From the sequence record NC_134263.1: a stretch of 64,000 bases of DNA; one strand, 5' to 3'. Below, piece after piece: positions 1 to 64,000 of this stretch. The notes beneath the pieces were generated by a model. That model did not search any database, was not told the DNA's origin, and saw nothing but the letters and a program-made list of their open reading frames with translations. The translations under genes and the position numbers were made by a program. The DNA is from Escherichia phage T5_ev219. How positions within the stretch are numbered: position 1 is the first letter of the stretch; each line of letters opens with the position of its first letter.

Positions 1-260
1 GCTTGTTCGGCATCTGAGACATATTGATACGCCCCTTTATTATACGCTGGAGCAGTACACATTTTCTTACGCTCAATCTCTTCTTGAGCTTTTCTTTCGC
101 GTTCAGCTAATTCTTCGTCCAGGTAAACTAAACGTTGTTCTGGGGGAGGTGGAAGACGTGTTTCTGGCTCACCAATATTAGCCTTTCTTATTTGACGAGG
201 TGATTGTGCACGTTTTCTCAATGGTTTAAATCCTAATGAATTTGAGTTATAAATTCGCAT
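1..260 (-). CDS. hypothetical protein (N-terminal part; gene continues beyond window start)
   Basis: Open minus-strand frame from ATG at 258-260 preceded by GAGGAG Shine-Dalgarno; runs off window edge. Confidence 0.35.
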   Translation of the reverse strand, partial: MRIYNSNSLGFKPLRKRAQSPRQIRKANIGEPETRLPPPPEQRLVYLDEELAERERKAQEEIERKKMCTAPAYNKGAYQYVSDAEQ

Positions 261-336
261 AAAGCCCTCCTCACTTTCAATACGAATATTATACTAAATT
301 AGAGGGCTTTAAGCAAGAAAATTTTTAATTTATTTA

Positions 337-813
337 TCACATCTCAGCCATTTCAGCTTCAGTAATAACTGTGTTACACAGTGCATCTACAGCTTCATTA
401 CCACTAATACCAGAATGTCCTTTAACCTTAATAAAGGTAGGATTAGTATTATGAAAGTTGATATACTGCTGTGTTAATTTAAATGCTTCCTGCCAAAGTT
501 CTAGATTAAGAGGAACTTCACCATCTGCTTTCTTCCAGCCTTTCCTTTGCCAAGAAAACATCCAACTTTCCATACCATTTTTGCAATAAGCAGAATCAGT
601 ATAGATAGCAATTGGTCTATTATCTTTTTTAACGGACCAACGTAGAGCTTCTACAATAGCTGTGAGTTCCATCTCATTATTTGTAGTTTTAGGATTATAA
701 CCAGATTTAGAACCTAAACGATCGTCGTTATCATCATAGACAATAAAACCCCAAGCACCTGGACCTGGATTAGATTTACAAGCACCATCTGTGTAAATGT
801 GGAAAACGCTCAC
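337..813 (-). CDS. rnh: ribonuclease H (RNase HI-like)
   Basis: ORF track; motifs YTDGAC, TNNEMEL, GHSG..NE.AD typical of RNase HI. Confidence 0.85.
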   Translation of the reverse strand: MSVFHIYTDGACKSNPGPGAWGFIVYDDNDDRLGSKSGYNPKTTNNEMELTAIVEALRWSVKKDNRPIAIYTDSAYCKNGMESWMFSWQRKGWKKADGEVPLNLELWQEAFKLTQQYINFHNTNPTFIKVKGHSGISGNEAVDALCNTVITEAEMAEM

Positions 814-1358
814 TTATTAAGTTCCTCTATTGGTGGGTAATAGTTGGTATAGAAATCTTCTATAACTGCTTCGCTACCATGAAGTGTTTTTCTTAGTTTA
901 TTAGCCTTTATGACCGCACTTTCTAGGTCTAAGTAGTCAAAAACACCCCCGTAAATATTTTTACCATTATTATCAATCACCTGTACTTGCCATTTCTGTA
1001 GTTGTTTGTTCCAGTGTACACCTAGATATCCAGATTTACTCGATGTGGTACAATTTCTGTTATTAGACTGGCTTGTAGCTTCTCTTAGATTTATCCACCT
1101 ATTATCTGACCTAATTCTATTTTTGTGGTCTATTAAATCAGGTATTGATCCTGTCATATATAGAAAGGCTAACCTATGCGCTAAATAATCTATTTTATCT
1201 ATCTTAATAGTTATATATCCGTCTTTTCTTAGGTATCCAGCTGGCGAACCTGCTTTTCCTCCCCTACCACGACTTACCTTATTAGTAAATATACCAGTAT
1301 CTGGATCATAGATTAGTAGTTCTTTTAATCTTTCTTGGCTAGGTAACTTTTTACTCAT
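810..1358 (-). CDS. HNH homing endonuclease (AP2-like DNA-binding C-terminus)
   Basis: HNH-like DHKNR...DNRWINLR motif; clear paralog of ORF 23411-23941; inserted between core genes. Confidence 0.7.
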   Translation of the reverse strand: MSKKLPSQERLKELLIYDPDTGIFTNKVSRGRGGKAGSPAGYLRKDGYITIKIDKIDYLAHRLAFLYMTGSIPDLIDHKNRIRSDNRWINLREATSQSNNRNCTTSSKSGYLGVHWNKQLQKWQVQVIDNNGKNIYGGVFDYLDLESAVIKANKLRKTLHGSEAVIEDFYTNYYPPIEELNK

Positions 1359-1734
1359 CTAACCATCCTATGTCTATACTAAGTAATGCTTTTATTCCTG
1401 TAATACCTGTACCATAAGTATTATATCGAATAGCACTTCTGCTCTTTACTTCAAGTATATTTTCATGCTCTGTATTTTCTAGAATTTCTGTAGATATACC
1501 TAAATATCCTAATTGATCTTCCTCGTCCCAACCCATATCTTCTAGAAGATTTAGACGTAACTCTACCTTCTCATCTCCATTGCCTACAGAGTAGTAGTCT
1601 TCTAAAGTCCTGAATTTAGAAGTGATAGAGTCTAGTATTAATAATACCTGTTCCTTAGTAACAGTTTCTTTATCACTCTGCAAGTAATTGGAGTAACTCA
1701 GAAGGGCTTGTTCTAATTCAATTTCTTTACTCAT
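1351..1734 (-). CDS. hypothetical acidic protein
   Basis: ORF track 1351-1806 trimmed to ATG (MSKEIELEQ) at 1734 with AAGGAT RBS and own upstream promoter. Confidence 0.5.
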   Translation of the reverse strand: MSKEIELEQALLSYSNYLQSDKETVTKEQVLLILDSITSKFRTLEDYYSVGNGDEKVELRLNLLEDMGWDEEDQLGYLGISTEILENTEHENILEVKSRSAIRYNTYGTGITGIKALLSIDIGWLDE

Positions 1735-1763
1735 TTTATTATCCTTTTTGTACTTATTGAGTA

Positions 1764-1793
1764 TATTATATTTGAAATTGTACTTAATAAGCA
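1764..1793 (-). promoter_or_regulatory. sigma70-type early promoter (TTGCTT-18-TATAAT)
   Basis: Minus-strand TTGCTT at 1788-1793 and TATAAT at 1764-1769, upstream of gene 1351-1734. Confidence 0.5.
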
Positions 1794-1811
1794 AATACAA
1801 TTTCAAATATA

Positions 1812-1829
1812 ATAGCCCCGAAGGGCTAT
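1812..1829 (-). terminator. stem-loop (atagccc cgaa gggctat), weak U tract
   Basis: 7-bp GC-rich hairpin immediately after thymidylate synthase stop. Confidence 0.35.
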
Positions 1830-1834
1830 TTAAG

Positions 1835-2674
1835 TTAAGAGGACATTTTAGCTTTAAGAGCTGGGTGAGGATCGTACCCCTCTAAATGGAATGACCAAGC
1901 TGCCGTATTATTTTCTAGTAAGTCGTAAAGATCTACAAACTCTGGCATTACTAGAGTTGGTAAAGCACGAGGTTTACGTTTTACCTGTTCTTCTACCTGT
2001 TCCATATGGTCATTATAGATATGAGTATCACCACCACTAAAGATAAGATAACGAGGTTTTAATCCTGTCAGTTTTGCTAATATATGCGTTAATAAAGCAT
2101 AACTAGCAATATTGAAAGGTAAACCGAGGAAACAATCTACAGAACGTTGTGTCCATTTAAGATCTAGGTATCCATCGTTACTTACATAACACTGGAAGCC
2201 GTAGTGACAAGGTGGTAATGCCATTTTATCAAGTTCAGCTACGTTCCACGCAGAAACTAGATGTCTGCGGCCATGAGGATTATTCTTGAGTCCTTCAATA
2301 AGTTCTAGAATCTGATCTCGCCCACCAAAGTTACGCCACTGTTTACCATATACCGGTCCTAGATTACCCTTATCATACCCCATACTTATAGCTTGGTCTT
2401 CATAATTTGGAGTCCAGATGGTCCACTGTCCTTCGTCACGCCCAAATGTGAATACACGTAGATCATGAAGATTTGTGGAACCAGACAAGAACCATAAAAG
2501 TTCTCCTACTACTGATTTCCAGGCCAGGCGTTTAGTAGTTACAGCCGGGAACCCTTCACGTAGATCGAACTTAGCATAGGAATCAAAAATTGAAACTGTG
2601 CCTGTTCCTGTACGGTCATTACGGGGTTCACCTAATAAAATTACATCTGTCAAAATTTTTAAGTATTGTTGCAT
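1835..2674 (-). CDS. thyA: thymidylate synthase
   Basis: LPPCH active-site motif and overall ThyA-like sequence; 279 aa. Confidence 0.9.
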   Translation of the reverse strand: MQQYLKILTDVILLGEPRNDRTGTGTVSIFDSYAKFDLREGFPAVTTKRLAWKSVVGELLWFLSGSTNLHDLRVFTFGRDEGQWTIWTPNYEDQAISMGYDKGNLGPVYGKQWRNFGGRDQILELIEGLKNNPHGRRHLVSAWNVAELDKMALPPCHYGFQCYVSNDGYLDLKWTQRSVDCFLGLPFNIASYALLTHILAKLTGLKPRYLIFSGGDTHIYNDHMEQVEEQVKRKPRALPTLVMPEFVDLYDLLENNTAAWSFHLEGYDPHPALKAKMSS

Positions 2675-3207
2675 TAATAAGTAACCAATTCCTGTACAAA
2701 TCGCAGGCTGTTATCACTGTTTGCGCCAACTGCATAGACTAATCGAGTGGATTCATAGTTATAATCCAGTATCATACTATCTAGGTGTATATCTGCCTCT
2801 AGCTTCTGTTCGCTAAAGATTGTAGATACAAAAGCACTTTCTATATGCCCATGTTGGTACATTTCTAGAAGAAGATTAGCTCCACCTAGAACTACTGTTT
2901 GCTGATTTTTTAGAAAGGTAGGTAGTGTATCACCTATCATTGATATGGGAGTGTAAATATCATGTGTAATATCGTCTGGCAATGGACGATCAGCACGAAT
3001 AAATAAGTCAGAAGCTCCAATCATACGTTCCCTAACGGCATATGGAAGAGCTAAATAAGTACCTGCCCCAATAATAATATTATCAGGATTTAGTACATCT
3101 AATTGTGAATAAAAAGCATCTAGTTCTTCTTTAAAAGAACCCCAGGGAAGCTTACCCTGGAGGCCGAACTCCCCATTCGGCCCAACTGCATACATTGCTG
3201 TAATCAT
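2674..3207 (-). CDS. frd: dihydrofolate reductase
   Basis: 177 aa; LPW, IIGAGTY, VLGGANLL motifs resembling DHFR; position between thyA and nrdB. Confidence 0.7.
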   Translation of the reverse strand: MITAMYAVGPNGEFGLQGKLPWGSFKEELDAFYSQLDVLNPDNIIIGAGTYLALPYAVRERMIGASDLFIRADRPLPDDITHDIYTPISMIGDTLPTFLKNQQTVVLGGANLLLEMYQHGHIESAFVSTIFSEQKLEADIHLDSMILDYNYESTRLVYAVGANSDNSLRFVQELVTY

Positions 3208-4349
3208 AGGAAATCTCCAAATTCATTGCCCAGATCTTTCAGAGTATCAGTAGAGGTCTCAGTTACCTGACCTACACGGTAGGCTGCACCAATCTGGATT
3301 TCTTGTGGAGCAGGCTGTAGAGAAGTAGTATCCAACCAGTTCATAATCCACGGAATAGGGTTTTTGGTGATTACTGGTAAATGACCAGGCCATTCTACAC
3401 CGATGTGCATAAATGCATTACGCCCCACAAAGTATAGGTATTCTTCTAGAAGTTCTGCATTCAAGCCAATCAGACTACGACCTTTGAAAATGAAATGACC
3501 CCATTCAATTTCAGTTTTCAGAGTTTTCAAGAGCTGTGCTGGTGCTTTAGCCACTGCTTCATCTACCAGATCTTTGTCAAACTGCTGGAACATGATCTGG
3601 ATGATTGCTTTAGACATCTGGGTGTGTAGAGCTTCATCTTTAGCGATTAATTGCAGATTTTTAGCAATACCTTGCAGAATATCGTTCTCTGCTAATGCAA
3701 AGGTACATGCAAAGGATGCGTAAAACTGCATTGCTTCCAGACCATAGATCGCAAAGTAAGCGTCTAATAGTTTAGCCTGAGTTTCACGTTTAACTTCAGG
3801 GAACTCAGTTTCTGGATATGTATTGTCGCCACGATGATCGCGTACTGCGATGAAATACTGACCTAACTGGTACAGTTCATCGAATAGTTCAACAGAATCA
3901 GCGATGCGCGCGAATGCTTCTTGGTTTTTGGTTACAGAATCAATAAATTCTGCTGGATCAGTCAGCACATTACGAATAATATTACTATATGCACGGCTAT
4001 GCAGATCTTCGAAGTAGCTCCACTGCTTGAGCATACCTTCCAATTCTGGGCGACTTACAAGTGGCATAATAGCTGCTTCAGGAGCACGACTGATAAAGGA
4101 ATCAGTTTGAGTTTGCCATGCTAAGTTCAGGAGTGTAATTTCCTGAATTTCTCGTGGGAGATTAGGCCATTGTTTCTTATCTGCTTCCAGACTGATTTCA
4201 GTTTCAGTCCAAAATTGAGAGCGTTGCAGAAGTGCCAGACGTTCTAGTTCTGGATGTGCTACACGTACATAATCTGCGATACCGAGAGAATCTCCCAGGA
4301 AAAGGTCAGCGTTAGTATGATCCCAATTCAGGTTTAATAAAGTAGTCAT
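3204..4349 (-). CDS. nrdB: ribonucleotide reductase class Ia beta subunit
   Basis: 381 aa; ferritin-like di-iron radical protein pattern; adjacent to nrdA. Confidence 0.85.
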   Translation of the reverse strand: MTTLLNLNWDHTNADLFLGDSLGIADYVRVAHPELERLALLQRSQFWTETEISLEADKKQWPNLPREIQEITLLNLAWQTQTDSFISRAPEAAIMPLVSRPELEGMLKQWSYFEDLHSRAYSNIIRNVLTDPAEFIDSVTKNQEAFARIADSVELFDELYQLGQYFIAVRDHRGDNTYPETEFPEVKRETQAKLLDAYFAIYGLEAMQFYASFACTFALAENDILQGIAKNLQLIAKDEALHTQMSKAIIQIMFQQFDKDLVDEAVAKAPAQLLKTLKTEIEWGHFIFKGRSLIGLNAELLEEYLYFVGRNAFMHIGVEWPGHLPVITKNPIPWIMNWLDTTSLQPAPQEIQIGAAYRVGQVTETSTDTLKDLGNEFGDFL

Positions 4350-4380
4350 TGATTTTCCTCTTTCTCACTATTTCAGGAAT

Positions 4381-4409
4381 ATTATAGCAAATCTGGTAGT
4401 GATTAGCAA
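4381..4409 (-). promoter_or_regulatory. sigma70-type promoter upstream of nrdB (TTGCTA-17-TATAAT)
   Basis: Minus-strand TTGCTA (4404-4409) and TATAAT (4381-4386). Confidence 0.55.
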
Positions 4410-4426
4410 GTAAAATTTCAAAGAAA

Positions 4427-4448
4427 AAGGAGACCCGAAGATCTCCTT
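4427..4448. terminator. hairpin aaggaga...tctcctt flanked by T/A runs (bidirectional-looking, downstream of nrdA)
   Basis: Inverted repeat 4427-4433 / 4442-4448 with T runs on both strands. Confidence 0.55.
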
Positions 4449-4455
4449 GTTTTTA

Positions 4456-6786
4456 TTATAACTGGCAACCACCAGAAGCACAACCCGCTGCTTCTTCACC
4501 AGCTCCTCCACCATTCGCAGTGTTAAAGTTAGCATAATACCAAGTTTTTATACCGTACTTAACAGCAGTCATGAAATCACGAACTACTACTGGGCCAGGG
4601 ATGATTTCATTCTCGAATTTAGAGTAATCATAATACATCTGGAAACTTGATGACTGATTCAAGAATTTTTGGTAAACGGCGTTCCACTTGATCCACTCAG
4701 TGCGATCAATATCATAGGCCAGTTTATAGCTCATGAGAGTATCCCAATCAGTTGCACCTGGAGCAATTGCAATTACTTTATTCACTGCACTACCCTTGAT
4801 AGATACAATCTTACGAGGTGGTTCAATAGAGTTAGTAACCCCTAACAGAACGGAAGAACTTTCTCCTGGCATCTGCGCAGTCAGAACAGAGTTACGCATA
4901 CCGTATTTCAGAATATCTGCACGCAGAGATTCCCAATCCATTTCTAGACCTACGGATACCAGCTCATCAACAGTTTTCTTATACGTGTCGATTACCAGAG
5001 TTCCTTTAGATGGTTTAGTACGATCGAACCATTCACATGCACCTTGCTCTTTGGCTAGACGTACAGAGGCTTTATGCAGGAAGTAAGACAGTTTTTCAGC
5101 TTCACGATGGATCCAGTTACGTGCTTCAATACCTTCGTAAGCCAGACCTTCTGCTGCCATTGCACCTGCTGCGTTCATAAGGCCAATACCAACGTTACGA
5201 CGTTTCTTAGCTGTGTATTCCATAGTTGGGAACGGATAGTCCTGAATTTCAATGATGGTATCAACGAATTTCAGAAGAATATAGCAAGTCTTTTCCCACT
5301 CAGCCAGAGATTCCATGCGTCCAAGTACAACACCACCTAAGTTACACAGAGATACTTCACCAATATCCTCCGGCTTCATTTGATCAAGTTGTTCTTTCGT
5401 TTTATACAGTTCCGTGATATGATGGAACGGGCGTGTAGGCTGAGTAATTTCAACACAAAGGTTTGTCATACGGATCGGATCAAGGAAGTTACCGTGACGA
5501 TTAGATTCCCCGATGTGGTGAGCATACATACGTCCTGTTTCCATTCGGATACGTAGCCAAGTATCTAGGATTTCTTTTGCAGAGACTTTAGGAGCTGCTG
5601 GAACTGTTTTTCCTTCGTGGTCGATCTTTGTAAGAGATGCCACACGTTTCTCCGCTGCCACATAGATTTCTTCAAATTTAGCCTCGTCATCACTATAAAA
5701 CGCTTCATGAACTTCTGGAGCATAGAAGTATGACATTAGCGTAATATCTTCATTTTTCAGATAACGTTTTAACAAAAGATTGTTGAAGCTCAGAGAATAA
5801 TCCATCTTATCGATTTTATTCTCATCTGTAGCACGTTGCTGCTTAACCTGCATCAATTGAATGATTTCAGGGTCAAAGTATGGATAAGACACTGTAGCAG
5901 AACCACCACGAGTTTGCTGAGTATTGGCCTTTACTGAGCGGTCAATGTGTCGATAATATGGCAGTTTTCCGGAATGCGGGAATGCCCCATTTCGCACCGG
6001 ATCAGCAATTGATCGGCTTTCAAGATGATACCCGATTCCCGCTCTGGCTGCGACCATTTTGAAGACGATGTGCTCGGCTGTGTCGATTGAATCCAATGTG
6101 TCAGTGGAATCCACGAGGCAACAACTAGCAAATCCACGATCACTAGAGCGCAAGCCAACCAATGGCGGCGTAGGAATGTTGATTTTGTGTAGCGACATTG
6201 CGTTGTAGAGGTCGATTGCATCTAGAATTGTCCAATTAGGTTGAGATAACATCGCCATTGCCATACCCATATAGGCGAATTGCGGGGTTTCGTAAATTTC
6301 GCCAGTTGCGATATTACGACGGGAATACTTATCAAAGAATTGTTTCAATCCTCCGCTAGTGAAAAGACGGTCGCGATCATGGTCGATAACCTGATTCAGA
6401 GCTTCAAATTGCTCATCGGTAATCCATGCACTCATGTCTTCCCATGCACCTACACTAACCATATGATCGTGGAAGAAGCGTAGAGAAGGTGGTTCGAAGG
6501 AATCATAAAGGCGTTTACGCATTTGCGCAAGACGTAATTCCTTTGCTGGCACGTCGTATGCTGGATTATCTTTGATAAGACTTTCAGCAGCCTTAATTAA
6601 AGCATCCATCAGAGTGTCGGAATCTACAACCCCTTTAGGCAGAGTTTTTTGAGCAGCCATAGTAATGGCAGACCAACTTACATCAACTGTTTTGCAACCA
6701 TACTCTGCCCAACCATTGAGTTTTTCAGGAGCAAAGTCTTCTACAGTACCGTCACGTTTAATTACTTTTTCAATGCGATGGCTCAT
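4456..6786 (-). CDS. nrdA: ribonucleotide reductase class Ia alpha subunit
   Basis: ORF track 4456-6891; likely true start ATG at 6786 (MSHRIEKVIKRDG ATP-cone) with AGGAAA RBS; C-terminal CASGGC redox tail. Confidence 0.9.
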   Translation of the reverse strand: MSHRIEKVIKRDGTVEDFAPEKLNGWAEYGCKTVDVSWSAITMAAQKTLPKGVVDSDTLMDALIKAAESLIKDNPAYDVPAKELRLAQMRKRLYDSFEPPSLRFFHDHMVSVGAWEDMSAWITDEQFEALNQVIDHDRDRLFTSGGLKQFFDKYSRRNIATGEIYETPQFAYMGMAMAMLSQPNWTILDAIDLYNAMSLHKINIPTPPLVGLRSSDRGFASCCLVDSTDTLDSIDTAEHIVFKMVAARAGIGYHLESRSIADPVRNGAFPHSGKLPYYRHIDRSVKANTQQTRGGSATVSYPYFDPEIIQLMQVKQQRATDENKIDKMDYSLSFNNLLLKRYLKNEDITLMSYFYAPEVHEAFYSDDEAKFEEIYVAAEKRVASLTKIDHEGKTVPAAPKVSAKEILDTWLRIRMETGRMYAHHIGESNRHGNFLDPIRMTNLCVEITQPTRPFHHITELYKTKEQLDQMKPEDIGEVSLCNLGGVVLGRMESLAEWEKTCYILLKFVDTIIEIQDYPFPTMEYTAKKRRNVGIGLMNAAGAMAAEGLAYEGIEARNWIHREAEKLSYFLHKASVRLAKEQGACEWFDRTKPSKGTLVIDTYKKTVDELVSVGLEMDWESLRADILKYGMRNSVLTAQMPGESSSVLLGVTNSIEPPRKIVSIKGSAVNKVIAIAPGATDWDTLMSYKLAYDIDRTEWIKWNAVYQKFLNQSSSFQMYYDYSKFENEIIPGPVVVRDFMTAVKYGIKTWYYANFNTANGGGAGEEAAGCASGGCQL

Positions 6787-6824
6787 TTGGCTTTCCTTTT
6801 TATAGTTATCAGGATTTAAGGAAT

Positions 6825-6853
6825 ATTCTACTTTATTATTGGTCATTAGGCAA
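6825..6853 (-). promoter_or_regulatory. sigma70-type promoter upstream of nrdA (TTGCCT-17-TAGAAT)
   Basis: Minus-strand -35 at 6848-6853, -10 at 6825-6830. Confidence 0.45.
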
Positions 6854-6907
6854 ATAAAATTTTCTGATAGAAAAGGCCCGAGTATTTTCATACCCAGGCC
6901 TTATGTA

Positions 6908-7150
6908 TTACCAGTCTAGCTTTTTAGCTTGTTCAATTACTTTAGCTCTAGCTACTTCTTTTAATAGAATATCTATGGAAGTGCTTAACTCATTATAGTT
7001 GAACGGTTTATTTGGATTTGAGGTTATAATTTTCCACGCTAGGGTTGTCTTAGGACTTTCTTCCCCTTCCTTACGTGTAATCATATTAGCAGCACTCAGT
7101 GAAGTACGATGTATTTTAGTTTTACGGTGTAGATGTACGACGTTTCCCAT
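6908..7150 (-). CDS. hypothetical protein
   Basis: ORF track 6908-7219 trimmed to ATG (MGNVVHL) at 7150 with GGAAGG RBS; avoids overlap with phoH. Confidence 0.4.
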   Translation of the reverse strand: MGNVVHLHRKTKIHRTSLSAANMITRKEGEESPKTTLAWKIITSNPNKPFNYNELSTSIDILLKEVARAKVIEQAKKLDW

Positions 7151-7151
7151 A

Positions 7152-7904
7152 TTACACCTTCCCCATGTCTTTAAAAATATCGTAGAATGCTTTAGACTCA
7201 ACAGAACGAACGTTATCAATTAATTCGATCATTGAGAACGGAGCATTTTCATATTTCTCATAGACTTCCATAAGGAGTGCTAGACCTGAGTCACCTTTAA
7301 TGTCTTTCTGAGCTATATCTCCGCAGATAATTAAACGGCAGTCTTGTCCTACACGAGTTAGGAGACAAATCATTGCCTCAACGGAAATATTCTGAGCTTC
7401 ATCGACAATTACATAGGAGTTGTTGAAAGTTCTGCCACGAGCATGTTCTACAGCCAAAAATTTAATTTTCTGACGTTCGACATATCCCTTATAGGCATGA
7501 TCACCGATGGCCCATTTCATACCATCAGCTATTGGCTCTAACCAAGGCTCTAGCTTTTCCGCTAGATCACCAGGAAGCATACCAAGAGACTTACCTAGAG
7601 GTTCATTAGGACGTACGAGGATCACTTGCTCAATATCTGAGTGAATGTCTACGAGTTCCTGAGCTGCAAGAACAGACGGAATAAAGGTTTTACCTGTACC
7701 TGGCTCACCAATACCCACAGTCACTGTGTTGTTCTTGATCATATTGATATATGATTTTTGCTCGCGGTTTTTACCTACTAGGGATTTAGCAACTGGGTTA
7801 GCGTAATCATTAGAAAAATCAGCCTGAATTACGTTATTCTCATACTTGTTGCCACGCTTTCTTGAACCATTGCGGTTCTCTCTTTTTTGACGTGCTTTTC
7901 CCAT
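7152..7904 (-). CDS. phoH: PhoH-like ATPase
   Basis: Walker A GEPGTGKT; ORF track start trimmed to ATG at 7904 with TAGGAG RBS. Confidence 0.85.
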   Translation of the reverse strand: MGKARQKRENRNGSRKRGNKYENNVIQADFSNDYANPVAKSLVGKNREQKSYINMIKNNTVTVGIGEPGTGKTFIPSVLAAQELVDIHSDIEQVILVRPNEPLGKSLGMLPGDLAEKLEPWLEPIADGMKWAIGDHAYKGYVERQKIKFLAVEHARGRTFNNSYVIVDEAQNISVEAMICLLTRVGQDCRLIICGDIAQKDIKGDSGLALLMEVYEKYENAPFSMIELIDNVRSVESKAFYDIFKDMGKV

Positions 7905-7977
7905 AAATAACACTCCTATAGTGTACTTCGCTAACAGAGGATCAACAAAAAGATCTTGTTTATCAACTTACAAATAT

Positions 7978-8006
7978 ATTATACCAATATATACAGTAAA
8001 AAGCAA
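7978..8006 (-). promoter_or_regulatory. sigma70-type early promoter for the minus-strand phoH-nrd operon (TTGCTT-17-TATAAT)
   Basis: Minus-strand TTGCTT (8001-8006), TATAAT (7978-7983). Confidence 0.6.
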
Positions 8007-8198
8007 CTACAATTTTAAATAAGCCTATGATATTGCATTTAAATAAAAAATTTGCTTGCTTTTAACGTGAGATGTGTGATACTAGATAATCATTTTATAT
8101 CGCGTGCACGAGTGCGTGATTATACAATTTTTAATAGAGATTGGCAAATAAAATTTTTTGACTCAGATCATGTTACAGAACTTTATAGTAAAATATTG

Positions 8199-8227
8199 TT
8201 GACATCCGCCCTCGAATGAGTTATAAT
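8199..8227 (+). promoter_or_regulatory. consensus sigma70 promoter for nrdD (TTGACA-17-TATAAT)
   Basis: Perfect -35 and -10 hexamers with 17-bp spacer, 30 nt upstream of nrdD ATG. Confidence 0.7.
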
Positions 8228-8256
8228 AGTAGTCTTAGTTAGAGAAGGAGAGTATA

Positions 8257-10131
8257 ATGAATCGCAATGAAGAACTAAAGTATAAAGAAATGCAGGCGTT
8301 AATTAGAAACTGCAAAGAGATTATCGAAGGGTCAGCAGATGAAGAGCTGCTGTTTAATAATGCCAATAAACCCTCAGAACGTTTCCCTACACAAAGGGAT
8401 ATGCTTGCAGGTGAATTGAGTAAGTATCTGATTCTAGAAGAAATGCCAATTCAGATTCGAAATGCTCATATGATTGGGGATATTCATTTCCATGATGCTG
8501 ATTATGCTGCATTAGGTATGACTAACTGTTGTCTGGTAGCTTTGGAAGATATGTTGAAGAATGGTATGAAGGTTGGTAATGCTGAAATTAGCACTCCAAA
8601 CTCTATCACTACTGCGGCGGCTATTACTGCTCAGATTATCACTCAGGTTAGCTCCCACCAGTATGGTGGTACTTCTGTAGATCGTCTTGATGAAGTATTG
8701 GCTCCTTATGTTCGTAAGTCTTATGATAAGAATCATGCGTTTGCAAAACGTTGGACTAAGGATGAAGCCAAAGCATCAGTAATGGCTACTGAGATGACTG
8801 AAAAAGAAGTCTATGATGCTTGTCAGGGTCTAGAGTATGAAATCAATACGATGTTCAACTCTAATGGTCAGAGTCCATTTATTACCTTTGGTTTTGGTCT
8901 AGGAACTTCTTGGGAAGCACGTCTAGTACAGAAAGCAATACTGAAAGTACGTATGGATGGTTTAGGTATCAATAAACGTACAGCTATCTTTCCGAAACTG
9001 GTGTTTGTTCTGCGTGATGGCGTAAATATGAAGCCAGGAGATGTTAATTATGACGTCAAGAAGTTAGCTATGAAATGTACTGCTGAACGTATGTATCCAG
9101 ATTATATCAGCTATGATAAGGTTGTGGAAGTTACTGGGGACTATAAAGTTTCTATGGGCTGCCGTTCATTCCTAGCTGCTACAGAAGATGGTGAAACTGC
9201 CGGTCGTAATAACTTAGGTGTTGTTTCTGTAAACTTGCCTAGAATTGCTATCGAAGCTGAAGGAAATATTGACCTATTCTTTGATTTGCTTGAGCTACGT
9301 GTAGATACAGCATTAAAAGCGTTGGAGTGGAGAGTTGATCGCTTAAAATACATTCAAGCTAAAGCTGCACCCATCCTCTATATGTCAGGAGCCTTTGGGT
9401 TACGCTTGGAGCCTGATGAATATGTATTCGATCATTTCTATAACCGTGCTTCTGTATCTCTAGGGTATATTGGTTGCCATGAAATGCTACAGTTCATGTT
9501 TGGCAAAGATGTAGACACAATGTCCGAGACCTGCATCAAGTTTGTTCAGCGTGTATTGCAGTACATGCGGGATAGAGTCGATCAGAAGAAGGAAGAAACT
9601 AAGTTAGGTTATAGCCTGTATGCTACACCATCAGAATCCCTATGTGATCGTTTTTGTCGTCTAGACCGTGAATATTTCCCGGAGCATGAAGATATTCTGT
9701 CTAAAGGATACTACACTAACTCGCACCACCTTGATGTAGAACGCAAAGTTGCTCCCAATGTGAAATTTGATTATGAATCTAATTTTACTCCGATTGCTTC
9801 TGGTGGGTGCATTTCCTATGTAGAACTACCAGATATGAAACGATTCCCAGATGCACTGGAATGGGTTATTAATTATGCTGCTAGTAAAGTTCATTACTTC
9901 GGTATTAATACTCCAGTGGATTCTTGTAGTAAATGTGGATTCTTAGGTGAAACAATAGCATCCGAAGATGGATTTAAGTGCCCTATCTGTGGTAATCATG
10001 ACCCCGAAACTCTTGAAGTAACTCGTCGAGTTTGTGGGTATCTTGGAAATCCGGGTGCTCGTCCATTTAACCCCGGCAAACAGCACGAGGTGATGGGCAG
10101 AGTGAAACATCAGGATATTCGAGCTAAATAA
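8257..10131 (+). CDS. nrdD: anaerobic ribonucleoside-triphosphate reductase (class III)
   Basis: 624 aa; C-terminal zinc-ribbon cysteines and glycyl-radical motif RVCGYLG. Confidence 0.9.
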   Translation: MNRNEELKYKEMQALIRNCKEIIEGSADEELLFNNANKPSERFPTQRDMLAGELSKYLILEEMPIQIRNAHMIGDIHFHDADYAALGMTNCCLVALEDMLKNGMKVGNAEISTPNSITTAAAITAQIITQVSSHQYGGTSVDRLDEVLAPYVRKSYDKNHAFAKRWTKDEAKASVMATEMTEKEVYDACQGLEYEINTMFNSNGQSPFITFGFGLGTSWEARLVQKAILKVRMDGLGINKRTAIFPKLVFVLRDGVNMKPGDVNYDVKKLAMKCTAERMYPDYISYDKVVEVTGDYKVSMGCRSFLAATEDGETAGRNNLGVVSVNLPRIAIEAEGNIDLFFDLLELRVDTALKALEWRVDRLKYIQAKAAPILYMSGAFGLRLEPDEYVFDHFYNRASVSLGYIGCHEMLQFMFGKDVDTMSETCIKFVQRVLQYMRDRVDQKKEETKLGYSLYATPSESLCDRFCRLDREYFPEHEDILSKGYYTNSHHLDVERKVAPNVKFDYESNFTPIASGGCISYVELPDMKRFPDALEWVINYAASKVHYFGINTPVDSCSKCGFLGETIASEDGFKCPICGNHDPETLEVTRRVCGYLGNPGARPFNPGKQHEVMGRVKHQDIRAK

Positions 10132-10138
10132 GCTAATC

Positions 10139-10171
10139 AGCCGGGTTGCTAGTCGACCTGGCTTTTATTTT
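10139..10171 (+). terminator. rho-independent terminator after nrdD
   Basis: Hairpin agccgggt / acctggct followed by TTTTATTTT. Confidence 0.6.
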
Positions 10172-10173
10172 AT

Positions 10174-10202
10174 TTGCTTTCAGCCAAAAATTTATATATA
10201 AT
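10174..10202 (+). promoter_or_regulatory. T5-type early promoter (TTGCTT-17-TATAAT) with conserved leader ending in GAGGAG
   Basis: Hexamers at 10174-10179 and 10197-10202. Confidence 0.7.
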
Positions 10203-10230
10203 AGATTTATAAATTTGAGAGGAGAAAGCT

Positions 10231-10512
10231 ATGAGCGAGTTGCTTCCTAAAGTAGATGTCTCCCATCTTGGAGAGCCTAGTGAAGAACGTAAGGCTCTAG
10301 ATTGGTTGGGTGGATTTGATTATCGTCGTGTTGTTGCAACATGGAATGTTAAGAAAGTTAAGAAGTTTCGGGTACATTATGTAGGTAAAGACAAGTGGCT
10401 CTGGATTGATTATGAAGAATCAAAGGGGTCTACTAAGGCTGTGAAAATTTATCGTATGTATGGGTATTATTATGCTCACTGTGACAAGAATGAATTTACA
10501 GTACAGAACTAA
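10231..10512 (+). CDS. hypothetical protein
   Basis: ORF track; strong GAGGAG RBS. Confidence 0.55.
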   Translation: MSELLPKVDVSHLGEPSEERKALDWLGGFDYRRVVATWNVKKVKKFRVHYVGKDKWLWIDYEESKGSTKAVKIYRMYGYYYAHCDKNEFTVQN

Positions 10513-10521
10513 GGAACAAGA

Positions 10522-10725
10522 ATGAAAAACGTAAAACATCTTAAATATCGCTTAATTTACAACGGACGTATGGAAACAGAAGACCTGGCCCAGTTAGCTA
10601 TTAATTCTAATGAGGTTACAGTGCGTGCGCTGGCAATTGAAAAGTTGCGTGCTTCTTATGAAAATCGTGTTATGGAACTAGAGGAGAAACTTTATGGACT
10701 TCTTGAATCAGAATCTAAAAAGTAA
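10522..10725 (+). CDS. hypothetical protein
   Basis: ORF track; AAGGAA RBS. Confidence 0.5.
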   Translation: MKNVKHLKYRLIYNGRMETEDLAQLAINSNEVTVRALAIEKLRASYENRVMELEEKLYGLLESESKK

Positions 10726-10888
10726 TCCAGAAAACATACTTATTGAGCAATGGAACTTTGGTTATAATGCTGGTGTAGCTACTTGTATTGCTAGATTGGA
10801 TATGCTTATTAAGCAAGAAAAGGTGCGTCCGGAGGAAGCAATTTTACTCCGAAATATTATCGAAGGATTTAAGCAAGGAATCGTATAG
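10694..10888 (+). CDS. hypothetical protein
   Basis: ORF track; GAGGAG RBS; stop overlaps next start. Confidence 0.45.
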   Translation: MDFLNQNLKSNPENILIEQWNFGYNAGVATCIARLDMLIKQEKVRPEEAILLRNIIEGFKQGIV

Positions 10889-11712
10889 TGCGTAGATTAA
10901 TTATTATTAGCGGTGCGGGTTTGAGTGTTGAAAGTGGTGTACGAGCTTTTCGTACTGATACTGCTAGTGGTAAAGCATTGTGGGATGATTATGATCTAGA
11001 AGAAGTATGTAATATTCATGCCTTTCGTGGTAATTTTTACCATAAAACCCATATGTTTTACAACAAGCGACGTGAAGAGCTAGAAACTGTTGAACCTAAC
11101 CTTGCGCATCTTCGTATTGGTGAGTGGTATAAGAAATATCCGGGTCAAGTAGTAAATTTGACTACTAATGTTGATGACCTTATTGAGCGTGCTGGTGTTC
11201 CTCATAATGATATTCTCCACATTCATGGATACTTAAAGGAGGTTGTTGTAGCTGATAGCTACAATAGTAGTAATAAACGAATTATTGATGTTGGGTATAA
11301 CTCTATTGACCCAGATGATTATAAATGGGCTAAACCTAATGTAATCTTCTTTGGTGAGCATGCTCCAGCGTACGCAGAAATGTACAATATTTTTGATGGT
11401 ATTACTAGTCAAGATATGATCGTTGTAGTTGGTTGCTCTAATCAAGTAATTAATTTCTACTGGGAATTATTTCCTGTTCTTAATTTGACTGCTGCTAAAC
11501 TTATGGTTGTTAACTACTACGATAGTGCCCTAGCGGCAGAACCAGGCTATCAAGGTATGACTCGTAGTGATATGTACCAGTTGGAAGAACGGGGTATTCC
11601 TTACTGGAGTAAAGGTGCGGTAGATGCTTTCAGTGATCCTGGTTTTATCGCTCGTATAGAAGCTCATCTAGAGGGTAGACCTTATATGCAGGGGGAACAG
11701 ACATGTCCATAG
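10888..11712 (+). CDS. Sir2-like (sirtuin-family) NAD-binding protein lacking the Zn-ribbon module
   Basis: GTG start; sirtuin motifs GAGLSVESGVRAFR, TTNVDDLIERAG, HIHG, VIFFGE, VVVGCSN; no CxxC pairs. Confidence 0.6.
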   Translation: MRRLIIISGAGLSVESGVRAFRTDTASGKALWDDYDLEEVCNIHAFRGNFYHKTHMFYNKRREELETVEPNLAHLRIGEWYKKYPGQVVNLTTNVDDLIERAGVPHNDILHIHGYLKEVVVADSYNSSNKRIIDVGYNSIDPDDYKWAKPNVIFFGEHAPAYAEMYNIFDGITSQDMIVVVGCSNQVINFYWELFPVLNLTAAKLMVVNYYDSALAAEPGYQGMTRSDMYQLEERGIPYWSKGAVDAFSDPGFIARIEAHLEGRPYMQGEQTCP

Positions 11713-11885
11713 TTAAATCTGTGTATACACATCCAGATGATATATTTGTATGGGCGGATGGTAGTTGGTGCTATCGATGTGAGTTATGGGAAATGGACTA
11801 TAAATCTGAGGACTATGGTGTCATATATGTTGATACGGTTGAGTATGATACGTTCTTAGAAAGGGACAAAAATGGAAATAAGTAA
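11703..11885 (+). CDS. hypothetical small acidic protein
   Basis: ORF track; overlaps neighbours in operon-like packing. Confidence 0.4.
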   Translation: MSIVKSVYTHPDDIFVWADGSWCYRCELWEMDYKSEDYGVIYVDTVEYDTFLERDKNGNK

Positions 11886-12378
11886 TACTCCAATTATTTT
11901 TCTAGACATTGATGGGGTGCTTAATTCTAGCATCTCCCACCATCATGCACCTGATGATGAAAAGATTTTCTTTGGAAGTGACTGGGTTTTTAAACCGCTT
12001 CTCAAGGCTTTTCAGGACTTTATTCGTCCTTCTCCAATAATGATTGTTGGGGTATCTTCATGGTTCTCTGTCAGGAATGAGATGGAGAACGTTCAGATTA
12101 TGACCGGATTAGATCTTATCGATCGTTTTCTTGGTACAACGGATTTTACTGGTGGTGGGCTATCTAGGGGTAATTCTGTTCTTCGCTTCGTTGAAAAGCA
12201 TAAGCTCAAACATTGGTGTGTGCTGGATGATGCTGGTGCTATGATGTATCAGTATCCAACGGTTATAGTCAACGGTAGAACCGGAATAAATCTTCAAGAT
12301 TTAAGAGCTGTTAGCTATATGTTAGAATTTAGTCCAGATCTTGAAATGTGTAAAGCCCTACAAAAATTTAAGGTGTAA
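11872..12378 (+). CDS. HAD-superfamily phosphatase (5'-nucleotidase-like)
   Basis: N-terminal HAD motif I FLDIDGVLN. Confidence 0.55.
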   Translation: MEISNTPIIFLDIDGVLNSSISHHHAPDDEKIFFGSDWVFKPLLKAFQDFIRPSPIMIVGVSSWFSVRNEMENVQIMTGLDLIDRFLGTTDFTGGGLSRGNSVLRFVEKHKLKHWCVLDDAGAMMYQYPTVIVNGRTGINLQDLRAVSYMLEFSPDLEMCKALQKFKV

Positions 12379-12380
12379 AT

Positions 12381-12809
12381 ATGTTCAATAATATACTCTC
12401 TAAAGAGGCTAACCCGATATTGGTTAATTTTTGGCGTACTCTTCCAGCCAACCTGTACAATGAGGCTATTAATGATCTGAAAATATGGTGTGAGAATAAT
12501 GAAATCTCCTTTGCTTTTAAGGGTGAGATTGAAGAAGCTCCCTGTATTGGTTTAATTGTGCAGGTAGAGGATGGTCTGGAAGAGATTGTCGGCTGGAAAG
12601 AGTTGGATGAAATGGGGTTGGTTTTTGCATTAAACTATAAGCTATTTATGCCCAATAAACACCGTATTGTTGTTAATTATAAAACCAGTGAATCTCCTGG
12701 TTTTCAAGTTAATGAACACTACGGTTGGTCTTACTCACCGGAAGAAGTAAATGATGGTATCCAAAAACTTCGTCGTTTTGGTTATCAAATTCCCGGTTTA
12801 ACTGCCTAA
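12381..12809 (+). CDS. hypothetical protein, paralog A of tandem pair
   Basis: Shares W.EL..GL..ALN..LF.P ... R.G..IPGL pattern with 12819-13211. Confidence 0.55.
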   Translation: MFNNILSKEANPILVNFWRTLPANLYNEAINDLKIWCENNEISFAFKGEIEEAPCIGLIVQVEDGLEEIVGWKELDEMGLVFALNYKLFMPNKHRIVVNYKTSESPGFQVNEHYGWSYSPEEVNDGIQKLRRFGYQIPGLTA

Positions 12810-12818
12810 GGGGGCACA

Positions 12819-13211
12819 ATGGAACAAGTATATTGGCGTCAGATTGATCCTAGTTTGGTGAAGCGTGCTGAGAAGCTGCTACAACGTTGGTTGGGGGTAA
12901 GACAAGCCTCCTTCACTTTTCCGGAGCAGCAAATAGACGATCCCTGTGTTGGTGTTTTTCTATCAGGCTACGCTGGGGAATGGGAATTGGATTGGAATGA
13001 ATTGTCTGCTATAGGTCTAATTGTTGCCCTAAATTTCTCTTTGTTCCATCCACGTGGTTTGGCCATATGTCGTGTGCCTGATGACGGTTGTTCGCCCTAT
13101 CTTTTACAGGTGGAAGATGATATTTGGGAGTACACTCCAGATATTCTCAAAGAAGCCAAAGAACAATTAAACCGTGTTGGGATCTATGTTCCGGGGCTAA
13201 ATGATAAATGA
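12819..13211 (+). CDS. hypothetical protein, paralog B of tandem pair
   Basis: Paralog of 12381-12809; good RBS AAGGGGG. Confidence 0.55.
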   Translation: MEQVYWRQIDPSLVKRAEKLLQRWLGVRQASFTFPEQQIDDPCVGVFLSGYAGEWELDWNELSAIGLIVALNFSLFHPRGLAICRVPDDGCSPYLLQVEDDIWEYTPDILKEAKEQLNRVGIYVPGLNDK

Positions 13212-13234
13212 TTTTTATTAGTTGACCTCTGATT

Positions 13235-13260
13235 ACCGAGTCATTTTGGCTCGGTTTTCT
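13235..13260 (+). terminator. rho-independent terminator
   Basis: Hairpin accgag...ctcggt followed by TTTTCT. Confidence 0.5.
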
Positions 13261-13302
13261 CTATGCTCAAAGACACTGATAGCACCATCCGGAAAATTTT
13301 AC

Positions 13303-13331
13303 TTGCAGGATGCCCAAAATCTTGATATAAT
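13303..13331 (+). promoter_or_regulatory. sigma70-type promoter (TTGCAG-17-TATAAT)
   Basis: Hexamers at 13303-13308 and 13326-13331; about 500 nt upstream of next ORF. Confidence 0.5.
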
Positions 13332-13828
13332 ATTTATATTGAATTGAGAGACATTAGTAAAAATTGATTTTGCTAATTTTTCTTGTTTACAATCCGCGAT
13401 ACGGAACAGTTAGGCTGCCCCATTAAGGGTTGTTTTAACTATTACTAGTGTTTATATTGCATTAGTTAATCTTCAATTAAGTGATCTGTGTACCCTGAAT
13501 TCGGAAAGGTAAATCCAAACCGTGCATATTTAGCTCGTTATATAGGCAGAGTTTTATATGGGGGTGCGAACGAAAAGAGCAGCGAATGGCGGCACGTACA
13601 GTAGTCACCTACCAATAGGATAGTGAGGACAAATAGAATCGGCTTAGCGGCCAATGACCTAGGTTCTATTCTGTATATGAGCGAAGAGAGCACAGCACTG
13701 AGATATGATAACTTATTCATATTGTTTGATGATAATTGATGTTTACGTAAATAGTAGTAATAGTTGTTCTATTCTTTCTGAATAGTCCTAAAGAAAAGAT
13801 TTCGATTAACCAACACAGGAGTATTGTT

Positions 13829-16618
13829 GTGTTTTCTATCCTCCAAGGTCACGCCGGATTTTCTCGTGATTTAGCAACAGGTATTTGGCGAGAAATCAAA
13901 GCGGAAGATTATACCTTTGCCAAGCGATTCTCGAAAGAGCATCCAGAAGGTAAACCAGCTTCTATGCCCTTCAAATTTGATGTAATAGAAGAGCACGACC
14001 CACAAAGCCTTGCCGAAATGTTACCCCTTATGAGACGTTTAACGTCTGACCCTCATATCGTTGCGGTACGAGGTCGATGTCTTGCACCTAAAAATAATGT
14101 GCGACGTAAGAAAGGTAACTTTAATGTATCTAATCCTAGTAATATTATTGCTATGGACGTGGATGGTATCCTAGATACCGGTGGGTATGACAAATTTAAT
14201 CTTGTTGGTATGGCCCGCCACATTATTAAGATGTTGAATAGTATTAGTGAGGACATGTTCCCTCTTGATGCAGGCTTTATAGCTCATGCATCGTCTTCGG
14301 CTGGGCTTAAACCAGGTATCCGAATGCACTTAATGCTAGAATCTAACGTCAAGGTAACTCAGGGTCAGCTAAAGTTCTTATTTACATCTATCAACGATAG
14401 TAGTAAGCAAAAATTTGGTTTTGATATTGCCGACCTAGCTTATTATTCATCTGTCCAGCTCCACTATTTTGCCGACCCCTTATTTAGCGATGGTATTGTT
14501 GATCCGTTTAAAGCGGAGAGTAAGCCACGTCTGGTGTATGTTAAAGGTTCGAAAGTAAATTTGCCCAATAATCTAGTTGACTATGAAACAACTAGAGGGG
14601 AGTTTAAGGAAGAGTTTTATTCTTTACTTGATCAAATTAAAGGCAAAAAGATTGCTTCTGATAAAGTAGAAGAAACCATCAGCGAGTTAGAAGAGGCTGA
14701 TGATGGAGTGTATTTGCGTATTATCCCCAAACTATACCATAGAGCATTAGAGGATGGTGTTGATTTTGCATGGCTAGAACGTGAGATTAAACCAGCTTTA
14801 TCCGAATATATTGCAACTAAAGATAACAGTCGTAATATTCAAGATTACTTTAATAACGGTCGTAAGCAGGCTCTCAAAGCGTTTGTTAATAATTCTAAAC
14901 GTGAGATTCCATTAAATCTGAAAGGTGTTCCACTTAAGAAATTAGAAGTGGATTCTCCACCAGAAGTTCCATACCTGAAGATTAACATTGTGCCCCCAAA
15001 AGGCCATATAACATTTGTTAAGGCAAGTCTTGGTACGGGTAAAACTACGGCAGTAACTAAATGGCTGGACGCAGGTGTTCTTCCGGGCAACTTTTTAGCA
15101 GTTACAAATACTAGAGCACTGGTATCTTCAAATGCCAAGAAATTTAGTGCAGGACAATACGATAAGTCTGTAGATATGCTCAACTTTAAACGTGGGGCTA
15201 TTGATCGTATGTCCACAACTATTCACTCTTTGCATAAGTTCAAAAGTTTTATTGGTCAAATAGACACCATTTTTATTGACGAATGTGACGCTGTAATGAA
15301 TGACCTATTATTCGCCCCTGTTGTTAAACAACGTCGCGAGTGTATTCAAGTTCTACGTGACATCCTCATGACAGCTAAAACTGTAATCTTATCCGATGGT
15401 GATATTAGTGCTGAGACTATTGAAGCATATGGTTCTCTAATTGATTTTGATAAACCGGTTGCATTTTATAATCATCATCGTAAGATGCTGTCAAAAGCTC
15501 ATGCTTATGAGTTCCCTGATGAGTCCAGTATTTGGGTTGCACTTCAAACATCTCTAGAGATGGGTGAAAAATCTATTCTAGTATCTGATTGTGGCCCTGA
15601 TGAGCTGAATGAGAAGGGTATGGCACTACGTCGTAATACTGGTGCATTAGTTAAGGAAATCCATTCAAACTCCACATCTGATGTGGATATTAGACGTATT
15701 CTGGATTACACAACTAATGAGCTAATTGATCAACAAATTGATTGCTTATTATGTAGTCCATCCGTAACGAGTGGAGTTGACTTCAACTACTTCGATAACG
15801 TATTTGTTATTACGAGAACTAGTAATCAAGCGCCAAACATGCGTTTTCAAGCAATCAGGCGCGACCGTGGTGCTCAGAATATCTATTATTTTATTGATAA
15901 ATCCACTAGTGGGTTCTCCGCAGGTTCTGAACAATATAATATTGATGAAGGTTGGCTGGAGTTAGCACAGCAATTATACGCACGTCGCAGGGAGCTGGAA
16001 TCTAGGAACTATACTAGTACTTTACGTTATTACTTGCTTGATCAAGGTGCAACTATTGATATTTTCAGCGAAAGCTGGGGAACTATTGAAGGTGCTGGTA
16101 AAGAGTACACAGAAGAGCGAATCAAAGCTATTCTACATTCAACTCCTGATTATTGTGCCCCACGTCATGCGGATGCGTATGAAGCTAAGCTACTTCTTGT
16201 TCGCTATTATCATCTTGAGTCTATTAAAGATGTAACAGTTGAGCATGTTGAACAATATATCAAAGATAAGCCAAATGATCGAGCTGCATTCTTCCATAAG
16301 ATGCACGAGATGTTCTGGGAGGATATTAAGAAGTGTTCAAATGTGACCATTAAACCATTCATAGAGGCTCTGAAAGGTAAGAAAAAGGACTTCTTCCTTA
16401 AAACAGGCCAGAGTGCGAACCCAAAATATGCAAGAATGTACCTCGGTATGATGGGTATTGGTAAGGATATGAACACTGAAAATATCGTAGACTGGTATAG
16501 AACCTATTGTAAAATCGAGTGTATGCCAATTCCTTATAAGTTTATGACTGATGAGGAGAAACATATGCATGATGAAGCAATGTCAGAACTAGGTGCTAGA
16601 AATGACAGTGAAGAATAA
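13829..16618 (+). CDS. replication-initiator-type helicase (origin-binding-protein-like SF2 ATPase with primase-like N-terminal domain)
   Basis: GTG start with AGGAG RBS; Walker A GTGKT, Walker B IFIDECD; N-terminal IAMDVDG acidic motif; 929 aa. Confidence 0.65.
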   Translation: MFSILQGHAGFSRDLATGIWREIKAEDYTFAKRFSKEHPEGKPASMPFKFDVIEEHDPQSLAEMLPLMRRLTSDPHIVAVRGRCLAPKNNVRRKKGNFNVSNPSNIIAMDVDGILDTGGYDKFNLVGMARHIIKMLNSISEDMFPLDAGFIAHASSSAGLKPGIRMHLMLESNVKVTQGQLKFLFTSINDSSKQKFGFDIADLAYYSSVQLHYFADPLFSDGIVDPFKAESKPRLVYVKGSKVNLPNNLVDYETTRGEFKEEFYSLLDQIKGKKIASDKVEETISELEEADDGVYLRIIPKLYHRALEDGVDFAWLEREIKPALSEYIATKDNSRNIQDYFNNGRKQALKAFVNNSKREIPLNLKGVPLKKLEVDSPPEVPYLKINIVPPKGHITFVKASLGTGKTTAVTKWLDAGVLPGNFLAVTNTRALVSSNAKKFSAGQYDKSVDMLNFKRGAIDRMSTTIHSLHKFKSFIGQIDTIFIDECDAVMNDLLFAPVVKQRRECIQVLRDILMTAKTVILSDGDISAETIEAYGSLIDFDKPVAFYNHHRKMLSKAHAYEFPDESSIWVALQTSLEMGEKSILVSDCGPDELNEKGMALRRNTGALVKEIHSNSTSDVDIRRILDYTTNELIDQQIDCLLCSPSVTSGVDFNYFDNVFVITRTSNQAPNMRFQAIRRDRGAQNIYYFIDKSTSGFSAGSEQYNIDEGWLELAQQLYARRRELESRNYTSTLRYYLLDQGATIDIFSESWGTIEGAGKEYTEERIKAILHSTPDYCAPRHADAYEAKLLLVRYYHLESIKDVTVEHVEQYIKDKPNDRAAFFHKMHEMFWEDIKKCSNVTIKPFIEALKGKKKDFFLKTGQSANPKYARMYLGMMGIGKDMNTENIVDWYRTYCKIECMPIPYKFMTDEEKHMHDEAMSELGARNDSEE

Positions 16619-16835
16619 AAAATGGGAAACAAGGAAGTTTCCAGTAAAAGAACGTAAAGTTCCTGTTTATGATACTTCGGAAAAGCTATGTAGGGTGGTT
16701 CCGCACAGATTAGCTGGCATCCCTAACATATCCGAGTGGTTACTTAAACAACGGAGGACTAACGTATCTCTTCGCATAGGGTTTGAGTTAGATAAAGTAT
16801 ATGCTGAACTTTCTTCTTTGCTCAAGGAATCGTAA
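16602..16835 (+). CDS. hypothetical protein
   Basis: ORF track 16593-16835 (GTG); ATG at 16602 more likely; weak RBS. Confidence 0.35.
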   Translation: MTVKNKKWETRKFPVKERKVPVYDTSEKLCRVVPHRLAGIPNISEWLLKQRRTNVSLRIGFELDKVYAELSSLLKES

Positions 16836-16843
16836 AAATTTAT

Positions 16844-16872
16844 TTGCTTTCAGGAAAATTTTTCTGTATAAT
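16844..16872 (+). promoter_or_regulatory. T5-type early promoter (TTGCTT-17-TATAAT) with conserved leader
   Basis: Near-identical to the promoter at 10174-10202, leader included. Confidence 0.7.
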
Positions 16873-16903
16873 AGATTCATAAATTTGAGAGAGGAGTTTA
16901 AAT

Positions 16904-17608
16904 ATGGCTGGTTCTCGCAGAAAGAAACATATCCATGAAATCCCTGATGAAGTCTTTAAAAAAGTTATAGAGCATCTGGAGAACGGTGGTACTAAGAAAG
17001 CAGCATGTGAGATGCTCGGCGTATCATCCAATCCGACTATGGAAAGGATGATAGAAGAGTGGCAAGATCGCCAAATTCAGGTTGCCGAGATGAAGAAAAA
17101 GAAACGTGGTACACTCATTGAAGGTATTGAGTTGGCCAACGTTATTGAACAGTATCTATCTGGTGATTCTTTTGAAGAGATTGCCGATCGTAACTACCGC
17201 TCTGTAGCAATGGTTAAATCTGTTCTAGAACGATATGGTGCTCTACTTCGTTTGAACGATATTGTAGACCCCTTGAATCCTCCAATTATTCCTGACGATG
17301 CTGTAGCAGAAGAATTTGAGGTTGGAGAACTTGTTTGGGTTCCTGGATACCAGTGTATCGGTGAAATCAAAAAAGCAATGGATAACCCTGTTGGTTGTTA
17401 TCGAGTCTGGTTACTATCGGAAGGCAAACAACAGAACGTTCATTATATGAATTACGAGCTGGCTTCTGTTAAACATCTGGAAAAGTTAGGGGTTGACGTA
17501 AAATCTCTGGGGTACAAGTGGACTCGTGAAGAAGTTATTACGTTGATTAACGAAGCTGTTAAGGCTGCCTTGAAACTTGATAAAGAAAAAGGAAAACGCC
17601 GTGAGTAG
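16904..17608 (+). CDS. putative DNA-binding protein with two HTH motifs
   Basis: N-terminal HTH (GGTKKAACEMLGVSSNPTMERMI) and second HTH-like segment; GAGGAG RBS. Confidence 0.55.
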   Translation: MAGSRRKKHIHEIPDEVFKKVIEHLENGGTKKAACEMLGVSSNPTMERMIEEWQDRQIQVAEMKKKKRGTLIEGIELANVIEQYLSGDSFEEIADRNYRSVAMVKSVLERYGALLRLNDIVDPLNPPIIPDDAVAEEFEVGELVWVPGYQCIGEIKKAMDNPVGCYRVWLLSEGKQQNVHYMNYELASVKHLEKLGVDVKSLGYKWTREEVITLINEAVKAALKLDKEKGKRRE

Positions 17609-17852
17609 ACTAACTGATTTACTTAAAGATGGGGAAGTAAAAACACTATATCGCAGAAGCTGGGATAACGATAATAACGGCTTAGTGTTACTAACTTTAG
17701 ATGCTGACTCGGATGTAGTTACTCAGCATACTTGGATAGCCGGTAACTATCCATATAGCGAGGTTGTTTCATTAACAGTATGCGAAGCTATTGCGGACGA
17801 TTGGGAGGTTGCCAGCATTGATGATATGCTCGCTGTTGGCCTGGTGGAGTAA
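17601..17852 (+). CDS. hypothetical acidic protein
   Basis: ORF track 17577 (TTG) trimmed to GTG at 17601 with AAGGAAA RBS. Confidence 0.4.
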   Translation: MSRLTDLLKDGEVKTLYRRSWDNDNNGLVLLTLDADSDVVTQHTWIAGNYPYSEVVSLTVCEAIADDWEVASIDDMLAVGLVE

Positions 17853-17869
17853 CTACTTAAAAATTTCAG

Positions 17870-17898
17870 TTGCTTAATCCTACAATTCTTGATATAAT
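17870..17898 (+). promoter_or_regulatory. sigma70-type promoter (TTGCTT-17-TATAAT)
   Basis: Hexamers at 17870-17875 and 17893-17898. Confidence 0.65.
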
Positions 17899-17955
17899 AT
17901 TCTCATAGTTTGAAAGAACTATTCTGTTTAATTCTTAATTAAGGAAATATAAAAT

Positions 17956-18366
17956 ATGACTACTCCAACTCAGTGGACTGATGAACTGTTCGAAAAAATG
18001 TCTTCCGAATACGTTGCTCGTATGGAGCAATTCCCAGAGGATGAACGTCCGGGTGTTAGCATGGAAATTGTTAGCGAAATTGCCCAGGAAAATGGTGTAA
18101 CTCCGAACGGTTTTCGTATGAAGCTGACTAAAGCAGGTGTGTATATCAAGAAAGCTGCTGGCTCTGCTTCTAAATCTAGCGCATCTACTGGAGAAAAAGC
18201 TTCCGGTGGTTCTCGTACCTCCAAAGCCCAGGCTCATGCTGACCTTCGTTCAGCGTTCTCTGATGCTGGCTTAGCACCAGATTTTCTGGATGATGCAATT
18301 ATCGACAAACTGACCGGTAAAGCGGCTGCTCATCTGGCAGAAGCAATCCGAGCTATCACTAAGTAA
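17956..18366 (+). CDS. hypothetical early protein with host-optimised codon usage and Ser/Ala-rich linker
   Basis: ORF track; strong RBS; GC-richer codon choice than neighbours. Confidence 0.6.
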   Translation: MTTPTQWTDELFEKMSSEYVARMEQFPEDERPGVSMEIVSEIAQENGVTPNGFRMKLTKAGVYIKKAAGSASKSSASTGEKASGGSRTSKAQAHADLRSAFSDAGLAPDFLDDAIIDKLTGKAAAHLAEAIRAITK

Positions 18367-18402
18367 TTTTAGATAAATCCACCAACAAAAGGAACTATAG
18401 CT

Positions 18403-18699
18403 ATGACTAAAGCTGAAATTATTGCACAGTGCGAAAAATTTGGTGAGTTTTATCTTCATTACGAGAAACTTCGTCAGAAAGGAACCACGTACCTTCAGGG
18501 TACAATGGAATTTGATCCGGCCCAAGATAAATATCTGGCTGAGCGTATTAAACGCGAACGTATTCGTAAAGCGAAAGATGATGAAATCCTTGTCTTCTCT
18601 CGTACTAATGATAGCTTCCGTTTTATTCCTGTCGAGAAAGTTCGTCGTGTGACTAGCCTCCAATCAGAGTTAGATCGTGCTTCTCCAGTAGGCCGATAA
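18403..18699 (+). CDS. hypothetical protein
   Basis: ORF track; AAAGGAA RBS. Confidence 0.55.
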   Translation: MTKAEIIAQCEKFGEFYLHYEKLRQKGTTYLQGTMEFDPAQDKYLAERIKRERIRKAKDDEILVFSRTNDSFRFIPVEKVRRVTSLQSELDRASPVGR

Positions 18700-18707
18700 G
18701 AAAACAA

Positions 18708-18731
18708 TTAGCCCCTATATGGGGCTTTTTG
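18708..18731 (+). terminator. rho-independent terminator
   Basis: agcccc tatat ggggct hairpin followed by TTTTT. Confidence 0.7.
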
Positions 18732-18749
18732 TGTATTTGGGATATGTAA

Positions 18750-19058
18750 ATGAGCGAACAGGTAAATCAAAACTATGAAGGACACGTTGATGATCAGTCC
18801 ATCATACTTTGGGAGAAGGAGGGGGAACAAGTAAGATTAACAGTATCTGAATTTCGTGGGAATCTATACATGGGTATTCGTTACTGGCTTCTTGATATTA
18901 ATGATGAATGGTTTCCAACGAAATCTGGCTTCTCTTTTCCTTACACCCTAGAAACAACATCACAGCTTTTCTATGCGTTTACACAGATTCTTAGCGAATC
19001 TGAGGTTTTACATGAAGTACAGAAACGAGCTGAAGAACTCAAAGCCAAGAATGCCTAG
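18750..19058 (+). CDS. PC4-like ssDNA-binding / transcriptional coactivator p15-like protein
   Basis: Resembles PC4 C-terminal domain pattern (VRLTVSEFRGNLYMGIRYW...KSGFSF). Confidence 0.45.
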   Translation: MSEQVNQNYEGHVDDQSIILWEKEGEQVRLTVSEFRGNLYMGIRYWLLDINDEWFPTKSGFSFPYTLETTSQLFYAFTQILSESEVLHEVQKRAEELKAKNA

Positions 19059-19072
19059 TTCTTGGCTTTTTC
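19044..19072 (+). terminator. rho-independent terminator
   Basis: gccaagaa tgcctag ttcttggc hairpin then TTTTT. Confidence 0.65.
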
Positions 19073-19085
19073 TTTATAAATGTAT

Positions 19086-19114
19086 TTGCTTTCAACTCAG
19101 TTTTGTTATATAAT
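19086..19114 (+). promoter_or_regulatory. sigma70-type promoter (TTGCTT-17-TATAAT) for the ligase gene
   Basis: Hexamers at 19086-19091 and 19109-19114. Confidence 0.65.
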
Positions 19115-19145
19115 ATTTATATAAATTAATGAGAGATATAAATAA

Positions 19146-20117
19146 ATGACTAATGTAAAAGAATTTATTAAACGCTGTCAAGAAGCATATTATCAGGGTA
19201 TGTCTTTAATCTCTGATGAGGAGTATGATTGCCTGGTAAAACGCTTCCCGTTAGAAGAAGAGATCGGGCCTAGGGGTGATATTCCACATCTGTATCGTAT
19301 GTATTCTTTACAGAAAGTTTACTATAACCGTGGAGATAAATCACCATTCAATCCTTTAGGTCAGGTGGAAACCGATAAGTTAGATGGTTGTGCAATTTCT
19401 CTGCTATATATTAATGGCGAATTTGTTCAAGCATTAACCCGTGGTAATGGTATTCTGGGGAATGATGTCACAAGCAACGTAAGATTGCTGAACATTCCTA
19501 AAAAGATTTCCCAAAAAGTACCTACTCAAATCACTGGTGAAGTTCTAATTACAAAAGAAGTAGAAAATAAACGTAACTTTGCCTCTGGTGCTATTAACCT
19601 CAAAGATAGTGATGCTTTCGTACAACGTATTGGAGAAGGTGGTTTAATCTTCGTTGCATACGGTATCCAGTGTTCTGCTGAATCTGTAGGTATTACAGAA
19701 GCATATTTAAAAGATATGCTTTGGCTGGAGAATGAGAACTTCTTAACAGTTGTTAATGTGCGTTCCTTCTTTAAATGGATTCCGACGGACGGTAAAGTTG
19801 TTCGTATTAATGACAACAACAAATTCTTCCGTGAAGGCTGGACTAATAAATTCCCTCGTGGAGCATTCGCCATTAAAGAGGATGAAGAAGGCGAGATTAC
19901 AACTCTTACTAAAGTTGAATGGCAGGTAGGGGCTTCTGGTAAAGTAACTCCAGTCGGTTATTTTGAACCAGTAATTATTGATGATGCTACAATTGTTAAA
20001 GCGACTCTTAATAACGTTGATTATATTAACTCTCTTGATCTAGAGATCGGTTGCCAGATTCGAGTGATTCGTGCTGGTGGTGTAATCCCGTGCATAGTAG
20101 AGCGAGTATACGATTAA
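19146..20117 (+). CDS. ligA: NAD-dependent DNA ligase, N-terminal subunit (adenylation + OB domains)
   Basis: KxDG adenylation motif (ETDKLDGCAIS); 323 aa. Confidence 0.8.
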   Translation: MTNVKEFIKRCQEAYYQGMSLISDEEYDCLVKRFPLEEEIGPRGDIPHLYRMYSLQKVYYNRGDKSPFNPLGQVETDKLDGCAISLLYINGEFVQALTRGNGILGNDVTSNVRLLNIPKKISQKVPTQITGEVLITKEVENKRNFASGAINLKDSDAFVQRIGEGGLIFVAYGIQCSAESVGITEAYLKDMLWLENENFLTVVNVRSFFKWIPTDGKVVRINDNNKFFREGWTNKFPRGAFAIKEDEEGEITTLTKVEWQVGASGKVTPVGYFEPVIIDDATIVKATLNNVDYINSLDLEIGCQIRVIRAGGVIPCIVERVYD

Positions 20118-20167
20118 TACATAACCCTTTGCTACCCATCTACCATATCGGAATTATAAAGTGGTTA

Positions 20168-20196
20168 TTGACATTTTCGCCGCTTAGGTATATACT
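20168..20196 (+). promoter_or_regulatory. sigma70-type promoter (TTGACA-17-TATACT) inside the ligase inter-ORF spacer
   Basis: Hexamers at 20168-20173 and 20191-20196. Confidence 0.5.
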
Positions 20197-20260
20197 ATTA
20201 TCATTCAGTTGAGGGATAGAAAGTTATGGCGAGGGTAAGCAAAGTTAGTTAAAATTGTAG

Positions 20261-20289
20261 TTGCTAAATGCTTAAATACTTGCTATAAT
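20261..20289 (+). promoter_or_regulatory. sigma70-type promoter (TTGCTA-17-TATAAT) preceding the second ligase ORF
   Basis: Hexamers at 20261-20266 and 20284-20289. Confidence 0.6.
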
Positions 20290-20319
20290 ATTTATATAAA
20301 TTGATAAGGAAGAAATTTG

Positions 20320-21099
20320 ATGAAAATCGAAATTCCAACACAATGTCCCTCTTGTGGTTCTAAGCTAGATCTTGTCAACGGACAATTATTCTGTCGTAAT
20401 AAGTCCAACTGTCCAGCGCAATCAAGTAAGTTAATTGAGAACTTCTGTTCAAAAATGAAGTTAAAGGGTTTTGGCCCAAAAACTATTGAGAAGCTGGAGC
20501 TGACGAAGATTTCAGAACTATTTTACCTAACCGAAGAAGATTTGGTTAGAGCCGTGGGTAGCAAGGTTGCCGCTAAGTTAATTAGCGAATTAAATACTAA
20601 AGTTCGCGGAGACATTGACTTTGGTTCAGTTCTCGGTTCTTTAGGAATCCCTCTAATCGGAGAGGTTGCAGCAAAGAAATTATCCCAAAATTGCACTAGC
20701 TTCCACGATGTGAAGGCTGACGGCAAGGCTGGAGAAAACTATAAAGCCTGGCTAAATTCCCCACAGGGCAAGGATGTTATCGAATTACCGTGGAAATTCA
20801 CAACTGGTATTAAAGGTGCTAAAGCTGAGGTCATCATCACTGATGGTCTAGTAGCCCAACCAAACGGAATAACGGTATGTATTACCGGATCTTTGCAAGA
20901 TTTTGCAAATAGAACGGATGCAACAAACTATTTAGAAGGTCTAGGATATACGGTTAAGAAATCCGTTACCAAAGACGTCAAATACCTAATCTGTGAGGAT
21001 GAATCTAAGCGTTCTTCCTCATCTTATAAGAAAGCCGAAACGAATGGGATAGAAATCCTGTCGATTAAAGAACTATTGGAGAAAAATAATAATGTCTAA
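20320..21099 (+). CDS. ligB: NAD-dependent DNA ligase, C-terminal subunit (Zn-finger, HhH, BRCT-like)
   Basis: Four-Cys zinc finger CPSCG...CRNKSNC; ORF track TTG 20317 adjusted to ATG 20320 with AAGGAAG RBS. Confidence 0.8.
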   Translation: MKIEIPTQCPSCGSKLDLVNGQLFCRNKSNCPAQSSKLIENFCSKMKLKGFGPKTIEKLELTKISELFYLTEEDLVRAVGSKVAAKLISELNTKVRGDIDFGSVLGSLGIPLIGEVAAKKLSQNCTSFHDVKADGKAGENYKAWLNSPQGKDVIELPWKFTTGIKGAKAEVIITDGLVAQPNGITVCITGSLQDFANRTDATNYLEGLGYTVKKSVTKDVKYLICEDESKRSSSSYKKAETNGIEILSIKELLEKNNNV

Positions 21100-21859
21100 A
21101 CTGAACTGGAACGTAGAAGGTGTAACCGAGTCTCTGAAAGCAAAAGCCACTGCTCTGGGTGTTGCTGTAATCTCTCAAGAACAAGTAGCGGCTATCGCTG
21201 CTGAACTGGCTGCTGAAACTGGCAAAGACGTTACCGCTCGCTCTGTTGGCTCTAAGCTGCGCAAAGAAGGTTTCGAAGTACAGAAAGCTAACGAAGTACA
21301 GAAATCCCCGTGGACTCCTGAGCAGGAAGCTGAACTGGTTGATTTCCTGAACGCTCATGCTGGTCAGTATACTTATGCTGAAATCGCTGCTGCTGTAGCT
21401 GGTGGTCAGTTTGGTGCTAAGCAGGTACAGGGTAAGATCCTGAGTCTGGAAATGACAGCATCTGTTAAGCCGACCGAAAAAGCTGCTGCTGTTCGTTCCT
21501 TCACTCCTGATGAAGAAACTGATTTTGTTAATCAGGTTGTTGCTGGTGCTACTATTGAAGCTATCGCTGCTCACTTCGGTCGTAATATCAAGCAGATCCG
21601 TGGTAAAGCTCTGAGTCTGCTTCGCGAAGGTCGTATCGCTGCTATGCCGGTACAGGAAACTTCAAGTGCTAAAACTCGTGAAGATCTGTTAGAAGGTCTG
21701 GATCTGGCTAACATGACTGTTGCTGAGATCGCTGAGAAAACTGGTAAGTCTGAGCGCGGTGTTAAATCTATGCTGTCTCGTCGTGGTCTGGTTGCTAAGG
21801 ACTATGATGGTGCCGCTAAGCGTGCTAAATTGGATGCAAAAGCTGCGGCTGCTGAATAA
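21092..21859 (+). CDS. DNA-binding protein built of four HTH repeats (sigma70 region-4-like); position suggests a D5-type early DNA-binding protein
   Basis: Four approx 40-aa repeats with T.EEIA..G.....IRGKAL.LLR pattern; strongly host-optimised codon usage. Confidence 0.55.
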   Translation: MSKLNWNVEGVTESLKAKATALGVAVISQEQVAAIAAELAAETGKDVTARSVGSKLRKEGFEVQKANEVQKSPWTPEQEAELVDFLNAHAGQYTYAEIAAAVAGGQFGAKQVQGKILSLEMTASVKPTEKAAAVRSFTPDEETDFVNQVVAGATIEAIAAHFGRNIKQIRGKALSLLREGRIAAMPVQETSSAKTREDLLEGLDLANMTVAEIAEKTGKSERGVKSMLSRRGLVAKDYDGAAKRAKLDAKAAAAE

Positions 21860-21876
21860 TCTGGTAAATTAAACCT

Positions 21877-21909
21877 AAGGGGAGGGGGCTATGCTCCTTC
21901 CCCTTTTTG
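21877..21909 (+). terminator. rho-independent terminator
   Basis: ggggagg...ccttcccc hairpin followed by TTTTT. Confidence 0.6.
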
Positions 21910-21941
21910 CATTTAGAAGGCACGAAAGCGTGCAAAGGAGA

Positions 21942-23414
21942 ATGACCTTGTTTAACGTGCAAGCTGTAGTGTTGAAGATGCTTCTAGCTTCAGAACAGAA
22001 GCAAATAGCATTGGAAACATTCTCAAAACTGCATAAAGATCATTTTAATGACGCTTTCTCCTCAATTTACCAAGCCGTCCAGAATTATTATAAAAAATAT
22101 AACACAATGCCGTCCATTGACGCACTGATGCTTGAGGCTAATAGGAACGCCCGCCTTTCTCAAGCTCTAGTCGTTTTAGCTAACACTCAAATTCCAGAAG
22201 TTAGCATGGAACAGGCACTTGAAGTCCTAGAGGCCGAGTATACACAGGATTTATTCCTGAAGCTTCTAGAAACAGACGTGCTTCAAGATTTAACAATGCT
22301 GGATCAGGGAGAAATTCTTAACCGAGTTGCCTCCCTTCACTTAAAATTAGAAGAGAAAGTAACGAATACTGGAAAAGTATTCAACGCAGATAACATGCGT
22401 ATTTTCCAGAGAGAAGAAGATACCAAACTGAACTTAATCGCTCTTGGTATTTGTAATGAGTTCGACGCTCAAATTGGTTTAGCTCGCACAGAAACGTTAC
22501 TGCTTGGTGGTTGGCGTGGTACTGGTAAATCCATTATCTGTTCAAACATACAGGTTCAGCAATATTTGAATGGAGATATTGCTCCATACTTCTCAATTGA
22601 GATGAAAGAACATGAAGTATTTAGACGTAATCTAGCCATGTTAGCTGGTGTATCAGCACTAGCAATGCGTAATAATACTCTAGAAGGTGCAGCTCTGTTG
22701 AGATTAGCCAGAACTAGAGCTAGGATGTTTAACGGTGGTGAAGAGCTTTTCGATAACTTCGTTAAACAGTACACAATGGCTAAGATGAGTGATTTCTACG
22801 ATATGGAAAGTAAGCTAATAGAAGGGTATGAACTACATACTCCTATGATTATTGTTTATGATCCTGAGCTGTCTATTACAACAGTTGACGTAGAATTAAA
22901 TAAATTAGTTGCTAGATATGGTGATAAAGTTACAGTAGCTTTACTTGACTATATTAACCAAACCCGACTTCCAGATTCTAAAACCATTGATATGTATGAC
23001 TGGAAAGAACAGATGGTTGTTAGCTCGTCTTTCAAATCTATCTGCCAGAAACATAACGTGGCTGGTGTAGCTCCTTACCAGATTGATCAAGATGGTAGAA
23101 CACGTATGTCAAAGGGGATTCTTGATTCCGCAGACATGGCTGCTAATCTTAATGCTGCAAAAGCTGATAATGGTCAAGGTGCTATTATGTTTGACTTCGT
23201 TAAGACTCGTTCTTCTGATAGTGTGAAGTTTATGCCTAAAATGAACTGGGAAACCCTACGGATGGATAACACTACCAACCTAGCAATGGAAGATATATCT
23301 CAAATGGAAGCTGAGTTCGTTATCCCTATTGAGAAGGATAAGCCGGCTCAATCTAAACGTGCTAAGAAAGACAAAGCTGAAAATTCAACAGGTGAACAGG
23401 CCAGCGATATATGA
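21942..23414 (+). CDS. DnaB-like replicative helicase
   Basis: Walker A GGWRGTGKS, RecA-like core; ORF track start 21891 lies inside the terminator hairpin, so ATG 21942 with AAGGAG RBS preferred. Confidence 0.7.
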   Translation: MTLFNVQAVVLKMLLASEQKQIALETFSKLHKDHFNDAFSSIYQAVQNYYKKYNTMPSIDALMLEANRNARLSQALVVLANTQIPEVSMEQALEVLEAEYTQDLFLKLLETDVLQDLTMLDQGEILNRVASLHLKLEEKVTNTGKVFNADNMRIFQREEDTKLNLIALGICNEFDAQIGLARTETLLLGGWRGTGKSIICSNIQVQQYLNGDIAPYFSIEMKEHEVFRRNLAMLAGVSALAMRNNTLEGAALLRLARTRARMFNGGEELFDNFVKQYTMAKMSDFYDMESKLIEGYELHTPMIIVYDPELSITTVDVELNKLVARYGDKVTVALLDYINQTRLPDSKTIDMYDWKEQMVVSSSFKSICQKHNVAGVAPYQIDQDGRTRMSKGILDSADMAANLNAAKADNGQGAIMFDFVKTRSSDSVKFMPKMNWETLRMDNTTNLAMEDISQMEAEFVIPIEKDKPAQSKRAKKDKAENSTGEQASDI

Positions 23415-23941
23415 TAACACAGGAACGACTAAAAGAACTGTTTGACTACTCCCCAGAGACTGGGGAGTTTACTAGAAAAGTATCTAGAGGCAATCAGAAA
23501 GCTGGTAGTATTGCGGGTACTCTAGATAGTGGATACATACGGATAAAGGTAGATAGAAAATTATACTTTGCACACCAACTAGCCTTCCTATATATGGAAG
23601 GATATATGCCAGAGGAAGTAGACCATATTAATCGAATTACTTGGGATAATAGATGGATTAATATTAGGCCATCCACCCGGCAAGAAAATAGCAGAAATAA
23701 AACAGCTAGAAGTAAATCTGGATACTTGGGAGTTTTCTGGTTTAAGCGGGATCACAAATGGCATGTAAGAGTAGTAAATTCTATGGGAGAAAAAGTTCAC
23801 GGTGGGCTCTTTAATTACGCAGATCTAAAGCTTGCAGTCACTAAAGCCAATGAACTACGTCTACAATTACATGGAGAAAATGCTGTTCAAGAGATCTTTG
23901 ATCCAACTAAGTATCCTTCACTGGAGGAGTTAAATTCATGA
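23411..23941 (+). CDS. HNH homing endonuclease (paralog of 810-1358)
   Basis: Colinear similarity with 810-1358 protein (FT.KVSRG...AH.LAFLYM...DH.NRI..DNRWINIR); sits between helicase and primase. Confidence 0.7.
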   Translation: MITQERLKELFDYSPETGEFTRKVSRGNQKAGSIAGTLDSGYIRIKVDRKLYFAHQLAFLYMEGYMPEEVDHINRITWDNRWINIRPSTRQENSRNKTARSKSGYLGVFWFKRDHKWHVRVVNSMGEKVHGGLFNYADLKLAVTKANELRLQLHGENAVQEIFDPTKYPSLEELNS

Positions 23942-24828
23942 GTAGAATAACAGAATTACTTGATCTTAAGGGAATTGAGTATAAAGATACTGGTGGAGAT
24001 ATTTTAATCTGTTGCTTAAATCCAGATCATGACGATAAACACCCAAGTTTGCGTATTGACCCTGAAACAGGTATTATGCACTGCTTGAGTTGTGGCTTCG
24101 GTAAAGGTATACCGAGCATTTACCATTATTTTAATGAGACTCAGTACCGACAGTCCCCAAGGCTATCGCAAGTACGTAAAAAGATTTCAGAGATTAGGAA
24201 TGGATCAACGAATCTTGCAATTCCTGAATCTGCTTGCCTTTTCGAAGGTGATTTCCGAGGTATAAGTTCTAAGACCTTGAAGAAATATTTTGCTTTCCAA
24301 CACCAAGCAGACTGGGAAGGCAGAATTGTATTCCCAATCACAGATGCTGTTGGACGCAATATCCTATTTTTGGGTCGTTCTATAAACAGTTCTGCCCCTC
24401 CTAAATACTTAGTAAAACCAAAACAAGTTTCACCGCCAATTTTTCCTGTACGATATAATACTCCAGTTCTTATTCTAGTTGAAGGCATCTTTGATATGCT
24501 GAACCTAGAGGATAATGGTATAGACTATACTTCTTGCTGCTTTGGTACACACCAGTTTACTTCGGATAACATTGCAGATAAGTTCAGTCCTTATATTATT
24601 GCCGGTGTAAAAGTTGTTGTTATCTTACTAGATAATGATGCTTCTGGTAATAAAGCTGCCCAGGCGCTAGCAAAATTAATTAGTACAAAAACGCGTTTAA
24701 CACCTGTAGTTGCTAACTTTCTTCTGCCTGAAGGTAAAGACCCTGGTGACTTAAATAAAGAAGAGATTGATATGTTAGCAAAACGTATTGAAATTTTAGT
24801 TGCTGAATCGCTTAAAGATTTGGTATAA
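23938..24828 (+). CDS. DNA primase (DnaG-like, Zn-finger + TOPRIM)
   Basis: Zn finger CLNPDHDDKHP...CLSCG; TOPRIM-like LVEG...DNDASG. Confidence 0.75.
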   Translation: MSRITELLDLKGIEYKDTGGDILICCLNPDHDDKHPSLRIDPETGIMHCLSCGFGKGIPSIYHYFNETQYRQSPRLSQVRKKISEIRNGSTNLAIPESACLFEGDFRGISSKTLKKYFAFQHQADWEGRIVFPITDAVGRNILFLGRSINSSAPPKYLVKPKQVSPPIFPVRYNTPVLILVEGIFDMLNLEDNGIDYTSCCFGTHQFTSDNIADKFSPYIIAGVKVVVILLDNDASGNKAAQALAKLISTKTRLTPVVANFLLPEGKDPGDLNKEEIDMLAKRIEILVAESLKDLV

Positions 24829-24829
24829 T
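24800..24829 (+). promoter_or_regulatory. sigma70-type promoter (TTGCTG-18-TATAAT) for the DNA polymerase gene
   Basis: Located in the 3' end of the primase gene; precedes a 9-bp stem leader hairpin. Confidence 0.5.
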
Positions 24830-24890
24830 ATATTGGTAAGTTAGAGAAGAAACACTGAAGTTATACTTACTTACCAAGAGGAGATTAAAT

Positions 24891-27458
24891 TTGAAAATCG
24901 CAGTAGTTGATAAAGCTCTAAATAACACTCGTTATGATAAACATTTCCAGCTATACGGCGAGGAAGTTGATGTATTCCATATGTGTAACGAGAAGTTATC
25001 CGGTCGTTTGCTCAAAAAGCATATTACTATCGGGACTCCGGAAAACCCATTTGACCCGAATGATTATGATTTTGTTATACTGGTAGGTGCCGAACCTTTT
25101 CTGTACTTCGCAGGTAAGAAAGGCATTGGTGACTATACTGGTAAACGCGTAGAGCATAATGGATATGCTAACTGGATTGCTAGTATCAGCCCAGCCCAGT
25201 TACACTTTAAGCCTGAAATGAAACCAGTTTTTGATGCAACAGTAGAGAGTATCCACGATATTATCAATGGTCGTGAGAAGGTTGCAAAAGCTGGTGATTA
25301 CCGTCCTATTACTGACCCTGACGAGGCGGAAGAATATATCAAGATGGTGTATAATATGGTTATCGGACCTGTCGCATTTGACTCCGAAACCTCAGCACTA
25401 TACTGTCGAGATGGTTATCTGCTTGGTGTTTCTATGTCTCACCAAGAGTATCAGGGTGTATATATCGATTCTGATTGTCTCACAGAAGTTGCAGTATATT
25501 ATCTCCAGAAAATTCTGGATAGTGAAAACCACACTATTGTTTTTCACAACTTGAAGTTTGATATGCACTTTTATAAGTACCATCTGGGACTTACTTTTGA
25601 TAAAGCACATAAAGAACGCAGGCTCCATGATACCATGTTGCAGCACTATGTTCTAGATGAACGTCGTGGTACTCATGGCTTGAAATCTCTAGCAATGAAG
25701 TATACCGATATGGGTGACTATGACTTCGAACTAGATAAGTTCAAAGATGATTACTGCAAAGCACATAAAATCAAGAAAGAAGATTTCACCTATGATTTAA
25801 TTCCGTTTGATATTATGTGGCCTTACGCTGCGAAAGATACAGATGCTACCATACGTTTACACAACTTCTTCTTACCAAAAATTGAGAAGAATGAAAAACT
25901 TTGTAGTCTGTACTATGATGTTTTGATGCCTGGTTGCGTATTCTTGCAACGTGTTGAGGATCGTGGAGTACCTATCTCTATTGATCGTTTGAAAGAAGCT
26001 CAGTATCAGTTAACTCATAACCTGAATAAAGCCCGTGAGAAACTGTATACTTATCCAGAAGTTAAACAGCTAGAACAAGATCAGAATGAAGCATTTAACC
26101 CGAACTCTGTTAAACAACTTCGTGTTCTTCTGTTCGATTATGTTGGTTTGACTCCAACTGGTAAGTTAACGGATACTGGTGCAGATTCTACAAACGCAGA
26201 AGCTCTGAATGAACTGGCTACGCAGCATCCAATTGCTAAAACTCTGCTAGAGATTCGTAAGCTGACTAAGCTAATCTCTACTTATGTTGAGAAGATTCTT
26301 CTGAGTATTGATGCGGATGGTTGCATTCGTACTGGTTTTCATGAACATATGACTACTTCTGGTCGTCTGAGTTCTTCTGGTAAACTGAACCTGCAACAGT
26401 TACCTCGTGATGAATCTATCATTAAGGGTTGTGTAGTTGCACCACCTGGATACCGTGTAATCGCATGGGACTTAACAACTGCGGAAGTTTATTATGCTGC
26501 TGTTCTATCTGGTGATAGAAATATGCAACAAGTATTTATCAACATGAGAAATGAACCTGATAAATACCCTGACTTCCACTCTAACATCGCCCACATGGTA
26601 TTTAAATTGCAATGTGAACCTCGTGATGTTAAGAAGCTGTTCCCAGCTCTACGTCAGGCAGCTAAGGCAATTACCTTTGGTATTTTGTATGGTTCTGGCC
26701 CGGCTAAAGTAGCACATTCTGTTAACGAAGCATTGCTCGAACAAGCATCCAAAACTGGTGAACCGTTTGTTGAATGTACTGTTGCAGATGCTAAAGAGTA
26801 CATTGAGACTTACTTTAGTCAATTCCCACAGCTTAAGCGTTGGATTGATAAGTGCCACGATCAGATCAAGAATCATGGATTTATCTATAGTCACTTTGGT
26901 CGCAAACGTCGTCTACATAATATCCACTCCGAGGACCGTGGCGTTCAGGGTGAAGAAATTCGTTCTGGATTTAACGCAATCATTCAGTCTGCTTCTTCTG
27001 ATAGTCTCCTTTTAGGTGCTGTAGATGCAGATAATGAGATCATTTCTCTTGGCCTAGAACAAGAGATGAAGATTGTTATGCTGGTTCATGACTCCGTAGT
27101 TGCTATTGTTCGTGAGGATTTGATCGACCAATACAATGAAATTCTGATTCGTAATATTCAGAAAGACCGTGGTATCAGTATTCCTGGCTGTCCAATTGGT
27201 ATTGATTCAGATTCTGAAGCTGGAGGTTCTCGTGACTATTCTTGTGGTAAGATGAAGAAACAGCACCCATCAATCGCTTGTATTGATGATGACGAATATA
27301 CTCGTTACGTTAAAGAAATGCTACTTGACGCAGAGTTCGAGTATAAGAAACTAGCTGCAATGGATAAAGAGCATCCAGATCATAGCAAATACAAGGATGA
27401 TAAGTTTATTGCTGTATGCAAAGATCTGGATAACGTGAAAAGGATTCTCGGTGCTTAA
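24891..27458 (+). CDS. DNA polymerase, family A with 3'-5' exonuclease domain
   Basis: 855 aa; exo motif FDSET; pol motifs RQAAKAITFGILYG and VHDS; TTG start with AAGAGGAG RBS. Confidence 0.95.
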   Translation: MKIAVVDKALNNTRYDKHFQLYGEEVDVFHMCNEKLSGRLLKKHITIGTPENPFDPNDYDFVILVGAEPFLYFAGKKGIGDYTGKRVEHNGYANWIASISPAQLHFKPEMKPVFDATVESIHDIINGREKVAKAGDYRPITDPDEAEEYIKMVYNMVIGPVAFDSETSALYCRDGYLLGVSMSHQEYQGVYIDSDCLTEVAVYYLQKILDSENHTIVFHNLKFDMHFYKYHLGLTFDKAHKERRLHDTMLQHYVLDERRGTHGLKSLAMKYTDMGDYDFELDKFKDDYCKAHKIKKEDFTYDLIPFDIMWPYAAKDTDATIRLHNFFLPKIEKNEKLCSLYYDVLMPGCVFLQRVEDRGVPISIDRLKEAQYQLTHNLNKAREKLYTYPEVKQLEQDQNEAFNPNSVKQLRVLLFDYVGLTPTGKLTDTGADSTNAEALNELATQHPIAKTLLEIRKLTKLISTYVEKILLSIDADGCIRTGFHEHMTTSGRLSSSGKLNLQQLPRDESIIKGCVVAPPGYRVIAWDLTTAEVYYAAVLSGDRNMQQVFINMRNEPDKYPDFHSNIAHMVFKLQCEPRDVKKLFPALRQAAKAITFGILYGSGPAKVAHSVNEALLEQASKTGEPFVECTVADAKEYIETYFSQFPQLKRWIDKCHDQIKNHGFIYSHFGRKRRLHNIHSEDRGVQGEEIRSGFNAIIQSASSDSLLLGAVDADNEIISLGLEQEMKIVMLVHDSVVAIVREDLIDQYNEILIRNIQKDRGISIPGCPIGIDSDSEAGGSRDYSCGKMKKQHPSIACIDDDEYTRYVKEMLLDAEFEYKKLAAMDKEHPDHSKYKDDKFIAVCKDLDNVKRILGA

Positions 27459-27948
27459 TTTCAAATTGCCCGTCTATGCGTTACGGGCGTTTGTATCAAT
27501 TGAGCAAGAAGGTGATTATTCCGTAATTACAACAAGATATAATAAATATGTGCTAGATAACAGGAAGTTGCCTGGCACGTTTTCTCAACGTAGGCTTATT
27601 CTATTTGAGAAACGGAAAGAATTACCATACAAGCTTTATCCTATTAGGGGTAGAATATCAATGTTGTCTCAATTAGTTGGGTCAAAGCGTAACCAATTTA
27701 TAGATTCTGATGGAAATCTTATTAATTGGAAGAAAACTACGTTCTATGATGTTGTCACCTCTAAAGTTTTGCATTCAGCTAGAATTTATAATGGAAAATA
27801 CCAATGCTATGTGGCTAAAGTTCCTTATCCATTTGTATTATCCTATGTTCCAGCTTATATAAGCTATATTCTGGTAAATAATAGCCCTGTTATTTATCAA
27901 GTCCATCAAGAGGAGCCTGAAATTCCTAGACTTAGAATAAAATTATGA
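27451..27948 (+). CDS. hypothetical protein
   Basis: ORF track; GTG start overlapping pol stop. Confidence 0.45.
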   Translation: MLNFKLPVYALRAFVSIEQEGDYSVITTRYNKYVLDNRKLPGTFSQRRLILFEKRKELPYKLYPIRGRISMLSQLVGSKRNQFIDSDGNLINWKKTTFYDVVTSKVLHSARIYNGKYQCYVAKVPYPFVLSYVPAYISYILVNNSPVIYQVHQEEPEIPRLRIKL

Positions 27949-29297
27949 AGGTTGTTATATCTAATAAAGCCTATTTCAAGCCAGATGATGAACTTTGGGA
28001 TTATTGTAGTAAGCAAACCACTTATCACATAGAGACAATGACTAGTAAATACCCTATTATGTATAAGAATAGTGGTGTTGTTGCCAAAGAGATTAAGTGG
28101 ATTCCTATTACGCGTCTGGACTTACTAGATGCTAAAGGAGTAAAATACGAATTAGTCGATAAACGCACATTAGCACCGGTAGATATACCAAAACCGTCGT
28201 TTAAACTGCGTGAAGAAGATCAGCTTCCAATATATGAAGAATGCGATGATACCTGTATTATTAATGGTAAGCCTGGGTTTGGTAAAACTATCCTAGCACT
28301 TGCACTTGCGTATAAATTTGGTCAGAAAACTTTGGTAATCTGTACGAATACATCCATTCGTGAAATGTGGGCGGCAGAAGTTCGTAAATGGTTTGGGTTT
28401 GAACCAGGCATCATAGGTTCTGGGAAATACAATATTGATCCACCAATTGTAGTCAGTAATATTCAAACAGTGAATAAACATGCGAATAATCTTTCTAAAG
28501 TATTCGGTACTGTTATAGTTGATGAAGTTCACCATTGTGTGGCTACAACTTTCACTAACTTCCTAGAAATATCATGTGCTCGCTATAAAATTGGACTATC
28601 TGGTACACTAAAACGAAAAGATGGTTTACAAGTTATGTTCAAAGATTTCTTTGGATATAAGATATTTAGCCCACCGGTTAATAATACTGTTGCACCTACA
28701 ATCCATAGGTACTCCGTGCCTGTTGAGCTATCAGGAAACCAAAACGTACCGTGGGCATTACGTGCTAATGATGTGTATAACCATCCTGAATATCGAGAGA
28801 CTATTATAAACCTAGCACATTTATATGTGAATATGGGACATAAGGTAATCATTGTAAGTGATAGAACAGAGTTAATCCAAACAGTACTAGAAGCTCTTAC
28901 ACAGCGTGGTGTTACAACCTATGAAATTATAGGAGCAACCCACTTAGATGACCGATTAAAAATTCAGGAAGATATAGCAAAAGGTGGACCTTGTGTACTT
29001 GCAGCAGCTCAAAGTATCTTCTCTGAAGGTATTTCCCTTAATGAGCTGTCTTGTTTAATAATGGGAAGCCTCATTAATAATGAATCTCTCATTGAACAGC
29101 TTGCAGGCCGTGTTCAACGTATTGTCGAGGGCAAACTCGACCCTATTGTTGTAGATCTAATCATGAAAGGTGGCACTGGACTAAGACAGGCTTCTGGACG
29201 TATGGCAGTATATCGTAACAACGGGTGGAAAACTATTACTATGACTCCGGAGAAAGCAGTTCAATTAGCTAAAATTGCATTTGGCAACAGCTCATAA
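27945..29297 (+). CDS. SF2 DNA helicase (T5 D10-like)
   Basis: Walker A GKPGFGKT, DEVH box (VDEVHH). Confidence 0.8.
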   Translation: MKVVISNKAYFKPDDELWDYCSKQTTYHIETMTSKYPIMYKNSGVVAKEIKWIPITRLDLLDAKGVKYELVDKRTLAPVDIPKPSFKLREEDQLPIYEECDDTCIINGKPGFGKTILALALAYKFGQKTLVICTNTSIREMWAAEVRKWFGFEPGIIGSGKYNIDPPIVVSNIQTVNKHANNLSKVFGTVIVDEVHHCVATTFTNFLEISCARYKIGLSGTLKRKDGLQVMFKDFFGYKIFSPPVNNTVAPTIHRYSVPVELSGNQNVPWALRANDVYNHPEYRETIINLAHLYVNMGHKVIIVSDRTELIQTVLEALTQRGVTTYEIIGATHLDDRLKIQEDIAKGGPCVLAAAQSIFSEGISLNELSCLIMGSLINNESLIEQLAGRVQRIVEGKLDPIVVDLIMKGGTGLRQASGRMAVYRNNGWKTITMTPEKAVQLAKIAFGNSS

Positions 29298-29309
29298 ATG
29301 ATGTATAAT
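29281..29309 (+). promoter_or_regulatory. sigma70-type promoter (TTGGCA-17-TATAAT) with conserved leader
   Basis: Hexamers at 29281-29286 and 29304-29309. Confidence 0.55.
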
Positions 29310-29380
29310 ATATACATAAATTTGAGAGAGAAAGTTTCGGATTGATAAGAAAGTCCGAAGCAGAAAAATAAAAATTTTAG

Positions 29381-29410
29381 TTGCTAAATTCTCTCGAAAT
29401 CTAGTATAAT
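29381..29410 (+). promoter_or_regulatory. sigma70-type promoter (TTGCTA-18-TATAAT)
   Basis: Hexamers at 29381-29386 and 29405-29410. Confidence 0.6.
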
Positions 29411-29517
29411 ATATACATAAATTCGAGGAGAAAACAAAAATTAAATTCTTCGATTATGAAAAGCTATACTTACTAGCTAGAGGAAATTCCGACCTAATTA
29501 TTAAGCTATTCAAAAGA

Positions 29518-29802
29518 ATGCTTACAGAGCCTGATGCTCACCAATTATTGGTCGGTTCCTCATTCATTTTGAATGAATCAACAATAGTTGATAATCCAAA
29601 TAAATTGTCTAATAGACAACTGGCAGAATATCTAGGAATTTTAAGTCTACGAAATTATGCCGAATACAAGTTTACAAACGATCCTAGTTTGGACATACAA
29701 TATGTTCCAGTATGGATACCACGTTTAGTAATCGACACTAACCCACTAATCGCAATTAACAAATCGAAATTAATCTTTAAAGAGGAAATAAAATATGGCT
29801 AA
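29518..29802 (+). CDS. hypothetical protein
   Basis: ORF track. Confidence 0.5.
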   Translation: MLTEPDAHQLLVGSSFILNESTIVDNPNKLSNRQLAEYLGILSLRNYAEYKFTNDPSLDIQYVPVWIPRLVIDTNPLIAINKSKLIFKEEIKYG

Positions 29803-30568
29803 GTCTTGGGGCGAAACTACTGGCGGTTCTAACGATAAAATCGAATTCCTGAAGTTCAACAACGGTATCACTCGTGTTCGTATCGTTTCTGGTGTTCTTC
29901 CACGTTATGTCTATTGGCTGACTAATAAAGAGGGTAGCGTAGCTCCTTTCGAATGTCTCCGTTTTAACCGCGACAAAGAGAGCTTTGTTCGTGGTAAAGC
30001 TGACCCGGTTCATGAGATGGGCTTCTTTGAGAAAGAGCTGGATAAAGATGGCAATCGTGTTCCGCTGAAACCGAAGAAAAACTATATCGCTTTTGTTATC
30101 GACCGTTCTGATAACAAACTGAAAGTAATGGAAGTCAAAGCTACTATTCTGAAAGGCATCCAGTCTATCATGAAGCAGTTGAATCTGGCAACTCCGTTTG
30201 ATATTGATATTTCTATCGAGAAAAAAGGCAAAGGTTTCGATACTGAGTATGATGTACAGCAGATTGCTGCTATGCAGTTCCAGATTAAGCTGCAAGATCC
30301 TAACAGTGCGGAATCTAAGCAATATGCTGCGGATGTAGATCTGATTGGTGAAGCTATGTGTGACGAAGATGGCGACATCATTAAGTTCGAGAAAGTTCCT
30401 TCTCTGGAACAAACCTATCCAGTTCCTACCTATGAAGAGCAGAAAGAAGCAATTCAAGCCTTCATGGAAGGTCGTGAGAATAAAGATGATGATGCCAAAT
30501 CTGGTAACAGCAATGCTGGTTCCCAGAAAGGTATTGACTCAGAAGCTGCAAGCGATCTGGACGACTAA
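29795..30568 (+). CDS. abundant early protein with acidic C-terminal tail (possible SSB-like)
   Basis: Host-optimised codon usage; C-terminus EAASDLDD; AAGAGGAAA RBS. Confidence 0.5.
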   Translation: MAKSWGETTGGSNDKIEFLKFNNGITRVRIVSGVLPRYVYWLTNKEGSVAPFECLRFNRDKESFVRGKADPVHEMGFFEKELDKDGNRVPLKPKKNYIAFVIDRSDNKLKVMEVKATILKGIQSIMKQLNLATPFDIDISIEKKGKGFDTEYDVQQIAAMQFQIKLQDPNSAESKQYAADVDLIGEAMCDEDGDIIKFEKVPSLEQTYPVPTYEEQKEAIQAFMEGRENKDDDAKSGNSNAGSQKGIDSEAASDLDD

Positions 30569-30574
30569 TAAATA

Positions 30575-30599
30575 GAGGGGCTTCGGCCCCTTTCTTTTT
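30575..30599 (+). terminator. rho-independent terminator
   Basis: ggggc ttcg gcccc hairpin then TTTCTTTTT. Confidence 0.75.
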
Positions 30600-30604
30600 A
30601 ACCA

Positions 30605-30916
30605 ATGAGAATATTATTTAGTGCTGATCATCATATCAAACTAGGACAAGATAAAGTTCCAAAGGAATGGCAGAAGCGTCGTTTCCTGATGCTAGGAGAA
30701 CGGTTAAATGATATATTCCATAATCATAACTGTGATCTTCATATTGCTGGTGGTGATATTCTTGATGTTGCCGACCCGTCGTCAGAAGAAATAGAACTGC
30801 TTGAACAGTTCATGTCAAGACTTGACCACCCAGGTAAAATCTTTACTGGAAATCATGAAATGTTAACTAAAACGATTTCATGTCTATATCATTATGCAGG
30901 AGTTATAATAAGGTAA
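30605..30916 (+). CDS. SbcD/Mre11-like nuclease, N-terminal part (frame-disrupted)
   Basis: Phosphoesterase motifs DHH, GDILD, GNHE; ORF ends at 30916 while homology continues in the -1 frame. Confidence 0.6.
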   Translation: MRILFSADHHIKLGQDKVPKEWQKRRFLMLGERLNDIFHNHNCDLHIAGGDILDVADPSSEEIELLEQFMSRLDHPGKIFTGNHEMLTKTISCLYHYAGVIIR

Positions 30917-31581
30917 CGAGTGGTAAGTGGGAAGTAATTACCAAACCATATCGTTCCCCTGAATTTGATATTGTTCCGTATGATGAGATCCATAAATCCA
31001 AATGGAAACCGTCTGAATCAAAACTATGTTTCACGCATGTTCGTGGTGAAATCCCTCCACATGTAAAACCAGAAATTGATCTAACTAAGTATAACTGTTA
31101 TGATACTGTAATTGCTGGCGATTTACATTCTTATACTAATAGCCAGACTATCGGATCTACTAGACTTCTCTACCCAGGGTCTCCATTAACTACAACGTTC
31201 CATAGAGAACGCACAAAAGGTACAAATGGTTGCTTTATCGTTGATACCGACACATTAAAAGTAGAATGGATTGAACTAGGTGATTTACCACAACTGATTC
31301 GTAAAACAATCGGAGCCGGTGAAGAGATGGAACCTAGTGATTATGATCGTGTAGTCTATGAAGTTACTGGTGACGTTGTTCAATTAAAGTCTATCAAAGA
31401 CTCTGATTTATTAGATAAGAAGATTAACCATCGAGTTACTAAAGACGCTAAGTTAAATCTTGTTGATCTTGATATGTTAGGTGAACTTGAACTTTACTTC
31501 CGTGAAGTCGAGAAGCTATCTCAAGGCGACATTGATAGAATCTTGGCTAGAGCTGCGAAATATGTCAAAGATTACAATTAA
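30880..31581 (+). CDS. SbcD/Mre11-like nuclease, C-terminal part (frame-disrupted)
   Basis: Continues nuclease motifs (VIAGDLH, PGSPL); frame open only from 30871. Confidence 0.6.
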   Translation: MSISLCRSYNKVTSGKWEVITKPYRSPEFDIVPYDEIHKSKWKPSESKLCFTHVRGEIPPHVKPEIDLTKYNCYDTVIAGDLHSYTNSQTIGSTRLLYPGSPLTTTFHRERTKGTNGCFIVDTDTLKVEWIELGDLPQLIRKTIGAGEEMEPSDYDRVVYEVTGDVVQLKSIKDSDLLDKKINHRVTKDAKLNLVDLDMLGELELYFREVEKLSQGDIDRILARAAKYVKDYN

Positions 31582-33400
31582 GACACTAAAATTTAGTAAC
31601 GTTATGTCTTACGGTAAGGACATCGTAATTCATTTCGATAAGAATCCAGTTACTCAACTAATTGGTGGCAATGGGCTGGGGAAATCCACCATCGCTACGG
31701 TTATCGAGGAATTGTTTTATAACAAGAACTCACGTGGTATTAAGAAGGATGCTCTGTTCTCCTGGTCTACTCCGAAAAAAGAGTATGATATGCACGCTTA
31801 CTTCTCAAAAGATGAAGATGAGTATGAATTGCATAAAGTAGTTAAATCCACTGCTAAAGTAACCCTTATTAAGAATGGAGAGGATATTAGTGGACACACG
31901 GCAACCCAAACATACAAGATGATTGAAGAGATTATGGGTGGTGACTTCCAAACATTCACCAAACTGATTTATCAATCGGTGGGTTCCAATCTAGATTTTC
32001 TAAAGGCAACGGATGCAACACGTAAGGCTTTTCTTGTTAACTTGTTCAATCAAGAACAGTACAAAGAAATGTCAGAAACTATTAAGGCTGATCGTAAAGA
32101 AATAGCAAATACCTTAAATAATTTGCAGGGCCAAATGGCTGTAATTACGAAAATCCTTAATGGAAAGAATAATCTGGGAACTTTGCAGGAACCTGTAGAA
32201 GTACCGGAGTTTGATGAAGAGCCATTAGCACAAGAACTTACTGAATCGAAAATTAAGGCGGCATTAGCCAAGTCTCAAGAGGCTAATATTACTAAATTGC
32301 GTAATTTGGACAAAGCTGTACAAGTTGCCGAACAATCTTTCGAACCTTTCAAAAATTTACCCGCGCCCACCGACCAAAATGAAGAGATCTCGAGTGTTAC
32401 GCGTGACCTAACGATTGTGACCTCACGTGCGGGCGAAGTTAAGAAACGTTATCAGAAGTTCAAGCAAGAGGCTTCAAATACTGAATGCCCTACTTGTGGT
32501 ACTCATCTAGATACAACTGCTGCTCAAAAAGCAATGGATATGGCTAGAATAGAATATGATCCTTTGTTCAACGAGAAGCAATCTCTTGAAGCTAAGCTAG
32601 AACAGTTGAAGAAAGAACAACTTGAGTACGTTGCGTATACTAGAGCAAAGGATGCTTTGGATAAAGCAGTGGTAGCTAGAGACGAGTTCAAAAATTCAAT
32701 GAGTGATGCTTCTTTTGAAGAACTCAATGTGCAAATCCTACAGGTGCAAATCCGACAATTAGAACAGGAAATCGCTGATGGCCGCTCTAAGGTTGCAATT
32801 GCTAAAGAGCATAATGCAAATGTCGAATTAGCCAATGCAAAATATAAAGCGAAACTAGAACAGATTGAGAAAGCTGAGGCAGAAATGTCTGAGATTACTT
32901 CCAAACTGGATGAGGTATCAGAAGCTGTTGCTGATCTCGATATTCTGATTGCTGCTTTGAAAAATCTGGTGGGATATAAACTAGAGCATAGTGTGAAAGT
33001 ATTTGAAGAACTAATTAATAAATACCTTTCTATTATGACTGGTGGTAAATTTGCACTTGGATTTGAACTTGATGAAACAAAATTACAAGTAGTAATCTTC
33101 AATGATGGAAACCGTACCAGTATGGAGAATTGCTCTACTGGTCAGCAAAGTCGAATCAACCTAGCAACTCTGTTAGCTATTCGAATGCTACTAACATCTA
33201 TTAGTAAAGTTAATATTAATCTTCTATTCCTTGATGAAGTAATTAGCTTTATTGATACAAAAGGACTTGATACTCTAGTTGAATTATTAAATGAGGAAGA
33301 AAGCCTAAATTCTATCATTGTTTCTCACGGGCATACGCATCCATTAGCCCATAAGATTACTGTTAAAAAAGATGCAGAAGGATTTTCCTACTTAGAATAA
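31562..33400 (+). CDS. SbcC/Rad50-like ATPase
   Basis: Walker A GGNGLGKST, central coiled coil with CPTCG zinc hook, signature SGQQSR, Walker B LLFLDEV; start trimmed to MSKITIKTLKF. Confidence 0.85.
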   Translation: MSKITIKTLKFSNVMSYGKDIVIHFDKNPVTQLIGGNGLGKSTIATVIEELFYNKNSRGIKKDALFSWSTPKKEYDMHAYFSKDEDEYELHKVVKSTAKVTLIKNGEDISGHTATQTYKMIEEIMGGDFQTFTKLIYQSVGSNLDFLKATDATRKAFLVNLFNQEQYKEMSETIKADRKEIANTLNNLQGQMAVITKILNGKNNLGTLQEPVEVPEFDEEPLAQELTESKIKAALAKSQEANITKLRNLDKAVQVAEQSFEPFKNLPAPTDQNEEISSVTRDLTIVTSRAGEVKKRYQKFKQEASNTECPTCGTHLDTTAAQKAMDMARIEYDPLFNEKQSLEAKLEQLKKEQLEYVAYTRAKDALDKAVVARDEFKNSMSDASFEELNVQILQVQIRQLEQEIADGRSKVAIAKEHNANVELANAKYKAKLEQIEKAEAEMSEITSKLDEVSEAVADLDILIAALKNLVGYKLEHSVKVFEELINKYLSIMTGGKFALGFELDETKLQVVIFNDGNRTSMENCSTGQQSRINLATLLAIRMLLTSISKVNINLLFLDEVISFIDTKGLDTLVELLNEEESLNSIIVSHGHTHPLAHKITVKKDAEGFSYLE

Positions 33401-33403
33401 AAC

Positions 33404-33886
33404 ATGGCTGTAGATAGTAGAGAGAAAGGTAAACGTGGTGAATATCAGGTAAGAGATATTCTACGTGAGCGCACAGGTCTTGAGTGGGAACGTGTTCCTG
33501 GCTCTGGTGCTTTTGGCCAGAGCCATGGACTAAAGGGTGACATTTACCTTCCCCCACAAAGTGGACATATTAGTAAATACTGCTTCGAAGTTAAGTGGTA
33601 TAAAGATGATAATATATCAAGTAATTTATTTAATGTTGGTGAATCCACTCTAGAGAAATGGTGGCAGCAGTGCTCACGTGAAGGTGAGCAGATGAACTCC
33701 AAACCTGCATTAATATTCAAAAAAGACAGAGGACAGTGGTTAATAGCTTTGGATAGCTCAGACCCGATGGTTGACAACTTAATGAGTCGTACCCATATGG
33801 TGTTAAATAAGAAAGGCATGGAAATCGTAATCGGTTTATTTGAGCCGTGGCTACATAATGCATCTGTTGAGGACTTAATTAAATAA
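33404..33886 (+). CDS. PD-(D/E)xK nuclease, Holliday-junction-resolvase-like
   Basis: E...GSG...D.Y...EVK pattern reminiscent of Hjc/RecU-type resolvases. Confidence 0.4.
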   Translation: MAVDSREKGKRGEYQVRDILRERTGLEWERVPGSGAFGQSHGLKGDIYLPPQSGHISKYCFEVKWYKDDNISSNLFNVGESTLEKWWQQCSREGEQMNSKPALIFKKDRGQWLIALDSSDPMVDNLMSRTHMVLNKKGMEIVIGLFEPWLHNASVEDLIK

Positions 33887-34761
33887 TGAGTAAATCCTGG
33901 GGAAAATTTATTGAAGAAGAGGAAGCTGAAATGGCTTCCCGTCGTAACCTAATGATTGTTGATGGAACTAACTTAGGTTTTCGATTTAAGCATAACAACA
34001 GTAAAAAACCATTTGCCTCAAGTTATGTTTCAACTATTCAATCTCTGGCAAAATCCTACTCTGCAAGAACTACGATTGTTCTAGGTGATAAGGGGAAATC
34101 TGTATTTCGCCTAGAACATCTACCAGAGTATAAAGGCAATCGTGATGAAAAGTATGCACAACGTACAGAAGAAGAGAAAGCACTGGACGAACAGTTCTTT
34201 GAGTATTTGAAAGATGCTTTCGAGTTGTGTGAAACTACATTCCCAACTTTTACCATTCGTGGCGTAGAAGCAGATGATATGGCGGCTTATATTGTTAAAC
34301 TCATTGGGCATCTATATGATCATGTTTGGTTGATTTCTACCGATGGTGACTGGGATACGTTATTAACGGATAAAGTTTCTAGATTTTCTTTTACTACACG
34401 TCGTGAGTATCATCTTCGTGATATGTATGAACATCATAATGTTGATGATGTTGAGCAGTTTATCTCCCTGAAAGCAATTATGGGTGATCTAGGGGATAAT
34501 ATTCGTGGCGTTGAAGGTATTGGGGCAAAACGCGGATATAATATTATTCGTGAGTTTGGTAACGTACTAGATATTATTGATCAGCTTCCACTGCCTGGAA
34601 AACAGAAATATATACAGAATCTGAATGCATCGGAAGAACTGCTTTTCCGAAACTTGATTCTGGTTGACTTACCGACGTATTGTGTAGATGCTATTGCTGC
34701 CGCAGGGCAAGATGTATTAGATAAATTTACAAAAGATATTTTGGAGATTGCAGGACAATGA
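33886..34761 (+). CDS. D15: 5'-3' exonuclease / flap endonuclease (T5 D15-like)
   Basis: 291 aa; N-terminus MSKSWGKFIEEEEAEMASRRNLMIVDGTNLGFRF matches my recollection of T5 exonuclease; FEN fold motifs. Confidence 0.9.
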   Translation: MSKSWGKFIEEEEAEMASRRNLMIVDGTNLGFRFKHNNSKKPFASSYVSTIQSLAKSYSARTTIVLGDKGKSVFRLEHLPEYKGNRDEKYAQRTEEEKALDEQFFEYLKDAFELCETTFPTFTIRGVEADDMAAYIVKLIGHLYDHVWLISTDGDWDTLLTDKVSRFSFTTRREYHLRDMYEHHNVDDVEQFISLKAIMGDLGDNIRGVEGIGAKRGYNIIREFGNVLDIIDQLPLPGKQKYIQNLNASEELLFRNLILVDLPTYCVDAIAAAGQDVLDKFTKDILEIAGQ

Positions 34762-35204
34762 TTAAAATTAAATTAACTCACCCAGATTGTATGCCTAAGA
34801 TTGGTTCCGAAGATGCCGCAGGTATGGATCTGCGAGCATTCTTTGGTACGAACCCTGCCGCAGATTTACGTGCTATTGCACCGGGCAAATCCTTAATGAT
34901 TGACACCGGTGTCGCGGTGGAAATTCCGCGAGGTTGGTTCGGTTTGGTAGTTCCGCGTAGTTCTTTAGGAAAGCGCCATTTGATGATTGCAAACACCGCA
35001 GGTGTGATCGACTCAGATTATCGTGGGACTATTAAGATGAACCTGTTTAACTACGGTTCTGAAATTCAAACATTAGAAAATTTCGAGAGACTTTGTCAGC
35101 TAGTGGTACTACCACACTATTCAACTCGTAATTTTGAAATAGTTGACGAACTAGAGGAGACTATTCGTGGAGAAGGTGGATTTGGAAGCTCAGGAAGCAA
35201 GTAA
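34758..35204 (+). CDS. dut: dUTP diphosphatase
   Basis: dUTPase motifs AGMDLRA, PRSS, GVIDSDYRG, RGEGGFGSSG. Confidence 0.9.
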   Translation: MIKIKLTHPDCMPKIGSEDAAGMDLRAFFGTNPAADLRAIAPGKSLMIDTGVAVEIPRGWFGLVVPRSSLGKRHLMIANTAGVIDSDYRGTIKMNLFNYGSEIQTLENFERLCQLVVLPHYSTRNFEIVDELEETIRGEGGFGSSGSK

Positions 35205-35226
35205 TCTACATATAAAATAAATAATA

Positions 35227-35255
35227 AACCCCAGTGGATTTTGTCCACTGGGGTT
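35227..35255. terminator. bidirectional rho-independent terminator between convergent early and late genes
   Basis: aaccccagtgg...ccactggggtt hairpin with A run upstream and T run downstream. Confidence 0.8.
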
Positions 35256-35260
35256 TTCTT

Positions 35261-36982
35261 TTATTGTGATACTAATTGTACCTTTAATTGCTCAAGCTCT
35301 TTCTCTAGATCTTCAATCCGTTTAATAAGATCTTGCACAACATGCATAGTGTCAAGAAGCATTGGAGTTGTATCTAATTCCTTTTGCTCCTGCTCTATTC
35401 CGTCATCATTATAAAATTTTCTAGTTTTTACATAAAGTGGTTCTATAGTCTCTACTTGCTGAGCAATAACCCCACGTCGAACACGAGATTTTTCATCGTT
35501 ATTATATACAAAGGATTGGAATTCTAATCCTTTTAATACCTCGATGGACTTAGTTGCGTCTATAGCCTTAATATCATGCTTTAAGCGAGAATCAGATACA
35601 GCATTTAATTGCAAAGTATAGGTTGCTGAAGCACCAGGCCACCAAGAATAAAAATAAATACTATTATTATTCGGCTGAATTTTTAAACGCACACCAAATT
35701 TATTATCATCATCTCCCGCTACCTGCCAACAAGAATCTGCAAATGAGCCTAAGTCATTATGAATTAATCCAAAATGTGCAGATGTCTTATACCCTGCGGA
35801 AGAAGACTGGGAACCGCTCAATATACTATTAAAGTTAAATGTACTACCTATATTGACCTCGTTCTGAGAAAGAGTACCTTGTACACAGCCAGTCTGAGAC
35901 CACGCCATGCCAGTAACTAATCTAGCTTTAAAACGATCCGTTACAAAATCCCCATTATCTACAAGCTGGGCGGAATTCGATTTACCGGTAGATTTATTGT
36001 CTATTAGTAGTTCAGTAGAGTAGGTGCCACCAATAGTAGCTTTAGCTCGTAGTGTACTTACAGCCTCACTACTAGTACCTACTTTATACTCAGATAGTAC
36101 ACTCCCGCCATAAACAGTAGTACCAGTATTAGGTTTGACAGCATCACCACTAATAACACTCCACGATGTATTCGCAGCAACGAACCCGCCTGATGCGCGG
36201 ATTACCCAGACGCCGACGAAGTTGCGCCCCATAATTTCATCAGCGCATCTTCCGTATACCGCACTACTTCCCGCAGCATTTAACGAAAGGCGTTGCGTAC
36301 CTAAGTTTGTGCCAGGCTGCGCACCCACAACGGCATCTCCTTGACTCGAATAGCTAAATGCGCCATTAGCGCCGTAAGCTATAATGCCACCTGCATCACC
36401 CGTGATGTTGGGAGCGCCTGAATCGAACACTAGACCATCAGCATTTGAGTTTGCCGTGCCACTTCCTGCACCGTCGCCACGCCCATAAAGAGCGGCTAAT
36501 GAACCGACTTGAACGCCGTTACGGTCTGGAACGCGGAATGTAGTTGATCCGTCACCCTTAGAATACTTGCCGCGCTGAAATTTATCAGCCAGCCATTTAG
36601 AATCATCTATAGCACCCACCATTTGAGCGTAAGCCCAAAGCTCCGGCCAGTCAGCCCTGTTAAGAAGCTGCCCATCAGAAACTACCTCATAAGGTTGAAT
36701 ATACGCACGGCTATCGCGAAGGTGGAAATCACCTACACCGTAATTCATAACACCATTCATAGTGGGACCGACTGTACCGGTGTTAATCTTATTCTCTACC
36801 CAACGTTTAGTTGCGGCATCATAGTCCCCAACAGGATCTCCCGCAAGAGGGGTGGACCCAATAGGACGCACATTTAACCATGCTGCTGCACGGTCTGCTA
36901 AGTCACTTAAATTATTATTCTTGTTAAGTGACTCATTTTTAAGTTTTGTAATATCCGTAGGAATTACTGTTTTAGTTACCAT
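35261..36982 (-). CDS. L-shaped tail fibre distal protein with C-terminal S74 intramolecular chaperone (LtfB-like)
   Basis: C-terminal SDSRLKHDI...coiled-coil chaperone signature; Gly-rich beta-rich body. Confidence 0.7.
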   Translation of the reverse strand: MVTKTVIPTDITKLKNESLNKNNNLSDLADRAAAWLNVRPIGSTPLAGDPVGDYDAATKRWVENKINTGTVGPTMNGVMNYGVGDFHLRDSRAYIQPYEVVSDGQLLNRADWPELWAYAQMVGAIDDSKWLADKFQRGKYSKGDGSTTFRVPDRNGVQVGSLAALYGRGDGAGSGTANSNADGLVFDSGAPNITGDAGGIIAYGANGAFSYSSQGDAVVGAQPGTNLGTQRLSLNAAGSSAVYGRCADEIMGRNFVGVWVIRASGGFVAANTSWSVISGDAVKPNTGTTVYGGSVLSEYKVGTSSEAVSTLRAKATIGGTYSTELLIDNKSTGKSNSAQLVDNGDFVTDRFKARLVTGMAWSQTGCVQGTLSQNEVNIGSTFNFNSILSGSQSSSAGYKTSAHFGLIHNDLGSFADSCWQVAGDDDNKFGVRLKIQPNNNSIYFYSWWPGASATYTLQLNAVSDSRLKHDIKAIDATKSIEVLKGLEFQSFVYNNDEKSRVRRGVIAQQVETIEPLYVKTRKFYNDDGIEQEQKELDTTPMLLDTMHVVQDLIKRIEDLEKELEQLKVQLVSQ

Positions 36983-36991
36983 TATAAAACC

Positions 36992-37270
36992 TTACGCCCA
37001 CTCTCTAAGAGGCTGTTCCAACTGAACTATAAAAGGCTCAAAGTATTCATAAGTAAAGGATTCACCAAGAATCCTTACATTAACATAGTATCCTTCATTA
37101 CGGGTGTATCTAGGTTCCTCATCGCCTGGTGCGGAGATTTCAGTATAAGTATAGCCAATCTCGTCCAGGATAAACATATCTCGTAACTCTTCATTTTCTT
37201 GCCAGTTTATTCCAACTAAGAAATTTTTATATTCGTTCTTGTCTTTAAATTTTAATATTATATCTTTCAT
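36992..37270 (-). CDS. hypothetical protein between tail-fibre genes
   Basis: ORF track; overlaps neighbours in operon. Confidence 0.45.
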   Translation of the reverse strand: MKDIILKFKDKNEYKNFLVGINWQENEELRDMFILDEIGYTYTEISAPGDEEPRYTRNEGYYVNVRILGESFTYEYFEPFIVQLEQPLREWA

Positions 37271-39693
37271 ACAGACTCCCTCATTTGACGATCCGTTAAT
37301 TCTTTATGCCAGATTCTAAAATTTCTGACATGCCCGAAAAGATGTTTCCCACCATCTGCACTTATGCCGCCGATACGAAGATTTTTAGAAAAACCAGCTT
37401 TCCATGTTGTTTTCACAGGCGTACCGAACACAGCGTTTGTTACGCATCTTAATTCTGAGCTTTTGTTGCAAACAAAACCCGTCACCATTTTCCCGCTTGT
37501 TTTTGTTGATACTGGCGTAAATGACTGACTGACCCCCAACTGAGAATAAGGCAGCGGCTCTACTGTATCGCTTGATGGAACCCTGAAAGCAACTAATAAC
37601 TGGTCTTCTGGTGCATTTGCTACATGTACTATCCTTGGTGCTGAGTTTGGGGCTATATCCCAATTTCTATTTACCTCAACAAGTAGACTTAACGGTATAG
37701 AGGATGGTTGATTGCAATCAGTTGGTATTAGGACCATGTCACTAGCTCTTGTGGCGGGCGTACTGCTTGTAATTATGAACGATGAAGCGCATGACCCTTT
37801 TTCAATTTGCGGAGTAGTCACCTCAACAAAACTAGAATCATCATAAGTGGCATCGGCTTTTTGCACAATCTGAATTCCACCGTTAATATATGCTGAGTTA
37901 TCTGTAACTTTATAAACAACCTCTATAGCAACCCATTCACCATCCTGAACAACATTTTTCACAGTGATGTTAGACGCATCCTGCCCGGACGTGAATGTAG
38001 CTAGCGTGTCGCTGTCAATAAAAAGAACAGCAACAGTAGCAGGTGTTTCTCCTTTGCTAAATCTAGCAACAAATCTTAGATTATGTCCTCTTGCCCTAAA
38101 CGATAGTGTAACTGCGTCATCTTTAACTACAGATATATTGTTTTGCGAGTTACCTGATATAATCCCATATGTACCAGTAGAGCCAGAGTAAACACCAGGG
38201 CCGAACGTTGCATATTTAAAACCACGATCATCGGTTTTTGTTTCACTTTTGCTTAGCCCTGAATTCGAGTTCCATAATTCTGGCGCGTTTGAATTCGCAA
38301 AATAGTTAGTTCTCTGACCTTCAATAAGCAGACCTTCTTTTTCAAAACGTGGCTCATTAATTTCTGCAATGGTAAGAGCGCCGGACTTATTGATATAGGT
38401 CGCAGTTGATGCACGAGTAAAGCTAACAATCTTGTCGCTAGGCAGTGTTATTTCCTCATCACCAACTGTTATTTTTTTATAGCCTGGTGCAAAGCCGGTG
38501 ATCATATCTAGAGAATCGTTAAACGGTATCCATACATCTGGAAGAGGTTGAATGTCGGGGGTAGAATTAGCAGCAGCTTCTGATCTATCAGCCTCAGTTT
38601 TTGAACGATCGGCTTCAGTTTTAGCAGTATTAGCACTATTAGCAGCAGCAGTAGCCTGTTCCCCCGCTTCTGCTGCAGAATTAGCAGCATTAGTTGCAGA
38701 AGTTGCAGCTTGGTTTTTTAAAGTTGTTGTCTCAGATACCGCGCTATTCTTAATACCTTGTGTATCTGTTTTTAGTTGCTCAACATCCGCTTTTAAAGCT
38801 GTTGTCTCTGTTACAGCACTATTTTTAATGGCCTGGGTATCAGATTTTAACTGTTCTACATCCGCTTTTAAAGCTGTTGTCTCTGTTACAGCACTATTTT
38901 TAATGGCTTGGGTATCAGATTTTAACTGTTCAACATCTGATTTAAGTACTTGAATAGCAGCTACAGATTGGCTGGCAGAAGTTGCAGATCCCGCAGCATT
39001 AGTTTCACTAGCCTTAGCTTTTGTTTCCGAGGTTTTTGCATTGGTTTCAGAGATTTTTGCCGCAGATGCCGATGCAGCAGCTTGCTCAGAGAATATTTCC
39101 GCCTCATTCCTAAAACCGTTAGAAGCAGCAGCTGATTGAGCTGCATTAGTCTCACTGACCTTTGCATTATCCTCACTAAGTTTTGCCGCTGCAGTCGAAG
39201 CAGCAGCATTAGTTTCACTAGCCTTTGCCTTATCCTCACTAGCTTTTGCATTAGTTTCGCTAGTTTTAGCTTTTGTTTCACTAGCTTTTGCATTAGTTTC
39301 GCTAGTTTTAGCTTTTGTTTCACTAGACTTAGCATTAGTTTCAGAGGTTTTTGCAGCTGCAGCTGATTCTGCAGATTTAGTAGCAGAAGTGGCAGACTGA
39401 GTAGCAGAGGTAGCAGATTGAGTAGCAGAAGCTTCAGAAGCTCCAGCAGAAATAGCAGCTTCCTGTTCAGAGTTCTTAGCATTAAGCTCTGAAGTCTTAG
39501 CTGCTATTTCAGAATCTTTTGCAGCCGCAGCAGATTTAGCAGCAGCCTCTATAGAAGATACTAACTCATTAGCAGTAATAGAGCTAATAGAATTTCCAAA
39601 AGTTACTGTGTATCTAGGAAATTTACTAGCAGTAGCTTTAGTATCATCAATATTTAATATTTGTTGTACAATAATCTTAGTAGTTATTGCCAT
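37267..39693 (-). CDS. L-shaped tail fibre proximal protein (LtfA-like) with Ala/Ser/Thr-rich repeat shaft
   Basis: 808 aa; tandem 25-aa and 14-aa repeats; synteny with collar and baseplate genes. Confidence 0.65.
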   Translation of the reverse strand: MAITTKIIVQQILNIDDTKATASKFPRYTVTFGNSISSITANELVSSIEAAAKSAAAAKDSEIAAKTSELNAKNSEQEAAISAGASEASATQSATSATQSATSATKSAESAAAAKTSETNAKSSETKAKTSETNAKASETKAKTSETNAKASEDKAKASETNAAASTAAAKLSEDNAKVSETNAAQSAAASNGFRNEAEIFSEQAAASASAAKISETNAKTSETKAKASETNAAGSATSASQSVAAIQVLKSDVEQLKSDTQAIKNSAVTETTALKADVEQLKSDTQAIKNSAVTETTALKADVEQLKTDTQGIKNSAVSETTTLKNQAATSATNAANSAAEAGEQATAAANSANTAKTEADRSKTEADRSEAAANSTPDIQPLPDVWIPFNDSLDMITGFAPGYKKITVGDEEITLPSDKIVSFTRASTATYINKSGALTIAEINEPRFEKEGLLIEGQRTNYFANSNAPELWNSNSGLSKSETKTDDRGFKYATFGPGVYSGSTGTYGIISGNSQNNISVVKDDAVTLSFRARGHNLRFVARFSKGETPATVAVLFIDSDTLATFTSGQDASNITVKNVVQDGEWVAIEVVYKVTDNSAYINGGIQIVQKADATYDDSSFVEVTTPQIEKGSCASSFIITSSTPATRASDMVLIPTDCNQPSSIPLSLLVEVNRNWDIAPNSAPRIVHVANAPEDQLLVAFRVPSSDTVEPLPYSQLGVSQSFTPVSTKTSGKMVTGFVCNKSSELRCVTNAVFGTPVKTTWKAGFSKNLRIGGISADGGKHLFGHVRNFRIWHKELTDRQMRESV
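38712..38940. repeat. tandem 75-bp repeat, about 3 copies, inside LtfA gene
   Basis: Copies starting near 38712, 38787, 38862; encode LKADVEQLKSDTQAIKNSAVTETTA units. Confidence 0.8.
39241..39324. repeat. tandem 42-bp repeat, 2 perfect copies with degenerate flanking copies, inside LtfA gene
   Basis: 39241-39282 identical to 39283-39324; encodes TSETNAKASETKAK units. Confidence 0.8.
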
Positions 39694-40115
39694 TATCTAG
39701 TTACCCCATCACTGATAAATACTTTACCCTCCATTATACGAAAAGAGCTAATAGCGGATCCTATGACATCTCGTGTCATAATTATATCATAATATCCTGC
39801 AAAACGTTGGCGAGGATTATATTTATCTCTCTCTTTGGTAGCTTTTTCACCAATATTATCTACCGCCTCTACAGGTAAACTTATAGCTATAGCACCTTGA
39901 GCAGCATCAATAATTTTAGTAGTAAAAGATGCCAAAGTTTCCGCGTTCTCATCAAGCCCGGCCTTTATAGTACCCCTTAGGGAATACCCTGTTAAGTTAA
40001 CAGGGGTATTTGTAGGTGGGTAAGTACTATCATCAACATCTAAGAATTGCATCATTAGACCATAAGGTACTTTCTCATCTATCACTAGGTCTATAACTCT
40101 ATTTTCAGTACTCAT
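39693..40115 (-). CDS. tail collar protein (p132-like)
   Basis: 140 aa; position between LtfA and baseplate genes as in T5. Confidence 0.5.
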
Positions 40116-40121
40116 TATTTA

Positions 40122-42194
40122 TTACCTTATATGGATATACCCACTATTTAGGTCTATCTTCATCTTGTAGTATGCCTCAGGGTTTCCTGATAACGCAGCG
40201 TTCCTATCATAAATGATGTTAACACCGATCTGAGATAAGAAAGCATTTCCTGCTACAATTTTATCTGCCGTCACCGTTCCGTTAACAATCATGTTTCCGT
40301 GGAGAACCATTGCAGGGTTAACCCAACCAGACCCATTCCATTGCCTTGTAAATGCTGATTGTGGGGCATTACTATTAAATTCAGTTAATACATCATATTT
40401 AACTGGAGGAGAACCGAAGTTACTTTGAAAGAAGGAATTAGCTTGTCCATCGTCCCAACCACCTAAACCTGCTATACCTACAGAGTACATCCCAGGACCA
40501 CGTTGTCCATCATGCCCTATAGTACCTTCAGTACCACTCCACTGAACCACATCTGACCAACTAGTACCCTCTAATAACCTATTAGTAACTGGATCAAGCG
40601 TACCCGTAGTCGCATAGATATTTTGTGTCATATCTGTACGGTTAGGTGGAGTTTTTGACCAACCAGGAGGTGGATAATCTTGTTCTAGTGGTTTAGCAGG
40701 TAGAGATGTTGCTAACTTATAAACAAATACTGTCTGTTTACCTTGTAAACCAGTCTCAATATCTACGTCACCATTTGGTGTCCCAATTACTACACCACTA
40801 GAGATGCGCAAGGTAGTACCATCATAACGTATCCATTGTGTAGCGTTACCAATGTCTAATTTAGCTTTGGCAGAGGTATTATCCATACCCATCCAAATAC
40901 CAGAGTTATTATCCCCCCAAGATTTACCTTGAGTGTAAATTGCTGGATTATCCTTACCAGATAAGTTAGTCATGATAAAGTTCGCAGCATTAATATCTCT
41001 AGTAATTACTTTACCGTCAACGTTAACAACACGGTTTATAGGGTCAAAAGAAATAGGTGCTTTTCCTTCTTCATCTAGCAGACCAATGTTAATAGCACCA
41101 GTAGCTGCGTCGATTAAGAATGTCTGTCTCCAGATTTCTCCATCTTTCATGCTGCCCTTAATAAAGGCATAATTAACATCAATACCCGTCTCATTGACAA
41201 AGCTGTTGTCTAGAGGAGTATCTTCATTAAGTATAAACGTTACAGGAGCTGATTCTGTTATATCTTGCTTATTTGGTCCCCAGGCAATTGATGATACCTT
41301 AAAAGTATGCTCAACTTTCCATGGGAATGATATAATCGTTGCAGCTCTAGCAGCTCCAACGTTTATCTTTTGAGCTTTAGCCCAGCCAGTCTTGGCATAT
41401 TCTTCAGAGTTTATATAAGTAACCAGAAATTCACGGACATTAGCACCAGCACCACGTTCCCAGTCCCATTCTACTCTAACATCATATCGTTCCTTACCAT
41501 CTGCAATTCGTGCAGCTTTAAAGGCAATGTTAGTAGGTGCAGTAGGAGGTACGAAATTATAAGCTACAGTGAAAACGCTAGGATACTCATAATAACCAGA
41601 TGAGTCAACTGTAACACCATCTGGCATCGTAACTTGACCAGATATTCTGATCTTATAGTCGCCAACAGGAACACCACCAAATTTGATAGTAGGTCCCAGC
41701 GCGCCTATATAATATTTAACCCATTCACTATCTTCTGATATAGCACTTTTTAATTCAATAGTGCAGTAACTAGCTTCACCAGCAGTCTCTACAACAACTA
41801 TTGGAGCACCAACACCAACGTCAACGGGTTCTGATTCAGATCTTGCTGCAGTAATTATTGGCTTTTCCTTTGTTCTAAAGTTAGTTTCATTAGAGAGGTT
41901 GATACCAATCTTAGCTTCTAGTAACTCTGAGTCAATAATTGAGTCATAGAAAGCCCCCTGAATCTCATAGGAGGTAGAGGGGGTTAAATTATTAATCATT
42001 ACGAAGAAAGTATCTATACCGGTGTAATCACGTCTATCTATACTTTCTCCTATTTTTAACCAAAAAGATCTACCAATAACATCATAATCAGTATAAATGG
42101 AGTGCTGGACATAAGCCAAAGTATATCCAGTCATTATACTATTTAAGACCATTTTGGCTGGTGCATTATTTGAAATCATTAAATGGATGCCCAC
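40122..42194 (-). CDS. baseplate tube/central fibre protein (pb4-like)
   Basis: 690 aa; synteny downstream of pb3-like gene. Confidence 0.55.
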   Translation of the reverse strand: MGIHLMISNNAPAKMVLNSIMTGYTLAYVQHSIYTDYDVIGRSFWLKIGESIDRRDYTGIDTFFVMINNLTPSTSYEIQGAFYDSIIDSELLEAKIGINLSNETNFRTKEKPIITAARSESEPVDVGVGAPIVVVETAGEASYCTIELKSAISEDSEWVKYYIGALGPTIKFGGVPVGDYKIRISGQVTMPDGVTVDSSGYYEYPSVFTVAYNFVPPTAPTNIAFKAARIADGKERYDVRVEWDWERGAGANVREFLVTYINSEEYAKTGWAKAQKINVGAARAATIISFPWKVEHTFKVSSIAWGPNKQDITESAPVTFILNEDTPLDNSFVNETGIDVNYAFIKGSMKDGEIWRQTFLIDAATGAINIGLLDEEGKAPISFDPINRVVNVDGKVITRDINAANFIMTNLSGKDNPAIYTQGKSWGDNNSGIWMGMDNTSAKAKLDIGNATQWIRYDGTTLRISSGVVIGTPNGDVDIETGLQGKQTVFVYKLATSLPAKPLEQDYPPPGWSKTPPNRTDMTQNIYATTGTLDPVTNRLLEGTSWSDVVQWSGTEGTIGHDGQRGPGMYSVGIAGLGGWDDGQANSFFQSNFGSPPVKYDVLTEFNSNAPQSAFTRQWNGSGWVNPAMVLHGNMIVNGTVTADKIVAGNAFLSQIGVNIIYDRNAALSGNPEAYYKMKIDLNSGYIHIR

Positions 42195-45028
42195 TCCACA
42201 GACTGTTCTCCATCATCCCCTTCAGCCCTAATACGAAAATACAATTTTCTATTTATACCTAGAGCACCGCTGTTCTGGAGAGCAAAGTCTGCCTTATTAT
42301 ATGTTAATAAATAGTCATAAGTATACTGATTTTCAATACGTACACTTCTTAACATCCTATTTTGCGAATCGTGTATTTCAAGTGTATAAAATATACTCTC
42401 TATTATATCTTCTTCAGGTATTCTATCCCAAGCTAGTTTTACATCTGGGCCAACAAACTCAGTTACATCTCCAGAAGCAGTATTAGTTACCCTAAAATTA
42501 GATACTACACTAAGGTTTTTAGCAGAGTTAAGTTCTATAGACAGAGTCACCGGGGAACTTCTTCTACCATTAATATCTACTGCTCTTATCTCAAATATAG
42601 CCAGACCTGCTGGTTCCCCAATTATTTCTTGGATCATACGTTCGTTAGGATTGGTCTCTAACTGTTGTACTATGTAAGGTTCGGCATGGCCTGAGTGCAC
42701 AATAGAGTAATAAACTACATTATTGGTTAGACTCGGAAGCCAGGATAACTCACCATTTTTACCTATAGAGCCTACTAAACCGCCAGGAGTAGGGGTATAC
42801 TTAAAGTCCCTAGGAGGAAGGACATTATTACTAATATCGGGAATATCATTACCGCTATTATCAACCTGCTCAGAGTTGATGAATACATCTTCTCCATACT
42901 CCTGTAAGGTAACATTTATCTTACCCTCTCTAGAGTTTTCAACCTCATCAACTAGGAAATACTTTTTGTTCCACCCGTAACGGTCATACGTGAATGCAAT
43001 AGCATCATTGGGTTCAATCCCTATGAACTGGTATGGTAATGAGAATGAAAGTGTTCTTGAGTATCTGGATTTCTTAAGTTCTCTATCCGCAAAACTTCTT
43101 GCAGTATAGTAGTTAGTAATATTAGCAAAAGATAGTTGTAATTTTTTATCTAGGTTCTTGTCCTGTTCCTTATACTTGGAATTATAGAATGTAATAGAAT
43201 TAGTTTTCCAGCTAAGGGCGGGATCTACGATAGATGCTTGAACTGAGTTGAATTTATTTCTACCAGTAGTATCTGATAGCTCCAAATCACCGTAAGTATC
43301 TAGAAAATTAATCTCTAATGGAGTATTAGAGTATTTTTCTACAGTAACCCTATACTGGCCAGATAAATTGTTAATAGCCCCACCATAGGACTCTAACAAA
43401 CCTTGCACATTTTTAAATACTGATTCAGATGTATCCAGAATAGTATTCATTTGTACTATTTGTCTATTTTCTGCTAGTGGATCAGTCCACCCAACGTATC
43501 TCCAGTATGGCTGCCAAGATACTTGGTAGGATTCATCTATAATATCTAAGATAGCTGCTTCTTGTATCAGTTGCTGAAGCGGGAACTGATCAATAGTAAT
43601 GTTAGCGCCGTATCTATCTGAAGTTAGATAATCAAGCGTTTGCCAGATACCATTTAAACTAGTACTATCAGCAGTTACTCTACCATCAGAATGATAGACT
43701 TTTACTTTTTTACCTTGAATTTCAGCACTAACTTCAGGAATCTCAGTCCTATTTTCATTAATAGTGAAGCGCACCACTGCGTACGCAGTATCTAGTAGTT
43801 TATACCTAGCATCCCAGTACTCCGGCCCATTGCCATTCATATTCTGAAGGTAAAACCCACGTTCTTTAGCTATATCTACTAGTACTTCAGAAGCCGTTTG
43901 GTCAGGTTTTCCATGATACGTCCAAATCCTTATATCACCATTACCATCATTATACTTATATTCCTGACCATGCACAGAAGGACTACTAGAAGATATTCCT
44001 GATGCTATTCTTTGCATGGTGTCTCCGGCTACTTTTTTAACACCGAAACAGGTTCTAGCAGAGCTATCATTAGAGTCCATACAAATCATAGGGTTATCCC
44101 CAAAGGAAAAGTCAAGAAAACCGTCTATCTCTCCTTCAGCAAAAGCATATACTACGTAAACTATATTAGGATTGTGTAATTCCGTATCCGCAAAAATAGG
44201 TATTCCCGGTATTTTCTGTACACCATAAACTACTGGTATATACTTAGCAGCAAGGTTAAAATCTATATCTACTTCTTTAGTAACAGTCTCATAATACTTT
44301 TTAAGACTATAACTTCTAGATAGTCCAAATAGCTTTTTCTTAGACTTTAGCTTGTATCTTTCTTCCTGTACCTGATACTTTGCTAGAATAGAGATACTTT
44401 TATTGGCATGAAAGAAACCGTAGTCTTCTTGGTACTCAAGTCTTTTAGCCCCGTTAGATGGAACTAACTGCCCTGCTACAACCTCAAGCCCTCTATGAGA
44501 AGCATCATCAGTAAATCTACCATTAACCCTATCAAAATCATAGAATTGATTAGAACAATTCCAAGTAATTGTGGAGGTTCCAACCCCAGAAGTACTAATG
44601 TTGTCCTTAATACCCCCGCCGGTAATTCTCCCTCTAAAGTATAATAAAGGCCCGTTTGTGTCTGGGTCTACAGGTAAAATAGAACCATCCTCTGTAATAA
44701 TTGCTTGGTGGATTGATACTATTCTATCTAAAAAGGACACACCATTCTGCACTAATTTCAGTACTTCATCCTGCGCTGTACCTGTAATAGTAAAAGATAG
44801 ACTGCCAATAGATAAATCTCTATTTTGTTTATGTGTGCTAATAGATTTAACTTTACCGGCCTGGTACAAAATACCATTATATAGTACATCTCTAAAATAA
44901 TCAGTTAAATAGATAAAAGCAGTACTAGTACCAGTAGAGCCAGGTAATTCTAGGGAAATTAGACTAGCAGTTTTTATTCTGCTATTATTTTTTAAGTAGT
45001 TTCTAGCACTATCTAGTATTTTCTTCAT
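42179..45028 (-). CDS. baseplate hub protein (pb3-like)
   Basis: 949 aa, same length I recall for T5 pb3; synteny after tape measure and pb9. Confidence 0.6.
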   Translation of the reverse strand: MKKILDSARNYLKNNSRIKTASLISLELPGSTGTSTAFIYLTDYFRDVLYNGILYQAGKVKSISTHKQNRDLSIGSLSFTITGTAQDEVLKLVQNGVSFLDRIVSIHQAIITEDGSILPVDPDTNGPLLYFRGRITGGGIKDNISTSGVGTSTITWNCSNQFYDFDRVNGRFTDDASHRGLEVVAGQLVPSNGAKRLEYQEDYGFFHANKSISILAKYQVQEERYKLKSKKKLFGLSRSYSLKKYYETVTKEVDIDFNLAAKYIPVVYGVQKIPGIPIFADTELHNPNIVYVVYAFAEGEIDGFLDFSFGDNPMICMDSNDSSARTCFGVKKVAGDTMQRIASGISSSSPSVHGQEYKYNDGNGDIRIWTYHGKPDQTASEVLVDIAKERGFYLQNMNGNGPEYWDARYKLLDTAYAVVRFTINENRTEIPEVSAEIQGKKVKVYHSDGRVTADSTSLNGIWQTLDYLTSDRYGANITIDQFPLQQLIQEAAILDIIDESYQVSWQPYWRYVGWTDPLAENRQIVQMNTILDTSESVFKNVQGLLESYGGAINNLSGQYRVTVEKYSNTPLEINFLDTYGDLELSDTTGRNKFNSVQASIVDPALSWKTNSITFYNSKYKEQDKNLDKKLQLSFANITNYYTARSFADRELKKSRYSRTLSFSLPYQFIGIEPNDAIAFTYDRYGWNKKYFLVDEVENSREGKINVTLQEYGEDVFINSEQVDNSGNDIPDISNNVLPPRDFKYTPTPGGLVGSIGKNGELSWLPSLTNNVVYYSIVHSGHAEPYIVQQLETNPNERMIQEIIGEPAGLAIFEIRAVDINGRRSSPVTLSIELNSAKNLSVVSNFRVTNTASGDVTEFVGPDVKLAWDRIPEEDIIESIFYTLEIHDSQNRMLRSVRIENQYTYDYLLTYNKADFALQNSGALGINRKLYFRIRAEGDDGEQSVEWASI

Positions 45029-45639
45029 AAACTTTCCCGTAAATTTAATGAGATGCCGGAATATGTTCCGTTATTATTTAGTGTAGATCCGAAAGCATCA
45101 CCATTCATGAGTTTTGTTCTAAATAGTATTCCGTTAAACACTGGTTTCTCAGCCCCAGTAGTAGTTATAAATAAATCAGGATATAAGTTTATAGACCACG
45201 TATTGCCTGATTTATTGAATGATGTTATTTTATATACTTTTGGGTGGTTAGATAGCTTAAATAGATCCCCAGGTTTTGGAGTACCTGTTAGGAGCCCTTT
45301 TGTATCCATAGTTATAGTAGAACCCTTCTGCCCCGCAGGTATGTTTACTAGACTAGTATTACCTCTAACCCTGAAGGCCTCATATTGTGGTAGTATAACA
45401 TCTATATAACCACCGGTCCTTTTGTACTCTAGAATAAAAGCATCTAGAACACTATATTCATCTGGAAATAATTCTGGGTAGGAAATATTTATACCCCAGT
45501 ATTGAGCAGATACCTTAACTTCGTTAACTTTACCATTAGGTAACTCATCACGAATTACTGGGTCATTATCAATCAGGTTAACACTTTCGAATCCTAATCC
45601 TGAAAGTTCTGGATTCGTGTATGGGTCTGGTAGTCTCAT
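45025..45639 (-). CDS. distal tail protein (pb9-like)
   Basis: 204 aa; immediately downstream of tape-measure gene. Confidence 0.6.
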   Translation of the reverse strand: MRLPDPYTNPELSGLGFESVNLIDNDPVIRDELPNGKVNEVKVSAQYWGINISYPELFPDEYSVLDAFILEYKRTGGYIDVILPQYEAFRVRGNTSLVNIPAGQKGSTITMDTKGLLTGTPKPGDLFKLSNHPKVYKITSFNKSGNTWSINLYPDLFITTTGAEKPVFNGILFRTKLMNGDAFGSTLNNNGTYSGISLNLRESL

Positions 45640-45721
45640 AGTTAATTTCTCCTCTTAGATACAATTATTATAATAGTATTAGAAAATTTTATCAAGAAAT
45701 TTTTATTTTTCCATAAAGAAA

Positions 45722-45742
45722 AGGAGGACTCAAAGTCCTCCT
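45722..45742 (-). terminator. rho-independent terminator after tape-measure gene
   Basis: aggaggact caa agtcctcct hairpin with minus-strand T-rich tract. Confidence 0.6.
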
Positions 45743-45748
45743 CCAGTT

Positions 45749-48700
45749 TTAAGAATTTCCTAGTGTTTTTAGGCTAGCACCATTCTCATTCAGAGCTAAT
45801 TCTACTGCATCCCTCAGAGCACCGCTATTACTAGAGGCGAATTCCCTAAAACTAGCAGCATCCATAGCACTAATATTCAGGATGATAGGCCTTCCTGAGG
45901 TTGAGTTAGATGAGGTTTTTAGCTCATCATTAGGCGTAGCTTTCATAGGAACCATAGGGGTAACTACTTCTGTACCATGCTCACCCATTTGATAGCTAAC
46001 CCCAGGGTACATATTACCACCCTCAGCACGAGGAACGAAAGAGTTAGCACCGCCTATGCCTTTATCGCCACGGATATAAGATAATTCACCAGCATTAGCA
46101 GACATAGACACATCTATATTCTTCTGACGCTCTCCAAGAGTTAAATAACTAGTAGTATCCGCTCCAGAATCTGCAATACTTGACATACTAGAGGCAGAGG
46201 ATGCCTGTGCTAATGCCAGAGCACCTGCTAATCCTGCCGCTACCATCAGAGGGATAGAGAACGGGTATGGTACAGCTGTTGCTGCCTGCATAACTGCTAC
46301 TGCAGTTTGGATGATAATCTGCTTCTTAGCTGCATCTTGTTGAATCTTCAGCTTTTCAGCTTCTAGCTTCTTCAATTTAGCTTTAGATGCTTCTGATTTA
46401 CCATCACGTTTCTGCTCCGCTGCGATAGCTGCATCAATAGCACTAACCTGTTGACTAGTACTATACTGAATCATAGAAGATACAGTTTGCATGCCAGAAG
46501 CAATCAAGGAGGTAGTATCTAGGGATCCCTGAGAGAACTGAATCATGGCGTTAGTTAAGTTACCCATACTTTGAGCCACAGCGGTTGCTTCAGAATTTAA
46601 TTCAGATAGCTTAGAGATTGCCTGATCATAAGAAGCCATTCTATTTTGCATATCTGCAAAATCTTTGTCTTCCCCAGATAGTCCAGTTGTAGGAGTGTAT
46701 ACAGCACCCACAGAAGATCCTACCTGTTGCTGCATTTGGCCTTCTCTCTGCTTTCTAAGTTGCTCTAGAGTAGCAGCAGTTTTATAGATCTCATTACGAT
46801 ATTTGATCTCTTCTTCGGTATTGCCCTTAGATAGTTCTAGCTGTTCTTGCAAAACAGATAATCTTTCTGTAAGAATCTGGGCTTGGCCAGTAACATTTCT
46901 TTGTGTTTGGCTGACTTCTAGTGCATCCATAAGAGATGATACATGTGATGCAGTTGCCTGCTTCTCAGCCTCCCATAACTCCCGGCTTATTTGTGCTTGC
47001 GCACGTCTAGACTGTTCCGCCTCTTTCTGTTTGTCCGCTTGTTTTGTATACCATTCGTACTTCTCTTTCTCTACAGTTAGTTCTAGTTTTAGCTGAGCTA
47101 ATCTATATTGAGTAGTAGTCATAGTACGGTCATTCAGAAGAGCTATCTCACGATCTACACCAAGAATTTTATCTGTGTAATCCTTGACCTTCTTCTGAGC
47201 TTCCATACCCTGATTGGTAAGTTTAAGTTTCTCCAGCTGAATTTTTTCAATTTCTTTCTCAACAGCTTTATTCCCCTGGTTTGTTTGAAGAACACGGCGT
47301 AAAGCAGCTTCTTGCTCTTCTAACTGTTGCAACTCTAAACGTCTACCAGCTTCCTGAGCCTTTTCCTTATCCTTAGTTTGATTATACACATCAGCTATTT
47401 TCTGTTGAACTGCTAATTGATTTTTAGTTTCATTACCAGTTAGTTTAACATACTCAGATAGAGCCTGAGATGCAGTTTTCATTTCAGACAGGGTGTTATA
47501 GCCCAGGTTAAGGTTTTTAACATACTCATCTGCACTCTTACCAGTGCCTAAGGATAGAGATTCTATGTTTTTTATAGCATCTGCTAAAGTAGCACTAGTT
47601 TTAGCAGCAGTATCTGTATTCTGAGCAACGTTCTGTATGTCATTAGCTAAGTCACTAGCAGTTTTCTTAGTTTGATTATATGCTTTCTGTTGTTCAGTTA
47701 GTCCTTTTAATACTGTGGAGTTAAAGTCATATACAGCACCAGGATCAGTAGTATCCCTCTGTAGATTAATCTGTTTTTGGAATTCTGGATTAGCTTTTGC
47801 AGCAGCAGCACCCGCAGCTTGATAGGCTGACTTCCAAGCATTAAGGTTTTCAGTAGAATCTTCTACTTCCTTACCTAGTCTGGTTACTTGTAGACCCATA
47901 GCCGCAGTTTCTTCTACGAACTTTTTATTAGCTTCGGAAGCACCAGCAGCAGCAAGACCAACAGGAATACCTTCACCAACTTGACGTATGGCTAATCTTG
48001 TATAGAAATCCGCTTGCTCCATTCGTTTATCGAATTCTGATTTTAGCTTATTACGCTTATCAAGAGATTCCTTATACATATCTAGAGCTTTATTATAGCC
48101 TTCTTCAGAAGCTGCCAAACTTAAAGCAACAGCACCAACGTTGGTAGGATCTATCTGTCTATTAGTTTTTTCTTGAGCTCTAGCTGCTTCAGCAGATACA
48201 GAAGCCTGAGAAGTATAAAATACTGTGTTGATAGCATCAATTACCGGCCCTAAATACTTAGCAGCAGCCTGCTGAATCTTTCTCAGCGCGGCATCAGCAT
48301 TAGCGGCAAATTGCTCCCATGGAGTAGCACGTAAAACTTCATCTAAGTAACCAAAACGTTTAGTAGACTCTGCTATAACAGCATTAGCATACGCTTGCTG
48401 TTTCTGGAAGGTAGTAAGGCTATTAATATTATATGTTATACCTGTGTTTGCAGCATTTAACTGTTTAACGTAATCAGCATAAGCATCATTAAGACGAATA
48501 GTAACACCAAGTTCATCCAGAAGTTCGATTTCCTGTTTAGATACACCCTTAATTACACGGTTAAGTGCATCAGTCATATCAACGCCAAGAACAGCAGCAG
48601 CACGACGAGCTACTAGACCAAATTTATTAAGTTGTTCAGCATCAAAACCGTATGCAGAAGCAGAGGATGCTTGTCTCATAGCTTCTTCAAAGGAAATAGC

Positions 48701-49429
48701 GTACCCGGCTGCTTCTTGTAGGGATCTAGCAAGGGACTGAACAGGAGTACCTGTCTGAGTACCTACTATAACACCAAATTTTTCTAGACGATTTAGCTGA
48801 TCACCTAACTTAAGTTGTTCGAATGCAGATTGCAAAACGAAGATGTTGGAAGCAAGAGCTGCATACATAATAGGTAAACTACCACCTATCTTAGCCATTG
48901 CCGCAAAATCACGAGTTGCACCACGTGCTGAACCAGAAGTATTACCAATAGCTCTAGAAGCTCTACCAGCAGCACCAGTAGTATCATTAAAGCCCTTAGT
49001 TGTACCACCTAAAGCTCTATTAGTATCGTATAACCTATCTTGAACTTTCTCTGTTGCAGCTGCAACATCATTGCCCATTGTTTTAACAGATCTAGAAACT
49101 CCATCAAATCCAACTTCTAGTTTATCTGCTACTTCAATCATTGTAATAGCTAGGTCATCCAGCTTAGTCCCTATATCATTAATAGATTTAGTAATACCAA
49201 GCATGCCCCTACTAGCCTGCATTTTAGTAAGACTTTTTGCTGCTCTATCTGCTGCCCTCTCAATGGAGTATAGAGTTTTGGGCATTTTACCTAACTGCTC
49301 ATTCGTTAGCTCAGAAGCCGCAGCAGCATTCTCTAATGCATCAGATACGTTTTCAATAGACTTTGCAGTACGAGTTGCCCCCTTCTGTTTAACGTCTATC
49401 AGTAATTCTCGTATTAGCTTATCAGTCAT
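45749..49429 (-). CDS. tail tape measure protein (pb2-like)
   Basis: 1226 aa, long coiled-coil-rich protein with Gly/Ala hydrophobic segment; position. Confidence 0.8.
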   Translation of the reverse strand: MTDKLIRELLIDVKQKGATRTAKSIENVSDALENAAAASELTNEQLGKMPKTLYSIERAADRAAKSLTKMQASRGMLGITKSINDIGTKLDDLAITMIEVADKLEVGFDGVSRSVKTMGNDVAAATEKVQDRLYDTNRALGGTTKGFNDTTGAAGRASRAIGNTSGSARGATRDFAAMAKIGGSLPIMYAALASNIFVLQSAFEQLKLGDQLNRLEKFGVIVGTQTGTPVQSLARSLQEAAGYAISFEEAMRQASSASAYGFDAEQLNKFGLVARRAAAVLGVDMTDALNRVIKGVSKQEIELLDELGVTIRLNDAYADYVKQLNAANTGITYNINSLTTFQKQQAYANAVIAESTKRFGYLDEVLRATPWEQFAANADAALRKIQQAAAKYLGPVIDAINTVFYTSQASVSAEAARAQEKTNRQIDPTNVGAVALSLAASEEGYNKALDMYKESLDKRNKLKSEFDKRMEQADFYTRLAIRQVGEGIPVGLAAAGASEANKKFVEETAAMGLQVTRLGKEVEDSTENLNAWKSAYQAAGAAAAKANPEFQKQINLQRDTTDPGAVYDFNSTVLKGLTEQQKAYNQTKKTASDLANDIQNVAQNTDTAAKTSATLADAIKNIESLSLGTGKSADEYVKNLNLGYNTLSEMKTASQALSEYVKLTGNETKNQLAVQQKIADVYNQTKDKEKAQEAGRRLELQQLEEQEAALRRVLQTNQGNKAVEKEIEKIQLEKLKLTNQGMEAQKKVKDYTDKILGVDREIALLNDRTMTTTQYRLAQLKLELTVEKEKYEWYTKQADKQKEAEQSRRAQAQISRELWEAEKQATASHVSSLMDALEVSQTQRNVTGQAQILTERLSVLQEQLELSKGNTEEEIKYRNEIYKTAATLEQLRKQREGQMQQQVGSSVGAVYTPTTGLSGEDKDFADMQNRMASYDQAISKLSELNSEATAVAQSMGNLTNAMIQFSQGSLDTTSLIASGMQTVSSMIQYSTSQQVSAIDAAIAAEQKRDGKSEASKAKLKKLEAEKLKIQQDAAKKQIIIQTAVAVMQAATAVPYPFSIPLMVAAGLAGALALAQASSASSMSSIADSGADTTSYLTLGERQKNIDVSMSANAGELSYIRGDKGIGGANSFVPRAEGGNMYPGVSYQMGEHGTEVVTPMVPMKATPNDELKTSSNSTSGRPIILNISAMDAASFREFASSNSGALRDAVELALNENGASLKTLGNS

Positions 49430-49452
49430 ATTTTATTTTTCCCAATAAAAAA

Positions 49453-49477
49453 GGCTCTGGGCAAATCACCCAGAGCC
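49453..49477 (-). terminator. hairpin plus U tract directly upstream of the tape-measure start (attenuator-like)
   Basis: ggctctggg caaatca cccagagcc with minus-strand TTTTTT; part of a duplicated cassette (see 54468-54487). Confidence 0.55.
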
Positions 49478-49512
49478 AAGCCTCATCGTGGAACGCCCAT
49501 TGGAGGAAACTT

Positions 49513-49881
49513 TTATCGCGCCCGAGATCTAGCATGTGGCTTAACGTTAGGTATTCTTCCGTTTTGCGGTTTATGCTTCTCGGCGCGTTTACGTGCAGCA
49601 TCTACAGCTTTAGCATCAAATATATTGATAATGTGTAGAACAAATTCTTTTTCTATAGGATCGGTAATCCCATAAATATCAAATAAAACACCTAGAGCAG
49701 CTTTATCTTTACCTATAAAGATAGGAAAGTCACCAGGTATGAAACAGTCAACTAGACTATTATAAATATTCATACTAATAGCTACAATAGGTGGAAAATC
49801 TTCAAGCTCAACAGGCATAGCCTTAGGATCAGGTTCTATACCCATTGACTCACAAAGTATTAAATATTGTTGTTTAGTCAT
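49513..49881 (-). CDS. tail assembly chaperone, downstream ORF (possible frameshift extension)
   Basis: No convincing RBS; frame open upstream to 49968, overlapping the end of ORF 49943-50347. Confidence 0.45.
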   Translation of the reverse strand: MTKQQYLILCESMGIEPDPKAMPVELEDFPPIVAISMNIYNSLVDCFIPGDFPIFIGKDKAALGVLFDIYGITDPIEKEFVLHIINIFDAKAVDAARKRAEKHKPQNGRIPNVKPHARSRAR

Positions 49882-49942
49882 TTTAGATGCTGAGCTTTTA
49901 ATACATTTATCAGCAAAGTCGGCAACAGCATCTAGTAGTTCT

Positions 49943-50347
49943 TTACGCTTTTGGGCTACGAAAAGTGTCTAAATGGAACACTGTTTGGTTGATCCAAGAA
50001 TCAAACGCAGCAGAGTTCTGCATAAGCATTACAGCATTGTCACGACTAAATGGAACTTCAGTATCAGGATCCGCATCTGTTTCAATCAGCATCAGTTTCT
50101 CAACATCACCAACTGTTAGACCAGTCCAACCTTTAATAGCTGCATCAACAAATGCTTCAATGAACTTGTCATCATCCTGTACTTGAATTAGAGTACCGTT
50201 AACCCATTCATCACGTTTAGCAGAAGAAATAACACGTTTAGAAGTAGCGCGAGACATATAATTGAGTTCTAATTTAAAGTTCGGCATACCTGGGTAGGAA
50301 AGAGTAATAGTACGGGTATCAAGAGTAATATCTTTTAAGTTAATCAT
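49943..50347 (-). CDS. tail assembly chaperone-like protein
   Basis: ORF track 49943-50362 trimmed to ATG (MINLKD) with GGAGA RBS; immediately upstream of tape-measure region. Confidence 0.45.
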   Translation of the reverse strand: MINLKDITLDTRTITLSYPGMPNFKLELNYMSRATSKRVISSAKRDEWVNGTLIQVQDDDKFIEAFVDAAIKGWTGLTVGDVEKLMLIETDADPDTEVPFSRDNAVMLMQNSAAFDSWINQTVFHLDTFRSPKA

Positions 50348-51242
50348 TTTTAATTTCTCCAAAGAAATCTATTCTCACTGGGTCTGAAGAAGCAGTAGGT
50401 ATAATATCCCACTCAACTTTATACACATCTGAGAAATCTAGGCGTTTTGTAATACGTGCTAAAGGAAAATCTATAGAAATATTATTATTTCTTATATTTA
50501 AAGGTACATCGGTTTCTGGTTCGATATTGTAAACCATATCTCCAGCAAAACGTTTTAAGTAATATAGAGAAATGGTTGCTGAAGCATTCATCTCATTTAC
50601 ATAGGCTCTTTTATTATTATATATTTTATTTATATCAAAAACACTCTTATCTTCTCTCCAAGAGCATTGCTGTTGAAAAGATAAAGAGGCGGAAATAAGA
50701 CCAGGTAAGATGCTACCGTTAGTAGAAACTATTACTGGGCTATAAGACATTGCTTCACCCTGTATAATAGAAGCTGCTTCTCTATATGTAGATACTTCGG
50801 AAAATTTCCCTGATTCGATACCAACGTTAAGAATTGGTATATTCTTATCTAAAGAAAAATCTACAGTAGATACATAGCAGTTCTCAAAGTATACACAGTT
50901 ATTATCTTTATTTACTATATAGATATTAAACATAATAGGTTCAATATTGTTACTATATAGTGGTAGTAAGAAAGTATTACCTTTCCTATCAAAACCTAGC
51001 CATTCGAAAAAATTAGCTTCAGTAAGCGTATTACTAAAATTTACTGCTAGAGAGATGGAAGAAGGAGTTTGAGCATTTATAATAGAGTCTGCATAGTTAG
51101 TTCTACGATGAATAGTCCTACGAAGGGTCTTAAATTCTTCGTAGGAGGTTTGTACATCATAGTTTGATAGGGCATCAAAATGAAATGCCCTACCATCATA
51201 CTCAACTATAACTTTTGACTCTCGCATTAGAGAGTAGTACAT
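50340..51242 (-). CDS. minor tail protein (p140-like)
   Basis: 300 aa; synteny after tail tube gene. Confidence 0.5.
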   Translation of the reverse strand: MYYSLMRESKVIVEYDGRAFHFDALSNYDVQTSYEEFKTLRRTIHRRTNYADSIINAQTPSSISLAVNFSNTLTEANFFEWLGFDRKGNTFLLPLYSNNIEPIMFNIYIVNKDNNCVYFENCYVSTVDFSLDKNIPILNVGIESGKFSEVSTYREAASIIQGEAMSYSPVIVSTNGSILPGLISASLSFQQQCSWREDKSVFDINKIYNNKRAYVNEMNASATISLYYLKRFAGDMVYNIEPETDVPLNIRNNNISIDFPLARITKRLDFSDVYKVEWDIIPTASSDPVRIDFFGEIKND

Positions 51243-51246
51243 TTAT

Positions 51247-52653
51247 TTAACCACCAGCACTAACTGTGATAGTTTTAGTACCTTCTACACCAGAACCGTC
51301 TTTAGCTACAGCCTTCACAGTAACTGCACCAGTTTTAGAAGCATCAGCTGTTAATAACCCAGATTCTGCATCAATCGTAGCTGCGTTACCACTAGAAATA
51401 GACCAAGTCACAGCCTTATTAGTAGCTTCTGGAGGTGTTACCTCAACAGACATCTGTAAAGTATTACTATTTGTTACAGAAGTAGCCTCACCAGCCGATT
51501 TAACTGTGATTGATTCGACTAGTTTTGGTGGAGTTTTAGCACCATCCCCCGTAGCAATTAGATTCGCTATTGTAGTTTTGGTATACTTGTTAGAGAAGCC
51601 TAAGTATCCTTCGTCACCAGTATCCAAATCAGTAGGAATAGCTTTAAACTCTACTGAAGTACCAAGTACATCATCAGTCTCAATAGTAGGGATGTTAACG
51701 TGCGCCTGTTTAGCAACTAACACAGCTGCCGGTCGCTCATCATCGTATTCACCACCCAAAATAAGTGCAATTTCAAAACGGTTAACTACCTTAAGGGTTT
51801 TGACAAGATCTTTGTACAGTTCCATGGAACCAAGAGACTTATCATTAAGGTATGCTGTCAAAGAACCCGTTAACTCAAACGCACCCGTAAATGAGCCGAT
51901 TGGAATATTTACACGTGACATAATATTCGGGGTTAGGTACGTGATGTTGTTATTAATGGTAAAAGTACCACCAGTAATAGGAATATCATATGCCTTATCA
52001 GAATCCATATCCTTAATTTTTAGGATAGTTAACTTGTTCTTTATATAAGAACTCTGAATAGTCATATAGGTTTCATCATCAATACCTAATGCATCTGGAT
52101 CAAATGGTTGGCTATCTAACGGGATGAGCTGATTACCATTACCAGACCAGGTTACACGACCAATATCCTCAATATCAACGTTAACTTCTGCCTGGTTGAT
52201 CTGGCAGGAGTCAATATAGCTCCATGCTTTATCAGTAAGAATGTAGATGTGCAGCATAGCCAACTCATGATAAGAGTTATCTTTAAAGTTAACCATGAAG
52301 TTAGCTTCATTATTATGCGCACCTGTGTCTCCCTCAAGGTTTAATGCTTTACCACTAGAAAGAGCGTGCCACAACATATAGTCGGGAACAATCTGTTTAT
52401 TAGAGGTTTTATCCTTGTATGGCAGGATATATGTGGAGAAGCTCCACTCAGCTGCATTCAAGGAATCATTAAAACGTTTAGAACCACGAGTAGGACGCGG
52501 ACCAGCTTCGTTAACAGTAATATCTGTTGAGTTACTGTCCTGACCCCAAGAAATATCATCCTGAACTAGAATCTCTTGCGTGTTGGTCTTATCGTGACCA
52601 GTCTTAACCGTAGACACGAAGATTCGAGTATTACGTAATAGTTGTAAAGACAT
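51247..52653 (-). CDS. major tail tube protein (pb6-like) with C-terminal Ig-like domain
   Basis: 468 aa; C-terminal Ig-like (BIG2-type) segment VTVKAVAKDGSGVEGTKTITVSAGG. Confidence 0.7.
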   Translation of the reverse strand: MSLQLLRNTRIFVSTVKTGHDKTNTQEILVQDDISWGQDSNSTDITVNEAGPRPTRGSKRFNDSLNAAEWSFSTYILPYKDKTSNKQIVPDYMLWHALSSGKALNLEGDTGAHNNEANFMVNFKDNSYHELAMLHIYILTDKAWSYIDSCQINQAEVNVDIEDIGRVTWSGNGNQLIPLDSQPFDPDALGIDDETYMTIQSSYIKNKLTILKIKDMDSDKAYDIPITGGTFTINNNITYLTPNIMSRVNIPIGSFTGAFELTGSLTAYLNDKSLGSMELYKDLVKTLKVVNRFEIALILGGEYDDERPAAVLVAKQAHVNIPTIETDDVLGTSVEFKAIPTDLDTGDEGYLGFSNKYTKTTIANLIATGDGAKTPPKLVESITVKSAGEATSVTNSNTLQMSVEVTPPEATNKAVTWSISSGNAATIDAESGLLTADASKTGAVTVKAVAKDGSGVEGTKTITVSAGG

Positions 52654-52679
52654 TTAATTATTTTCTCCTAATCTGTAAC

Positions 52680-53165
52680 TTATCTGCGAAGTGACCTACG
52701 TGGAGGCTGATACCTCACTGTTACATTTATTTCTGCTAAACCATATGGGGCCAGTAGACCCTCATCTGTACTAACTGATGTAATGCTCATATCAGTCGCC
52801 TCACATGGGAAGGTCGATCCATTAGGTTTACTAACAGTATATTCTAAATTTCCACCTGTGTCAATAACGGTTTTTATATCCGCTACGAGTTTTTCAAGTT
52901 GCTCTTGAATGTCTGTTTTCTCTTTATCGTACACCAGGATTGGAAGTTCTAAAAACATCCACTGTTGGCCTGAAGGAAGATACTGCCCAGTTTCAGTTCC
53001 GATATGAACTGCAACATAAGGAAACTCTCGTATCTCCTCAAACTTATAAGTTTGACGTGAGACGTTTCCATACAAGTTATTAAAATATTCATCTGGTTGA
53101 GAGCCATCCATTTGTTTGGCTATTCGGTCAACCAGAGCTTGTGCTATACTTGTTCTGTGATCCAT
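52680..53165 (-). CDS. tail terminator / tail completion protein
   Basis: 161 aa; position between neck and tail tube genes. Confidence 0.45.
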   Translation of the reverse strand: MDHRTSIAQALVDRIAKQMDGSQPDEYFNNLYGNVSRQTYKFEEIREFPYVAVHIGTETGQYLPSGQQWMFLELPILVYDKEKTDIQEQLEKLVADIKTVIDTGGNLEYTVSKPNGSTFPCEATDMSITSVSTDEGLLAPYGLAEINVTVRYQPPRRSLRR

Positions 53166-53168
53166 TTA

Positions 53169-53936
53169 TTAGGTTCCTTGATTAACCTTAATTTTGTATC
53201 TGGAGTGAATTAAGTCTCTTGCAGCTTTAGCTATCGCCTCTCCAATTAGTCTTTGAGGGTTTCTAGCACCTGGGTAGGGTCGTAATGACAATCTTCGATA
53301 TGTAGATACTGCAGGATTAAATACTGAATATGGGCGTACCATATAATTATATGTAACATTTAATTCAGGAGCACCTTTGCTAGTTCCAGCATCTCTAAGC
53401 ATAACATCTTTAACTTTTAGAGAATTTGCAAAACGACCTGTTCTAAATTTAAGTGGAGCTCCTGCTTTTTTCATATCCTTTATTAAGTATTCTTTAGCAA
53501 CCAACTCCAGAATAACCTTCATATTACTATTTGATACAAAACGACCAGAAGCACCTGTTACCGCACCAGAATATCCATCTTCTACGTCTCTAGGATCCCC
53601 GAAGTTTACCTGCACCCTACCAGTAGAACGTTTTTTACCTACAGAGGATTTTTTACCGGCAGTTGCTTGTATTAAATTCTCTAAAGCACCTAAGTCTCCT
53701 GTTAGATCTAAGCTAGAAGAAACTGCTTTTAGAATAGAAGCGGTCCTAACATTAAGGAGATCTTGGGATACAGGTTTTGAGAACTTAAAAGATACCTGAG
53801 CAACAGTACCGTCCCTAGTAGGATCTTTTAATCCTGTTTCAACAGAGTATACAACAGTATTCTTATTGTTCTCGGAACGTCCGACAGTATCTAGTTGCTC
53901 CTTAATAATTTGTGTAGCTAAATCAGAAAGAGACAT
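53169..53936 (-). CDS. neck / head-to-tail joining protein
   Basis: 255 aa; synteny. Confidence 0.45.
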   Translation of the reverse strand: MSLSDLATQIIKEQLDTVGRSENNKNTVVYSVETGLKDPTRDGTVAQVSFKFSKPVSQDLLNVRTASILKAVSSSLDLTGDLGALENLIQATAGKKSSVGKKRSTGRVQVNFGDPRDVEDGYSGAVTGASGRFVSNSNMKVILELVAKEYLIKDMKKAGAPLKFRTGRFANSLKVKDVMLRDAGTSKGAPELNVTYNYMVRPYSVFNPAVSTYRRLSLRPYPGARNPQRLIGEAIAKAARDLIHSRYKIKVNQGT

Positions 53937-54448
53937 TATACTCTCCTGTAAACTTCAATAATAGTACGAATATGCTCTGGAATACCAGACTTAGTATTAT
54001 TAAAAGTAACTGTTTCTCCACCAATTGTTTTAGCTTGACGGTAATCCTGTTTATGCCAATGATCTACTAGCATACATGCTGCAAGTTTGAGATCCTCAGG
54101 TATTGGATTAAATCCACCTTGTGTGTATTCTACATCCATATAACCTTCTGGGGGATTAAATTTAAGAAGTATAACCCCATCAGAATACAACTTATATTGT
54201 TCTGGATCTATCTCCTTGTCGTTAATAGTCATTTTGGTTACTGAAGTAGCCGAGGGAGAACTTAAGAAGTATTTTTTACGAGTAGGTTTTGTATTGATTA
54301 ACTGGTCTACCGCATCAGCATCATCCATACCTAAAAGGCTAGTAATCAGCGCATTGGCAGCAGTAATCATCATCTCTACTCCAGATTCTAGTTCAGGTCG
54401 TTTTAACCCACCATATAATCTATAGTCTTCAGCTGTGATTATTTGCAT
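53936..54448 (-). CDS. head completion protein
   Basis: 170 aa; immediately downstream of major capsid gene. Confidence 0.45.
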   Translation of the reverse strand: MQIITAEDYRLYGGLKRPELESGVEMMITAANALITSLLGMDDADAVDQLINTKPTRKKYFLSSPSATSVTKMTINDKEIDPEQYKLYSDGVILLKFNPPEGYMDVEYTQGGFNPIPEDLKLAACMLVDHWHKQDYRQAKTIGGETVTFNNTKSGIPEHIRTIIEVYRRV

Positions 54449-54467
54449 TTATTTTTCCCAATAAAAA

Positions 54468-54487
54468 AGGAGAGCCGAAGCTCTCCT
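54468..54487 (-). terminator. rho-independent terminator after major capsid gene
   Basis: aggagagc cgaa gctctcct hairpin followed on minus strand by TTTTTT. Confidence 0.7.
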
Positions 54488-54507
54488 TATCGGCTGAAAA
54501 GCCTGTA

Positions 54508-55884
54508 TTAAGATGCAGCGTAAGCACCAGATACAACGCCATTTGCAAAGTAACGTTGCAGGTTAACACGCTGAGTAACGTAGTATGCGTCACGCTGTTT
54601 ACCAGCTTGGCGCTCACGTTCAACAGTAACAGCACGCTGGCGTGGCATTACGAAGTTATCTTTATAAACAATAACTGCGAACTCTGCGGAAGTAGCTTTA
54701 GCTGGGAAGTACTCAGAAACTACAACCGGCAGACCATAAATACGACCAACCTGACCCTGCAGTTTAACAGCATCATTACCAACTTGGGCAACATCCTGCC
54801 ATTCTTCATCTTCCAGCAGATCATAGTAAGCATCCATAGATACAATCAGTACCAGTTTGCTCAGTTTCAGACCATGACGGCCCAGTTTACGACGCAATTT
54901 AGAGATAGTTTTAGCAGTTACCAGTACGGAACCATCAGCTTTAGCTTCAGTAATAACTTTAGCACTATCTTCACTAGCAAGAGTCAGCAGACCTTTCGGT
55001 TTACCGGAACCATCACCAGTCATGAAGGCTTCTTCAATAGAAACAGCGTGTGCTTCGATCAGACGCTTACGAAGCAGTGGCAGCAGGGAGAAGATTGCAT
55101 CTTCTTCAGTTTCATCAGTAATGAAGGACTTAGCAGCCAGTTTGTAAGTACTGAAGTGGATTTCTTTAAGAGCACCTTTAACTTCATCACCAGTAGTTGC
55201 ATCAGTACCATAAGTAGAAGCAGCAACCCAAGTAGCTTTACCAGCATCCGGTTCAACCAGCATAGTAAGAATCTTACTGGACATCGGCAGTTCTTCGAAC
55301 AGTGCGCCAACTACAAGCTCTTTCTGCAGGTCACGGATAATACGCTGAGAGAAAATAGTTTCATAGCTTTCACTAGAAACTTCTACAGAAGAAGACTGAT
55401 TCACTGCTTTCAGGTGTTTTTGACCGTGTTCGGTCTCGAATACGCCCTTTTCCATTACATAAGATAACAGAACCAGTTTTTCAACTTCATCTTCAAAGTT
55501 TTCCTGAGTACCGTACAGTGCTTTAGCAACACTATCACCAACGAAGGAACGACCTTCACGAGCTGTCAGCAGAGATTTAATTTCATCCTGAAGACCAACA
55601 ATAGTTTCCTGTTGTTTTTCTACAGTTTGTGCAAACAGTTCTGCGCTCTTCTTAGATTTCTCATCCAGAGACTTAACCAGATCCAGAGCCTCTTCCAGAC
55701 GCTTACGATCTTCGCCAACTGCTTTAGAAACCAGGTCATTCATACGAGCCAGTTCTTTTTCTTCCTGCTCTTTACGCATACGTTCAGCTTCCTGAGCTTT
55801 CTGAGCAGCGGTCAGACCTTCCAGAGATTTAGCCAGATCACCCAGACCAAGTTCTTCTTTCAGCTTATTAATATCAATAGTCAT
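54508..55884 (-). CDS. major capsid protein precursor (HK97-fold with N-terminal scaffolding delta domain)
   Basis: 458 aa; N-terminal coiled-coil scaffold-like region then capsid core; follows protease gene. Confidence 0.85.
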   Translation of the reverse strand: MTIDINKLKEELGLGDLAKSLEGLTAAQKAQEAERMRKEQEEKELARMNDLVSKAVGEDRKRLEEALDLVKSLDEKSKKSAELFAQTVEKQQETIVGLQDEIKSLLTAREGRSFVGDSVAKALYGTQENFEDEVEKLVLLSYVMEKGVFETEHGQKHLKAVNQSSSVEVSSESYETIFSQRIIRDLQKELVVGALFEELPMSSKILTMLVEPDAGKATWVAASTYGTDATTGDEVKGALKEIHFSTYKLAAKSFITDETEEDAIFSLLPLLRKRLIEAHAVSIEEAFMTGDGSGKPKGLLTLASEDSAKVITEAKADGSVLVTAKTISKLRRKLGRHGLKLSKLVLIVSMDAYYDLLEDEEWQDVAQVGNDAVKLQGQVGRIYGLPVVVSEYFPAKATSAEFAVIVYKDNFVMPRQRAVTVERERQAGKQRDAYYVTQRVNLQRYFANGVVSGAYAAS

Positions 55885-55901
55885 TTTTAAATAATTCTCC
55901 G

Positions 55902-56534
55902 TTATTCTTTAACGTAGCCTAAAGCTATCGCAAGTTTTTCTAGTTCAGAAAGATTACGTTCTTGAGCTGGGACAGCTTTAGAACTTATTGCAGTAAAAGA
56001 TTTACGCCATTCAGTATAATCATGACCATTCATGCTCTTAGCGAGATTGAACGTTGAGTCCTGATTACAAGGTACAGAAACTACCGAAACTTCGTATAGT
56101 TCTAAATCTTTAATAATAAATATATCAGTAGCTTCATCCCACTCTGCATCTAGGCAGCGGAATCCGATACTAAAAGTTTTCAGTACACCGTTTTTAATTA
56201 GTGAAAAGATAGCCGGGTCAGAACTTTCATAGATCTCGCATTCGATTTCGAGACCCATTTCAGTAGGGTTAAGATCAATACACTTACCGATTGGACGACG
56301 ATGATCGTGTCCGAAAAGAATAATCGGGTTTTTCATATAGTTAGTAAGTGCATTAGATGTTTTCCATGCGGAAGCAGGGATTACATCGCCAGCGCGATCT
56401 TTACTAATTGTATTAGCGAATCCACGTATTTTTACAACGCCCTCTTTGGATTCACTATCAATAGATTTAATATAAGCATCTAAATGAACGGGTGCTGATT
56501 TTAACTTGTTATAGTCAATAGCAGCTTGTGTCAT
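55902..56534 (-). CDS. prohead maturation protease
   Basis: 210 aa; prohead protease-like pattern; between portal/decoration and capsid genes. Confidence 0.75.
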   Translation of the reverse strand: MTQAAIDYNKLKSAPVHLDAYIKSIDSESKEGVVKIRGFANTISKDRAGDVIPASAWKTSNALTNYMKNPIILFGHDHRRPIGKCIDLNPTEMGLEIECEIYESSDPAIFSLIKNGVLKTFSIGFRCLDAEWDEATDIFIIKDLELYEVSVVSVPCNQDSTFNLAKSMNGHDYTEWRKSFTAISSKAVPAQERNLSELEKLAIALGYVKE

Positions 56535-56537
56535 TTA

Positions 56538-57032
56538 TTAGCCTCCAGGAACAGTAGGATTAACTGTCACAGCACATGCAGTAGAATCCTTACTTACTTG
56601 CTTACTATCTGTTACAGTTACTTTATAGGCTCCAGAATCCTCCGTAGCTGCTGCAGGCTTAGTATAGGTAGCTCCTGAAGCTTCCGGAATAGGAGAACCA
56701 TCTTTAGTCCATGCATAAGTATATGGACTAGTACCACCAGTTACAGTAACAGAAAGTGTTAATGCTGCTCCCTCTTCAACCGACATGCTAGCAGTTAAAT
56801 CTTTAGAAAGAGTTAACGGTGGGGCCGGTGGAGCAGGAGGAACTGCTTTACCATAAGCCTCTACAAATTTCTTCCATACTTTACGGTTAGTATGCGCAGA
56901 TGAAAGCCCTAGTTCTCTACGCAGAAAAGCATAGCTAGGAACATATTTATGCGCAGCAACCGTAGCAAAGAAGATATGAGATTCTGGTAGTTTTTCACCA
57001 AAAATGGTCTTTAGACCATTATAATCAATCAT
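56538..57032 (-). CDS. capsid decoration protein with Ig-like domain (pb10-like)
   Basis: 164 aa; Ig-like segment TVTGGTSPYTYAWTKDGS. Confidence 0.6.
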   Translation of the reverse strand: MIDYNGLKTIFGEKLPESHIFFATVAAHKYVPSYAFLRRELGLSSAHTNRKVWKKFVEAYGKAVPPAPPAPPLTLSKDLTASMSVEEGAALTLSVTVTGGTSPYTYAWTKDGSPIPEASGATYTKPAAATEDSGAYKVTVTDSKQVSKDSTACAVTVNPTVPGG

Positions 57033-58246
57033 TCTTTATCTCCCTCGGTGGAACCTTGAGGTCTACCACCTTCTTGACCAGATACACCTGTTGCAGAACC
57101 AGCAACGTTAGCAGGAATACGAATCTTATCCATCTGCTCATCATCTAAAGGTTCAAGGTTCAGCTCTAAACGAGCTTCGTTACCAGTCATAATACCATTA
57201 TTAACCAATGAGGTTAAATGTTTAGCCTCAGCTTCTTTATCTGGTGTTAATGCAGCTACTTCCTTAGTATTAGGAGTAATCTTATAACCAAAAAAGAAAG
57301 TAAGAGAACTAGTCAGTTTGTTCAGCATAGGAATGATAGTCATATAATAGAACAATTCGATGTTTGGTCGAATATTCGCATTATTACCACCATCAAGCAG
57401 TACTTGCGGAACTCCAAAGGCTAGACAAATAGATTTATTAAATCCTTCGATGTCTTCCTTAAAGTCTAGATCTTTAAAAGAGGATATTTGGGAGTACGGT
57501 TTAGCTTTCATACCACCATCTAGAATCAGGACAGAAGACTGACCCGTACTAGGATTATAATCGAGTTGTAATTCTTCTTGTTTACGCTCACGCAATTTCT
57601 TGTTCAGGATTTCATCCGTCTCAAGAATAAGACCAATCACGGTTCCGTTATCGAGGAATTTCTCTTTAAAGTTAAGCATCTTAGAACGCTTCTCAAGAGA
57701 ATCAATAACAGTAGCAACACGAGATTGTCCAGAAATTTGAGAATTTGTGCCGCACACGTAACTGTTATCCTTTATAAAGATAATCTCATCTACGCGATAG
57801 TTTATCTGATTATTAAATATAAATTTTTTGATAAACTTATTGGCATCTGCCTCGACCTGCATAAGAGCAGCCGGGACATGGTAAAGCGATGTGCCATCCC
57901 AATAGATGTATGCACAACCTTCAAAAAGTAGGTCAGTGACTACAAGTCTACGGAATGTGCTTATATCCATGAATGGATTAGGTCGTACATTTAAGAGAGT
58001 GTCTAGAGTCTTTGTTTTGACGCCATTAGCGTACGTAACAATATTATATTTATCTCCGACAGTATAAGAACACTCCGCCGCACTATCTATAACCATATTA
58101 GCAGTTCTATTGAGAATCTCAATTTTACTGTAGGCTTGTCCAGTGGTAAAAGGCTTACGGTTAGTGCGATGACTAACTGGTTCCATGTCTCTTATAATAC
58201 GTTGACCCGGATTTAACTTTTCAGTAATCCAGCTTTTTAAACCCAT
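57029..58246 (-). CDS. portal protein
   Basis: 405 aa; position between terminase/endonucleases and head genes. Confidence 0.75.
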   Translation of the reverse strand: MGLKSWITEKLNPGQRIIRDMEPVSHRTNRKPFTTGQAYSKIEILNRTANMVIDSAAECSYTVGDKYNIVTYANGVKTKTLDTLLNVRPNPFMDISTFRRLVVTDLLFEGCAYIYWDGTSLYHVPAALMQVEADANKFIKKFIFNNQINYRVDEIIFIKDNSYVCGTNSQISGQSRVATVIDSLEKRSKMLNFKEKFLDNGTVIGLILETDEILNKKLRERKQEELQLDYNPSTGQSSVLILDGGMKAKPYSQISSFKDLDFKEDIEGFNKSICLAFGVPQVLLDGGNNANIRPNIELFYYMTIIPMLNKLTSSLTFFFGYKITPNTKEVAALTPDKEAEAKHLTSLVNNGIMTGNEARLELNLEPLDDEQMDKIRIPANVAGSATGVSGQEGGRPQGSTEGDKE

Positions 58247-58698
58247 TATAAGAACCTTGCGAATCCTGATTTTATTTCAGTCTTGACTTGTGTCTTTTCT
58301 TGAGGATTCTGTAATTTGTCTTTCTGCTTTTGAACCCACACTTTTTGCTTATTAGCAGAAAATAAAGGAGGTTCTTTCGTGTAAACCTTATGTAATAGTT
58401 GGTGATGGTGCTGGCACAATGTTACCACGTCCCTAACTAACTCATGCTCATATTTCTTGTAGAATGCTTCCCTATTTGAAAGGACGATATTCTCATCAGT
58501 GAAATCCAGCTGGAGTTCTTTAGCAAATTTTTTTATTAGCTGAGATATAGTATGATAGTGATGAAGTTCTAGGTCTTCACTACTACCACATATAGCACAG
58601 CAACCATCCTTACTATACCTAGATTTTATACCATCCCTCATTATGGAAATGGCATCACGTTTGTACTTAGTATTAGTGGCCATACTCCTCCAATCCAA
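58246..58698 (-). CDS. HNH endonuclease
   Basis: Cys/His-rich HNH motif CAICGSSEDLELHHYH...CQHHHQLLH. Confidence 0.65.
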   Translation of the reverse strand: MDWRSMATNTKYKRDAISIMRDGIKSRYSKDGCCAICGSSEDLELHHYHTISQLIKKFAKELQLDFTDENIVLSNREAFYKKYEHELVRDVVTLCQHHHQLLHKVYTKEPPLFSANKQKVWVQKQKDKLQNPQEKTQVKTEIKSGFARFL

Positions 58699-59347
58699 AG
58701 CTACTTAGAAAGATTACTATATCCTCAGGAGCAACATTAAAAAATTCCGTGCTTCCTGTAAAATTAGAAAACCCACAGTTTTTATTATAATATTCTCTGT
58801 GAACTTCCTTTTCTAAATCTAAAGCAGTCTCTCTATCTGGCAGATGATACATGGTGAACAAGTATAGGTCAGAAAATCCAGATTCTCTTTTAACTTCATT
58901 CAACCGTTTCTCAGGGTATAAGCTTATGCCTACTTTAGTACCACTAGAGGAGGACATGATATAGAGGAATCCGCCATTCTCCCATTTAAGAGAACAATAA
59001 GGACATCTCTTACCTTGAGTCAATCCATCTAAGGTAATGAAACAGTCATGCCCATTATTGCAGCGTAGATGTAGTTTTGTTTTAGCATTAGTATAGCTGC
59101 TTAACAGAGTATACCCTATATTAGATATTCTGTTACTAACTTCATCTAACGATATTGTATTATTGGAGCAGTGTGGACAACCTCTCCTCATATGGAGTAT
59201 AGAATGTGGTGTTGCTTCCCAAACGTGTGCTCTCTGGCATTTAAATACTGTTTTTGTACGTTGGTTTACATATTCACCGACAATTTGGATTCCACGATCA
59301 GCTAATCTAATATTTATATCTTTTATTGTTAGCTTTTGTCGACCCAT
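58673..59347 (-). CDS. putative homing endonuclease (zinc-ribbon N-terminus, GIY-YIG-like core)
   Basis: CxxC...CPHCS and CPYCS ribbons; GFLYIM...KVGIS...RLNEVKR resembling GIY-YIG; TAGGAG RBS. Confidence 0.45.
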   Translation of the reverse strand: MGRQKLTIKDINIRLADRGIQIVGEYVNQRTKTVFKCQRAHVWEATPHSILHMRRGCPHCSNNTISLDEVSNRISNIGYTLLSSYTNAKTKLHLRCNNGHDCFITLDGLTQGKRCPYCSLKWENGGFLYIMSSSSGTKVGISLYPEKRLNEVKRESGFSDLYLFTMYHLPDRETALDLEKEVHREYYNKNCGFSNFTGSTEFFNVAPEDIVIFLSSFGLEEYGH

Positions 59348-59518
59348 AGAATCTCCTACACCCCATGTAGAGCATTAATTTTTCTTGTTTACGTTCTATT
59401 ATGGGAGAAGTTCTCCCGATCAATGAATATAGTATACATAATCGTATCGAATTTGTAAAGGGGATTTTAAAATACAGGAATGGGATACCAACTGAGTAGT
59501 ATCCCATCCTATACTTAC

Positions 59519-60835
59519 TTATTTACCACGGGAAATAGAGTAAATTCCATAGCGTAGTGCATCACAAAGGTGAGAGTTAGCATCATGACGTGGTTTTTCA
59601 CGCGATAATTTCTCTTCGCCTTCTTGGAAGTCCCACTTATAGTTCTGCAATGCATGGATTAATGAAGAGCATGAAGCATCTACAATAATCTTACCCTGCT
59701 GGAATAGCGCTTGCAAGCATGCTAGACCATCTAGGACAGATTTTTTAGCTGGAGCTGATGCAATTTCATGTTCATAAGCTAAGTCCTGGCGGAACTGGGC
59801 AGCCGCGGAGTCAACGAAGATACGATCTACGTTATAACGATCTATACAGTGCTGAATATACGCAGCATGCTGAGCTGTGGTTTTCTCCGCCTGCTGGTAC
59901 TCTTCTAATACGTAGTAAGTATCCGTATCGTAATGATACTTAATAGTAAGAACTGCTGTAGGATCACGATAACCAACGTCAATACCAAGCAACGTTTCGA
60001 ATGCTTCATCATCTTTAAAGAAGTGACGCATACCTTTGAGGTCTTTAACATGATCGATAGCGTTAAAGGTATCAAAGATCTGACCTTCGAATACAGAGAA
60101 ATCAGCCTCATATTCCTGACGGAAGTAGTTTTTACTAACTGTACGACGTGCTTCTTCGATATCATTCAGATCAGCACGTGGGTTATCACGATATGTACCA
60201 TGAATAGATACCCAGTTAGGTAACGTATCATCAAATCCATAAGCGTAAAACTCTTTAAACCAGTTACCACCACGAGGGGTGGAAATAAATAGAGCCTTAG
60301 AATTAGGTTTATCTAGAGTAGGACGTAACTGAACCCTAAAGGCATCACCACCTACATCGGAAATTGCAGCCTCATCAAAGATGATAAAATCATATGAACG
60401 TCCAACTGCGGAGTCAGCCTGAGCAGCAGAAGCTAGTTTAAACAGAGAACCATTAGCCAACTCTATTTCTTTATCTTTAGCGTTTTCACGTTCGGTTTGT
60501 AGGCCATACTTCTTAATAAGACCACGAATCTGTGACCATCCAATATTAGCCAGTGAATAGTTAGGTGCAACAACAAGCACTTTTACATTAGGTTCCAGCA
60601 ACTTTAGGAACCCAAGTGTATATGCTATAAAGGACTTGCCTACACGGCGTGATACACACGCCGTTACAAAACGATGTCTAGGGTCTTCTAGGGCATTGAT
60701 AATTGCTATTTGAGGGCCGTTAGGTGTAATACCTTCTTGTGCTAGTATTCCTGAAACAGGTAGACGAAAGAAACGTTTATCTATTCCGAAATCAATAACA
60801 TCTACTGTGTTAACGTAGGGTCTTGATACTTCCAT
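59519..60835 (-). CDS. terL: terminase large subunit
   Basis: 438 aa; Walker A-like VSRRVGKS, ATPase + RNase H-like nuclease fold. Confidence 0.9.
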   Translation of the reverse strand: MEVSRPYVNTVDVIDFGIDKRFFRLPVSGILAQEGITPNGPQIAIINALEDPRHRFVTACVSRRVGKSFIAYTLGFLKLLEPNVKVLVVAPNYSLANIGWSQIRGLIKKYGLQTERENAKDKEIELANGSLFKLASAAQADSAVGRSYDFIIFDEAAISDVGGDAFRVQLRPTLDKPNSKALFISTPRGGNWFKEFYAYGFDDTLPNWVSIHGTYRDNPRADLNDIEEARRTVSKNYFRQEYEADFSVFEGQIFDTFNAIDHVKDLKGMRHFFKDDEAFETLLGIDVGYRDPTAVLTIKYHYDTDTYYVLEEYQQAEKTTAQHAAYIQHCIDRYNVDRIFVDSAAAQFRQDLAYEHEIASAPAKKSVLDGLACLQALFQQGKIIVDASCSSLIHALQNYKWDFQEGEEKLSREKPRHDANSHLCDALRYGIYSISRGK

Positions 60836-61317
60836 TATTTCTTACCTCCAGTAGCCAGGGAAGTAATTAAGTCCATGTAGTTTTGATCCCCAGCTCCAGC
60901 AATAATATTATTCTGGATATTGGTCTGATTAGCAGGAGCACGGACGGCAGCTTTAGCTTTTTCTAGCTCCACCATCATTTTCATCTCTTCCATCTTCATT
61001 TTATGTGCCTTCCAGAGAATGTCCATAATATCCTGGTCAGAACCCATGCCAGTTTCTTCTAGCTCTTCTAGCTTACGCTTAATAACTTCATCTAGAACAC
61101 CAAATAAACGATCTCTATTACGGAATCCACTCTCCATAAAAATATCATTTAAGTAGTTTTTAACTTCGCTACGATTCATAATATCTCGGAAAGCAATTTC
61201 AGACATTCCAAGACTACGTGCGGCAGAAGGCACATCACTGCCACACTGTAAATAGGCTTCAATCACATCCATCCCTTCAGGGGACATAAGATCTGGTACT
61301 AATACATCATTTGCCAT
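60835..61317 (-). CDS. terS: terminase small subunit
   Basis: 160 aa with N-terminal HTH; directly upstream of terL. Confidence 0.6.
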
Positions 61318-61327
61318 ATTTCCTCCT

Positions 61328-63085
61328 TTAGGTAAGGCGTTGAACTGTTACTCTTAATCTAGGTAGGAAAACTGCACTACCCAAACTCACGTGCATAACT
61401 ACCCCTAACTCTACATTTCCATTTCCTAAATTTTTAACAGTGTATATAAAACTGTTTCTACTTAGAGCATTGTTAGGTGTATATCTAAAAGCAGATGTAG
61501 TATGAAACGGTACTAGATAGCCCACAGGTAGCGTTAAAATCTGGTGGAATATTGCATCCCCGCCGCTATAGCTATATGCTCTTCTTCCTTGCACTTGAAA
61601 CACACCATTATTCCATGTATTAGCTGGAACACCCGCACAATTAAGATTACCTGATATAACTTCAGTAGTAAGAATTACTGTAGCATTTCCGCCTGGTATA
61701 CCCAGCCCAATAGTTGATAAACCAACGTATCTATCACCCGTTCCTGGGTAGCTGGGAGTAATATCATCTCCCATATAAGAGCTACCTACATTTCCACCAA
61801 AAAGTCGCAGTGGAACTGCTGAGGGTCCCCAAACAACTCCATGCTCGTTACCAATAGTATTATCGTTAGAGTTTACATACCACTGTTTACCTACTCCGAA
61901 CTTATAAATGCTAATCTGTGATTTAGCTCCACCATAGTCTACAGGAGACCACAACCCTCCATTACTAGACCCTACAAGTTCACATCTTGCCGTGGTATCA
62001 CCAAAAACCCCGGTATACGCTGCGTTATTTCCGATGAATTCCATATCTGGCCTATAGCCTAAGTTACCAAAAGCATTCTGGTTAATAAACTTATACCCGG
62101 TATTAGGGAGATTCACCCCTTTAATTATGAAATTAGAAGGAGATATAAGAATATCAGAACCAGTAAAGGGGTTGCCGGAAATACTCATACCACCATTCGA
62201 GTACCTTAAATTAAGAACATACCAAATAACCTTAGTAGGAGTTATATTATACCAATCCTGTATTACTGTAGGGTTGCCAGACTGATTGGCCAGATTAGTA
62301 GTAGATCCCCTACAAACAAATCTGTTCCCGCCGTCGTGGTACATAGTATTTACATTACCTGGGAGCCCTTGCCTAACCCCACCATACCCACGTATATTAG
62401 AATTGCAAACATAAAACCAATCATGCCCTCTATGTGCTGCTCCTAGAGGCGACATCCATCCAGGATCCCAATAGTACGGGTTATTGCCATCTACAGGTAC
62501 TGTGCTACTATTAGTAGGAAAACCTAATTGTGCAAAGGCTTCTGCAACAGTAACACCTACAGGAGCTCCCGCACCGGGCCTAACTATACCGTGGTAGGTA
62601 CTATGTAACGTAGTACCACCTGTGCCACTCCTAGAGATAGATTCTTCGTGCCCTATCGAGGGGTTATAATTATAAGTTCCAGATGCGAGGCTGTTACCAA
62701 ATGCAAATCCACTGGTTTGAGAAACACTAGCAAAAGATCTAAAGGGATCTGCCTGAGTGGCAACTATAGTTTGACCAACTTTACTCTGAGTACCGTTAAG
62801 AAAAGCTCTGTGAGTACCATTAATTTCAATAGCAGTTAGTATAACTCTACCAGGATCATTAGATTTAATATTTATTATATCAGGAGGCATCTGACATACG
62901 AAAAACCCATTCCCGGCATCACCTAATCCTGCCTCATAAGTACCATCAACTAGAACAAATGGCATATCACTATGAAAAATACTATTATTATTTGGACTAT
63001 AGTGACGATTAATGTCACCCCCAGATTCAGTATTTAAAGATAGTACGGTCTTACCATCGCTATACTTTCCAGCGAAAAAACCCAT
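61328..63085 (-). CDS. receptor-binding tail protein (pb5-like)
   Basis: 585 aa Gly-rich beta protein; divergently paired with lipoprotein gene as in T5 oad/llp. Confidence 0.55.
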
Positions 63086-63110
63086 ATAATCTCCTATTAT
63101 AAAAATGTAT

Positions 63111-63139
63111 TTGCTTTCATCTCTCTATTTTGCTATAAT
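63111..63139 (+). promoter_or_regulatory. T5-type early promoter (TTGCTT-17-TATAAT) driving the lipoprotein gene
   Basis: Hexamers at 63111-63116 and 63134-63139 plus conserved leader. Confidence 0.7.
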
Positions 63140-63170
63140 AGATTCATAAATTAGAAATGGAGAGATAAAT

Positions 63171-63437
63171 ATGAAAAAGTTTGTAATTGCACTAGTTGCC
63201 ACAGTTATGTTATCTGGTTGTGCACCTGCTCCCAAACCATTTTGTACGGGATTTGTAAAATCTTTTGGTGGTGCGGGAGAAGAACATTACGGTCTCAAGG
63301 TTCAAAAAGTTCGTATTAAGGGAGATCGCTTTCCAGTAGTACAGCTCCGTACTAAGTTTGGGTGGTGGGATCTCAGTCAGTTTGACCTTAAATATGGTGA
63401 TTGTAAATTTAAACTAGAGCAATCTAATTACTTGTAA
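63171..63437 (+). CDS. llp: lipoprotein, likely lytic-conversion/superinfection-exclusion lipoprotein
   Basis: Signal peptide with lipobox LSGC; 88 aa; divergent from receptor-binding gene. Confidence 0.65.
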   Translation: MKKFVIALVATVMLSGCAPAPKPFCTGFVKSFGGAGEEHYGLKVQKVRIKGDRFPVVQLRTKFGWWDLSQFDLKYGDCKFKLEQSNYL

Positions 63438-63550
63438 TTAGTATAAAGCAAAAAGACATCCAAGTAAACTAAATTTTTTATTTCTTGGACGGTATACTGG
63501 CAGAAAACACTATATAAGAAAAGTAGAAGTCCTTCTAGGAGTTCACAGGC

Positions 63551-63742
63551 ATGTTTGGTTATGCCCAAATTATAAAATATTTCAAAAATCACATTTATAG
63601 GAGCATGAAAGATATGTCAAACAAAAGAAAGAGCAGGCGTGGAGAGGTGTATGATAGCTGGATTAATAGTTTTGGGTTCGGAACTATCCTATTCTTTATT
63701 TTCGTAGGTTTTTGGTTAGCAGCTATGGCGGGGTGGATTTAA
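63551..63742 (+). CDS. small membrane protein (C-terminal TM helix)
   Basis: ORF track; hydrophobic C-terminus ILFFIFVGFWLAAMAGWI. Confidence 0.35.
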   Translation: MFGYAQIIKYFKNHIYRSMKDMSNKRKSRRGEVYDSWINSFGFGTILFFIFVGFWLAAMAGWI

Positions 63743-63849
63743 TGGAATGGGTAATTATTGCATTGCTAGGGGTTGTTGTTATCGGACAATGTATTTTAGA
63801 TAATCACTTAGCTAGAATTGAAACTTTATTACTGGAGAAACGTAAATGA
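63742..63849 (+). CDS. small hydrophobic peptide (35 aa)
   Basis: Self-translated MEWVIIALLGVVVIGQCIL...; TAATG overlap with previous ORF. Confidence 0.3.
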   Translation: MEWVIIALLGVVVIGQCILDNHLARIETLLLEKRK

Positions 63850-64000
63850 TGGAAGTGGCAGCTACATTAACAGTAATATTAGTCTGGGCAACTTTCATTG
63901 TTTCTTATAACGCGTATGTTCGCCTAAAAACTCTAGAAGCTCAAGTAAAACAACAACAATTCGCGCTAGAAAAATTGGTAGAACTCCAACGTTGTGATAG
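63846..64000 (+). CDS. small membrane protein, partial (runs off window end)
   Basis: Self-translated MMEVAATLTVILVWATFIVSYNAYV...; ATGA overlap with previous ORF. Confidence 0.3.
   Translation, partial: MMEVAATLTVILVWATFIVSYNAYVRLKTLEAQVKQQQFALEKLVELQRCD

Follow-up and report, generated by a model that had tools for sequence, protein, structure and literature searches.

A conserved early operon of T5-like phages encoding a zinc-ligand-free sirtuin and a predicted HAD phosphatase

Phage sirtuins and related NAD-dependent systems

Tpt1/KptA and the sirtuins are NAD+-dependent enzymes that form an ADP-ribosylated intermediate, which the ribose 2''-OH then attacks. In human SIRT5 and E. coli CobB, both class III NAD-dependent lysine deacylases, a YxxR pair binds the carboxylates of succinyl and malonyl groups. 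The defence SIR2 NADases (ThsA, DSR1/2, SIR2-HerA) and the SirTM ADP-ribosyltransferases are not known to carry a zinc ribbon. The tRNA ligase pathway of fungi and plants requires a 2'-phosphotransferase.

Loss of the zinc ligands was described by Skliros et al. 2016 (PMC5107563) for the Sir2/CobB protein of Vibrio phage phiSt2/KVP40, which they reported to be expressed during infection and for which they favoured deacetylation of the host acetyl-CoA synthetase (Acs); T5 was listed as a homologue carrier. Iyer et al. 2022 (PMC9503650, section 3.7.3, configuration 3) described a neighbourhood of Sir2 and SAK-HAD genes with the T5-like Escherichia phage SP15 as its type, and predicted Tpt1/KptA-like removal of RNA 2'-phosphates by a phage sirtuin clade that has no Macro partner. 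NARP1 was defined in 10.1101/2024.02.11.579819, and a preprint (Osterman et al. 2026, 10.64898/2026.01.28.702374) reported that NARP1 operons recruit the ADPR-1''-phosphate phosphatase Adpp, a Macro domain. No experimental work on the phage sirtuin clade was found in the literature, nor any sirtuin shown to act on RNA 2'-phosphate.

The operon analysed here is already described and predicted for NAD-dependent RNA repair (Iyer 2022), after the zinc loss of a related sirtuin had been reported (Skliros 2016). Its sirtuin belongs to the clade of Iyer et al. 2022, with a SAK-type HAD neighbour, and SP15 is a near relative of the window (94.6% identity in a DUF7415 protein); the gene pair and the virus group are the same and no structural difference was found. 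However, the SP15-type description in PMC9503650 omits the DUF7415 paralogues, the small ORFs, an inverted gene order and a linkage of the HAD gene to NARP1.

Layout of the operon and its accessory genes

The window analysed is a stretch of 64,000 nucleotides from the T5-like Escherichia phage T5_ev219 (NC_134263.1). Positions 10231-13211 hold eight closely packed ORFs, all confirmed in their coordinates and on the + strand, between two terminator-like hairpins (Table 1). T5-like phages conserve this accessory operon among their early genes, and the sirtuin and HAD enzyme pair is its functional core. It comes after nrdD and adjoins phoH, nrdA, nrdB, frd and thy. The tight packing noted in the preliminary description was borne out, with gaps of 2-9 nt and overlaps of 1-32 nt; the GTG start of the sirtuin gene overlaps the TAG stop of orf3 (TAG/GTG overlap, 10886-10890). 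The putative promoter combines a perfect TATAAT box (10197-10202) with a TTGCTT box 17 nt upstream, and was left unlisted by the promoter scan because its -35 box matches at only three of six positions. The annotation of phage Bf23 has a terminator at the place of the upstream hairpin, a predicted early promoter at the place of the putative promoter and a terminator equivalent to the downstream hairpin. The NAD-dependent DNA ligase that had been attributed to the phage was located as a split gene (19146-20114 and 20320-21096).

Table 1. Genes and putative transcription signals of the operon, with positions in the window
Feature	Position	Strand	Evidence
Terminator-like hairpin, end of nrdD transcript	10139..10163	+	10-bp stem, 6 GC pairs, then T run
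Putative sigma-70 early promoter	10174..10202	+	TTGCTT, 17-nt spacer, TATAAT; read directly from sequence
orf1, 93 aa, basic, pI 9.1	10231..10512	+	phrog_7953, E 8.5e-65
orf2, 67 aa	10522..10725	+	phrog_5236, E 1.3e-46
orf3, 64 aa, stop overlapping sirtuin start	10694..10888	+	phrog_5827, E 1.5e-30
Phage-clade sirtuin, 274 aa, acidic, pI 5.2, zinc ligands lost	10888..11712	+	Pfam SIR2
orf5, 60 aa, small acidic protein, W-x-DG-x-WC motif	11703..11885	+	phrog_5116, E 8e-29
HAD-superfamily phosphatase (predicted), 168 aa, HAD_SAK_2	11872..12378	+	Pfam PF18143, E 1.8e-20, profile 1-138 of 139
DUF7415 paralogue a, 142 aa, acidic, two DUF7415 repeats	12381..12809	+	PF24187 (Pfam) matched in two stretches, E 5.6e-33
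DUF7415 paralogue b, 130 aa, acidic, two DUF7415 repeats	12819..13211	+	Confident alpha/beta fold
Terminator-like hairpin at operon close	13235..13255	+	9-bp stem, then T-rich tail

The small ORFs number four (93, 67, 64 and 60 aa) rather than the three first counted, and they are not NAD enzymes. Matches to orf1 were absent from Pfam, NCBIfam and PADLOC; L016 has a homologue of it (E 5e-14) upstream of its HAD gene. Among the T5-like loci compared, orf2 is restricted to close relatives. The recurrent 3' neighbour of the sirtuin gene is orf5, homologues of which come immediately after Sir2 in Sugarlandvirus (E 2e-10) and in podovirus 7-11 (E 3.6e-5).

The two proteins at the end of the operon are a tandem paralogous pair as originally described (approximately 30% identical, 29% in one comparison; E 1e-14 to 1e-16). 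They score 113.4 and 105.7 bits against DUF7415 (PF24187; cut-off 27), each with two matches to the 53-aa profile, and the predicted fold of paralogue b has no solved relative. Their proposed place within a NAD module was not upheld. DUF7415 genes are missing from most of the divergent lineages that retain Sir2 and HAD, are seen in T5-like loci only where nrdD is present, are flanked in T4-like Klebsiella phages by nrdD and nrdG and are elsewhere fused to a thymidylate kinase or to a MazZ-like dNTP (dATP/dGTP) pyrophosphohydrolase. The DUF7415 proteins are not NAD enzymes; they are variable passengers, linked elsewhere to genes of deoxynucleotide metabolism.

Sequence and fold of the two core enzymes

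ORF 10888-11712 scores 84.8 bits against Pfam SIR2 (PF02146; E 9e-24, cut-off 24), with residues 9-187 covering positions 1-178 of the 180-position profile, and every sirtuin motif quoted in the preliminary description is present: GAGLSVESGVRAFR (residues 9-22), TTNVDDLIERAG (92-103), HIHG (111-114) and VIFFGE (152-157). The GAGxS, FR, NxD, HG, FGE, GxS and N motifs are invariant across 52 aligned clade members, although Thr always replaces the Gln just before NxD; the clade-invariant residues are F57, Y58, R61, R62, T93, N94, V95, D96, H113, G114, F154, F155, E157, G182, S184 and N209. Judged by its motifs, the protein is a true sirtuin with predicted catalytic and NAD-binding residues intact and no zinc ligands. 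It contains three Cys in all, none of them between HG (H113-G114) and FGE (F154-E157). Among 120 homologues this segment has no Cys in 56, one in 46 and two in 3, and it was not located by pattern in 15; a Cys4 set was absent, with a maximum of two Cys in any clade member whose segment was located. The claim that the Cys4 zinc ribbon is lacking therefore stands for the ligand Cys but not for the small β-module that normally holds the zinc, which is still predicted with high confidence (pLDDT 89-96; strands 114-122, 131-134 and 147-152). On this model, the ligands alone have been lost.

By sequence and by fold, the protein comes closest to CobB, Af1-Sir2 and SIRT5. CobB (1s5p) matches by sequence (E 2.4e-17, approximately 24% identity) and by predicted fold (TM 0.85), and the GAGxS, FR, NxD, HG, FGE and GxS motifs are common to both, as is the class III YxxR pair: F57-Y58-N-K-R61-R62 aligns with CobB FYNARR, and the FYxxRR pattern occurs in all 120 homologues. 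The phage protein differs from CobB and SIRT5 in the missing zinc-ligand Cys, the Gln-to-Thr change in QNxD, a four-residue insertion in the cofactor-binding loop and the CobB V-Y-P acyl-lysine loop, which reads V-I-N-F. An assignment as a CobB orthologue was rejected, as the bit scores fall far below all NCBIfam CobB equivalog/subfamily cut-offs (at best 97.3 against 243, and 87.2 against 320). The sirtuin is a member of a phage-specific clade, phage-encoded only among the matches seen, with an origin in the class III (CobB/SIRT5-like) sirtuins. It retains the NAD pocket along with the catalytic His and the YxxR that binds anions. All clade members are acidic, with pI values of 4.6-6.05 and net charges from -6 to -20. 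The phiSt2/KVP40 sirtuin belongs to the same wider phage group (approximately 40% identical, 76% of the protein aligned), but Pfam recognised no HAD, RNA ligase or cREC gene among the neighbours of the Vibrio-phage versions.

The architecture had been considered nearer to Sir2 NADases or ADP-ribosyltransferases than to deacetylases, a claim that these matches and the invariant YxxR do not support. The Rossmann core of the Sir2 superfamily is shared with the defence SIR2 NADases and SirTM; however, none of the eight ORFs matched a PADLOC defence-system model at E up to 0.1, structures of either group were absent from the top 50 fold matches, and no partner of the sensor, SLOG, HerA or Macro type accompanies the phage sirtuin. 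A defence-type SIR2 NADase (Thoeris ThsA, DSR, SIR2-HerA or pAgo-SIR2) was rejected on the PADLOC and fold results, and a SirTM sirtuin on the lack of an operonic Macro-domain partner, Pfam having found a Macro domain in none of the ORFs. The HMM search that had been proposed as a check assigned SIR2, HAD_SAK_2 and DUF7415.

For ORF 11872-12378, the HAD assignment made from FLDIDGVLN was confirmed: the motif is present, and the protein matches HAD_SAK_2 (PF18143) over its full length at 74.2 bits (cut-off 27.5). The residues of HAD motifs I (DxD), II (S/T), III (K/R) and IV (DD), namely D12, D14, S62/S63, R99 and D119/D120, are invariant relative to homologues 32-37% identical, and a sequence search found no solved relative. 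By this profile match it is a small predicted phosphatase, its catalytic motifs intact, from the family of 'Swiss-army-knife' RNA-repair enzymes.

Gene linkage and candidate functions

The Sir2 and HAD_SAK_2 genes are separated here by orf5 alone. They occur together in five of six divergent Demerecviridae-like lineages, in two gene orders, and are retained where nrdD and DUF7415, which come and go, are missing; Sugarlandvirus has the sirtuin but not the HAD. The coupling is genuine: the pair survives inversion of gene order and loss of flanking genes in divergent T5-like lineages.

Members of the same sirtuin clade in other phages (38-59% identical in the matched region) lie in different company. 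The Vequintavirus FFH2 locus contains an Rnl1-type RNA ligase, cREC and Sir2 with an adjoining AAA_33 kinase and metallophosphoesterase, and the Mydovirus KB57 locus contains a metallophosphoesterase, RNA ligase, cREC, AAA_33 kinase and Sir2. In jumbo phage SP27, Sir2 lies with a Nudt16-like Nudix gene and cREC, and a PIN-PhoH gene is one ORF beyond. These loci independently match two further configurations of Iyer et al. (RNA ligase/cREC/kinase and Nudix/cREC/PIN), and KptA is annotated at none of the three. Such a combination of ligase, kinase and cyclic phosphodiesterase parallels the fungal and plant tRNA ligase pathway, and the clade fills the slot expected for Tpt1 beside these genes. 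RNA-repair partners adjoining the sirtuin gene were not recognisable in phage 7-11, the phAPEC8-like Schickermooser and a KVP40-like phage.

Building on the directly observed identity, integrity, conservation and linkage of the two enzymes and on these RNA-repair neighbourhoods, we tentatively favour, at somewhat less than even confidence, an NAD-dependent RNA repair whose substrate and order of steps we infer. The sirtuin would spend NAD+ on an ADP-ribosyl transfer that takes an anionic group off a macromolecule. This group may be, as Iyer et al. 2022 predicted, the 2'-phosphate that metal-independent RNases leave on RNA. The reaction would resemble that of Tpt1/KptA, with nicotinamide and ADP-ribose 1'',2''-cyclic phosphate as products, although the folds are unrelated (ART versus Rossmann sirtuin) and the phage proteins are acidic. 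The HAD would next remove a terminal phosphate, either at an RNA end or on the phospho-ADP-ribose formed as a by-product. A host enzyme would be required for any sealing, since RNA ligase homologues, like those of cREC and polynucleotide kinase, are absent from the window and not annotated in Bf23 positions 1-90000. We counted for RNA repair the SIR2 and HAD_SAK_2 matches above threshold, the persistent linkage, the FFH2, KB57 and SP27 contexts, the distant HAD homologues near RNA ligase 1 in Aeh1 and the occurrence of HAD homologues in NARP1 operons. Counted against it were the acidity of the clade, not a usual trait of enzymes that act on RNA ends, the retention of all that lysine deacylation needs in a protein whose nearest relatives are deacylases, the missing ligase, cREC and kinase, the Sugarlandvirus sirtuin and the partnerless loci. 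The argument is also partly circular because the function of cREC is itself only a prediction.

A strong rival, itself possible though doubtful, is an ordinary NAD-dependent lysine deacylase (deacetylase or desuccinylase/demalonylase) that would reset host or phage protein acylation early in infection, for example by reactivating acetyl-CoA synthetase as Skliros et al. argued for the related Vibrio-phage sirtuin, with the HAD unrelated or loosely related. The CobB, Af1-Sir2 and SIRT5 matches, the invariant YxxR pair, the intact catalytic His, FR and FGE and the acidic character, which suits a protein-directed enzyme, all agree with such a role. However, the lost zinc ligands, the QNxD and V-Y-P changes and the scores well under the CobB cut-offs speak against it, the neighbours in three other phage groups are RNA-end and ADP-ribose processing genes rather than protein-modification genes, and the persistent phosphatase linkage would be left unexplained. 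It is unlikely that the operon is no single module but a mosaic of accessory early genes in a nucleotide-metabolism neighbourhood, with the HAD as a (deoxy)nucleotide phosphatase, the DUF7415 proteins as adaptors or regulators of dNTP enzymes such as NrdD and the sirtuin independent. The position after nrdD and the DUF7415 fusions and nrdD associations fit a mosaic, as do the HAD homologues of Aeh1, which adjoins td and nrdA.1, and of PM2, which is close to the gp56 dCTPase. However, HAD and Sir2 stay paired where nrdD is absent, the HAD matches an RNA-repair profile over its full length, and T4-like early regions are such dense mosaics that adjacency there is weak evidence.

Least likely of these is the host takeover or counter to NAD-depleting defences suggested in the preliminary description, in which the HAD would dephosphorylate ADP-ribose-1''-phosphate or related products of NAD-degrading defences (e.g. 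aRES) and the sirtuin would ADP-ribosylate or hydrolyse a target. It has on its side the NARP1 contexts described below, yet found no direct support: the sirtuin consumes NAD, no NARP genes are annotated in Bf23 positions 1-90000 or seen in the parts of T5-like phages examined, and the published reading is RNA repair (PMC9503650). The sirtuin matches no PADLOC model of defence SIR2 NADases and has no Macro partner as a SirTM system would, and the aRES paper mentions no HAD phosphatase. The broader NAD/ADP-ribose theme is plausible for the coupled sirtuin-HAD pair, with DUF7415 excluded, and the earlier interpretation is in this respect partly right.

The contexts of the HAD subfamily are mixed (Sir2, NARP1, td/rnlA), and that theme draws on the NARP1 one. 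In ChuuTotoro-like phages, a HAD_SAK_2 homologue (37-43% identical) immediately precedes the Prs-like/NAPRTase-like NARP1 pair, overlapping it by 4 bp in ChuuTotoro, and takes the accessory-phosphatase place of Adpp, although Adpp is a Macro domain and the linkage does not extend beyond a single small lineage within the Vequintavirinae. The sirtuin cassette of KB57 has a NARP1-like pair and a NADAR gene at its flanks. Presence in an operon of NARP1, an NAD-reconstitution pathway that uses ADP-ribose, fits a putative phosphatase acting on ADP-ribose-phosphate or RNA ends. It seems rather unlikely, though not far-fetched, that the sirtuin is the first to act on a phosphate of nucleic acid, using NAD+ to remove RNA 2'-phosphates in place of the non-orthologous Tpt1/KptA, and that the HAD is an ADP-ribose-phosphate or RNA-end phosphatase that feeds NARP1 in other phages; if true, phage RNA repair would be tied to the NAD arms race, including its aRES/ADPR-1''P branch. 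The HAD subfamily inside the NARP1 operon of ChuuTotoro-like phages is a new lead.

Layout of the operon and identity of the sirtuin

The window comes from a T5-like phage (Demerecviridae). Positions 10131-13400 have DNA-level matches in 527 phage records, the best being Escherichia phage VEc33 (94.9%), and the proteins of the flanking genes are 98-100% identical to their counterparts in Bf23, an annotated T5-like phage. Eight plus-strand ORFs, separated by gaps of 2-9 nt or overlapping by 1-32 nt, are enclosed by two terminator-like hairpins, and a promoter-like site and a Shine-Dalgarno sequence precede the first of them. The curated annotation of Bf23 has two terminators, the second closing the operon, and an early promoter at positions equivalent to those in the window. 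The ORFs, their tight packing and the NAD-dependent ligase named in the preliminary description were confirmed, the ligase as a split gene, while its count of three small ORFs was corrected to four (93, 67, 64 and 60 aa). An Rfam scan of 9900-14000 gave no match. The gap of about 570 bp between the operon and the origin-binding protein gene holds no long ORF and only weak repeats, a repeat scan of 13200-13840 giving merely weak two-copy matches; it may be a homing-endonuclease insertion site, as the equivalent gap in phage JLBYU40 contains an HNH endonuclease gene.

Coordinates of features in the window and in comparison loci from other phages (L plus number)
Feature	Locus	Position	Remark
phoH	Window	7155-7904	minus strand; flanking gene, Bf23 match
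nrdD	Window	8257-10131	flanking gene, Bf23 match
Terminator-like hairpins	Window	10139-10163; 13235-13255	enclose the operon
Promoter-like site	Window	10174-10202	TTGCTT-17 nt-TATAAT
Sirtuin (Sir2)	Window	10888-11712	
orf5	Window	11703-11885	
HAD	Window	11872-12378	
DUFa; DUFb	Window	12381-12809; 12819-13211	DUF7415 paralogues
Gap after operon	Window	13256-13828	
Origin-binding protein gene	Window	13829-16618	flanking gene, Bf23 match
ligA; ligB	Window	19146-20114; 20320-21096	split NAD-dependent DNA ligase, about 205 bp apart, as in Bf23
PhoH gene	L012	6955-8394	
DUF7415 paralogues	L002 (JLBYU40)	3759-4589	exonuclease or tail labels in some GenBank records
orf5-like ORF	L010 (Sugarlandvirus)	4443-4574	unannotated in Klebsiella phage IME260
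orf5-like ORF	L005 (podovirus 7-11)	7737-7949	unrelated phage
Standalone DUF7415	L007 (KP1)	4001-4207	unannotated small ORF
Standalone DUF7415	L008 (Aeh1)	6296-6529	Aeh1p318
HAD-NARP1-like operon	L017 (ChuuTotoro)	6001-9217	4-bp overlap
Genes around KB57 cassette	L004 (KB57)	1-1995; 13029-13535	

The sirtuin matches the Pfam SIR2 profile (E 9e-24, 84.8 bits against a cut-off of 24) and contains all four sirtuin motifs quoted in the preliminary description, which was also right that the zinc ligands are missing, the Cys4 set being present in no member of the clade. Sequence comparison places it nearest, among solved proteins, to E. coli CobB (1s5p, E 2.4e-17), archaeal Af1/Af2 Sir2 and SIRT5. 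A confident AlphaFold2 model built with 52 homologues (pLDDT 90.8, pTM 0.88) has its best fold matches in CobB (TM 0.85 normalised to CobB), Af1-Sir2 and SIRT5, with no defence Sir2 or SirTM structure among the best 50. These matches do not support the proposal that the architecture lies closer to NADase or ADP-ribosyltransferase Sir2 domains. A defence-type Sir2 was rejected after a PADLOC scan of all eight ORFs matched no defence-system model. The suggested role against NAD-depleting defences found no support. Orthology to CobB was rejected because the only NCBIfam models matching the protein, those of CobB type, do so far under their cut-offs. Given these sub-threshold matches and the CobB and SIRT5 hits, the protein is a derived relative of class III sirtuins and not a CobB orthologue.

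Across 52 aligned clade members, GAGxS, F21-R22, N94-x-D96, H113-G114, F154-F155-x-E157, G182-x-S184 and N209 are invariant, as is F57-Y58-x-x-R61-R62, which contains the class III YxxR motif and was found in 120/120 homologues. The clade departs from the canonical sequence in that Thr always replaces the Gln of QNxD, and the V-Y-P loop of CobB reads V-I-N-F in the phage sirtuin. The small beta-module is still predicted in the AlphaFold2 model, so that its metal ligands alone are gone.

As a sequence feature this finding is already known. The Sir2-like gene of T5 was annotated as early as the T5 genome paper, according to a citing passage in PMC5107563, which itself described in 2016 that phage Sir2/CobB proteins lack the zinc ligands and listed T5 among the carriers. 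The Sir2 and SAK-HAD neighborhood in a T5-like phage was published with an RNA-repair reading in 2022 (PMC9503650). The fresh leads are confined to the way the HAD-Sir2 pair persists through rearrangement, to the linkage of HAD to NARP1, and to the ties between DUF7415 and genes of nucleotide metabolism.

The HAD gene and its linkage to Sir2 and NARP1

The HAD phosphatase of the preliminary description was verified by a match over the whole HAD_SAK_2 profile (E 1.8e-20). It looks catalytically competent, because D12-x-D14, S62/S63, R99 and D119-D120 are kept in comparison with homologues merely 32-37% identical. A PDB sequence search with the protein identified no solved relative. Many RefSeq T5-like genomes (e.g. 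NC_048818.1, NC_047859.1) list 'Sir2 (x2)' and name the HAD gene a deacetylase; this is a propagated misannotation arising from phrog_18062, which is labelled 'Sir2 (NAD-dependent deacetylase)' and corresponds to the C-terminal half of HAD (E 1.2e-57).

Gene content and order in six Demerecviridae-like lineages, all related to one another
Lineage	nrdD	HAD	Sir2	DUF7415	Order
Window, Bf23, JLBYU40	+	+	+	two	orf1-3, Sir2, orf5, HAD, DUFa, DUFb
Sugarlandvirus (L010)	+	-	+	two	Sir2, orf5-like, DUFa, DUFb
L015	+	+	+	none	HAD upstream of Sir2
L016	+	+	+	none detected, contig ends soon after Sir2	HAD upstream of Sir2
L021/L022	-	+	+	none	HAD, small ORF, Sir2, small ORF, obp
L025	-	+	+	none	HAD, small ORF, Sir2, small ORF, obp

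HAD and Sir2 form the persistent core of the operon, being kept together in five of the six lineages and in two gene orders even where the flanking genes have turned over. DUF7415 genes vary between the lineages and, in this set, occur only alongside nrdD. The evidence for functional coupling of HAD and Sir2 is moderate and falls short of proof, because all lineages compared are relatives.

Each Demerecviridae-like locus examined, among them the window, L015, L016, L021 and L025, has a gene for a PhoH-like ATPase lying divergently beside the Sir2/HAD unit. Since PhoH adjoins this unit, and a gene for a PIN-PhoH fusion follows shortly after Sir2, Nudix and cREC genes in jumbo phage SP27, a functional tie of PhoH to RNA processing is possible.

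HAD_SAK_2 homologues 37-43% identical to that of the window were also found directly upstream of Prs-like and NAPRTase-like genes, a pair that bears the NARP1 signature (Adps plus Namat). The HAD gene heads this NARP1-like operon in Serratia phage ChuuTotoro, and the same arrangement occurs in two related metagenomic contigs (L018, L019). NARP1 rebuilds NAD+ from ADP-ribose and nicotinamide (10.1101/2024.02.11.579819), and a 2026 preprint, in which HAD is nowhere mentioned, shows that certain NARP1 operons defeat aRES defence with an added Macro-domain ADPR-1''-phosphate phosphatase (10.64898/2026.01.28.702374). The phosphatase of NARP1-AP, Adpp, is a Macro protein, whereas the ChuuTotoro-like HAD is a possible non-Macro analogue. 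No sirtuin is present in the 40-kb region around the ChuuTotoro operon; HAD can therefore work without a sirtuin, and may be an ADP-ribose-phosphate phosphatase. This linkage lends limited support to the NAD/ADP-ribose module of the preliminary description, but only a single small lineage of Vequintavirinae shows it, and NARP1 is absent from T5-like phages (Bf23 annotation, positions 1-90000).

Possible RNA repair or protein deacylation by the sirtuin

Members of the sirtuin clade occur in 989 phage records. Vequintavirus FFH2 and Mydovirus KB57 have sirtuins 56-59% identical to that of the window; in both, the gene belongs to one transcription unit that also holds an Rnl1-type RNA ligase and a cyclic-phosphate-processing receiver (cREC), and a calcineurin-like phosphoesterase lies nearby. 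An AAA_33 P-loop kinase belongs to the unit in KB57 and is adjacent on the opposite strand in FFH2. The order in SP27 is sirtuin, Nudt16-like Nudix and cREC, with the PIN-PhoH gene one ORF further. The comparison of loci independently recovers the three neighborhood types that Iyer et al. 2022 set out (PMC9503650, section 3.7.3). The sirtuins of phage 7-11, Schickermooser and a KVP40-like Vibrio phage have no recognizable partner. The KB57 cassette is flanked by a divergent NARP1-like pair (NAMPT-like, Prs-like), with a MazG-like pyrophosphohydrolase and a NADAR gene downstream; together these genes constitute an NAD/ADP-ribose and RNA-repair gene island.

For this sirtuin clade, Iyer et al. 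2022 (PMC9503650) predicted a KptA/Tpt1-like activity that removes 2'-phosphates from RNA. The phage sirtuin would thus fill the 2'-phosphotransferase role, removing the RNA 2'-phosphate with NAD. The fungal and plant tRNA ligase pathway, which leaves a 2'-phosphate that Tpt1 must remove, is mirrored by the ligase, kinase and cyclic-phosphodiesterase genes beside the sirtuin in Vequintavirinae, and because no KptA is annotated in the FFH2 and KB57 sirtuin loci, the sirtuin occupies the position expected of a 2'-phosphotransferase. In sirtuins a substrate oxygen attacks C1' of NAD and the His-activated ribose 2'-OH then attacks; the two steps of Tpt1 run parallel, a likeness we extend by inference to the phage protein, in which the invariant Y/R/R cluster could hold the phosphate. 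The by-product of yeast Tpt1 is processed by Cpd1 and then Poa1, with which the phage partners cREC, Nudix and HAD, taken across lineages, correspond well; by this analogy HAD may act on phospho-ADP-ribose rather than RNA.

Against RNA repair stands the gene content of the T5-like phages, in which RNA ligase, kinase and cREC are absent (window by tblastn; Bf23 annotation, 1-90000). RNA ligase, cREC, kinase, metallophosphoesterase and Nudix queries returned nothing from the window, and the sole match in the screen was PhoH, the known phoH gene. The clade proteins are, moreover, acidic throughout (pI 4.6-6.05), and the sirtuin keeps all requirements for lysine deacylation. No literature on experiments with T5-family or phage sirtuins in RNA repair was found. 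For these reasons we hold RNA repair by the T5-like sirtuin and HAD only tentatively, at somewhat under an even chance, and regard a plain protein deacylase as a serious and only slightly less probable reading. If the RNA-repair prediction is true, sirtuin chemistry would extend from acyl-lysine to RNA phosphates, and T5-like phages would heal host-nuclease RNA damage besides carrying replacement tRNAs; a plain deacylase would mean a virus rewriting host protein acylation. About 1000 phages with sequenced genomes carry the clade, and many of these are candidates for therapy.

DUF7415 paralogues and small ORFs

DUFa and DUFb are about 30% identical (E about 1e-15), in agreement with the tandem paralog pair first described, and the 53-aa DUF7415 profile matches twice in each; their assignment to an NAD module was not supported. 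An exhaustive profile search gave 161 cluster representatives; what is widely conserved among them is a single module of about 55 aa, also found standalone or in fusions. Thymidylate kinase and a MazZ-type dATP/dGTP pyrophosphohydrolase are the partners recognizable in fusions (P0196, P0238, P0242). T4-like Klebsiella phages carry a standalone copy flanked by nrdD and nrdG, and in Aeh1 one comes immediately after rnlA. The module may be an adaptor for phage nucleotide-metabolism enzymes. A PDB sequence search with the profile reached a best E of about 1, and identity with the 'cREC' domain was rejected, as the Pfam cREC_REC profile matches other proteins. GenBank labels some paralogues 'putative exonuclease', 'tail tube protein' or 'tail assembly protein', names for which profile and fold evidence gave no support.

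The four small ORFs match only function-unknown PHROG families, and pairwise searches with the small ORFs beside Sir2 in other lineages revealed no common family except orf5. This small, acidic ORF bears a W-x-DG-x-WC motif, and ORFs of its type lie directly 3' of the sirtuin gene in three phage groups, including that of the window; orf5 may be a partner or regulator of the sirtuin.

Follow-up and report, generated by a model that had tools for sequence, protein, structure and literature searches.

A conserved multi-helix leader RNA at the entrance of the D2 replication helicase gene in T5-like phages

Introduction

T5 is a classical model phage, and the only annotations carried by the stretch in front of its D2 helicase gene are a terminator and a promoter. 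Why is a stretch of several hundred nucleotides kept there, and what, if anything, does it encode? We have addressed this question in a window of 64,000 nucleotides from Escherichia phage T5_ev219 (NC_134263.1; “the window” refers throughout to this whole stretch of DNA), where the ORF-free gap at 13212–13828 (617 nt) is the sole long one, a second apparent gap at 30917–31480 having been rejected as coding. A first-pass annotation, made from the letters of the sequence, had proposed three possible functions for this gap: a replication origin, a long regulatory leader or a small non-coding RNA. An RNA fixed at the entrance of a replication gene block might regulate how much helicase is made, might be processed into a stable RNA or might belong to an origin.

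The entrance of a transcription unit

The window belongs to a T5-like phage, with a leader region 99.9% identical to that of Escherichia phage EC100 in sequence comparison. Positions 13200–13900 correspond, at 99% identity, to 58,916–59,616 of the T5 record AY543070, a window position x being found at x + 45,716 in that record. The T5 record gives the order T5.107, rho-independent terminator, “putative early promoter T5P32”, an unannotated stretch and T5.108. In the window, the homologue of T5.107, a DUF7415 gene, ends at 13211, and the 929-aa ORF begins with a GTG at 13829, a start identical to that of T5.108/D2 in AY543070. The following signals delimit the gap:

13235–13260, + strand: intrinsic terminator at the end of the DUF7415 gene block (stem 13235–13255, then a T run)
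13293–13338, + strand: early sigma-70 promoter T5P32, annotated as “putative early promoter T5P32”
13818–13831, + strand: Shine-Dalgarno GGAG (13818–21) and GTG start (13829–31) of D2, from the ORF list and the T5 annotation

The terminator (a 9-bp stem with 5 G-C pairs) and the promoter at 13303–13331 are present where the first-pass annotation had placed them; both are annotated in the T5 records, and the terminator, which is annotated in the two of them, is also conserved in our alignment. P32 consists of an A/T tract, a −35 box TTGCAG (13303–13308) and an extended −10 box TGaTATAAT (13323–13331), and was missed by a generic promoter scan because its −35 box matches at only 3 of 6 positions. 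It is nearly invariant in T5-like phages and recognisable in phages of Pectobacterium, Klebsiella, Serratia, Proteus and Providencia. From the spacing to the −10 box and the resemblance of P32 to the T5 PN25 promoter, we infer a transcription start at about A13338; the processing of the leader RNA, and even its abundance, are likewise inferred. Another possible promoter inside the leader (TTGATT-18-TACAAT, 13364–13393) was dropped as a conserved feature since an 89-nt insert shifts its −35 box in 51 phages.

The untranslated leader from the P32 start to the D2 GTG measures about 490 nt, and its transcript is G-rich and C-poor, with a GC skew of about +0.19 over 13400–13800. A terminator scan found no + strand terminator from 13338 to 18710, so that D2 must be read from the P32 transcript; as the first + strand terminators past P32 lie at 18710–18726 or 19041–19069, the P32 unit spans D2 and about six small genes. 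The locus is thus the entrance of a transcription unit, where a terminator is followed by a strong early promoter and by a leader running unterminated into D2. The gene it runs into (13829–16618) had been described as an origin-binding-type helicase directly downstream of the gap, and it is indeed D2, with the Pfam domain Herpes_ori_bp and the T5 annotation “replication origin binding protein”. Biochemical work has shown D2 to be a bipolar SF2 helicase, a relative of UL9 from herpesvirus (PMC3632103). An RNA element read from P32 (13303–13331) towards the D2 start at 13829 lies on the sense strand within the 5′ leader, the position of riboswitches and other cis-regulatory leaders.

Might the gap instead hide one or several small protein genes, for instance at 13488–13604 (+), 13623–13739 (+) or 13538–13720 (−)? 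Salmonella phage vB_Sen_I1, PMBT31 and others do carry small “hypothetical proteins” annotated here. Upon re-translation, however, no ORF retained its frame, start or length across lineages and no conserved small protein appeared, in line with the initial statement that there is no credible ORF before the GTG at 13829. The 38-aa + strand ORFs are absent or cut in the Sw2-type and TrudiGerster phages, and the 60-aa minus-strand ORF at 13538–13720, which exists as initially listed, is truncated in close relatives, where 38 and 25 aa are left. On inspection, the alignment gaps have many different lengths without any sign of frame preservation, and the substitution pattern is that of covariation at paired sites. 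We consider a coding function for this stretch hardly conceivable.

A conserved fold on the transcribed strand

The region had been called structured, and the statistics bear this out. The + strand RNA 13338–13840 has a minimum free energy of −130.5 kcal/mol (z = −2.9, with 1 of 100 shuffled sequences as good), to be compared with z = −1.8 for the opposite-strand RNA and z = −0.5 for a coding control stretch. Comparison between phages provides much stronger evidence. Inspection of the alignments revealed compensatory changes at many places. For the full leader we derived a ribosum-scored consensus from a MAFFT alignment of 13 lineages, comprising 107 pairs in 17 helices over about 440 nt. In this consensus 85.6% of the cells are paired, as against 72.5 ± 0.7 in shuffled alignments, 62 of the 107 pairs have changed on both sides (38 ± 3.6 in shuffled ones) and the covariation score is 0.416 (0.199 shuffled); none of 500 shuffles reached the paired fraction, the double-change count or the covariation score. 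Controls in which the structure was slid along the alignment remained at or below 48.5% paired, with covariation scores of at most 0.127. A conservative RNAalifold prediction on the 13 lineages retained 39 pairs, 28 of them with compensatory change. These statistics overstate independence, because the consensus was derived from the very alignment that was tested and the sequences are related. Even so, the effect size and the counts in individual helices (for example, 8 of 8, 8 of 10 and 6 of 8 pairs compensated) leave, at the level of sequence comparison, little doubt about the fold.

Which strand folds can also be told from the alignment. The alifold structure is more stable and richer in pairs on the + strand (−113.5 kcal/mol, 112 pairs) than on the − strand (−91.1 kcal/mol, 91 pairs), and the + strand structure contains 233 G-U pairs against 41 A-C pairs; therefore, the transcribed strand is the folding strand. 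Since the promoter drives this same strand, RNA is the parsimonious folding molecule. About 400 nt of the leader (13346–13785) thus form a conserved multi-helix + strand RNA, with more than 300 nt and many covarying helices as in large ornate non-coding RNAs, and with a conserved, covarying, sensor-like domain as in riboswitches and other leaders. It is highly probable that the + strand gives rise to a structured RNA with a function.

Anatomy of the RNA

From 5′ to 3′, the RNA is composed of the following elements:

13346–13384, + strand: 5′-terminal stem-loop (MFE fold; consensus helix 1)
13389–13433, + strand: conserved 5′ element, a helix ACAAUCC/GGGUUGU around the 26-mer GAUACGGAACAGUUAGGCUGCCCCAU (alignment, covariance model R2)
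13437–13479 (13437–54 and 13462–79), + strand: 5′ strands of the long closing helix (inverted repeats I1 and I2; MFE; helices 5–7)
13482–13492, + strand: junction strand GUG-AUC-UGUGU, pairing with GCACAGCAC at 13690–13698 (helix 8)
13493–13629, + strand: variable central cassette, T5-type here (alignment with the GSP044-type)
13632–13670, + strand: CUUAGCGG hairpin (covariation test, covariance model R1)
13703–13722, + strand: hairpin AUAUGA[UAACUUAU]UCAUAU (compensatory variants; helix 15)
13733–13765, + strand: 3′ strands of the long closing helix, partners of 13437–13479
13769–13785, + strand: small hairpin CUAUUC[UUUCU]GAAUAG, located after the domain and ahead of the ribosome-binding site (helix 16)

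In the 5′ stem-loop, GAGAGA (13346–51) pairs with UUUCUU (13379–84) around an inner hairpin (13353–62 with 13368–77); helix 1 has 14 pairs, 6 of them compensated, and 79% of its cells are paired across the 13 lineages. The 26-mer of the conserved 5′ element, GAUACGGAACAGUUAGGCUGCCCCAU, occupies 13398–13423 and includes the apical hairpin CAGU[UAG]GCUG (13407–13417). It is the same in T5-like phages, DU_PP_V and My1 save for the second loop base, which is A or C. The element also shows compensatory changes, CGGU/GCCG in the metagenomic phage L104 and GAGCAU/AUGCUU in Sugarland versus GAGUAU/AUACUU.

The 5′ element is followed by a domain of about 330 nt, which is closed by an interrupted helix of some 36 bp. 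Its outer part joins 13437–54 with 13748–65 (16 of 18 positions complementary) and its inner part 13462–79 with 13733–50; among the 22 pairs of helices 5–7, 12 are compensated, and covariation maintains the helix in all core lineages. The predicted fold thereby brings flanking sequences together in a stem with at least about 20 bp of mostly continuous double-stranded RNA, a geometry characteristic of RNase III processing stems. Inside, helix 8 has 8 of its 10 pairs compensated (e.g., UGUGU/ACACG, UGCGU/GCGCA and UACAC/GUGUA) around a conserved AUC bulge.

The CUUAGCGG hairpin combines an outer stem (13632–40 with 13662–70) and an inner one, GGCU[UAGC]GGCC (13641–52), and the U-G pair that closes its UAGC loop is invariant. 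It was evaluated separately on an unadjusted MAFFT alignment of 12 lineages, where 79.5% of its cells were paired compared with 58.5 ± 2.6 after shuffling and its covariation score was 0.531 versus 0.179 (reached by 0 of 500 shuffles; slid controls at most 0.256). The two most conserved hairpins of the RNA thus have similar UAG loops, each closed by a U-G pair. A pseudoknot between the loop UUAGG and a CCUAA tail was also considered and found unsupported, the TrudiGerster loop being UUCGG without any compensating change.

The hairpin at 13703–13722 varies as GUAUGA/UCAUAC in Sw2-type phages and GUAUGG/CCAUAC in TrudiGerster, and in GSP-type leaders as AAGUGG/CCACUU versus AAGGGG/CCCCUU. The small hairpin at 13769–13785 is CUUUCC/GGAAAG in DU_PP_V and CUAUC/GAUAG in Sugarland, and as it has no U tail it is not a terminator. 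The pairing given as an example in the first-pass annotation (gtgc...gcac, 13564–67 with 13592–95) is present in the single-sequence fold, but it lies in the part that varies among phages.

Two leader forms with non-homologous centres

In about half of the T5-like records, similarity is confined to the two ends of the region. These GSP044-type phages have a second form of the leader, with identical ends and a non-homologous centre of similar length. The two forms are 100% identical at 13309–13428 and identical at 13748–13800, whereas their centres (about 13490–13730) share 36–46% identity. The GSP-type leader, its cassette included, is homologous nearly end to end to those of DU_PP_V (nhmmer E 2e-24), L104 (2e-20), Sugarland (2e-12) and My1 (5e-12). 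By contrast, searches with the T5-type centre brought up no other leader and nothing in E. coli genomes or plasmids. Because the GSP-type is homologous to other leaders and the T5-type centre resembles nothing, the comparison suggests that the T5-type cassette is probably the derived form.

The type of RNA tracks the clade of D2, with T5 and the Epseptimavirus phages on one side and the GSP group on the other. From the sequences, this match would fit co-inheritance or co-evolution of RNA and helicase and, equally, simple linkage. The leaders of 51 phages also contain a facultative insert of 89 nt. The cassette pair and this insert provide natural material for swap and deletion tests.

A new RNA family tied to the D2 gene

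We looked for the gap in front of D2 homologues in other phages. It exists, long and ORF-free, in all lineages sampled except L056/L106, a deep lineage (D2 44% identical) with seemingly only short leaders behind two promoters. The gaps open with a terminator and/or a strong sigma-70 promoter and have the following lengths:

Pectobacterium phage DU_PP_V: 600 nt
Pectobacterium phage My1: 590 nt
Klebsiella phage Sugarland: 598 nt
Serratia phage Kamaji: 433 nt
Proteus phage (L050): 820 nt
Providencia phage (L054): about 715 nt
Vibrio phages: 712–863 nt
Aeromonas phage: 1590 nt

The genes upstream vary among lineages and the gap remains with D2, in the same orientation. Conservation across T5-like genomes, which the initial proposal had named among its checks, turned out to be high: the leader (13309–13790) is 85–98% identical to that of Epseptimavirus relatives (Sw2-type and TrudiGerster), for which the upstream genes are 50–83% and D2 65–93% identical, the first 1200 nt of D2 reaching only 84–86%. 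The Pectobacterium phages, too, retain GAUACGGAACAGUU(A/C)GGCUGCCCCAU, which is the 26-mer at 13398–13423 with the second loop base as its sole variation, together with GGCUUAGCGGCC, so that a 26-nt and an 8-nt motif are kept across subfamilies. The 18-nt pattern ACRGAACAGTYNGGCTGC occurred once per T5-like genome in an IMG/VR search, where two extra matches were chance hits in coding DNA.

Covariance models point in the same direction. Model R1 gave one + strand match upstream of D2 in 20 loci, including those of Proteus and Providencia phages, and R2 one + strand match per genome within the core family, without any match of either model elsewhere in the window or in unrelated loci. Neither these models nor nhmmer matched the leaders of Serratia phage Kamaji, Vibrio or Aeromonas phages, which are likewise long and structured; the motifs CAGUUAGGC, CUGUAAGU and GAUCU, common to distant leaders, are only suggestive of a relationship at the sequence level. 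In the Aeromonas leader, (C/U)UUAGCGG recurs in two more hairpins and in a third string.

The covariance and Rfam search envisaged at the outset supports a covarying fold that matches no Rfam family. Rfam 15 gave no match at gathering thresholds over the whole window, only snoRNA-type noise of at most 16 bits over 13150–13900 with E up to 10, and, in ten homologous or analogous leaders, a single chance match outside the leader (28.7 bits for a gathering threshold of 100). ARAGORN detected no tRNA or tmRNA. A likeness of ACAGAAC...GGCU to the P4 strands of RNase P was dropped as no RNase P model matched. The leader had no BLAST match in E. coli genomes or plasmids, the matches listed from a 14-mer scan of bacterial genomes were all chance ones, R2 was found in 0 of the 80 loci listed and we found no description of the leader RNA in the literature. 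The leader thus represents an RNA family that had not been classified before and that accompanies the D2 homologue in much of the Demerecviridae.

These results also bear on the trivial possibility of a functionless spacer, be it the remnant of a decayed gene or a stretch whose structure merely shields the transcript from Rho and RNases. A G-rich, C-poor transcript would indeed disfavour Rho loading, and the central part can be swapped wholesale, but the region is conserved above its neighbouring genes, the 26-nt and 8-nt motifs persist across subfamilies, 62 base pairs have been maintained by compensatory changes and the gap has survived across most of a family with compact genomes. An inert spacer is, accordingly, very improbable. 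Of the initial proposals, that of a leader or non-coding RNA is the one supported: covariation, the bias of G-U over A-C pairs, conservation above the coding flanks and the lack of a terminator argue for a functional + strand RNA that is, initially at least, the 5′ leader of the D2 mRNA. With about 400 nt, however, it is not the small RNA that had been imagined.

What the RNA may do

Our preferred reading, to which we assign a probability of about 45%, is that the RNA acts in cis on the D2 message as a regulatory and processing platform. It would serve, in cis or co-transcriptionally, to bind proteins and to be processed. The U-G-closed UAG loops might be recognised by a protein of the phage or its host, D2 being one candidate, and the long closing helix could be cut by a double-strand-specific RNase (RNase III). 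Such cleavage would give the D2 mRNA a new 5′ end, thereby altering its stability or translation, and would also free the folded domain. Several observations favour this platform: the D2 promoter drives the RNA, which continues directly into the D2 message; its ends, its junctions and its two loops are under strong purifying selection, the peripheral cassette being replaceable; and the closing helix is far longer than closure needs. A link in cis is suggested by the gap staying with D2, in the same orientation, despite differing upstream genes.

Against this reading, we found no terminator/antiterminator arrangement of the kind of a classical expression platform in the leader. A long-range clamp between a pyrimidine tract and the Shine-Dalgarno sequence, proposed by RNAalifold, was rejected, with only 2 weakly covarying pairs. 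In 12 lineages the pairing of the Shine-Dalgarno region compared with shuffles gave z values between −1.1 and +1.2 with a different best partner in each lineage; this helix is unsupported, as no partner of the region recurs in position or stands out in stability. In Proteus phages, a consensus promoter (TTGACA and TATAAT, 18-nt spacer) separates the RNA from D2, so that D2 expression there need not depend on the long leader. Another argument against a cis platform is that the RNA is larger and more ornate than known translational operators need.

The same observations speak for a stable non-coding RNA gene, the excised domain of which would act in trans and whose site before D2 would reflect nothing but shared early timing. 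The domain could then be a scaffold or RNP component of the replication apparatus, an anti-defence decoy or a self-assembling “ornate” RNA like ROOL and GOLLD. It forms a unit by itself, bounded by its own helix of about 36 bp, it resembles the large ornate RNAs in size and number of covarying helices, it shows no detectable coupling to the D2 ribosome-binding site, a separate consensus promoter lies right before D2 in Proteus phages, and its two alternative cassettes look like arms-race diversification or a change of specificity. Against this, the gap is always found with D2 in the same orientation, across lineages with differing upstream genes, and there is no homology to any Rfam family. 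Moreover, no terminator sets a 3′ end: with a promoter of its own and no terminator, a free-standing RNA would need processing to acquire its ends. We regard an RNA acting in trans as unlikely, though as one of the main alternatives.

A more specific proposal makes the region the central replication origin of T5, or part of it, the P32 transcript being a folded pre-primer RNA. In the A/T-rich stretch that precedes D2, this RNA would remain hybridised and prime the leading strand, and D2 would then load. Origins often adjoin initiator genes, and the region lies immediately upstream of a putative initiator helicase gene in every lineage that has the gap; a strong early promoter reads into it, its fold is conserved as in RNA II and the type of RNA co-segregates with the D2 clade. 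It is also situated at 48.5–49% of the T5 genome, and Bourguignon et al. in 1976 reportedly placed the first T5 origin near the genome centre. In PMC3632103 that work is cited for “multiple internal origins” only. Yet, the DNA-level tests added nothing to the origin suggested in the first-pass annotation. There are no iterons or significant direct repeats (only weak two-copy repeats of 10–25 nt), no GC-skew inflection and no exceptional base composition (GC content 0.33 at 13700–13899), and no minus-strand promoter-like site for an RNA I-like regulator occurs in 12500–14500. An octamer resembling UL9 box I, GTTCGCAC at 13564–71, was discarded: it is present twice in the 64 kb, is matched in 16 of 100 shuffles and is absent from the GSP-type. 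An origin here seems improbable to us; neither an iteron origin nor a hidden protein gene is supported.

Although even more speculative, the RNA could be an active partner in replication initiation, as an RNA II-like pre-primer or a cofactor recognised by D2, or else a new class of ornate RNA with self-assembling or catalytic properties. We see this as a long shot. As an initiation partner the RNA would pinpoint, near the genome centre, the primary T5 origin that has long been sought, the D2 helicase would recognise it via the UAG loops and the two cassettes would be specificity modules matched to the two D2 clades. There is, in general, a modest chance that the leader RNA bears on the start of T5 replication.

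Comparison with known systems

Among replication systems, the closest parallels are ColE1 RNA II, T4 oriF and oriG and the T7 primary origin, where, as here, a strong-promoter transcript of about 500 nt adjoins replication functions. The conserved fold of the T5 leader transcript recalls RNA II in particular, but the T5 region lacks an antisense promoter of the RNA I type (none was found), and the T4 and T7 origin transcripts are not known to require an elaborate fold. Unlike the iteron origins of lambda, P4 and PICI, it has no iteron array.

As a structured sense element in the 5′ UTR of a replication gene, the leader resembles the operators of T4 genes 32 and 43, and its loops could be candidate binding sites analogous to these operators. 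It differs from them in being ten times larger, in having no expression platform that we could find and in that part of its fold can be replaced by a non-homologous cassette.

With GOLLD, ROOL, OLE and raiA (PMC12286853, PMC5737381) the T5 RNA shares a length of several hundred nucleotides, many covarying helices and conserved purine-rich loops, and its occurrence in phages is a frequent trait of GOLLD and ROOL too. In contrast to these RNAs, it belongs to one phage family only and, as the Rfam searches indicate, is not homologous to them in sequence or structure; and instead of being a free-standing gene near tRNAs, it lies inside the 5′ leader before a specific gene.

The cis-acting platform favoured above can be compared with RNase III-processed leaders and spacers. 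Like the R0.3–R1.3 sites of early T7 mRNA, the lambda N leader and the stems of rRNA precursors, the T5 leader forms a long imperfect stem from sequences that flank a folded domain, and like the T7 and lambda sites it is located in an early phage transcript upstream of a gene that would be regulated. As in these leaders, the absence of a terminator implies that processing, not termination, would define the ends. Cleavage is only proposed for T5, and the enclosed domain of about 300 nt is far more elaborate than at the T7 and lambda sites; in rRNA operons, the enclosed RNA is itself the product. The T5 leader is a new RNA family of a known general kind, a functional structured RNA and not an empty spacer.

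D2 leaders of Vibrio and Aeromonas phages

Ahead of the gene for the UL9-like helicase D2, Demerecviridae phages of Vibrio and Aeromonas carry leaders of 0.7-1.6 kb, longer still than the untranslated leader of the T5-like phages.

L017 1205-1916, and loci L058-L060: D2 leaders of Vibrio phages
L019 219-1808, and locus L061: D2 leaders of Aeromonas phages

These leaders are highly structured, relatives differing by changes of G-U to A-U or G-C, and motifs are repeated within them, namely GAUCUCUG.GGGAG and GCUAGUGAA.GUC in the Vibrio phages and (C/U)UUAGCGG hairpins in the Aeromonas phages. Their length, structure and repeated motifs suggest that they are tandem or expanded versions of an RNA related to the T5 leader, to which their homology is putative.

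A facultative insert in the leader

Some T5-like leaders contain an additional segment.

L005 (locus of Escherichia phage DT571/2) 1625-1713: 89-nt facultative insert, its point of insertion corresponding to window 13376/13377

Present in 51 of about 530 T5-like records, always as one copy per genome, this insert occurs alike in T5-type and GSP-type backgrounds, the two leader forms with identical ends and non-homologous centres. It has a hairpin of its own (AUUUACGG/CCGUAAAU) and is bordered on both sides by the 8-nt direct repeat TTTTTCTT.

Promoters and neighboring genes

Sugarlandviruses possess, per genome, two promoters that resemble P32, the early promoter of the leader. The promoter at the start of a second long gap in a Klebsiella phage is 85% identical to P32. 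Proteus phages have a consensus promoter placed 3' of the long structured RNA and 5' of the D2 start.

L011 (Klebsiella phage vB_Kpn_IME260) 2534-3091: gap of 558 nt between the DNA helicase and SSB genes
L050 (Proteus phage) ~2436-2466: consensus promoter, TTGACA, 18-nt spacer, TATAAT

The L056/L106 lineage has two promoters near D2 and apparently lacks a long RNA ahead of this gene.

Just 5' of the leader region lie two tandem paralogous genes, each with a pair of DUF7415 domains in its product (E 6e-33 and 1e-30), whose homologues are mis-annotated in some records as 'tail tube protein'.

Window 12381-12809: first DUF7415 paralogue
Window 12819-13211: second DUF7415 paralogue

The D2 gene, a box I-like octamer and the N-terminal region

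Two copies of the octamer GTTCGCAC, which forms the core of 'box I', a site of herpesvirus UL9, flank D2, one per side.

Window 13564-13571, minus strand: upstream octamer
Window 16413-16420, minus strand: downstream octamer
Window 13829-14983: D2 N-terminal region, residues 1-385

This count is not significant (2 versus 0.65 expected, with at least two in 16 of 100 shuffles), and GSP-type leaders lack the upstream copy.

Some records label the D2 gene 'DNA primase'. For residues 1-385, neither the Pfam families nor the PDB sequences gave a match. When eight divergent homologues are compared, D110-x-D112, S155/S157/G159/R165/H167 and D202 are invariant in this region, a pattern that, at the sequence level, is reminiscent of motifs I-III of archaeo-eukaryotic primases.

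Follow-up and report, generated by a model that had tools for sequence, protein, structure and literature searches.

The question raised by this locus is whether a phage that encodes both a DnaB-like helicase and a DnaG-type primase carries a second initiation or priming system within one large protein. The 64,000-nucleotide stretch of DNA analyzed here (the window) is from a T5-like phage (Tequintavirus). By sequence, the gene in question (Table 1) is D2/obp of phage T5, a replication helicase labelled "origin-binding protein" that has already been studied. The 929-aa reading frame proposed in an earlier sequence-only reading of this DNA is real; it appears in a mechanical list of open reading frames, AGGAG precedes the GTG start, an in-frame stop codon lies upstream at 13748-13750, and the start agrees with the one given in the T5 and BF23 records. 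D2 of the window and T5 obp (AAX12037) are identical at 917 of 926 residues (99%). D2 also matches PHROG 3712 end to end (positions 1-926 of 927, 1829 bits), has the same neighbors as in T5 and BF23, and belongs to the same orthologous group. The T5 st0 record names the gene D2 (T5p106).

Table 1. Features of the D2 locus and the other replication genes of the window
Feature	Position	Strand	Description	Basis
Non-coding region 5' of D2	13212..13828	+	617 bp, with terminator, promoter and long leader	
Shine-Dalgarno AGGAG	13817..13821	+	7 nt 5' of D2 GTG start	read from sequence
D2/obp gene	13829..16618	+	929 aa, GTG start, stop codon included; AEP-like domain and SF2 helicase	ORF list
AEP (primase-polymerase)-like domain	13904..14578	+	aa ~26-250	
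AEP motif I IAMDVDG	14147..14167	+	aa 107-113 (D110, D112), on beta strand	
AEP motif II region SSSAG...IRMH167LML	14291..14338	+		
AEP motif III FDIAD202L	14420..14437	+	D202 100% conserved	
AEP motif IV-like KPR234LVYV	14522..14542	+	Arg then hydrophobic strand; R234 95% conserved	
Alpha-helical linker	14579..14992	+	aa ~251-388	
UL9-like/CyRepA1-like SF2 helicase core	14993..15958	+	aa ~389-710	
Walker A GTGKT	15032..15046	+	aa 402-406 (K405); invariant	
Walker B IFIDECD	15269..15289	+	aa 481-487; F482, D484, E485 invariant	
Motif VI/arginine-finger region RFQAIRRDRG	15842..15871	+	R672, Q674, A675, R678, R680 invariant	
Conserved C-terminal domain	15959..16615	+	aa ~711-929; R720, E724 invariant	
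DnaB-like (SF4) helicase	21891..23414	+	separate fork helicase; dnaB in T5	Pfam DnaB_C, E 7.6e-9
DnaG-type primase	23938..24828	+	unrelated to AEP-like domain	Pfam Zn_ribbon_DnaG, DNAG_N, Toprim_2/3/4
Family A DNA polymerase	24891..27458	+	with 3'-5' exonuclease	Pfam DNA_pol_A, E 9e-67; DNA_pol_A_exo1, E 1e-39

The D2 gene, its helicase activity and the proposal that it is an initiator are already known (PMC3632103). T5 D2, described as an "unusual bipolar helicase" (Wong, Sayers & Sanders 2013), has ssDNA-stimulated ATPase activity and unwinds DNA robustly 3'-5' and more weakly 5'-3'; a K405E substitution abolishes the ATPase, and D2 amber mutants are reported to lack net DNA synthesis (PMC3632103). 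The window protein is the orthologue of T5 D2 (AAU05245/AAX12037), with the start, length and genomic position shared and the differences confined to the last ~25 residues. Because of this identity, and the same start and position, the published ATPase and helicase activities and the DNA-negative phenotype apply here. Directly 3' of D2, T5 carries a gene for an HNH endonuclease that is missing here.

The family matches assign the central ATPase of D2 to the herpes-UL9-like SF2 helicases, not to SF3, and its nearest relatives are plasmid initiators of the CyRepA1/N15-RepA type. Pfam Herpes_ori_bp (PF02399) scores 30.5 bits, above the gathering threshold of 20, over only profile positions 46-197 of 820, and the D2 family profile matches HSV UL9 structures (E 1e-7). 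The helicase core is matched best by NCBIfam CyRepA1 (NF042913; E 6e-35, aa 392-708), which at 121.2 bits falls below the equivalog cutoff of 200 and covers profile positions 2-317 of 595. D2 is classed accordingly as a relative, not a member, of CyRepA1. A tblastn search with the D2 helicase recovered 64 plasmid Rep genes, and experiments have established the CyRepA proteins as plasmid Rep proteins (PMC10079941). The UL9-type helicase motifs I, II, V and VI are invariant, and unwinding is known for the 99%-identical T5 protein. G402, G404, K405, T406, D484 and E485 do not vary in 29 full-length homologues with identity down to 22%. Motif VI has been placed at aa 668-682 in T5 D2 (PMC3632103).

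Two other assignments for this domain were considered and rejected. The SF3-associated domains D5_N, Pox_D5, VapE and DUF5906 are not in D2, though they are present in distant homologues of its N-terminal domain, and all family matches are to UL9/CyRepA1-type replication helicases, not to packaging or repair ATPases. The sequence-only reading had described D2 as a primase-polymerase-like N-terminus joined to an initiator-type ATPase. The three motifs that it cited each occur once in the protein, with key residues kept in homologues, and the ATPase does fall in the UL9/CyRepA1/N15-RepA family of replication-initiator helicases. Its SF3 option is not upheld, as the Herpes_ori_bp and CyRepA1 matches are SF2. 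A non-primase N-terminus and a packaging or repair ATPase would have counted against that reading, and neither is borne out; the N-terminus is AEP-like and the motor is of a replication-helicase family.

As judged from its predicted structure, the N-terminus of D2 most likely has the fold of an archaeal/eukaryotic-type primase (AEP). The AlphaFold model of this domain has a pLDDT of 94 (36 for the full-length 929-aa protein modelled without an alignment) and contains the AEP catalytic fold, an RRM-like core with flange. A PDB structure search with the model returned almost only AEPs (PrimPol, poxvirus D5/E5, herpes UL52 and LigD PolDom). AEP motifs I-IV, as defined in PMC5862659, appear in canonical order, on the secondary-structure elements where they are expected, with conservation of 93-100% across 73 homologues. 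Motif I (hhhDhD/E) corresponds to IIAMDVD at aa 106-112, with the metal ligands D110 (100%) and D112 (99%), and strand 79-89 of the model equals aa 104-114. The nucleotide-binding sxH of motif II corresponds to SSSAG (155-159)...RMH167, where S155, G159 and H167 are kept in 95%, 96% and 93% of homologues, respectively. All 29 full-length D2-type homologues have H167, and the residue two positions before it is Arg, not the small residue of sxH. IAD202 matches the hD/E of motif III and would supply the third metal ligand. Strand 210-213 of the model equals aa 235-238 of the motif IV-like segment.

Curated sequence models do not recognize this domain. No significant Pfam or NCBIfam match was found to the N-terminal 250 aa of D2 or to 35 homologous N-domains scanned singly, and the sole AEP-related match was one to AEP-TOTE at a non-significant E of 0.27. 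The N-domain family profile matched no AEP among PDB sequences, only GGDEF at a non-significant E of 0.3. A domain search and a structure prediction had been suggested as checks on the sequence-only reading. The first recovered the SF2 helicase family but no AEP model, and the second gave an N-terminal model that resembles AEPs. It is very improbable that the likeness arises by chance, from a generic alpha/beta (RRM-like) fold in an N-terminus unrelated to AEPs. AEPs and primase-helicases rank top in two independent structure-comparison methods and in a viral structure library, the aligned residues number 122-155 for AEP matches versus 82-97 for RRM matches, four motifs fall in canonical order, and the fusion partners of the domain are those classic for AEPs.

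These partners are found in distant sequence homologues of the N-domain (E 1e-9 to 1e-3; n=48). VapE and DUF5906/D5-like domains are each fused to the N-domain in 10 of the 48, PriCT_2 in 5 and AAA_25/RepA-like domains in 2; PriCT-2, VapE, D5-like and RepA-like modules are classic AEP partners (PMC5862659). The distant homologues also match PHROG 16950, 'DNA primase'. Together with the fold and the conserved catalytic motifs, these partners bear out the description of the N-terminus as primase-polymerase-like. The family extends over ~900 Demerecviridae genomes and proteobacterial integrative elements. With the N-terminal 389 aa as query, a word-indexed homologue search gave two fragments only, and with the N-domain profile it gave only short stand-alone proteins that lack Pfam domains. 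The ~685-aa P-loop proteins whose genes lie just 3' of stand-alone N-domain genes were considered as split-off D2 helicases and rejected; hhalign aligned the Walker A region only, with a probability of 3.5%.

An AEP-derived fold could serve another purpose. The N-domain may be a DNA-binding/origin-recognition or protein-docking module, with the DnaG-type primase doing all priming. This is unlikely given that the metal-ligand Asp residues, the motif II His and the motif IV Arg are 93-100% kept, to ~22% identity and across fusion contexts. Active enzymes typically conserve catalytic residues at such depth, whereas inactivated AEP domains would generally be expected to lose them. In the literature searched, T5 D2 is nowhere assigned as an AEP or primase and no primase or polymerase assay on D2 or the N-domain family was found, and the AEP assignment of the D2 N-terminus seems to be unreported. 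In the 2013 domain map of T5 D2, aa 1-270 are blank (PMC3632103), whereas here this stretch is assigned to an AEP-like fold.

The regions outside the two putative catalytic domains are less distinctive. A coiled coil and an HTH have been predicted within the linker (PMC3632103, Figure 1 legend), and A306, Y340 and R358 are conserved in the 29 full-length homologues. The linker (aa ~251-388) has only a weak GapR-like match (E 0.02), and no zinc finger or recognizable PriCT/helix-bundle helper was identified in it. The C-terminal region (aa 711-929) has no significant family or PDB match, with an ArsR-type wHTH at E 0.34, and Pfam and NCBIfam found nothing in the isolated piece. In herpesviruses the DNA-binding domain of UL9 occupies the equivalent slot. 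A UL9-like C-terminal origin-binding domain was not found in the D2 sequence, where the profile alignment to UL9 is confined to aa 392-555.

The region 5' of D2 contains a terminator-like site (13235-13255) and a promoter-like site (13364-13393), and a terminator and an early promoter are annotated there in T5 and BF23. Vibrio phage Brizo has a comparable 712-bp gap 5' of obp. No convincing iterons or repeats were found in the 617-bp gap of the window or in Brizo, the RNA fold of the gap is not unusual (z = -1.7), there are no Rfam matches across the whole window, and a 25% GC patch (13700-13799) is the only notable composition feature. For these reasons, no origin is claimed 5' of D2. To our knowledge, T5, a classic model phage, has no defined origin, iterons, sequence-specific binding or initiator mechanism.

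A separate DnaB-like helicase and DnaG-type primase accompany D2 both here and in a distant member of the Demerecviridae. The DnaB-like gene is real, as the Pfam DnaB_C match indicates, but its start, first read as 21942, is at 21891 in the ORF list and the T5 annotation. The DnaG-like gene was read correctly; the CHC2 zinc ribbon, DNAG_N and Toprim all score above or near their cutoffs. In Vibrio phage Brizo the D2 architecture and the DnaB/DnaG/PolA set are kept, with the N-domain 33% identical. Since the front end of D2 is most likely of the AEP type, the primases of T5-like phages are probably of two unrelated kinds, and the two systems may divide the labor between them.

On balance, D2 is probably a single-polypeptide replication initiator, in which an AEP-type primase(-polymerase) domain and a helical linker precede a UL9-like SF2 helicase and a conserved C-terminal domain. 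D2 would be made early in infection and would bind phage DNA via its non-motor regions. Its ATP-driven SF2 motor, the activity of which has been demonstrated with T5 D2 (99% identical), would then open the duplex. The N-terminal domain, to judge by its fold, motifs and comparative architecture, would make the first primer on the exposed strand. The family A polymerase would extend this primer, after which the DnaB-like helicase and DnaG-type primase would run the fork and prime Okazaki fragments. The more specific proposal, that an active AEP domain makes the first primers once the UL9-like helicase of the same protein has opened the DNA and that DnaG/DnaB service the fork only, is tentative and somewhat doubtful. 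The window encodes a complete DnaG-type primase, such that an AEP primase is not obviously needed, which counts against D2 as a primase-initiator. So do the negative results with curated sequence models and PDB sequences for the N-domain, with a zinc finger or PriCT/helix-bundle helper in the linker, and with repeats 5' of the gene.

D2 may instead be a PrimPol-like fork-restart or repriming enzyme, not an origin initiator. T5 DNA has natural single-strand interruptions, and D2 could recognize DNA structures such as forks that stall or collapse, for example at these sites, unwind with either polarity and reprime, while normal initiation occurs by another route, such as one dependent on recombination or transcription. 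This role has a low probability. The reported absence of any net DNA in D2 ambers fits initiation or a core replisome function better than a back-up, and the closest helicase relatives of D2 are plasmid replication initiators.

If the N-terminus of D2 is an active AEP primase, T5 would gain a concrete and cheaply testable initiation mechanism, the presence of two unrelated primases in one phage would be explained, and an uncurated family would be added to the known AEP repertoire. Behind the common label "replication origin binding protein" there is a likely enzymatic domain. Should this domain be inactive, what is left is a helicase gene that is already well known.

UL9 initiates replication by opening an origin. 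HSV UL9 (PF02399; PDB 9hgj and others) and D2 share an SF2 core with matching Walker A/B region, but the likeness is limited to ~150-165 residues of RecA-like domain 1. UL9 lacks an N-terminal AEP domain, and D2 lacks detected similarity to the UL9 C-terminal DNA-binding domain. D2 shares more of its layout with the CyRepA1/N15-RepA proteins of plasmids and linear prophages: a primase-type domain, a UL9-like helicase and a long C-terminal region. In three plasmid initiators with a D2-type helicase core, DUF3854 or Toprim_3 lies immediately N-terminal of the core, which makes this position a primase slot throughout the family. The CyRepA1-type plasmid proteins, at 1060-1280 aa, are longer than D2 (929 aa), and their domain in this slot is Toprim-related (DUF3854/Toprim_3), whereas that of D2 is AEP-like. 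If the proposed role is correct, D2 is the AEP-bearing counterpart of the Toprim-bearing N15-RepA/CyRepA plasmid initiators.

An N-terminal AEP bearing motifs I-III (and IV), joined to a helicase farther along the same polypeptide, is also the arrangement of pRN1 ORF904, poxvirus D5/E5, ASFV C962R, the NrS-1 primase-polymerase and all3500-like proteins. D5/E5 and C962R are among the structural matches to the D2 N-domain, although the latter matches none of the Pfam models of these fusion proteins. Most AEP-helicase fusions have SF3/D5-type or RepA-type motors; that of D2 is SF2. Fusions of AEPs to UL9-like SF2 helicases have been described already, in all3500-like AEPs with remote SF2 helicases (Kazlauskas et al. 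2018, PMC5862659). T5 is not named in that survey or in the supplements searched. Compared with herpes UL52 primase and human PrimPol, the D2 N-domain has a sequence identity of only 10-12%. UL52 and PrimPol have a UL52-type zinc finger, which is needed for priming, whereas none is evident in D2. If the proposed role of D2 is correct, one tailed-phage polypeptide unites a UL9-type helicase and a UL52/PrimPol-type primase, which are separate proteins in herpesviruses.

The 929-aa protein encoded by obp is the counterpart of T5 D2. The window derives from a T5-like phage (Tequintavirus) genome, and a nucleotide search with the 2790-bp gene matched 447 phage records; identity was 97.5% with Escherichia phages EC122/EC105 and 97.2% with BF23. 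BF23 and T5 share gene order with the window. The protein is identical to the T5 obp product at 917 of 926 residues, the T5 st0 record names the same gene D2 (T5p106, AAU05245), and D2 matches PHROG 3712 ('replication origin binding') end to end. An AGGAG in Shine-Dalgarno position lies 7 nt 5' of the GTG start, and a longer reading frame is excluded because of an in-frame stop 78 nt upstream. The ORF and the three motif strings quoted in the sequence-only reading were all found (see table). T5 D2 was characterised by Wong, Sayers and Sanders, who reported an ssDNA-stimulated ATPase that is lost in K405E, and robust 3'-5' and weaker 5'-3' unwinding that need the same catalytic residues (PMC3632103). 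That paper proposed D2 as a replication initiator and cites older genetics in which D2 amber mutants gave zero net DNA synthesis. The gene is therefore not new to the literature, nor are its helicase activity and the idea of an initiator. The domain map in PMC3632103 leaves residues 1-270 blank.

Coordinates and motifs of the features discussed (window positions unless another locus or D2 residues are named)
Feature	Position	Strand	Remarks
D2 ORF	13829-16618	+	GTG start, 929 codons; mechanical ORF listing
IAMDVDG	D2 aa 107-113		single occurrence
GTGKT	D2 aa 402-406		single occurrence
IFIDECD	D2 aa 481-487		single occurrence
AEP motif I (hhhDhD)			IIAMDVD
AEP motif II (sxH)			RMH167, SSSAG before it
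AEP motif III (hD)			IAD202
AEP motif IV (Rh)			R234-L
Non-coding stretch	13212-13828		617 bp, 5' of D2; no ORF >60 aa
Terminator-like hairpin	13235-13255		inside upstream gap
Family A polymerase	24891-27458		3' of DnaB-like and DnaG-type genes
Stand-alone AEP-like locus L004	6001-9110
Stand-alone AEP-like locus L005	6001-9221
Stand-alone AEP-like locus L006	6001-9221
Stand-alone AEP-like locus L007	1584-4771

The only Pfam match of D2 is Herpes_ori_bp (aa 389-533, 30.5 bits against a cutoff of 20). Structures of UL9, the herpes simplex virus origin-binding helicase, were the sole significant matches in a PDB sequence search (E 5e-5 with the single D2 sequence, 1e-7 with a 29-sequence family profile), confined to aa ~392-555. 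The best family match of the core is NCBIfam CyRepA1 (E 6e-35, aa 392-708), whose equivalog cutoff (200 bits) it does not reach. Members of the CyRepA group have been defined by experiment as plasmid Rep proteins (PMC10079941), and tblastn found the D2 core in 64 plasmids, including Nostoc, Legionella and one Pseudomonas plasmid, most of them annotated with CyRepA1-family replication proteins. All 29 full-length homologues, with identity down to 22%, keep Walker A, Walker B and the arginine-rich motif VI unchanged. The UL9 and CyRepA1 matches, the plasmid relatives and the invariant motifs together identify the D2 motor as an SF2 replication-initiator helicase. The primase-helicase reading is upheld, with the helicase type corrected from SF3 to SF2 (UL9-like). 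As all family matches of the core fall on UL9/CyRepA1-type replication helicases, an SF3 ATPase and a packaging or repair enzyme are both rejected.

Neither Pfam nor NCBIfam has a model that matches residues 1-389 of D2. Searched exhaustively with HMMER, 1.84 billion cluster representatives yielded 85 relatives of the N-terminal domain. The closer relatives (900-1050 aa) have the entire D2 architecture, and in distant ones (E 1e-9 to 1e-3) the match is limited to aa ~30-255. Among 48 distant relatives scanned, partners were VapE-like (10/48), DUF5906/D5-like (10/48), PriCT_2 (5/48) and AAA_25/RepA-like (2/48) domains, with D5_N/Pox_D5 also present. VapE, DUF5906/D5-like, PriCT_2 and RepA-like domains are the classic partners of archaeo-eukaryotic primase (AEP) domains (summarised in PMC5862659). 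Several distant relatives match PHROG 16950 'DNA primase' through the N-domain itself. The most conserved positions over 73 homologous segments (K32, R81, R93, D110, D112, S155-S157, G159, H167, D202, Q210, Y213, P217, D225-P226 and R234) map to the four AEP motifs defined in PMC5862659.

The predicted structure is consistent with these motifs. A 35-sequence alignment gave a confident AlphaFold model of aa 26-265 (pLDDT 94.3, pTM 0.90), in which motifs I, II and IV fall on beta strands and the arrangement is beta-alpha-beta-beta-alpha. Foldseek matches of this model in the PDB were nearly all AEPs at ranks 1-33, with a best E of 6e-3 and probabilities up to 0.98. In BFVD there were 27 matches at E<=1e-3, not counting T5-like orthologues, many annotated PriCT-2, VapE, DUF927, NrS-1-type or primase/helicase. 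A chance fold match is a very improbable explanation of the AEP resemblance. The motifs, fold matches and partner domains bear out the suggestion that the acidic IAMDVDG marks a primase-polymerase-like N-terminus, and the domain is predicted to be a metal-dependent nucleotidyl transferase of AEP type. It is unlikely that this AEP-derived domain has become non-catalytic and serves in DNA binding. The predicted AEP assignment is the new element, and the family lies outside Pfam and NCBIfam.

The replication genes downstream include a complete DnaG-type primase where it had been proposed (23938-24828; CHC2 zinc ribbon, DNAG_N and Toprim). The DnaB-like helicase gene is also real, of DnaB_C type, but starts at 21891 according to the ORF and the T5 annotation, not at 21942. 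Between the two lies a 176-aa HNH_3 homing-endonuclease ORF (23411-23941) that overlaps the ends of both; it is present in T5 st0 (T5p118) and missing from BF23, where the primase directly follows the helicase. An NAD-dependent DNA ligase is split over adjacent ORFs (ligA-like 19146-20117, ligB-like 20317-21099); T5 and BF23 are annotated likewise. By tblastn the N-domain occurs in 904 phage records, all with at least 80% of the query covered, essentially in Demerecviridae with identity as low as 25% and from Salmonella, Escherichia, Klebsiella, Vibrio, Proteus and Aeromonas hosts. Vibrio phage Brizo, of a different subfamily, has an N-domain 33% identical and keeps obp, DnaB-like helicase, DNA primase and polymerase in unchanged order. 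The presence of the AEP-helicase alongside a DnaB/DnaG pair is therefore ancestral to the family, and no accident of the T5_ev219 genome.

The T5 orthologue combines ATP-dependent bipolar unwinding and ssDNA binding and is essential in DNA synthesis (PMC3632103). The D2 motor would open DNA, the AEP-type domain would prime on it, a polymerase would extend the primer, and the DnaB/DnaG pair would then take over fork unwinding and lagging-strand priming. A role in repriming or restart is doubtful. The name 'origin binding protein' comes solely from UL9 similarity; the helical linker (aa 251-388) and the conserved C-terminal domain (aa 711-929) gave weak, non-significant matches only (GapR-like, E 0.02; ArsR-type wHTH, E 0.34). 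The D2-family profile weakly matched GapR/UPF0335 DNA-binding proteins (E 0.02-0.05) at aa 276-348 (14654-14872), overlapping a coiled coil and an HTH that Wong et al. had predicted in 2013; this similarity may be only compositional.

In the gap upstream of D2, a promoter precedes a leader of ~440-500 nt; GC content drops to 25% at 13700-13799, and an 18-nt inverted repeat (13437-13454/13748-13765) flanks a GC-richer core. It is 92-100% conserved across many Tequintaviruses, and Brizo has a similar 712-bp gap 5' of obp (L003 13205-13916). Iterons and Rfam matches were not found in the gap, and its RNA fold is not unusual. The gap may serve as a regulatory leader or as a site that acts in cis in replication. 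Differences from T5 D2 are confined to the last ~25 codons (9 mismatches in 26 residues). T5 has an HNH endonuclease gene immediately 3' of D2 that is missing in the window, where, as in BF23, an 80-aa ORF (16593-16835) overlaps the D2 stop. This region (16540-16835) resembles a mosaic boundary linked to a homing endonuclease having been gained or lost. Annotation of the locus is inconsistent between databases. BF23 record OR083247 labels a 234-aa ORF (window 16904-17608; BF23 locus L001 17077-17781) 'D2 helicase' and the next 'D3 protein', whereas in the T5 st0 record and the 2013 paper the 929-aa protein is D2 and the 234-aa ORF D3. The 929-aa gene is elsewhere 'DNA primase C', 'repA 5'-3' and 3'-5' helicase' or 'hypothetical protein'.

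Stand-alone AEP-like proteins (344-390 aa, no Pfam match) occur in proteobacterial integrative islands, in the order tyrosine integrase, small ORFs (AlpA once), AEP-like gene and a ~685-aa protein. The latter is translationally coupled to the AEP-like gene, has a Walker A at its start and matched no Pfam, NCBIfam or PHROG family; the two are a candidate uncharacterised primase-helicase pair. Eighteen more loci (L010-L027) are from Pseudomonadota and other MAGs.

Fusions of all3500-like AEPs to remote UL9-like SF2 helicases were previously described (PMC5862659), and therefore this kind of architecture is known. T5 is not mentioned in that paper or in those of its supplements searched, and our literature search found no report giving T5 D2 an AEP domain. 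D2 would be an AEP-helicase initiator of a known kind, and its gene is well known from T5 and characterised in part; the predicted AEP assignment makes T5 replication initiation directly testable. Plasmid initiators with a D2-like core differ in the primase slot. In the three scanned (Nostoc pCC7120alpha, Legionella fallonii plasmid II and a Pseudomonas corrugata plasmid), DUF3854 or Toprim_3 lies immediately N-terminal of the UL9-like core. The P. corrugata rep gene (NZ_CP102178, 31232-37038; CyRepA1 family, 1281 aa, Toprim_3 and UL9-like helicase) adjoins a telomere resolvase gene, which indicates an N15-like linear plasmid-prophage with an initiator of the D2 helicase family. The plasmid proteins thus carry a Toprim-type primase-related domain where D2 has an AEP-like one. 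The simplest reading is a single architecture, of primase domain, UL9-like helicase and C-terminal region, with one primase fold swapped for another, non-homologous one.

Follow-up and report, generated by a model that had tools for sequence, protein, structure and literature searches.

The PC4-like gene and its locus

The window, a 64,000-nucleotide stretch of DNA from Escherichia phage T5_ev219 (NC_134263.1), carries on its plus strand a cluster of early replication genes that includes a gene for a small protein of the PC4 family. The features of this locus are listed in Table 1, together with those of D11, a second candidate for a single-stranded DNA (ssDNA)-binding protein (SSB). At 18750-19058, an open reading frame (ORF) encodes the product that the sequence-only reading had described, and both peptide strings quoted in that reading, RLTVSEFRGNLYMGIRYW and KSGFSF, are found in the translation. 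The protein consists of a short acidic N-terminal segment (residues 1-23), a Pfam PC4 domain (residues 24-64), and a C-terminal third that is helical. A modest Shine-Dalgarno sequence, GGGA, is located 7 nt before the start codon.

Table 1. Features of the PC4-like locus and of D11 in window coordinates
Feature	Position	Strand	Basis and remarks
T5.112 homolog, 91 aa, annotated 'transcriptional regulator'	17577..17852	+	Annotation
Early promoter P-N26	17850..17924	+	T5 annotation; 100% identical in the window; 57.5 bits
D3 (DNA-binding protein, PHROG 1725), first gene of the putative operon	17956..18366	+	ORF; T5 annotation
T5.114 homolog, 98 aa, PHROG 3696 (function unassigned)	18403..18699	+	ORF; PHROG
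Upstream hairpin, intrinsic-terminator-like	18710..18731 (stem 18710-18726)	+	AGCCCC-TATAT-GGGGCT, then TTTTT; terminator scan
PC4-like CDS (T5.115 ortholog)	18750..19058	+	ATG..TAG ORF, 102 aa
Downstream hairpin, terminator-like	19041..19076 (hairpin 19041-19069)	+	12-bp stem, then TTCTTTAT; overlaps the stop codon
ligA promoter	19066..19140	+	TTGCTT, 17 nt, TATAAT; T5 annotation; 100% identical; 64.7 bits
ligA (NAD-ligase adenylation and OB domains)	19146..20117	+	ORF
Two strong promoters between ligA and ligB (P-K28b, P-K28a)	20148-20222, 20241-20315	+	T5 annotation
ligB (HhH and BRCT domains)	20317..21099	+	ORF
D5 DNA-binding protein	21092..21859	+	T5 record: required for replication and late transcription
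D11 promoters P31A and P31B	29261-29436	+	T5 annotation; 100% conserved; strong (weight matrix)
D11, 257 aa, SSB candidate	29795..30568	+	ORF; PHROG 1607; RefSeq annotation
D11 terminator	30577-30599	+	T5 annotation; 100% conserved

Over 1.9 kb, the locus shares 98.7% identity with phage T5. Identity between the window and phages T5 and BF23 amounts to ~97% over 24 kb, and the window therefore belongs to Tequintavirus (Demerecviridae). The T5 counterpart of the PC4-like gene is T5.115 (YP_006943.1), which has an identical protein sequence, occupies the same genomic position, and is flanked by the same regulatory elements. The surrounding DNA is ~97-99% identical to that of T5, which marks the phage as a close T5 relative and not the reference strain.

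A tblastn search detects the PC4-like gene in 902 phage records at identities that range from 100% down to ~44%, among phages of Escherichia, Salmonella, Klebsiella, Pectobacterium, Providencia, Vibrio, and Aeromonas. This distribution, in its breadth and divergence, identifies the ORF as a genuine gene and not a chance one. Within Demerecviridae, the PC4-like gene belongs to the core gene set. In two relatives, Aeromonas phage AhSzw-1 (2513-2725 of locus L006) and Vibrio phage D138 (2582-2842 of locus L005), the annotated coding sequence starts later than the tblastn match. Because the homology reaches upstream of the annotated start codons, these gene models are probably truncated, with a deposited N-terminus that is too short.

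Synteny of the early replication cluster

The kept gene order is D2, (a small ORF), D3, T5.114, the PC4-like gene, (zero to three small ORFs), ligA, ligB, and D5. The order from D2 to D5 holds in six further Demerecviridae loci, four of which are assigned to separate genera, and the PC4-like gene is a member of this early replication cluster. The gene immediately upstream in every Demerecviridae locus examined is the homolog of T5.114, a protein with no match in Pfam. In Pectobacterium phage My1, the start of the PC4-like gene lies 1 nt past the end of the T5.114 homolog, and in Vibrio phage Morian the two coding sequences overlap; this arrangement implies co-transcription. T5.114 and the PC4-like protein may be partners in function.

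The gene had been placed just upstream of a ligase, and ligA indeed starts 88 nt downstream. Two genes ~200 nt apart, ligA and ligB, together encode the NAD-dependent DNA ligase; this split is annotated in T5 and kept across the Demerecviridae loci examined. Two other products of the region carry domain matches of their own. Residues 204-230 of D5 match the Pfam family Sigma70_r4_2 with 29.1 bits against a gathering cut-off of 25.7, accompanied by several weaker helix-turn-helix hits. The T5.112 homolog shows a weak Pfam match of the Thoeris anti-defense Tad2-like type that falls below threshold (E = 0.0096; 16.9 versus 25 bits).

Transcriptional context

A terminator-like hairpin lies between the T5.114 homolog and the PC4-like gene, whose ATG follows 23 nt after the stem. 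The hairpin folds with a predicted energy of -16.8 kcal/mol (z = -2.9), and the 'putative rho-independent transcription terminator' annotated in T5 maps to 18711-18730 of the window with 100% identity. Klebsiella phage vB_Kpn_B01 has retained a comparable hairpin in front of its PC4-like gene.

The sequence-only reading had credited the gene with a promoter of its own, a detail that proved wrong. Even under relaxed criteria, the plus strand shows no sigma-70-like site from 18440 to 18750. A promoter weight matrix was built from seven annotated T5 early promoters, which themselves score 45-69 bits; upstream of the PC4-like gene its best score is -22.5 bits, and thus no promoter of the T5 early type is detectable there. 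Outside the training set, the matrix finds 68-nt matches on the plus strand at 8182 (8.6 bits), 10157 (41.1 bits), 13286 (35.5 bits), and 63094 (47.9 bits), and a site at 24784 (22.6 bits) that maps to the annotated pol promoter of T5. The promoter-like element that follows the gene, at 19066-19140, is the annotated ligA promoter of T5 and does not belong to the PC4-like gene. The nearest promoter upstream of the PC4-like gene is P-N26, which precedes D3.

The terminator attributed to the gene is supported by a strong terminator-like hairpin that overlaps the stop codon. The fold of this hairpin has an energy of -20.3 kcal/mol (z = -5.95), and none of 200 shuffled sequences folds as well. Judged from the sequence, the hairpin is likely to form the 3' end of a D3/T5.114/PC4-like transcription unit, of which the PC4-like gene is most likely the last cistron, reached by terminator read-through. 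Transcription from P-N26 would read through a leaky terminator at 18710..18731 to reach the gene, and the transcript would end at the hairpin just before the ligA promoter. A literature search for T5 transcription-start or terminator mapping returned nothing relevant.

Family membership and structure

The Pfam PC4 family (PF02229) matches the phage protein with 32.1 bits (E = 8.1e-8), above the curated gathering cut-off of 25 bits, and aligns residues 24-64 with positions 3-42 of the 52-position profile. In the same scan, run to E <= 10, no other Pfam family matches the protein, including YdbC/DUF2128. PHROG 4053 is matched with E = 9.5e-55, and NCBIfam holds no family for either the PC4-like protein or D11.

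Structural evidence comes from chain A of the PDB entry 4BG7, named 'putative transcriptional coactivator p15', which is identical to the window protein at 102 of 102 residues. This entry is the PC4 homolog of phage T5 (Steigemann, Schulz and Werten, J Mol Biol 2013, 425:4125). According to the citing literature, the T5 protein shares ~25% identity with human PC4 and forms a swapped homodimer of the type II PC4-like kind, with one additional helix at the C-terminus. Through this identity to a published structure, the window protein has the PC4-like fold, a four-stranded curved antiparallel sheet and a helix in a homodimer. The gene, its PC4 homology, and the crystal structure were already published in 2013, and the gene is annotated in T5 records. 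A single-sequence AlphaFold2 model of the protein (mean pLDDT 65.9), in which the core residues 32-47 are modeled as a helix, was too unreliable to be used.

A family profile was built from seven aligned Demerecviridae homologs with 41-70% identity to the window protein. In a search of PDB sequences, the profile finds 4BG7 with E = 7e-50, the bacterial PC4-like protein BPSL1147 with E = 4.5e-5, and three human PC4 entries, 4USG (E = 4.6e-4), 1PCF (E = 1.3e-3), and 6YCS (E = 1.4e-3). The earlier identification of a PC4-like protein of the ssDNA-binding type in a phage is therefore correct at the family level, as the Pfam score, the identity to 4BG7, and the extension of the family profile to human PC4 all indicate, and it repeats what was already known of T5. 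The outcome that the earlier reading named as a refutation, the absence of a significant PC4-family hit or of a fold match, did not occur.

The residues that may contact DNA can be located by comparison with PC4. PC4-fold proteins bind ssDNA on concave beta-sheets via stacked aromatic and basic residues. The DNA-contact residues of PC4 include F77, a stacking phenylalanine, and the basic residues R86 and R100, which contact the backbone (PMC4350104). The counterparts of these three residues in the phage protein are F35, R44, and K58, and position 58 is a lysine or arginine in all seven aligned sequences. Five residues, F35, Y40, R44, P56, and G60, are invariant across the seven. A second aromatic residue of PC4 that stacks on DNA is W89, replaced by tyrosine in many orthologs. 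In the gapless HMM alignment, PC4 W89 pairs with L47, and the conserved aromatic residue W46 (tryptophan or tyrosine in 7/7) pairs with Y88; residues R29, Y40, and W46 are located on the concave sheet of 4BG7 (PMC7145618). The ssDNA-contacting residues of the phage protein are likely to be F35, Y40, R44, W46, and K58. The literature on the PC4 fold describes both ssDNA binding and duplex destabilization, and secondary sources term the phage T5 protein a predicted or putative SSB.

Human PC4 and yeast Sub1 (1PCF, 2C62, 4USG) belong to the same Pfam family as the phage protein, residues 30-64 of which match residues 72-106 of PC4. In a single BLASTP comparison with an approximate sequence of human PC4, the identity is 26% with E = 0.014. 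The alignment falls on the C-terminal domain of this PC4 sequence, the best segment covering PC4 72-120 and a second, insignificant one covering 110-117. The N-terminal region of PC4 comprises ~60 residues, is rich in lysine and serine, and carries the coactivator function. Only 23 residues precede the PC4 domain in the phage protein, and these are acidic (MSEQVNQNYEGHVDDQSIILWEK), so that the long regulatory or coactivator region of PC4 is absent. By sequence alignment, the counterparts of PC4 W89 and R70 lie one residue off in the phage protein, and K101 is not conserved. The human and T5 proteins are both described in the literature as dimeric ssDNA binders, and the extra C-terminal helix, which enlarges the dimer interface, is there given as a feature of the phage protein. 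Unlike human PC4, the phage protein acts in a bacterial virus, where there is no Pol II machinery.

Among proteins of known structure, BPSL1147 of Burkholderia pseudomallei (5A4N/5A4O) is the best non-phage relative. It is reported to form a homodimer, but it differs from the phage protein in its length of 75 aa and its cellular origin. The initial reading had also compared the protein with those of the YdbC type. The comparison is valid for the fold, since YdbC (DUF2128) from Lactococcus lactis (2LTT) is described in a review as a dimer with the type II PC4-like fold that binds ssDNA; it does not extend to the sequence, where DUF2128 gives no match to the phage protein at E <= 10.

D11 as a candidate SSB

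D11 matches PHROG 1607, 'single strand DNA binding protein', with E = 4.5e-106, and the RefSeq annotation agrees. The gene is found in 908 phage records with a genus distribution almost equal to that of the PC4-like gene, and the two genes appear to co-occur in genomes. The C-terminus of D11 is acidic (...SEAASDLDD), and this tail is conserved in seven of seven aligned homologs, including that of Bacillus phage G. D11 has no match in Pfam, and its family profile gives no hit among PDB sequences at E <= 10. An hhalign comparison with T4 gp32, based on an approximate gp32 sequence, returns an insignificant probability of 0.4%. The single-sequence AF2 model of D11 (pLDDT 36.5) was unusable. D11 is used as 'the T5 SSB' in recent work on defense systems, although it has no match at the level of Pfam, NCBIfam, or PDB sequences.

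Functional evidence is available from a transcriptome-wide CRISPRi-ART knockdown screen of T5 (PMC11879866), in which genes important for phage fitness are scored as 'Fit'. In this screen D11, labeled 'probable SSB', is 'Fit' (4.46, p = 6.7e-10), and T5.115 is 'Not Fit' (-4.40, p = 0.82). Both D3 and T5.114 are 'Fit', the latter with a value of 3.04 (p = 1.5e-7). With only 17 genes called 'Fit', the screen failed to recover plausible essential genes such as T5.108 (origin-binding protein) and the helicase D10, and its authors call the sensitivity limited. For this reason, the 'Not Fit' result is weak evidence that T5.115 is dispensable. The DARNA preprint likewise labels D11 as the T5 SSB and maps T5 escape mutants to the SSB gene. 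Based on these data, D11 is probably a better candidate than the PC4-like protein for the main replicative SSB.

The PC4-like protein is not the 'DNA-binding protein' of T5 by which DRT4 and DRT9 are triggered; that trigger is ORF55/gp58, a PriA-NTD-like 3'-end binder encoded in the deletable region of T5.

Role of the PC4-like protein

The explanation that we favor, and hold to be likely as a whole, is that the window encodes the crystallized PC4-like protein of T5, the product of an early replication-cluster gene that is expressed by read-through and has an auxiliary role. This explanation joins what was observed for the gene, namely its identity and family, its conservation and synteny, and its regulatory anatomy, to the fold and dimeric state given in the literature. 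The protein would bind and stabilize unwound or juxtaposed single strands, such as bubbles, D-loops, and gapped or nicked intermediates, and it would do so in an auxiliary capacity during T5 replication or recombination-dependent replication. The strict conservation of the gene across the family argues for an important function and is a point against this explanation.

A more specific version of this role is conceivable, though we regard it as doubtful. With D11 as the SSB, the PC4-like protein would be a specialized binder of two strands that works with T5.114 and might stabilize origin bubbles, D-loops, or the site-specific nicks of T5. These nicks, bubbles, and D-loops could be held in this way for the ligase encoded next to the gene and for the recombination machinery.

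A different proposal, put forward by Steigemann et al. 2013 and Werten 2013, is that the protein is the 'hitherto elusive' replicative and recombination-stimulating SSB of T5. In this capacity, it would be the principal SSB of T5-like phages, coating ssDNA at the fork and stimulating recombination-dependent replication. The proposal has been repeated in later papers, and it accords with the ssDNA binding and duplex destabilization that the literature ascribes to the fold, and with the position of a gene that is universal in Demerecviridae among early replication genes and beside the ligase. It nevertheless seems unlikely when the protein is set against D11, which is equally universal, is annotated as an SSB, and has an acidic C-terminal tail of the kind usual in replicative SSBs. 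The C-terminus of the PC4-like protein, ...KRAEELKAKNA, has no acidic tail and is variable among relatives. Two strong promoters precede D11, whereas the PC4-like gene is located behind a terminator and has no promoter of its own, which makes it a poor fit to a protein needed in stoichiometric amounts. Neither high expression nor a requirement for growth is indicated for T5.115, which is 'Not Fit' in a screen of limited sensitivity that scores D11 as 'Fit', and the escape mutations of the DARNA preprint point in the same direction. In addition, over-expression of the PC4-like protein is reported to have barely altered T5 recombineering. It is improbable that the PC4-like protein serves as the main stoichiometric SSB of replication.

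The comparison with classical phage SSBs leads to a similar contrast. T7 gp2.5, T4 gp32, T5 D11, and the PC4-like protein are alike in ssDNA binding (predicted for the PC4-like protein), early expression, and replication context. According to the literature, gp2.5 and gp32 have OB folds and acidic C-terminal tails that recruit polymerase and helicase. The PC4-like protein differs from these SSBs in its fold and in having no such tail; the SSB-like anatomy and the knockdown phenotype belong to D11.

A role in transcription is more improbable still. Here the protein would act as a regulator or coactivator of host RNA polymerase where promoter DNA is melted, for instance in the switch from early to late expression. 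Its names, 'transcriptional regulator' in PHROG 4053 and RefSeq and 'transcriptional coactivator p15', speak for such a role, as does the coactivator function of eukaryotic PC4. Of the DNA-binding neighbors D3 and D5, the latter is required for late transcription and has a motif resembling sigma-70 region 4. A further phage ssDNA-binding protein, N4-like Drc, is a cofactor of RNA polymerase according to the literature. Against this, the names appear to have been transferred from the name of the Pfam family and not derived from experiment. The protein retains only the ssDNA-binding core of PC4, with a short acidic segment before it, and the literature found gives no transcription phenotype for the T5.115 protein. 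Finally, the weak BLASTP match to human PC4 could have suggested that the ORF is spurious or that it resembles PC4 only by chance. This reading is refuted by the Pfam score, the identity to 4BG7, the number of phage genomes that carry the gene, and the human PC4 chains found by the family profile.

Implications for T5-like phages and the PC4 family

The analysis corrects the usual labeling of this gene. The label 'transcriptional regulator' appears to be a name carried over from the Pfam family. D11, with the anatomy of a main SSB and the matching knockdown phenotype, now casts doubt on the label 'the T5 replicative SSB'. The role of a PC4-fold protein in a bacterial virus is relevant to the view that eukaryotic PC4 arose from factors of replication and repair. 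If the PC4-like protein is indeed a specialized two-strand binder, T5-like phages would provide a tractable bacterial model for a non-transcriptional, ancestral function of PC4.
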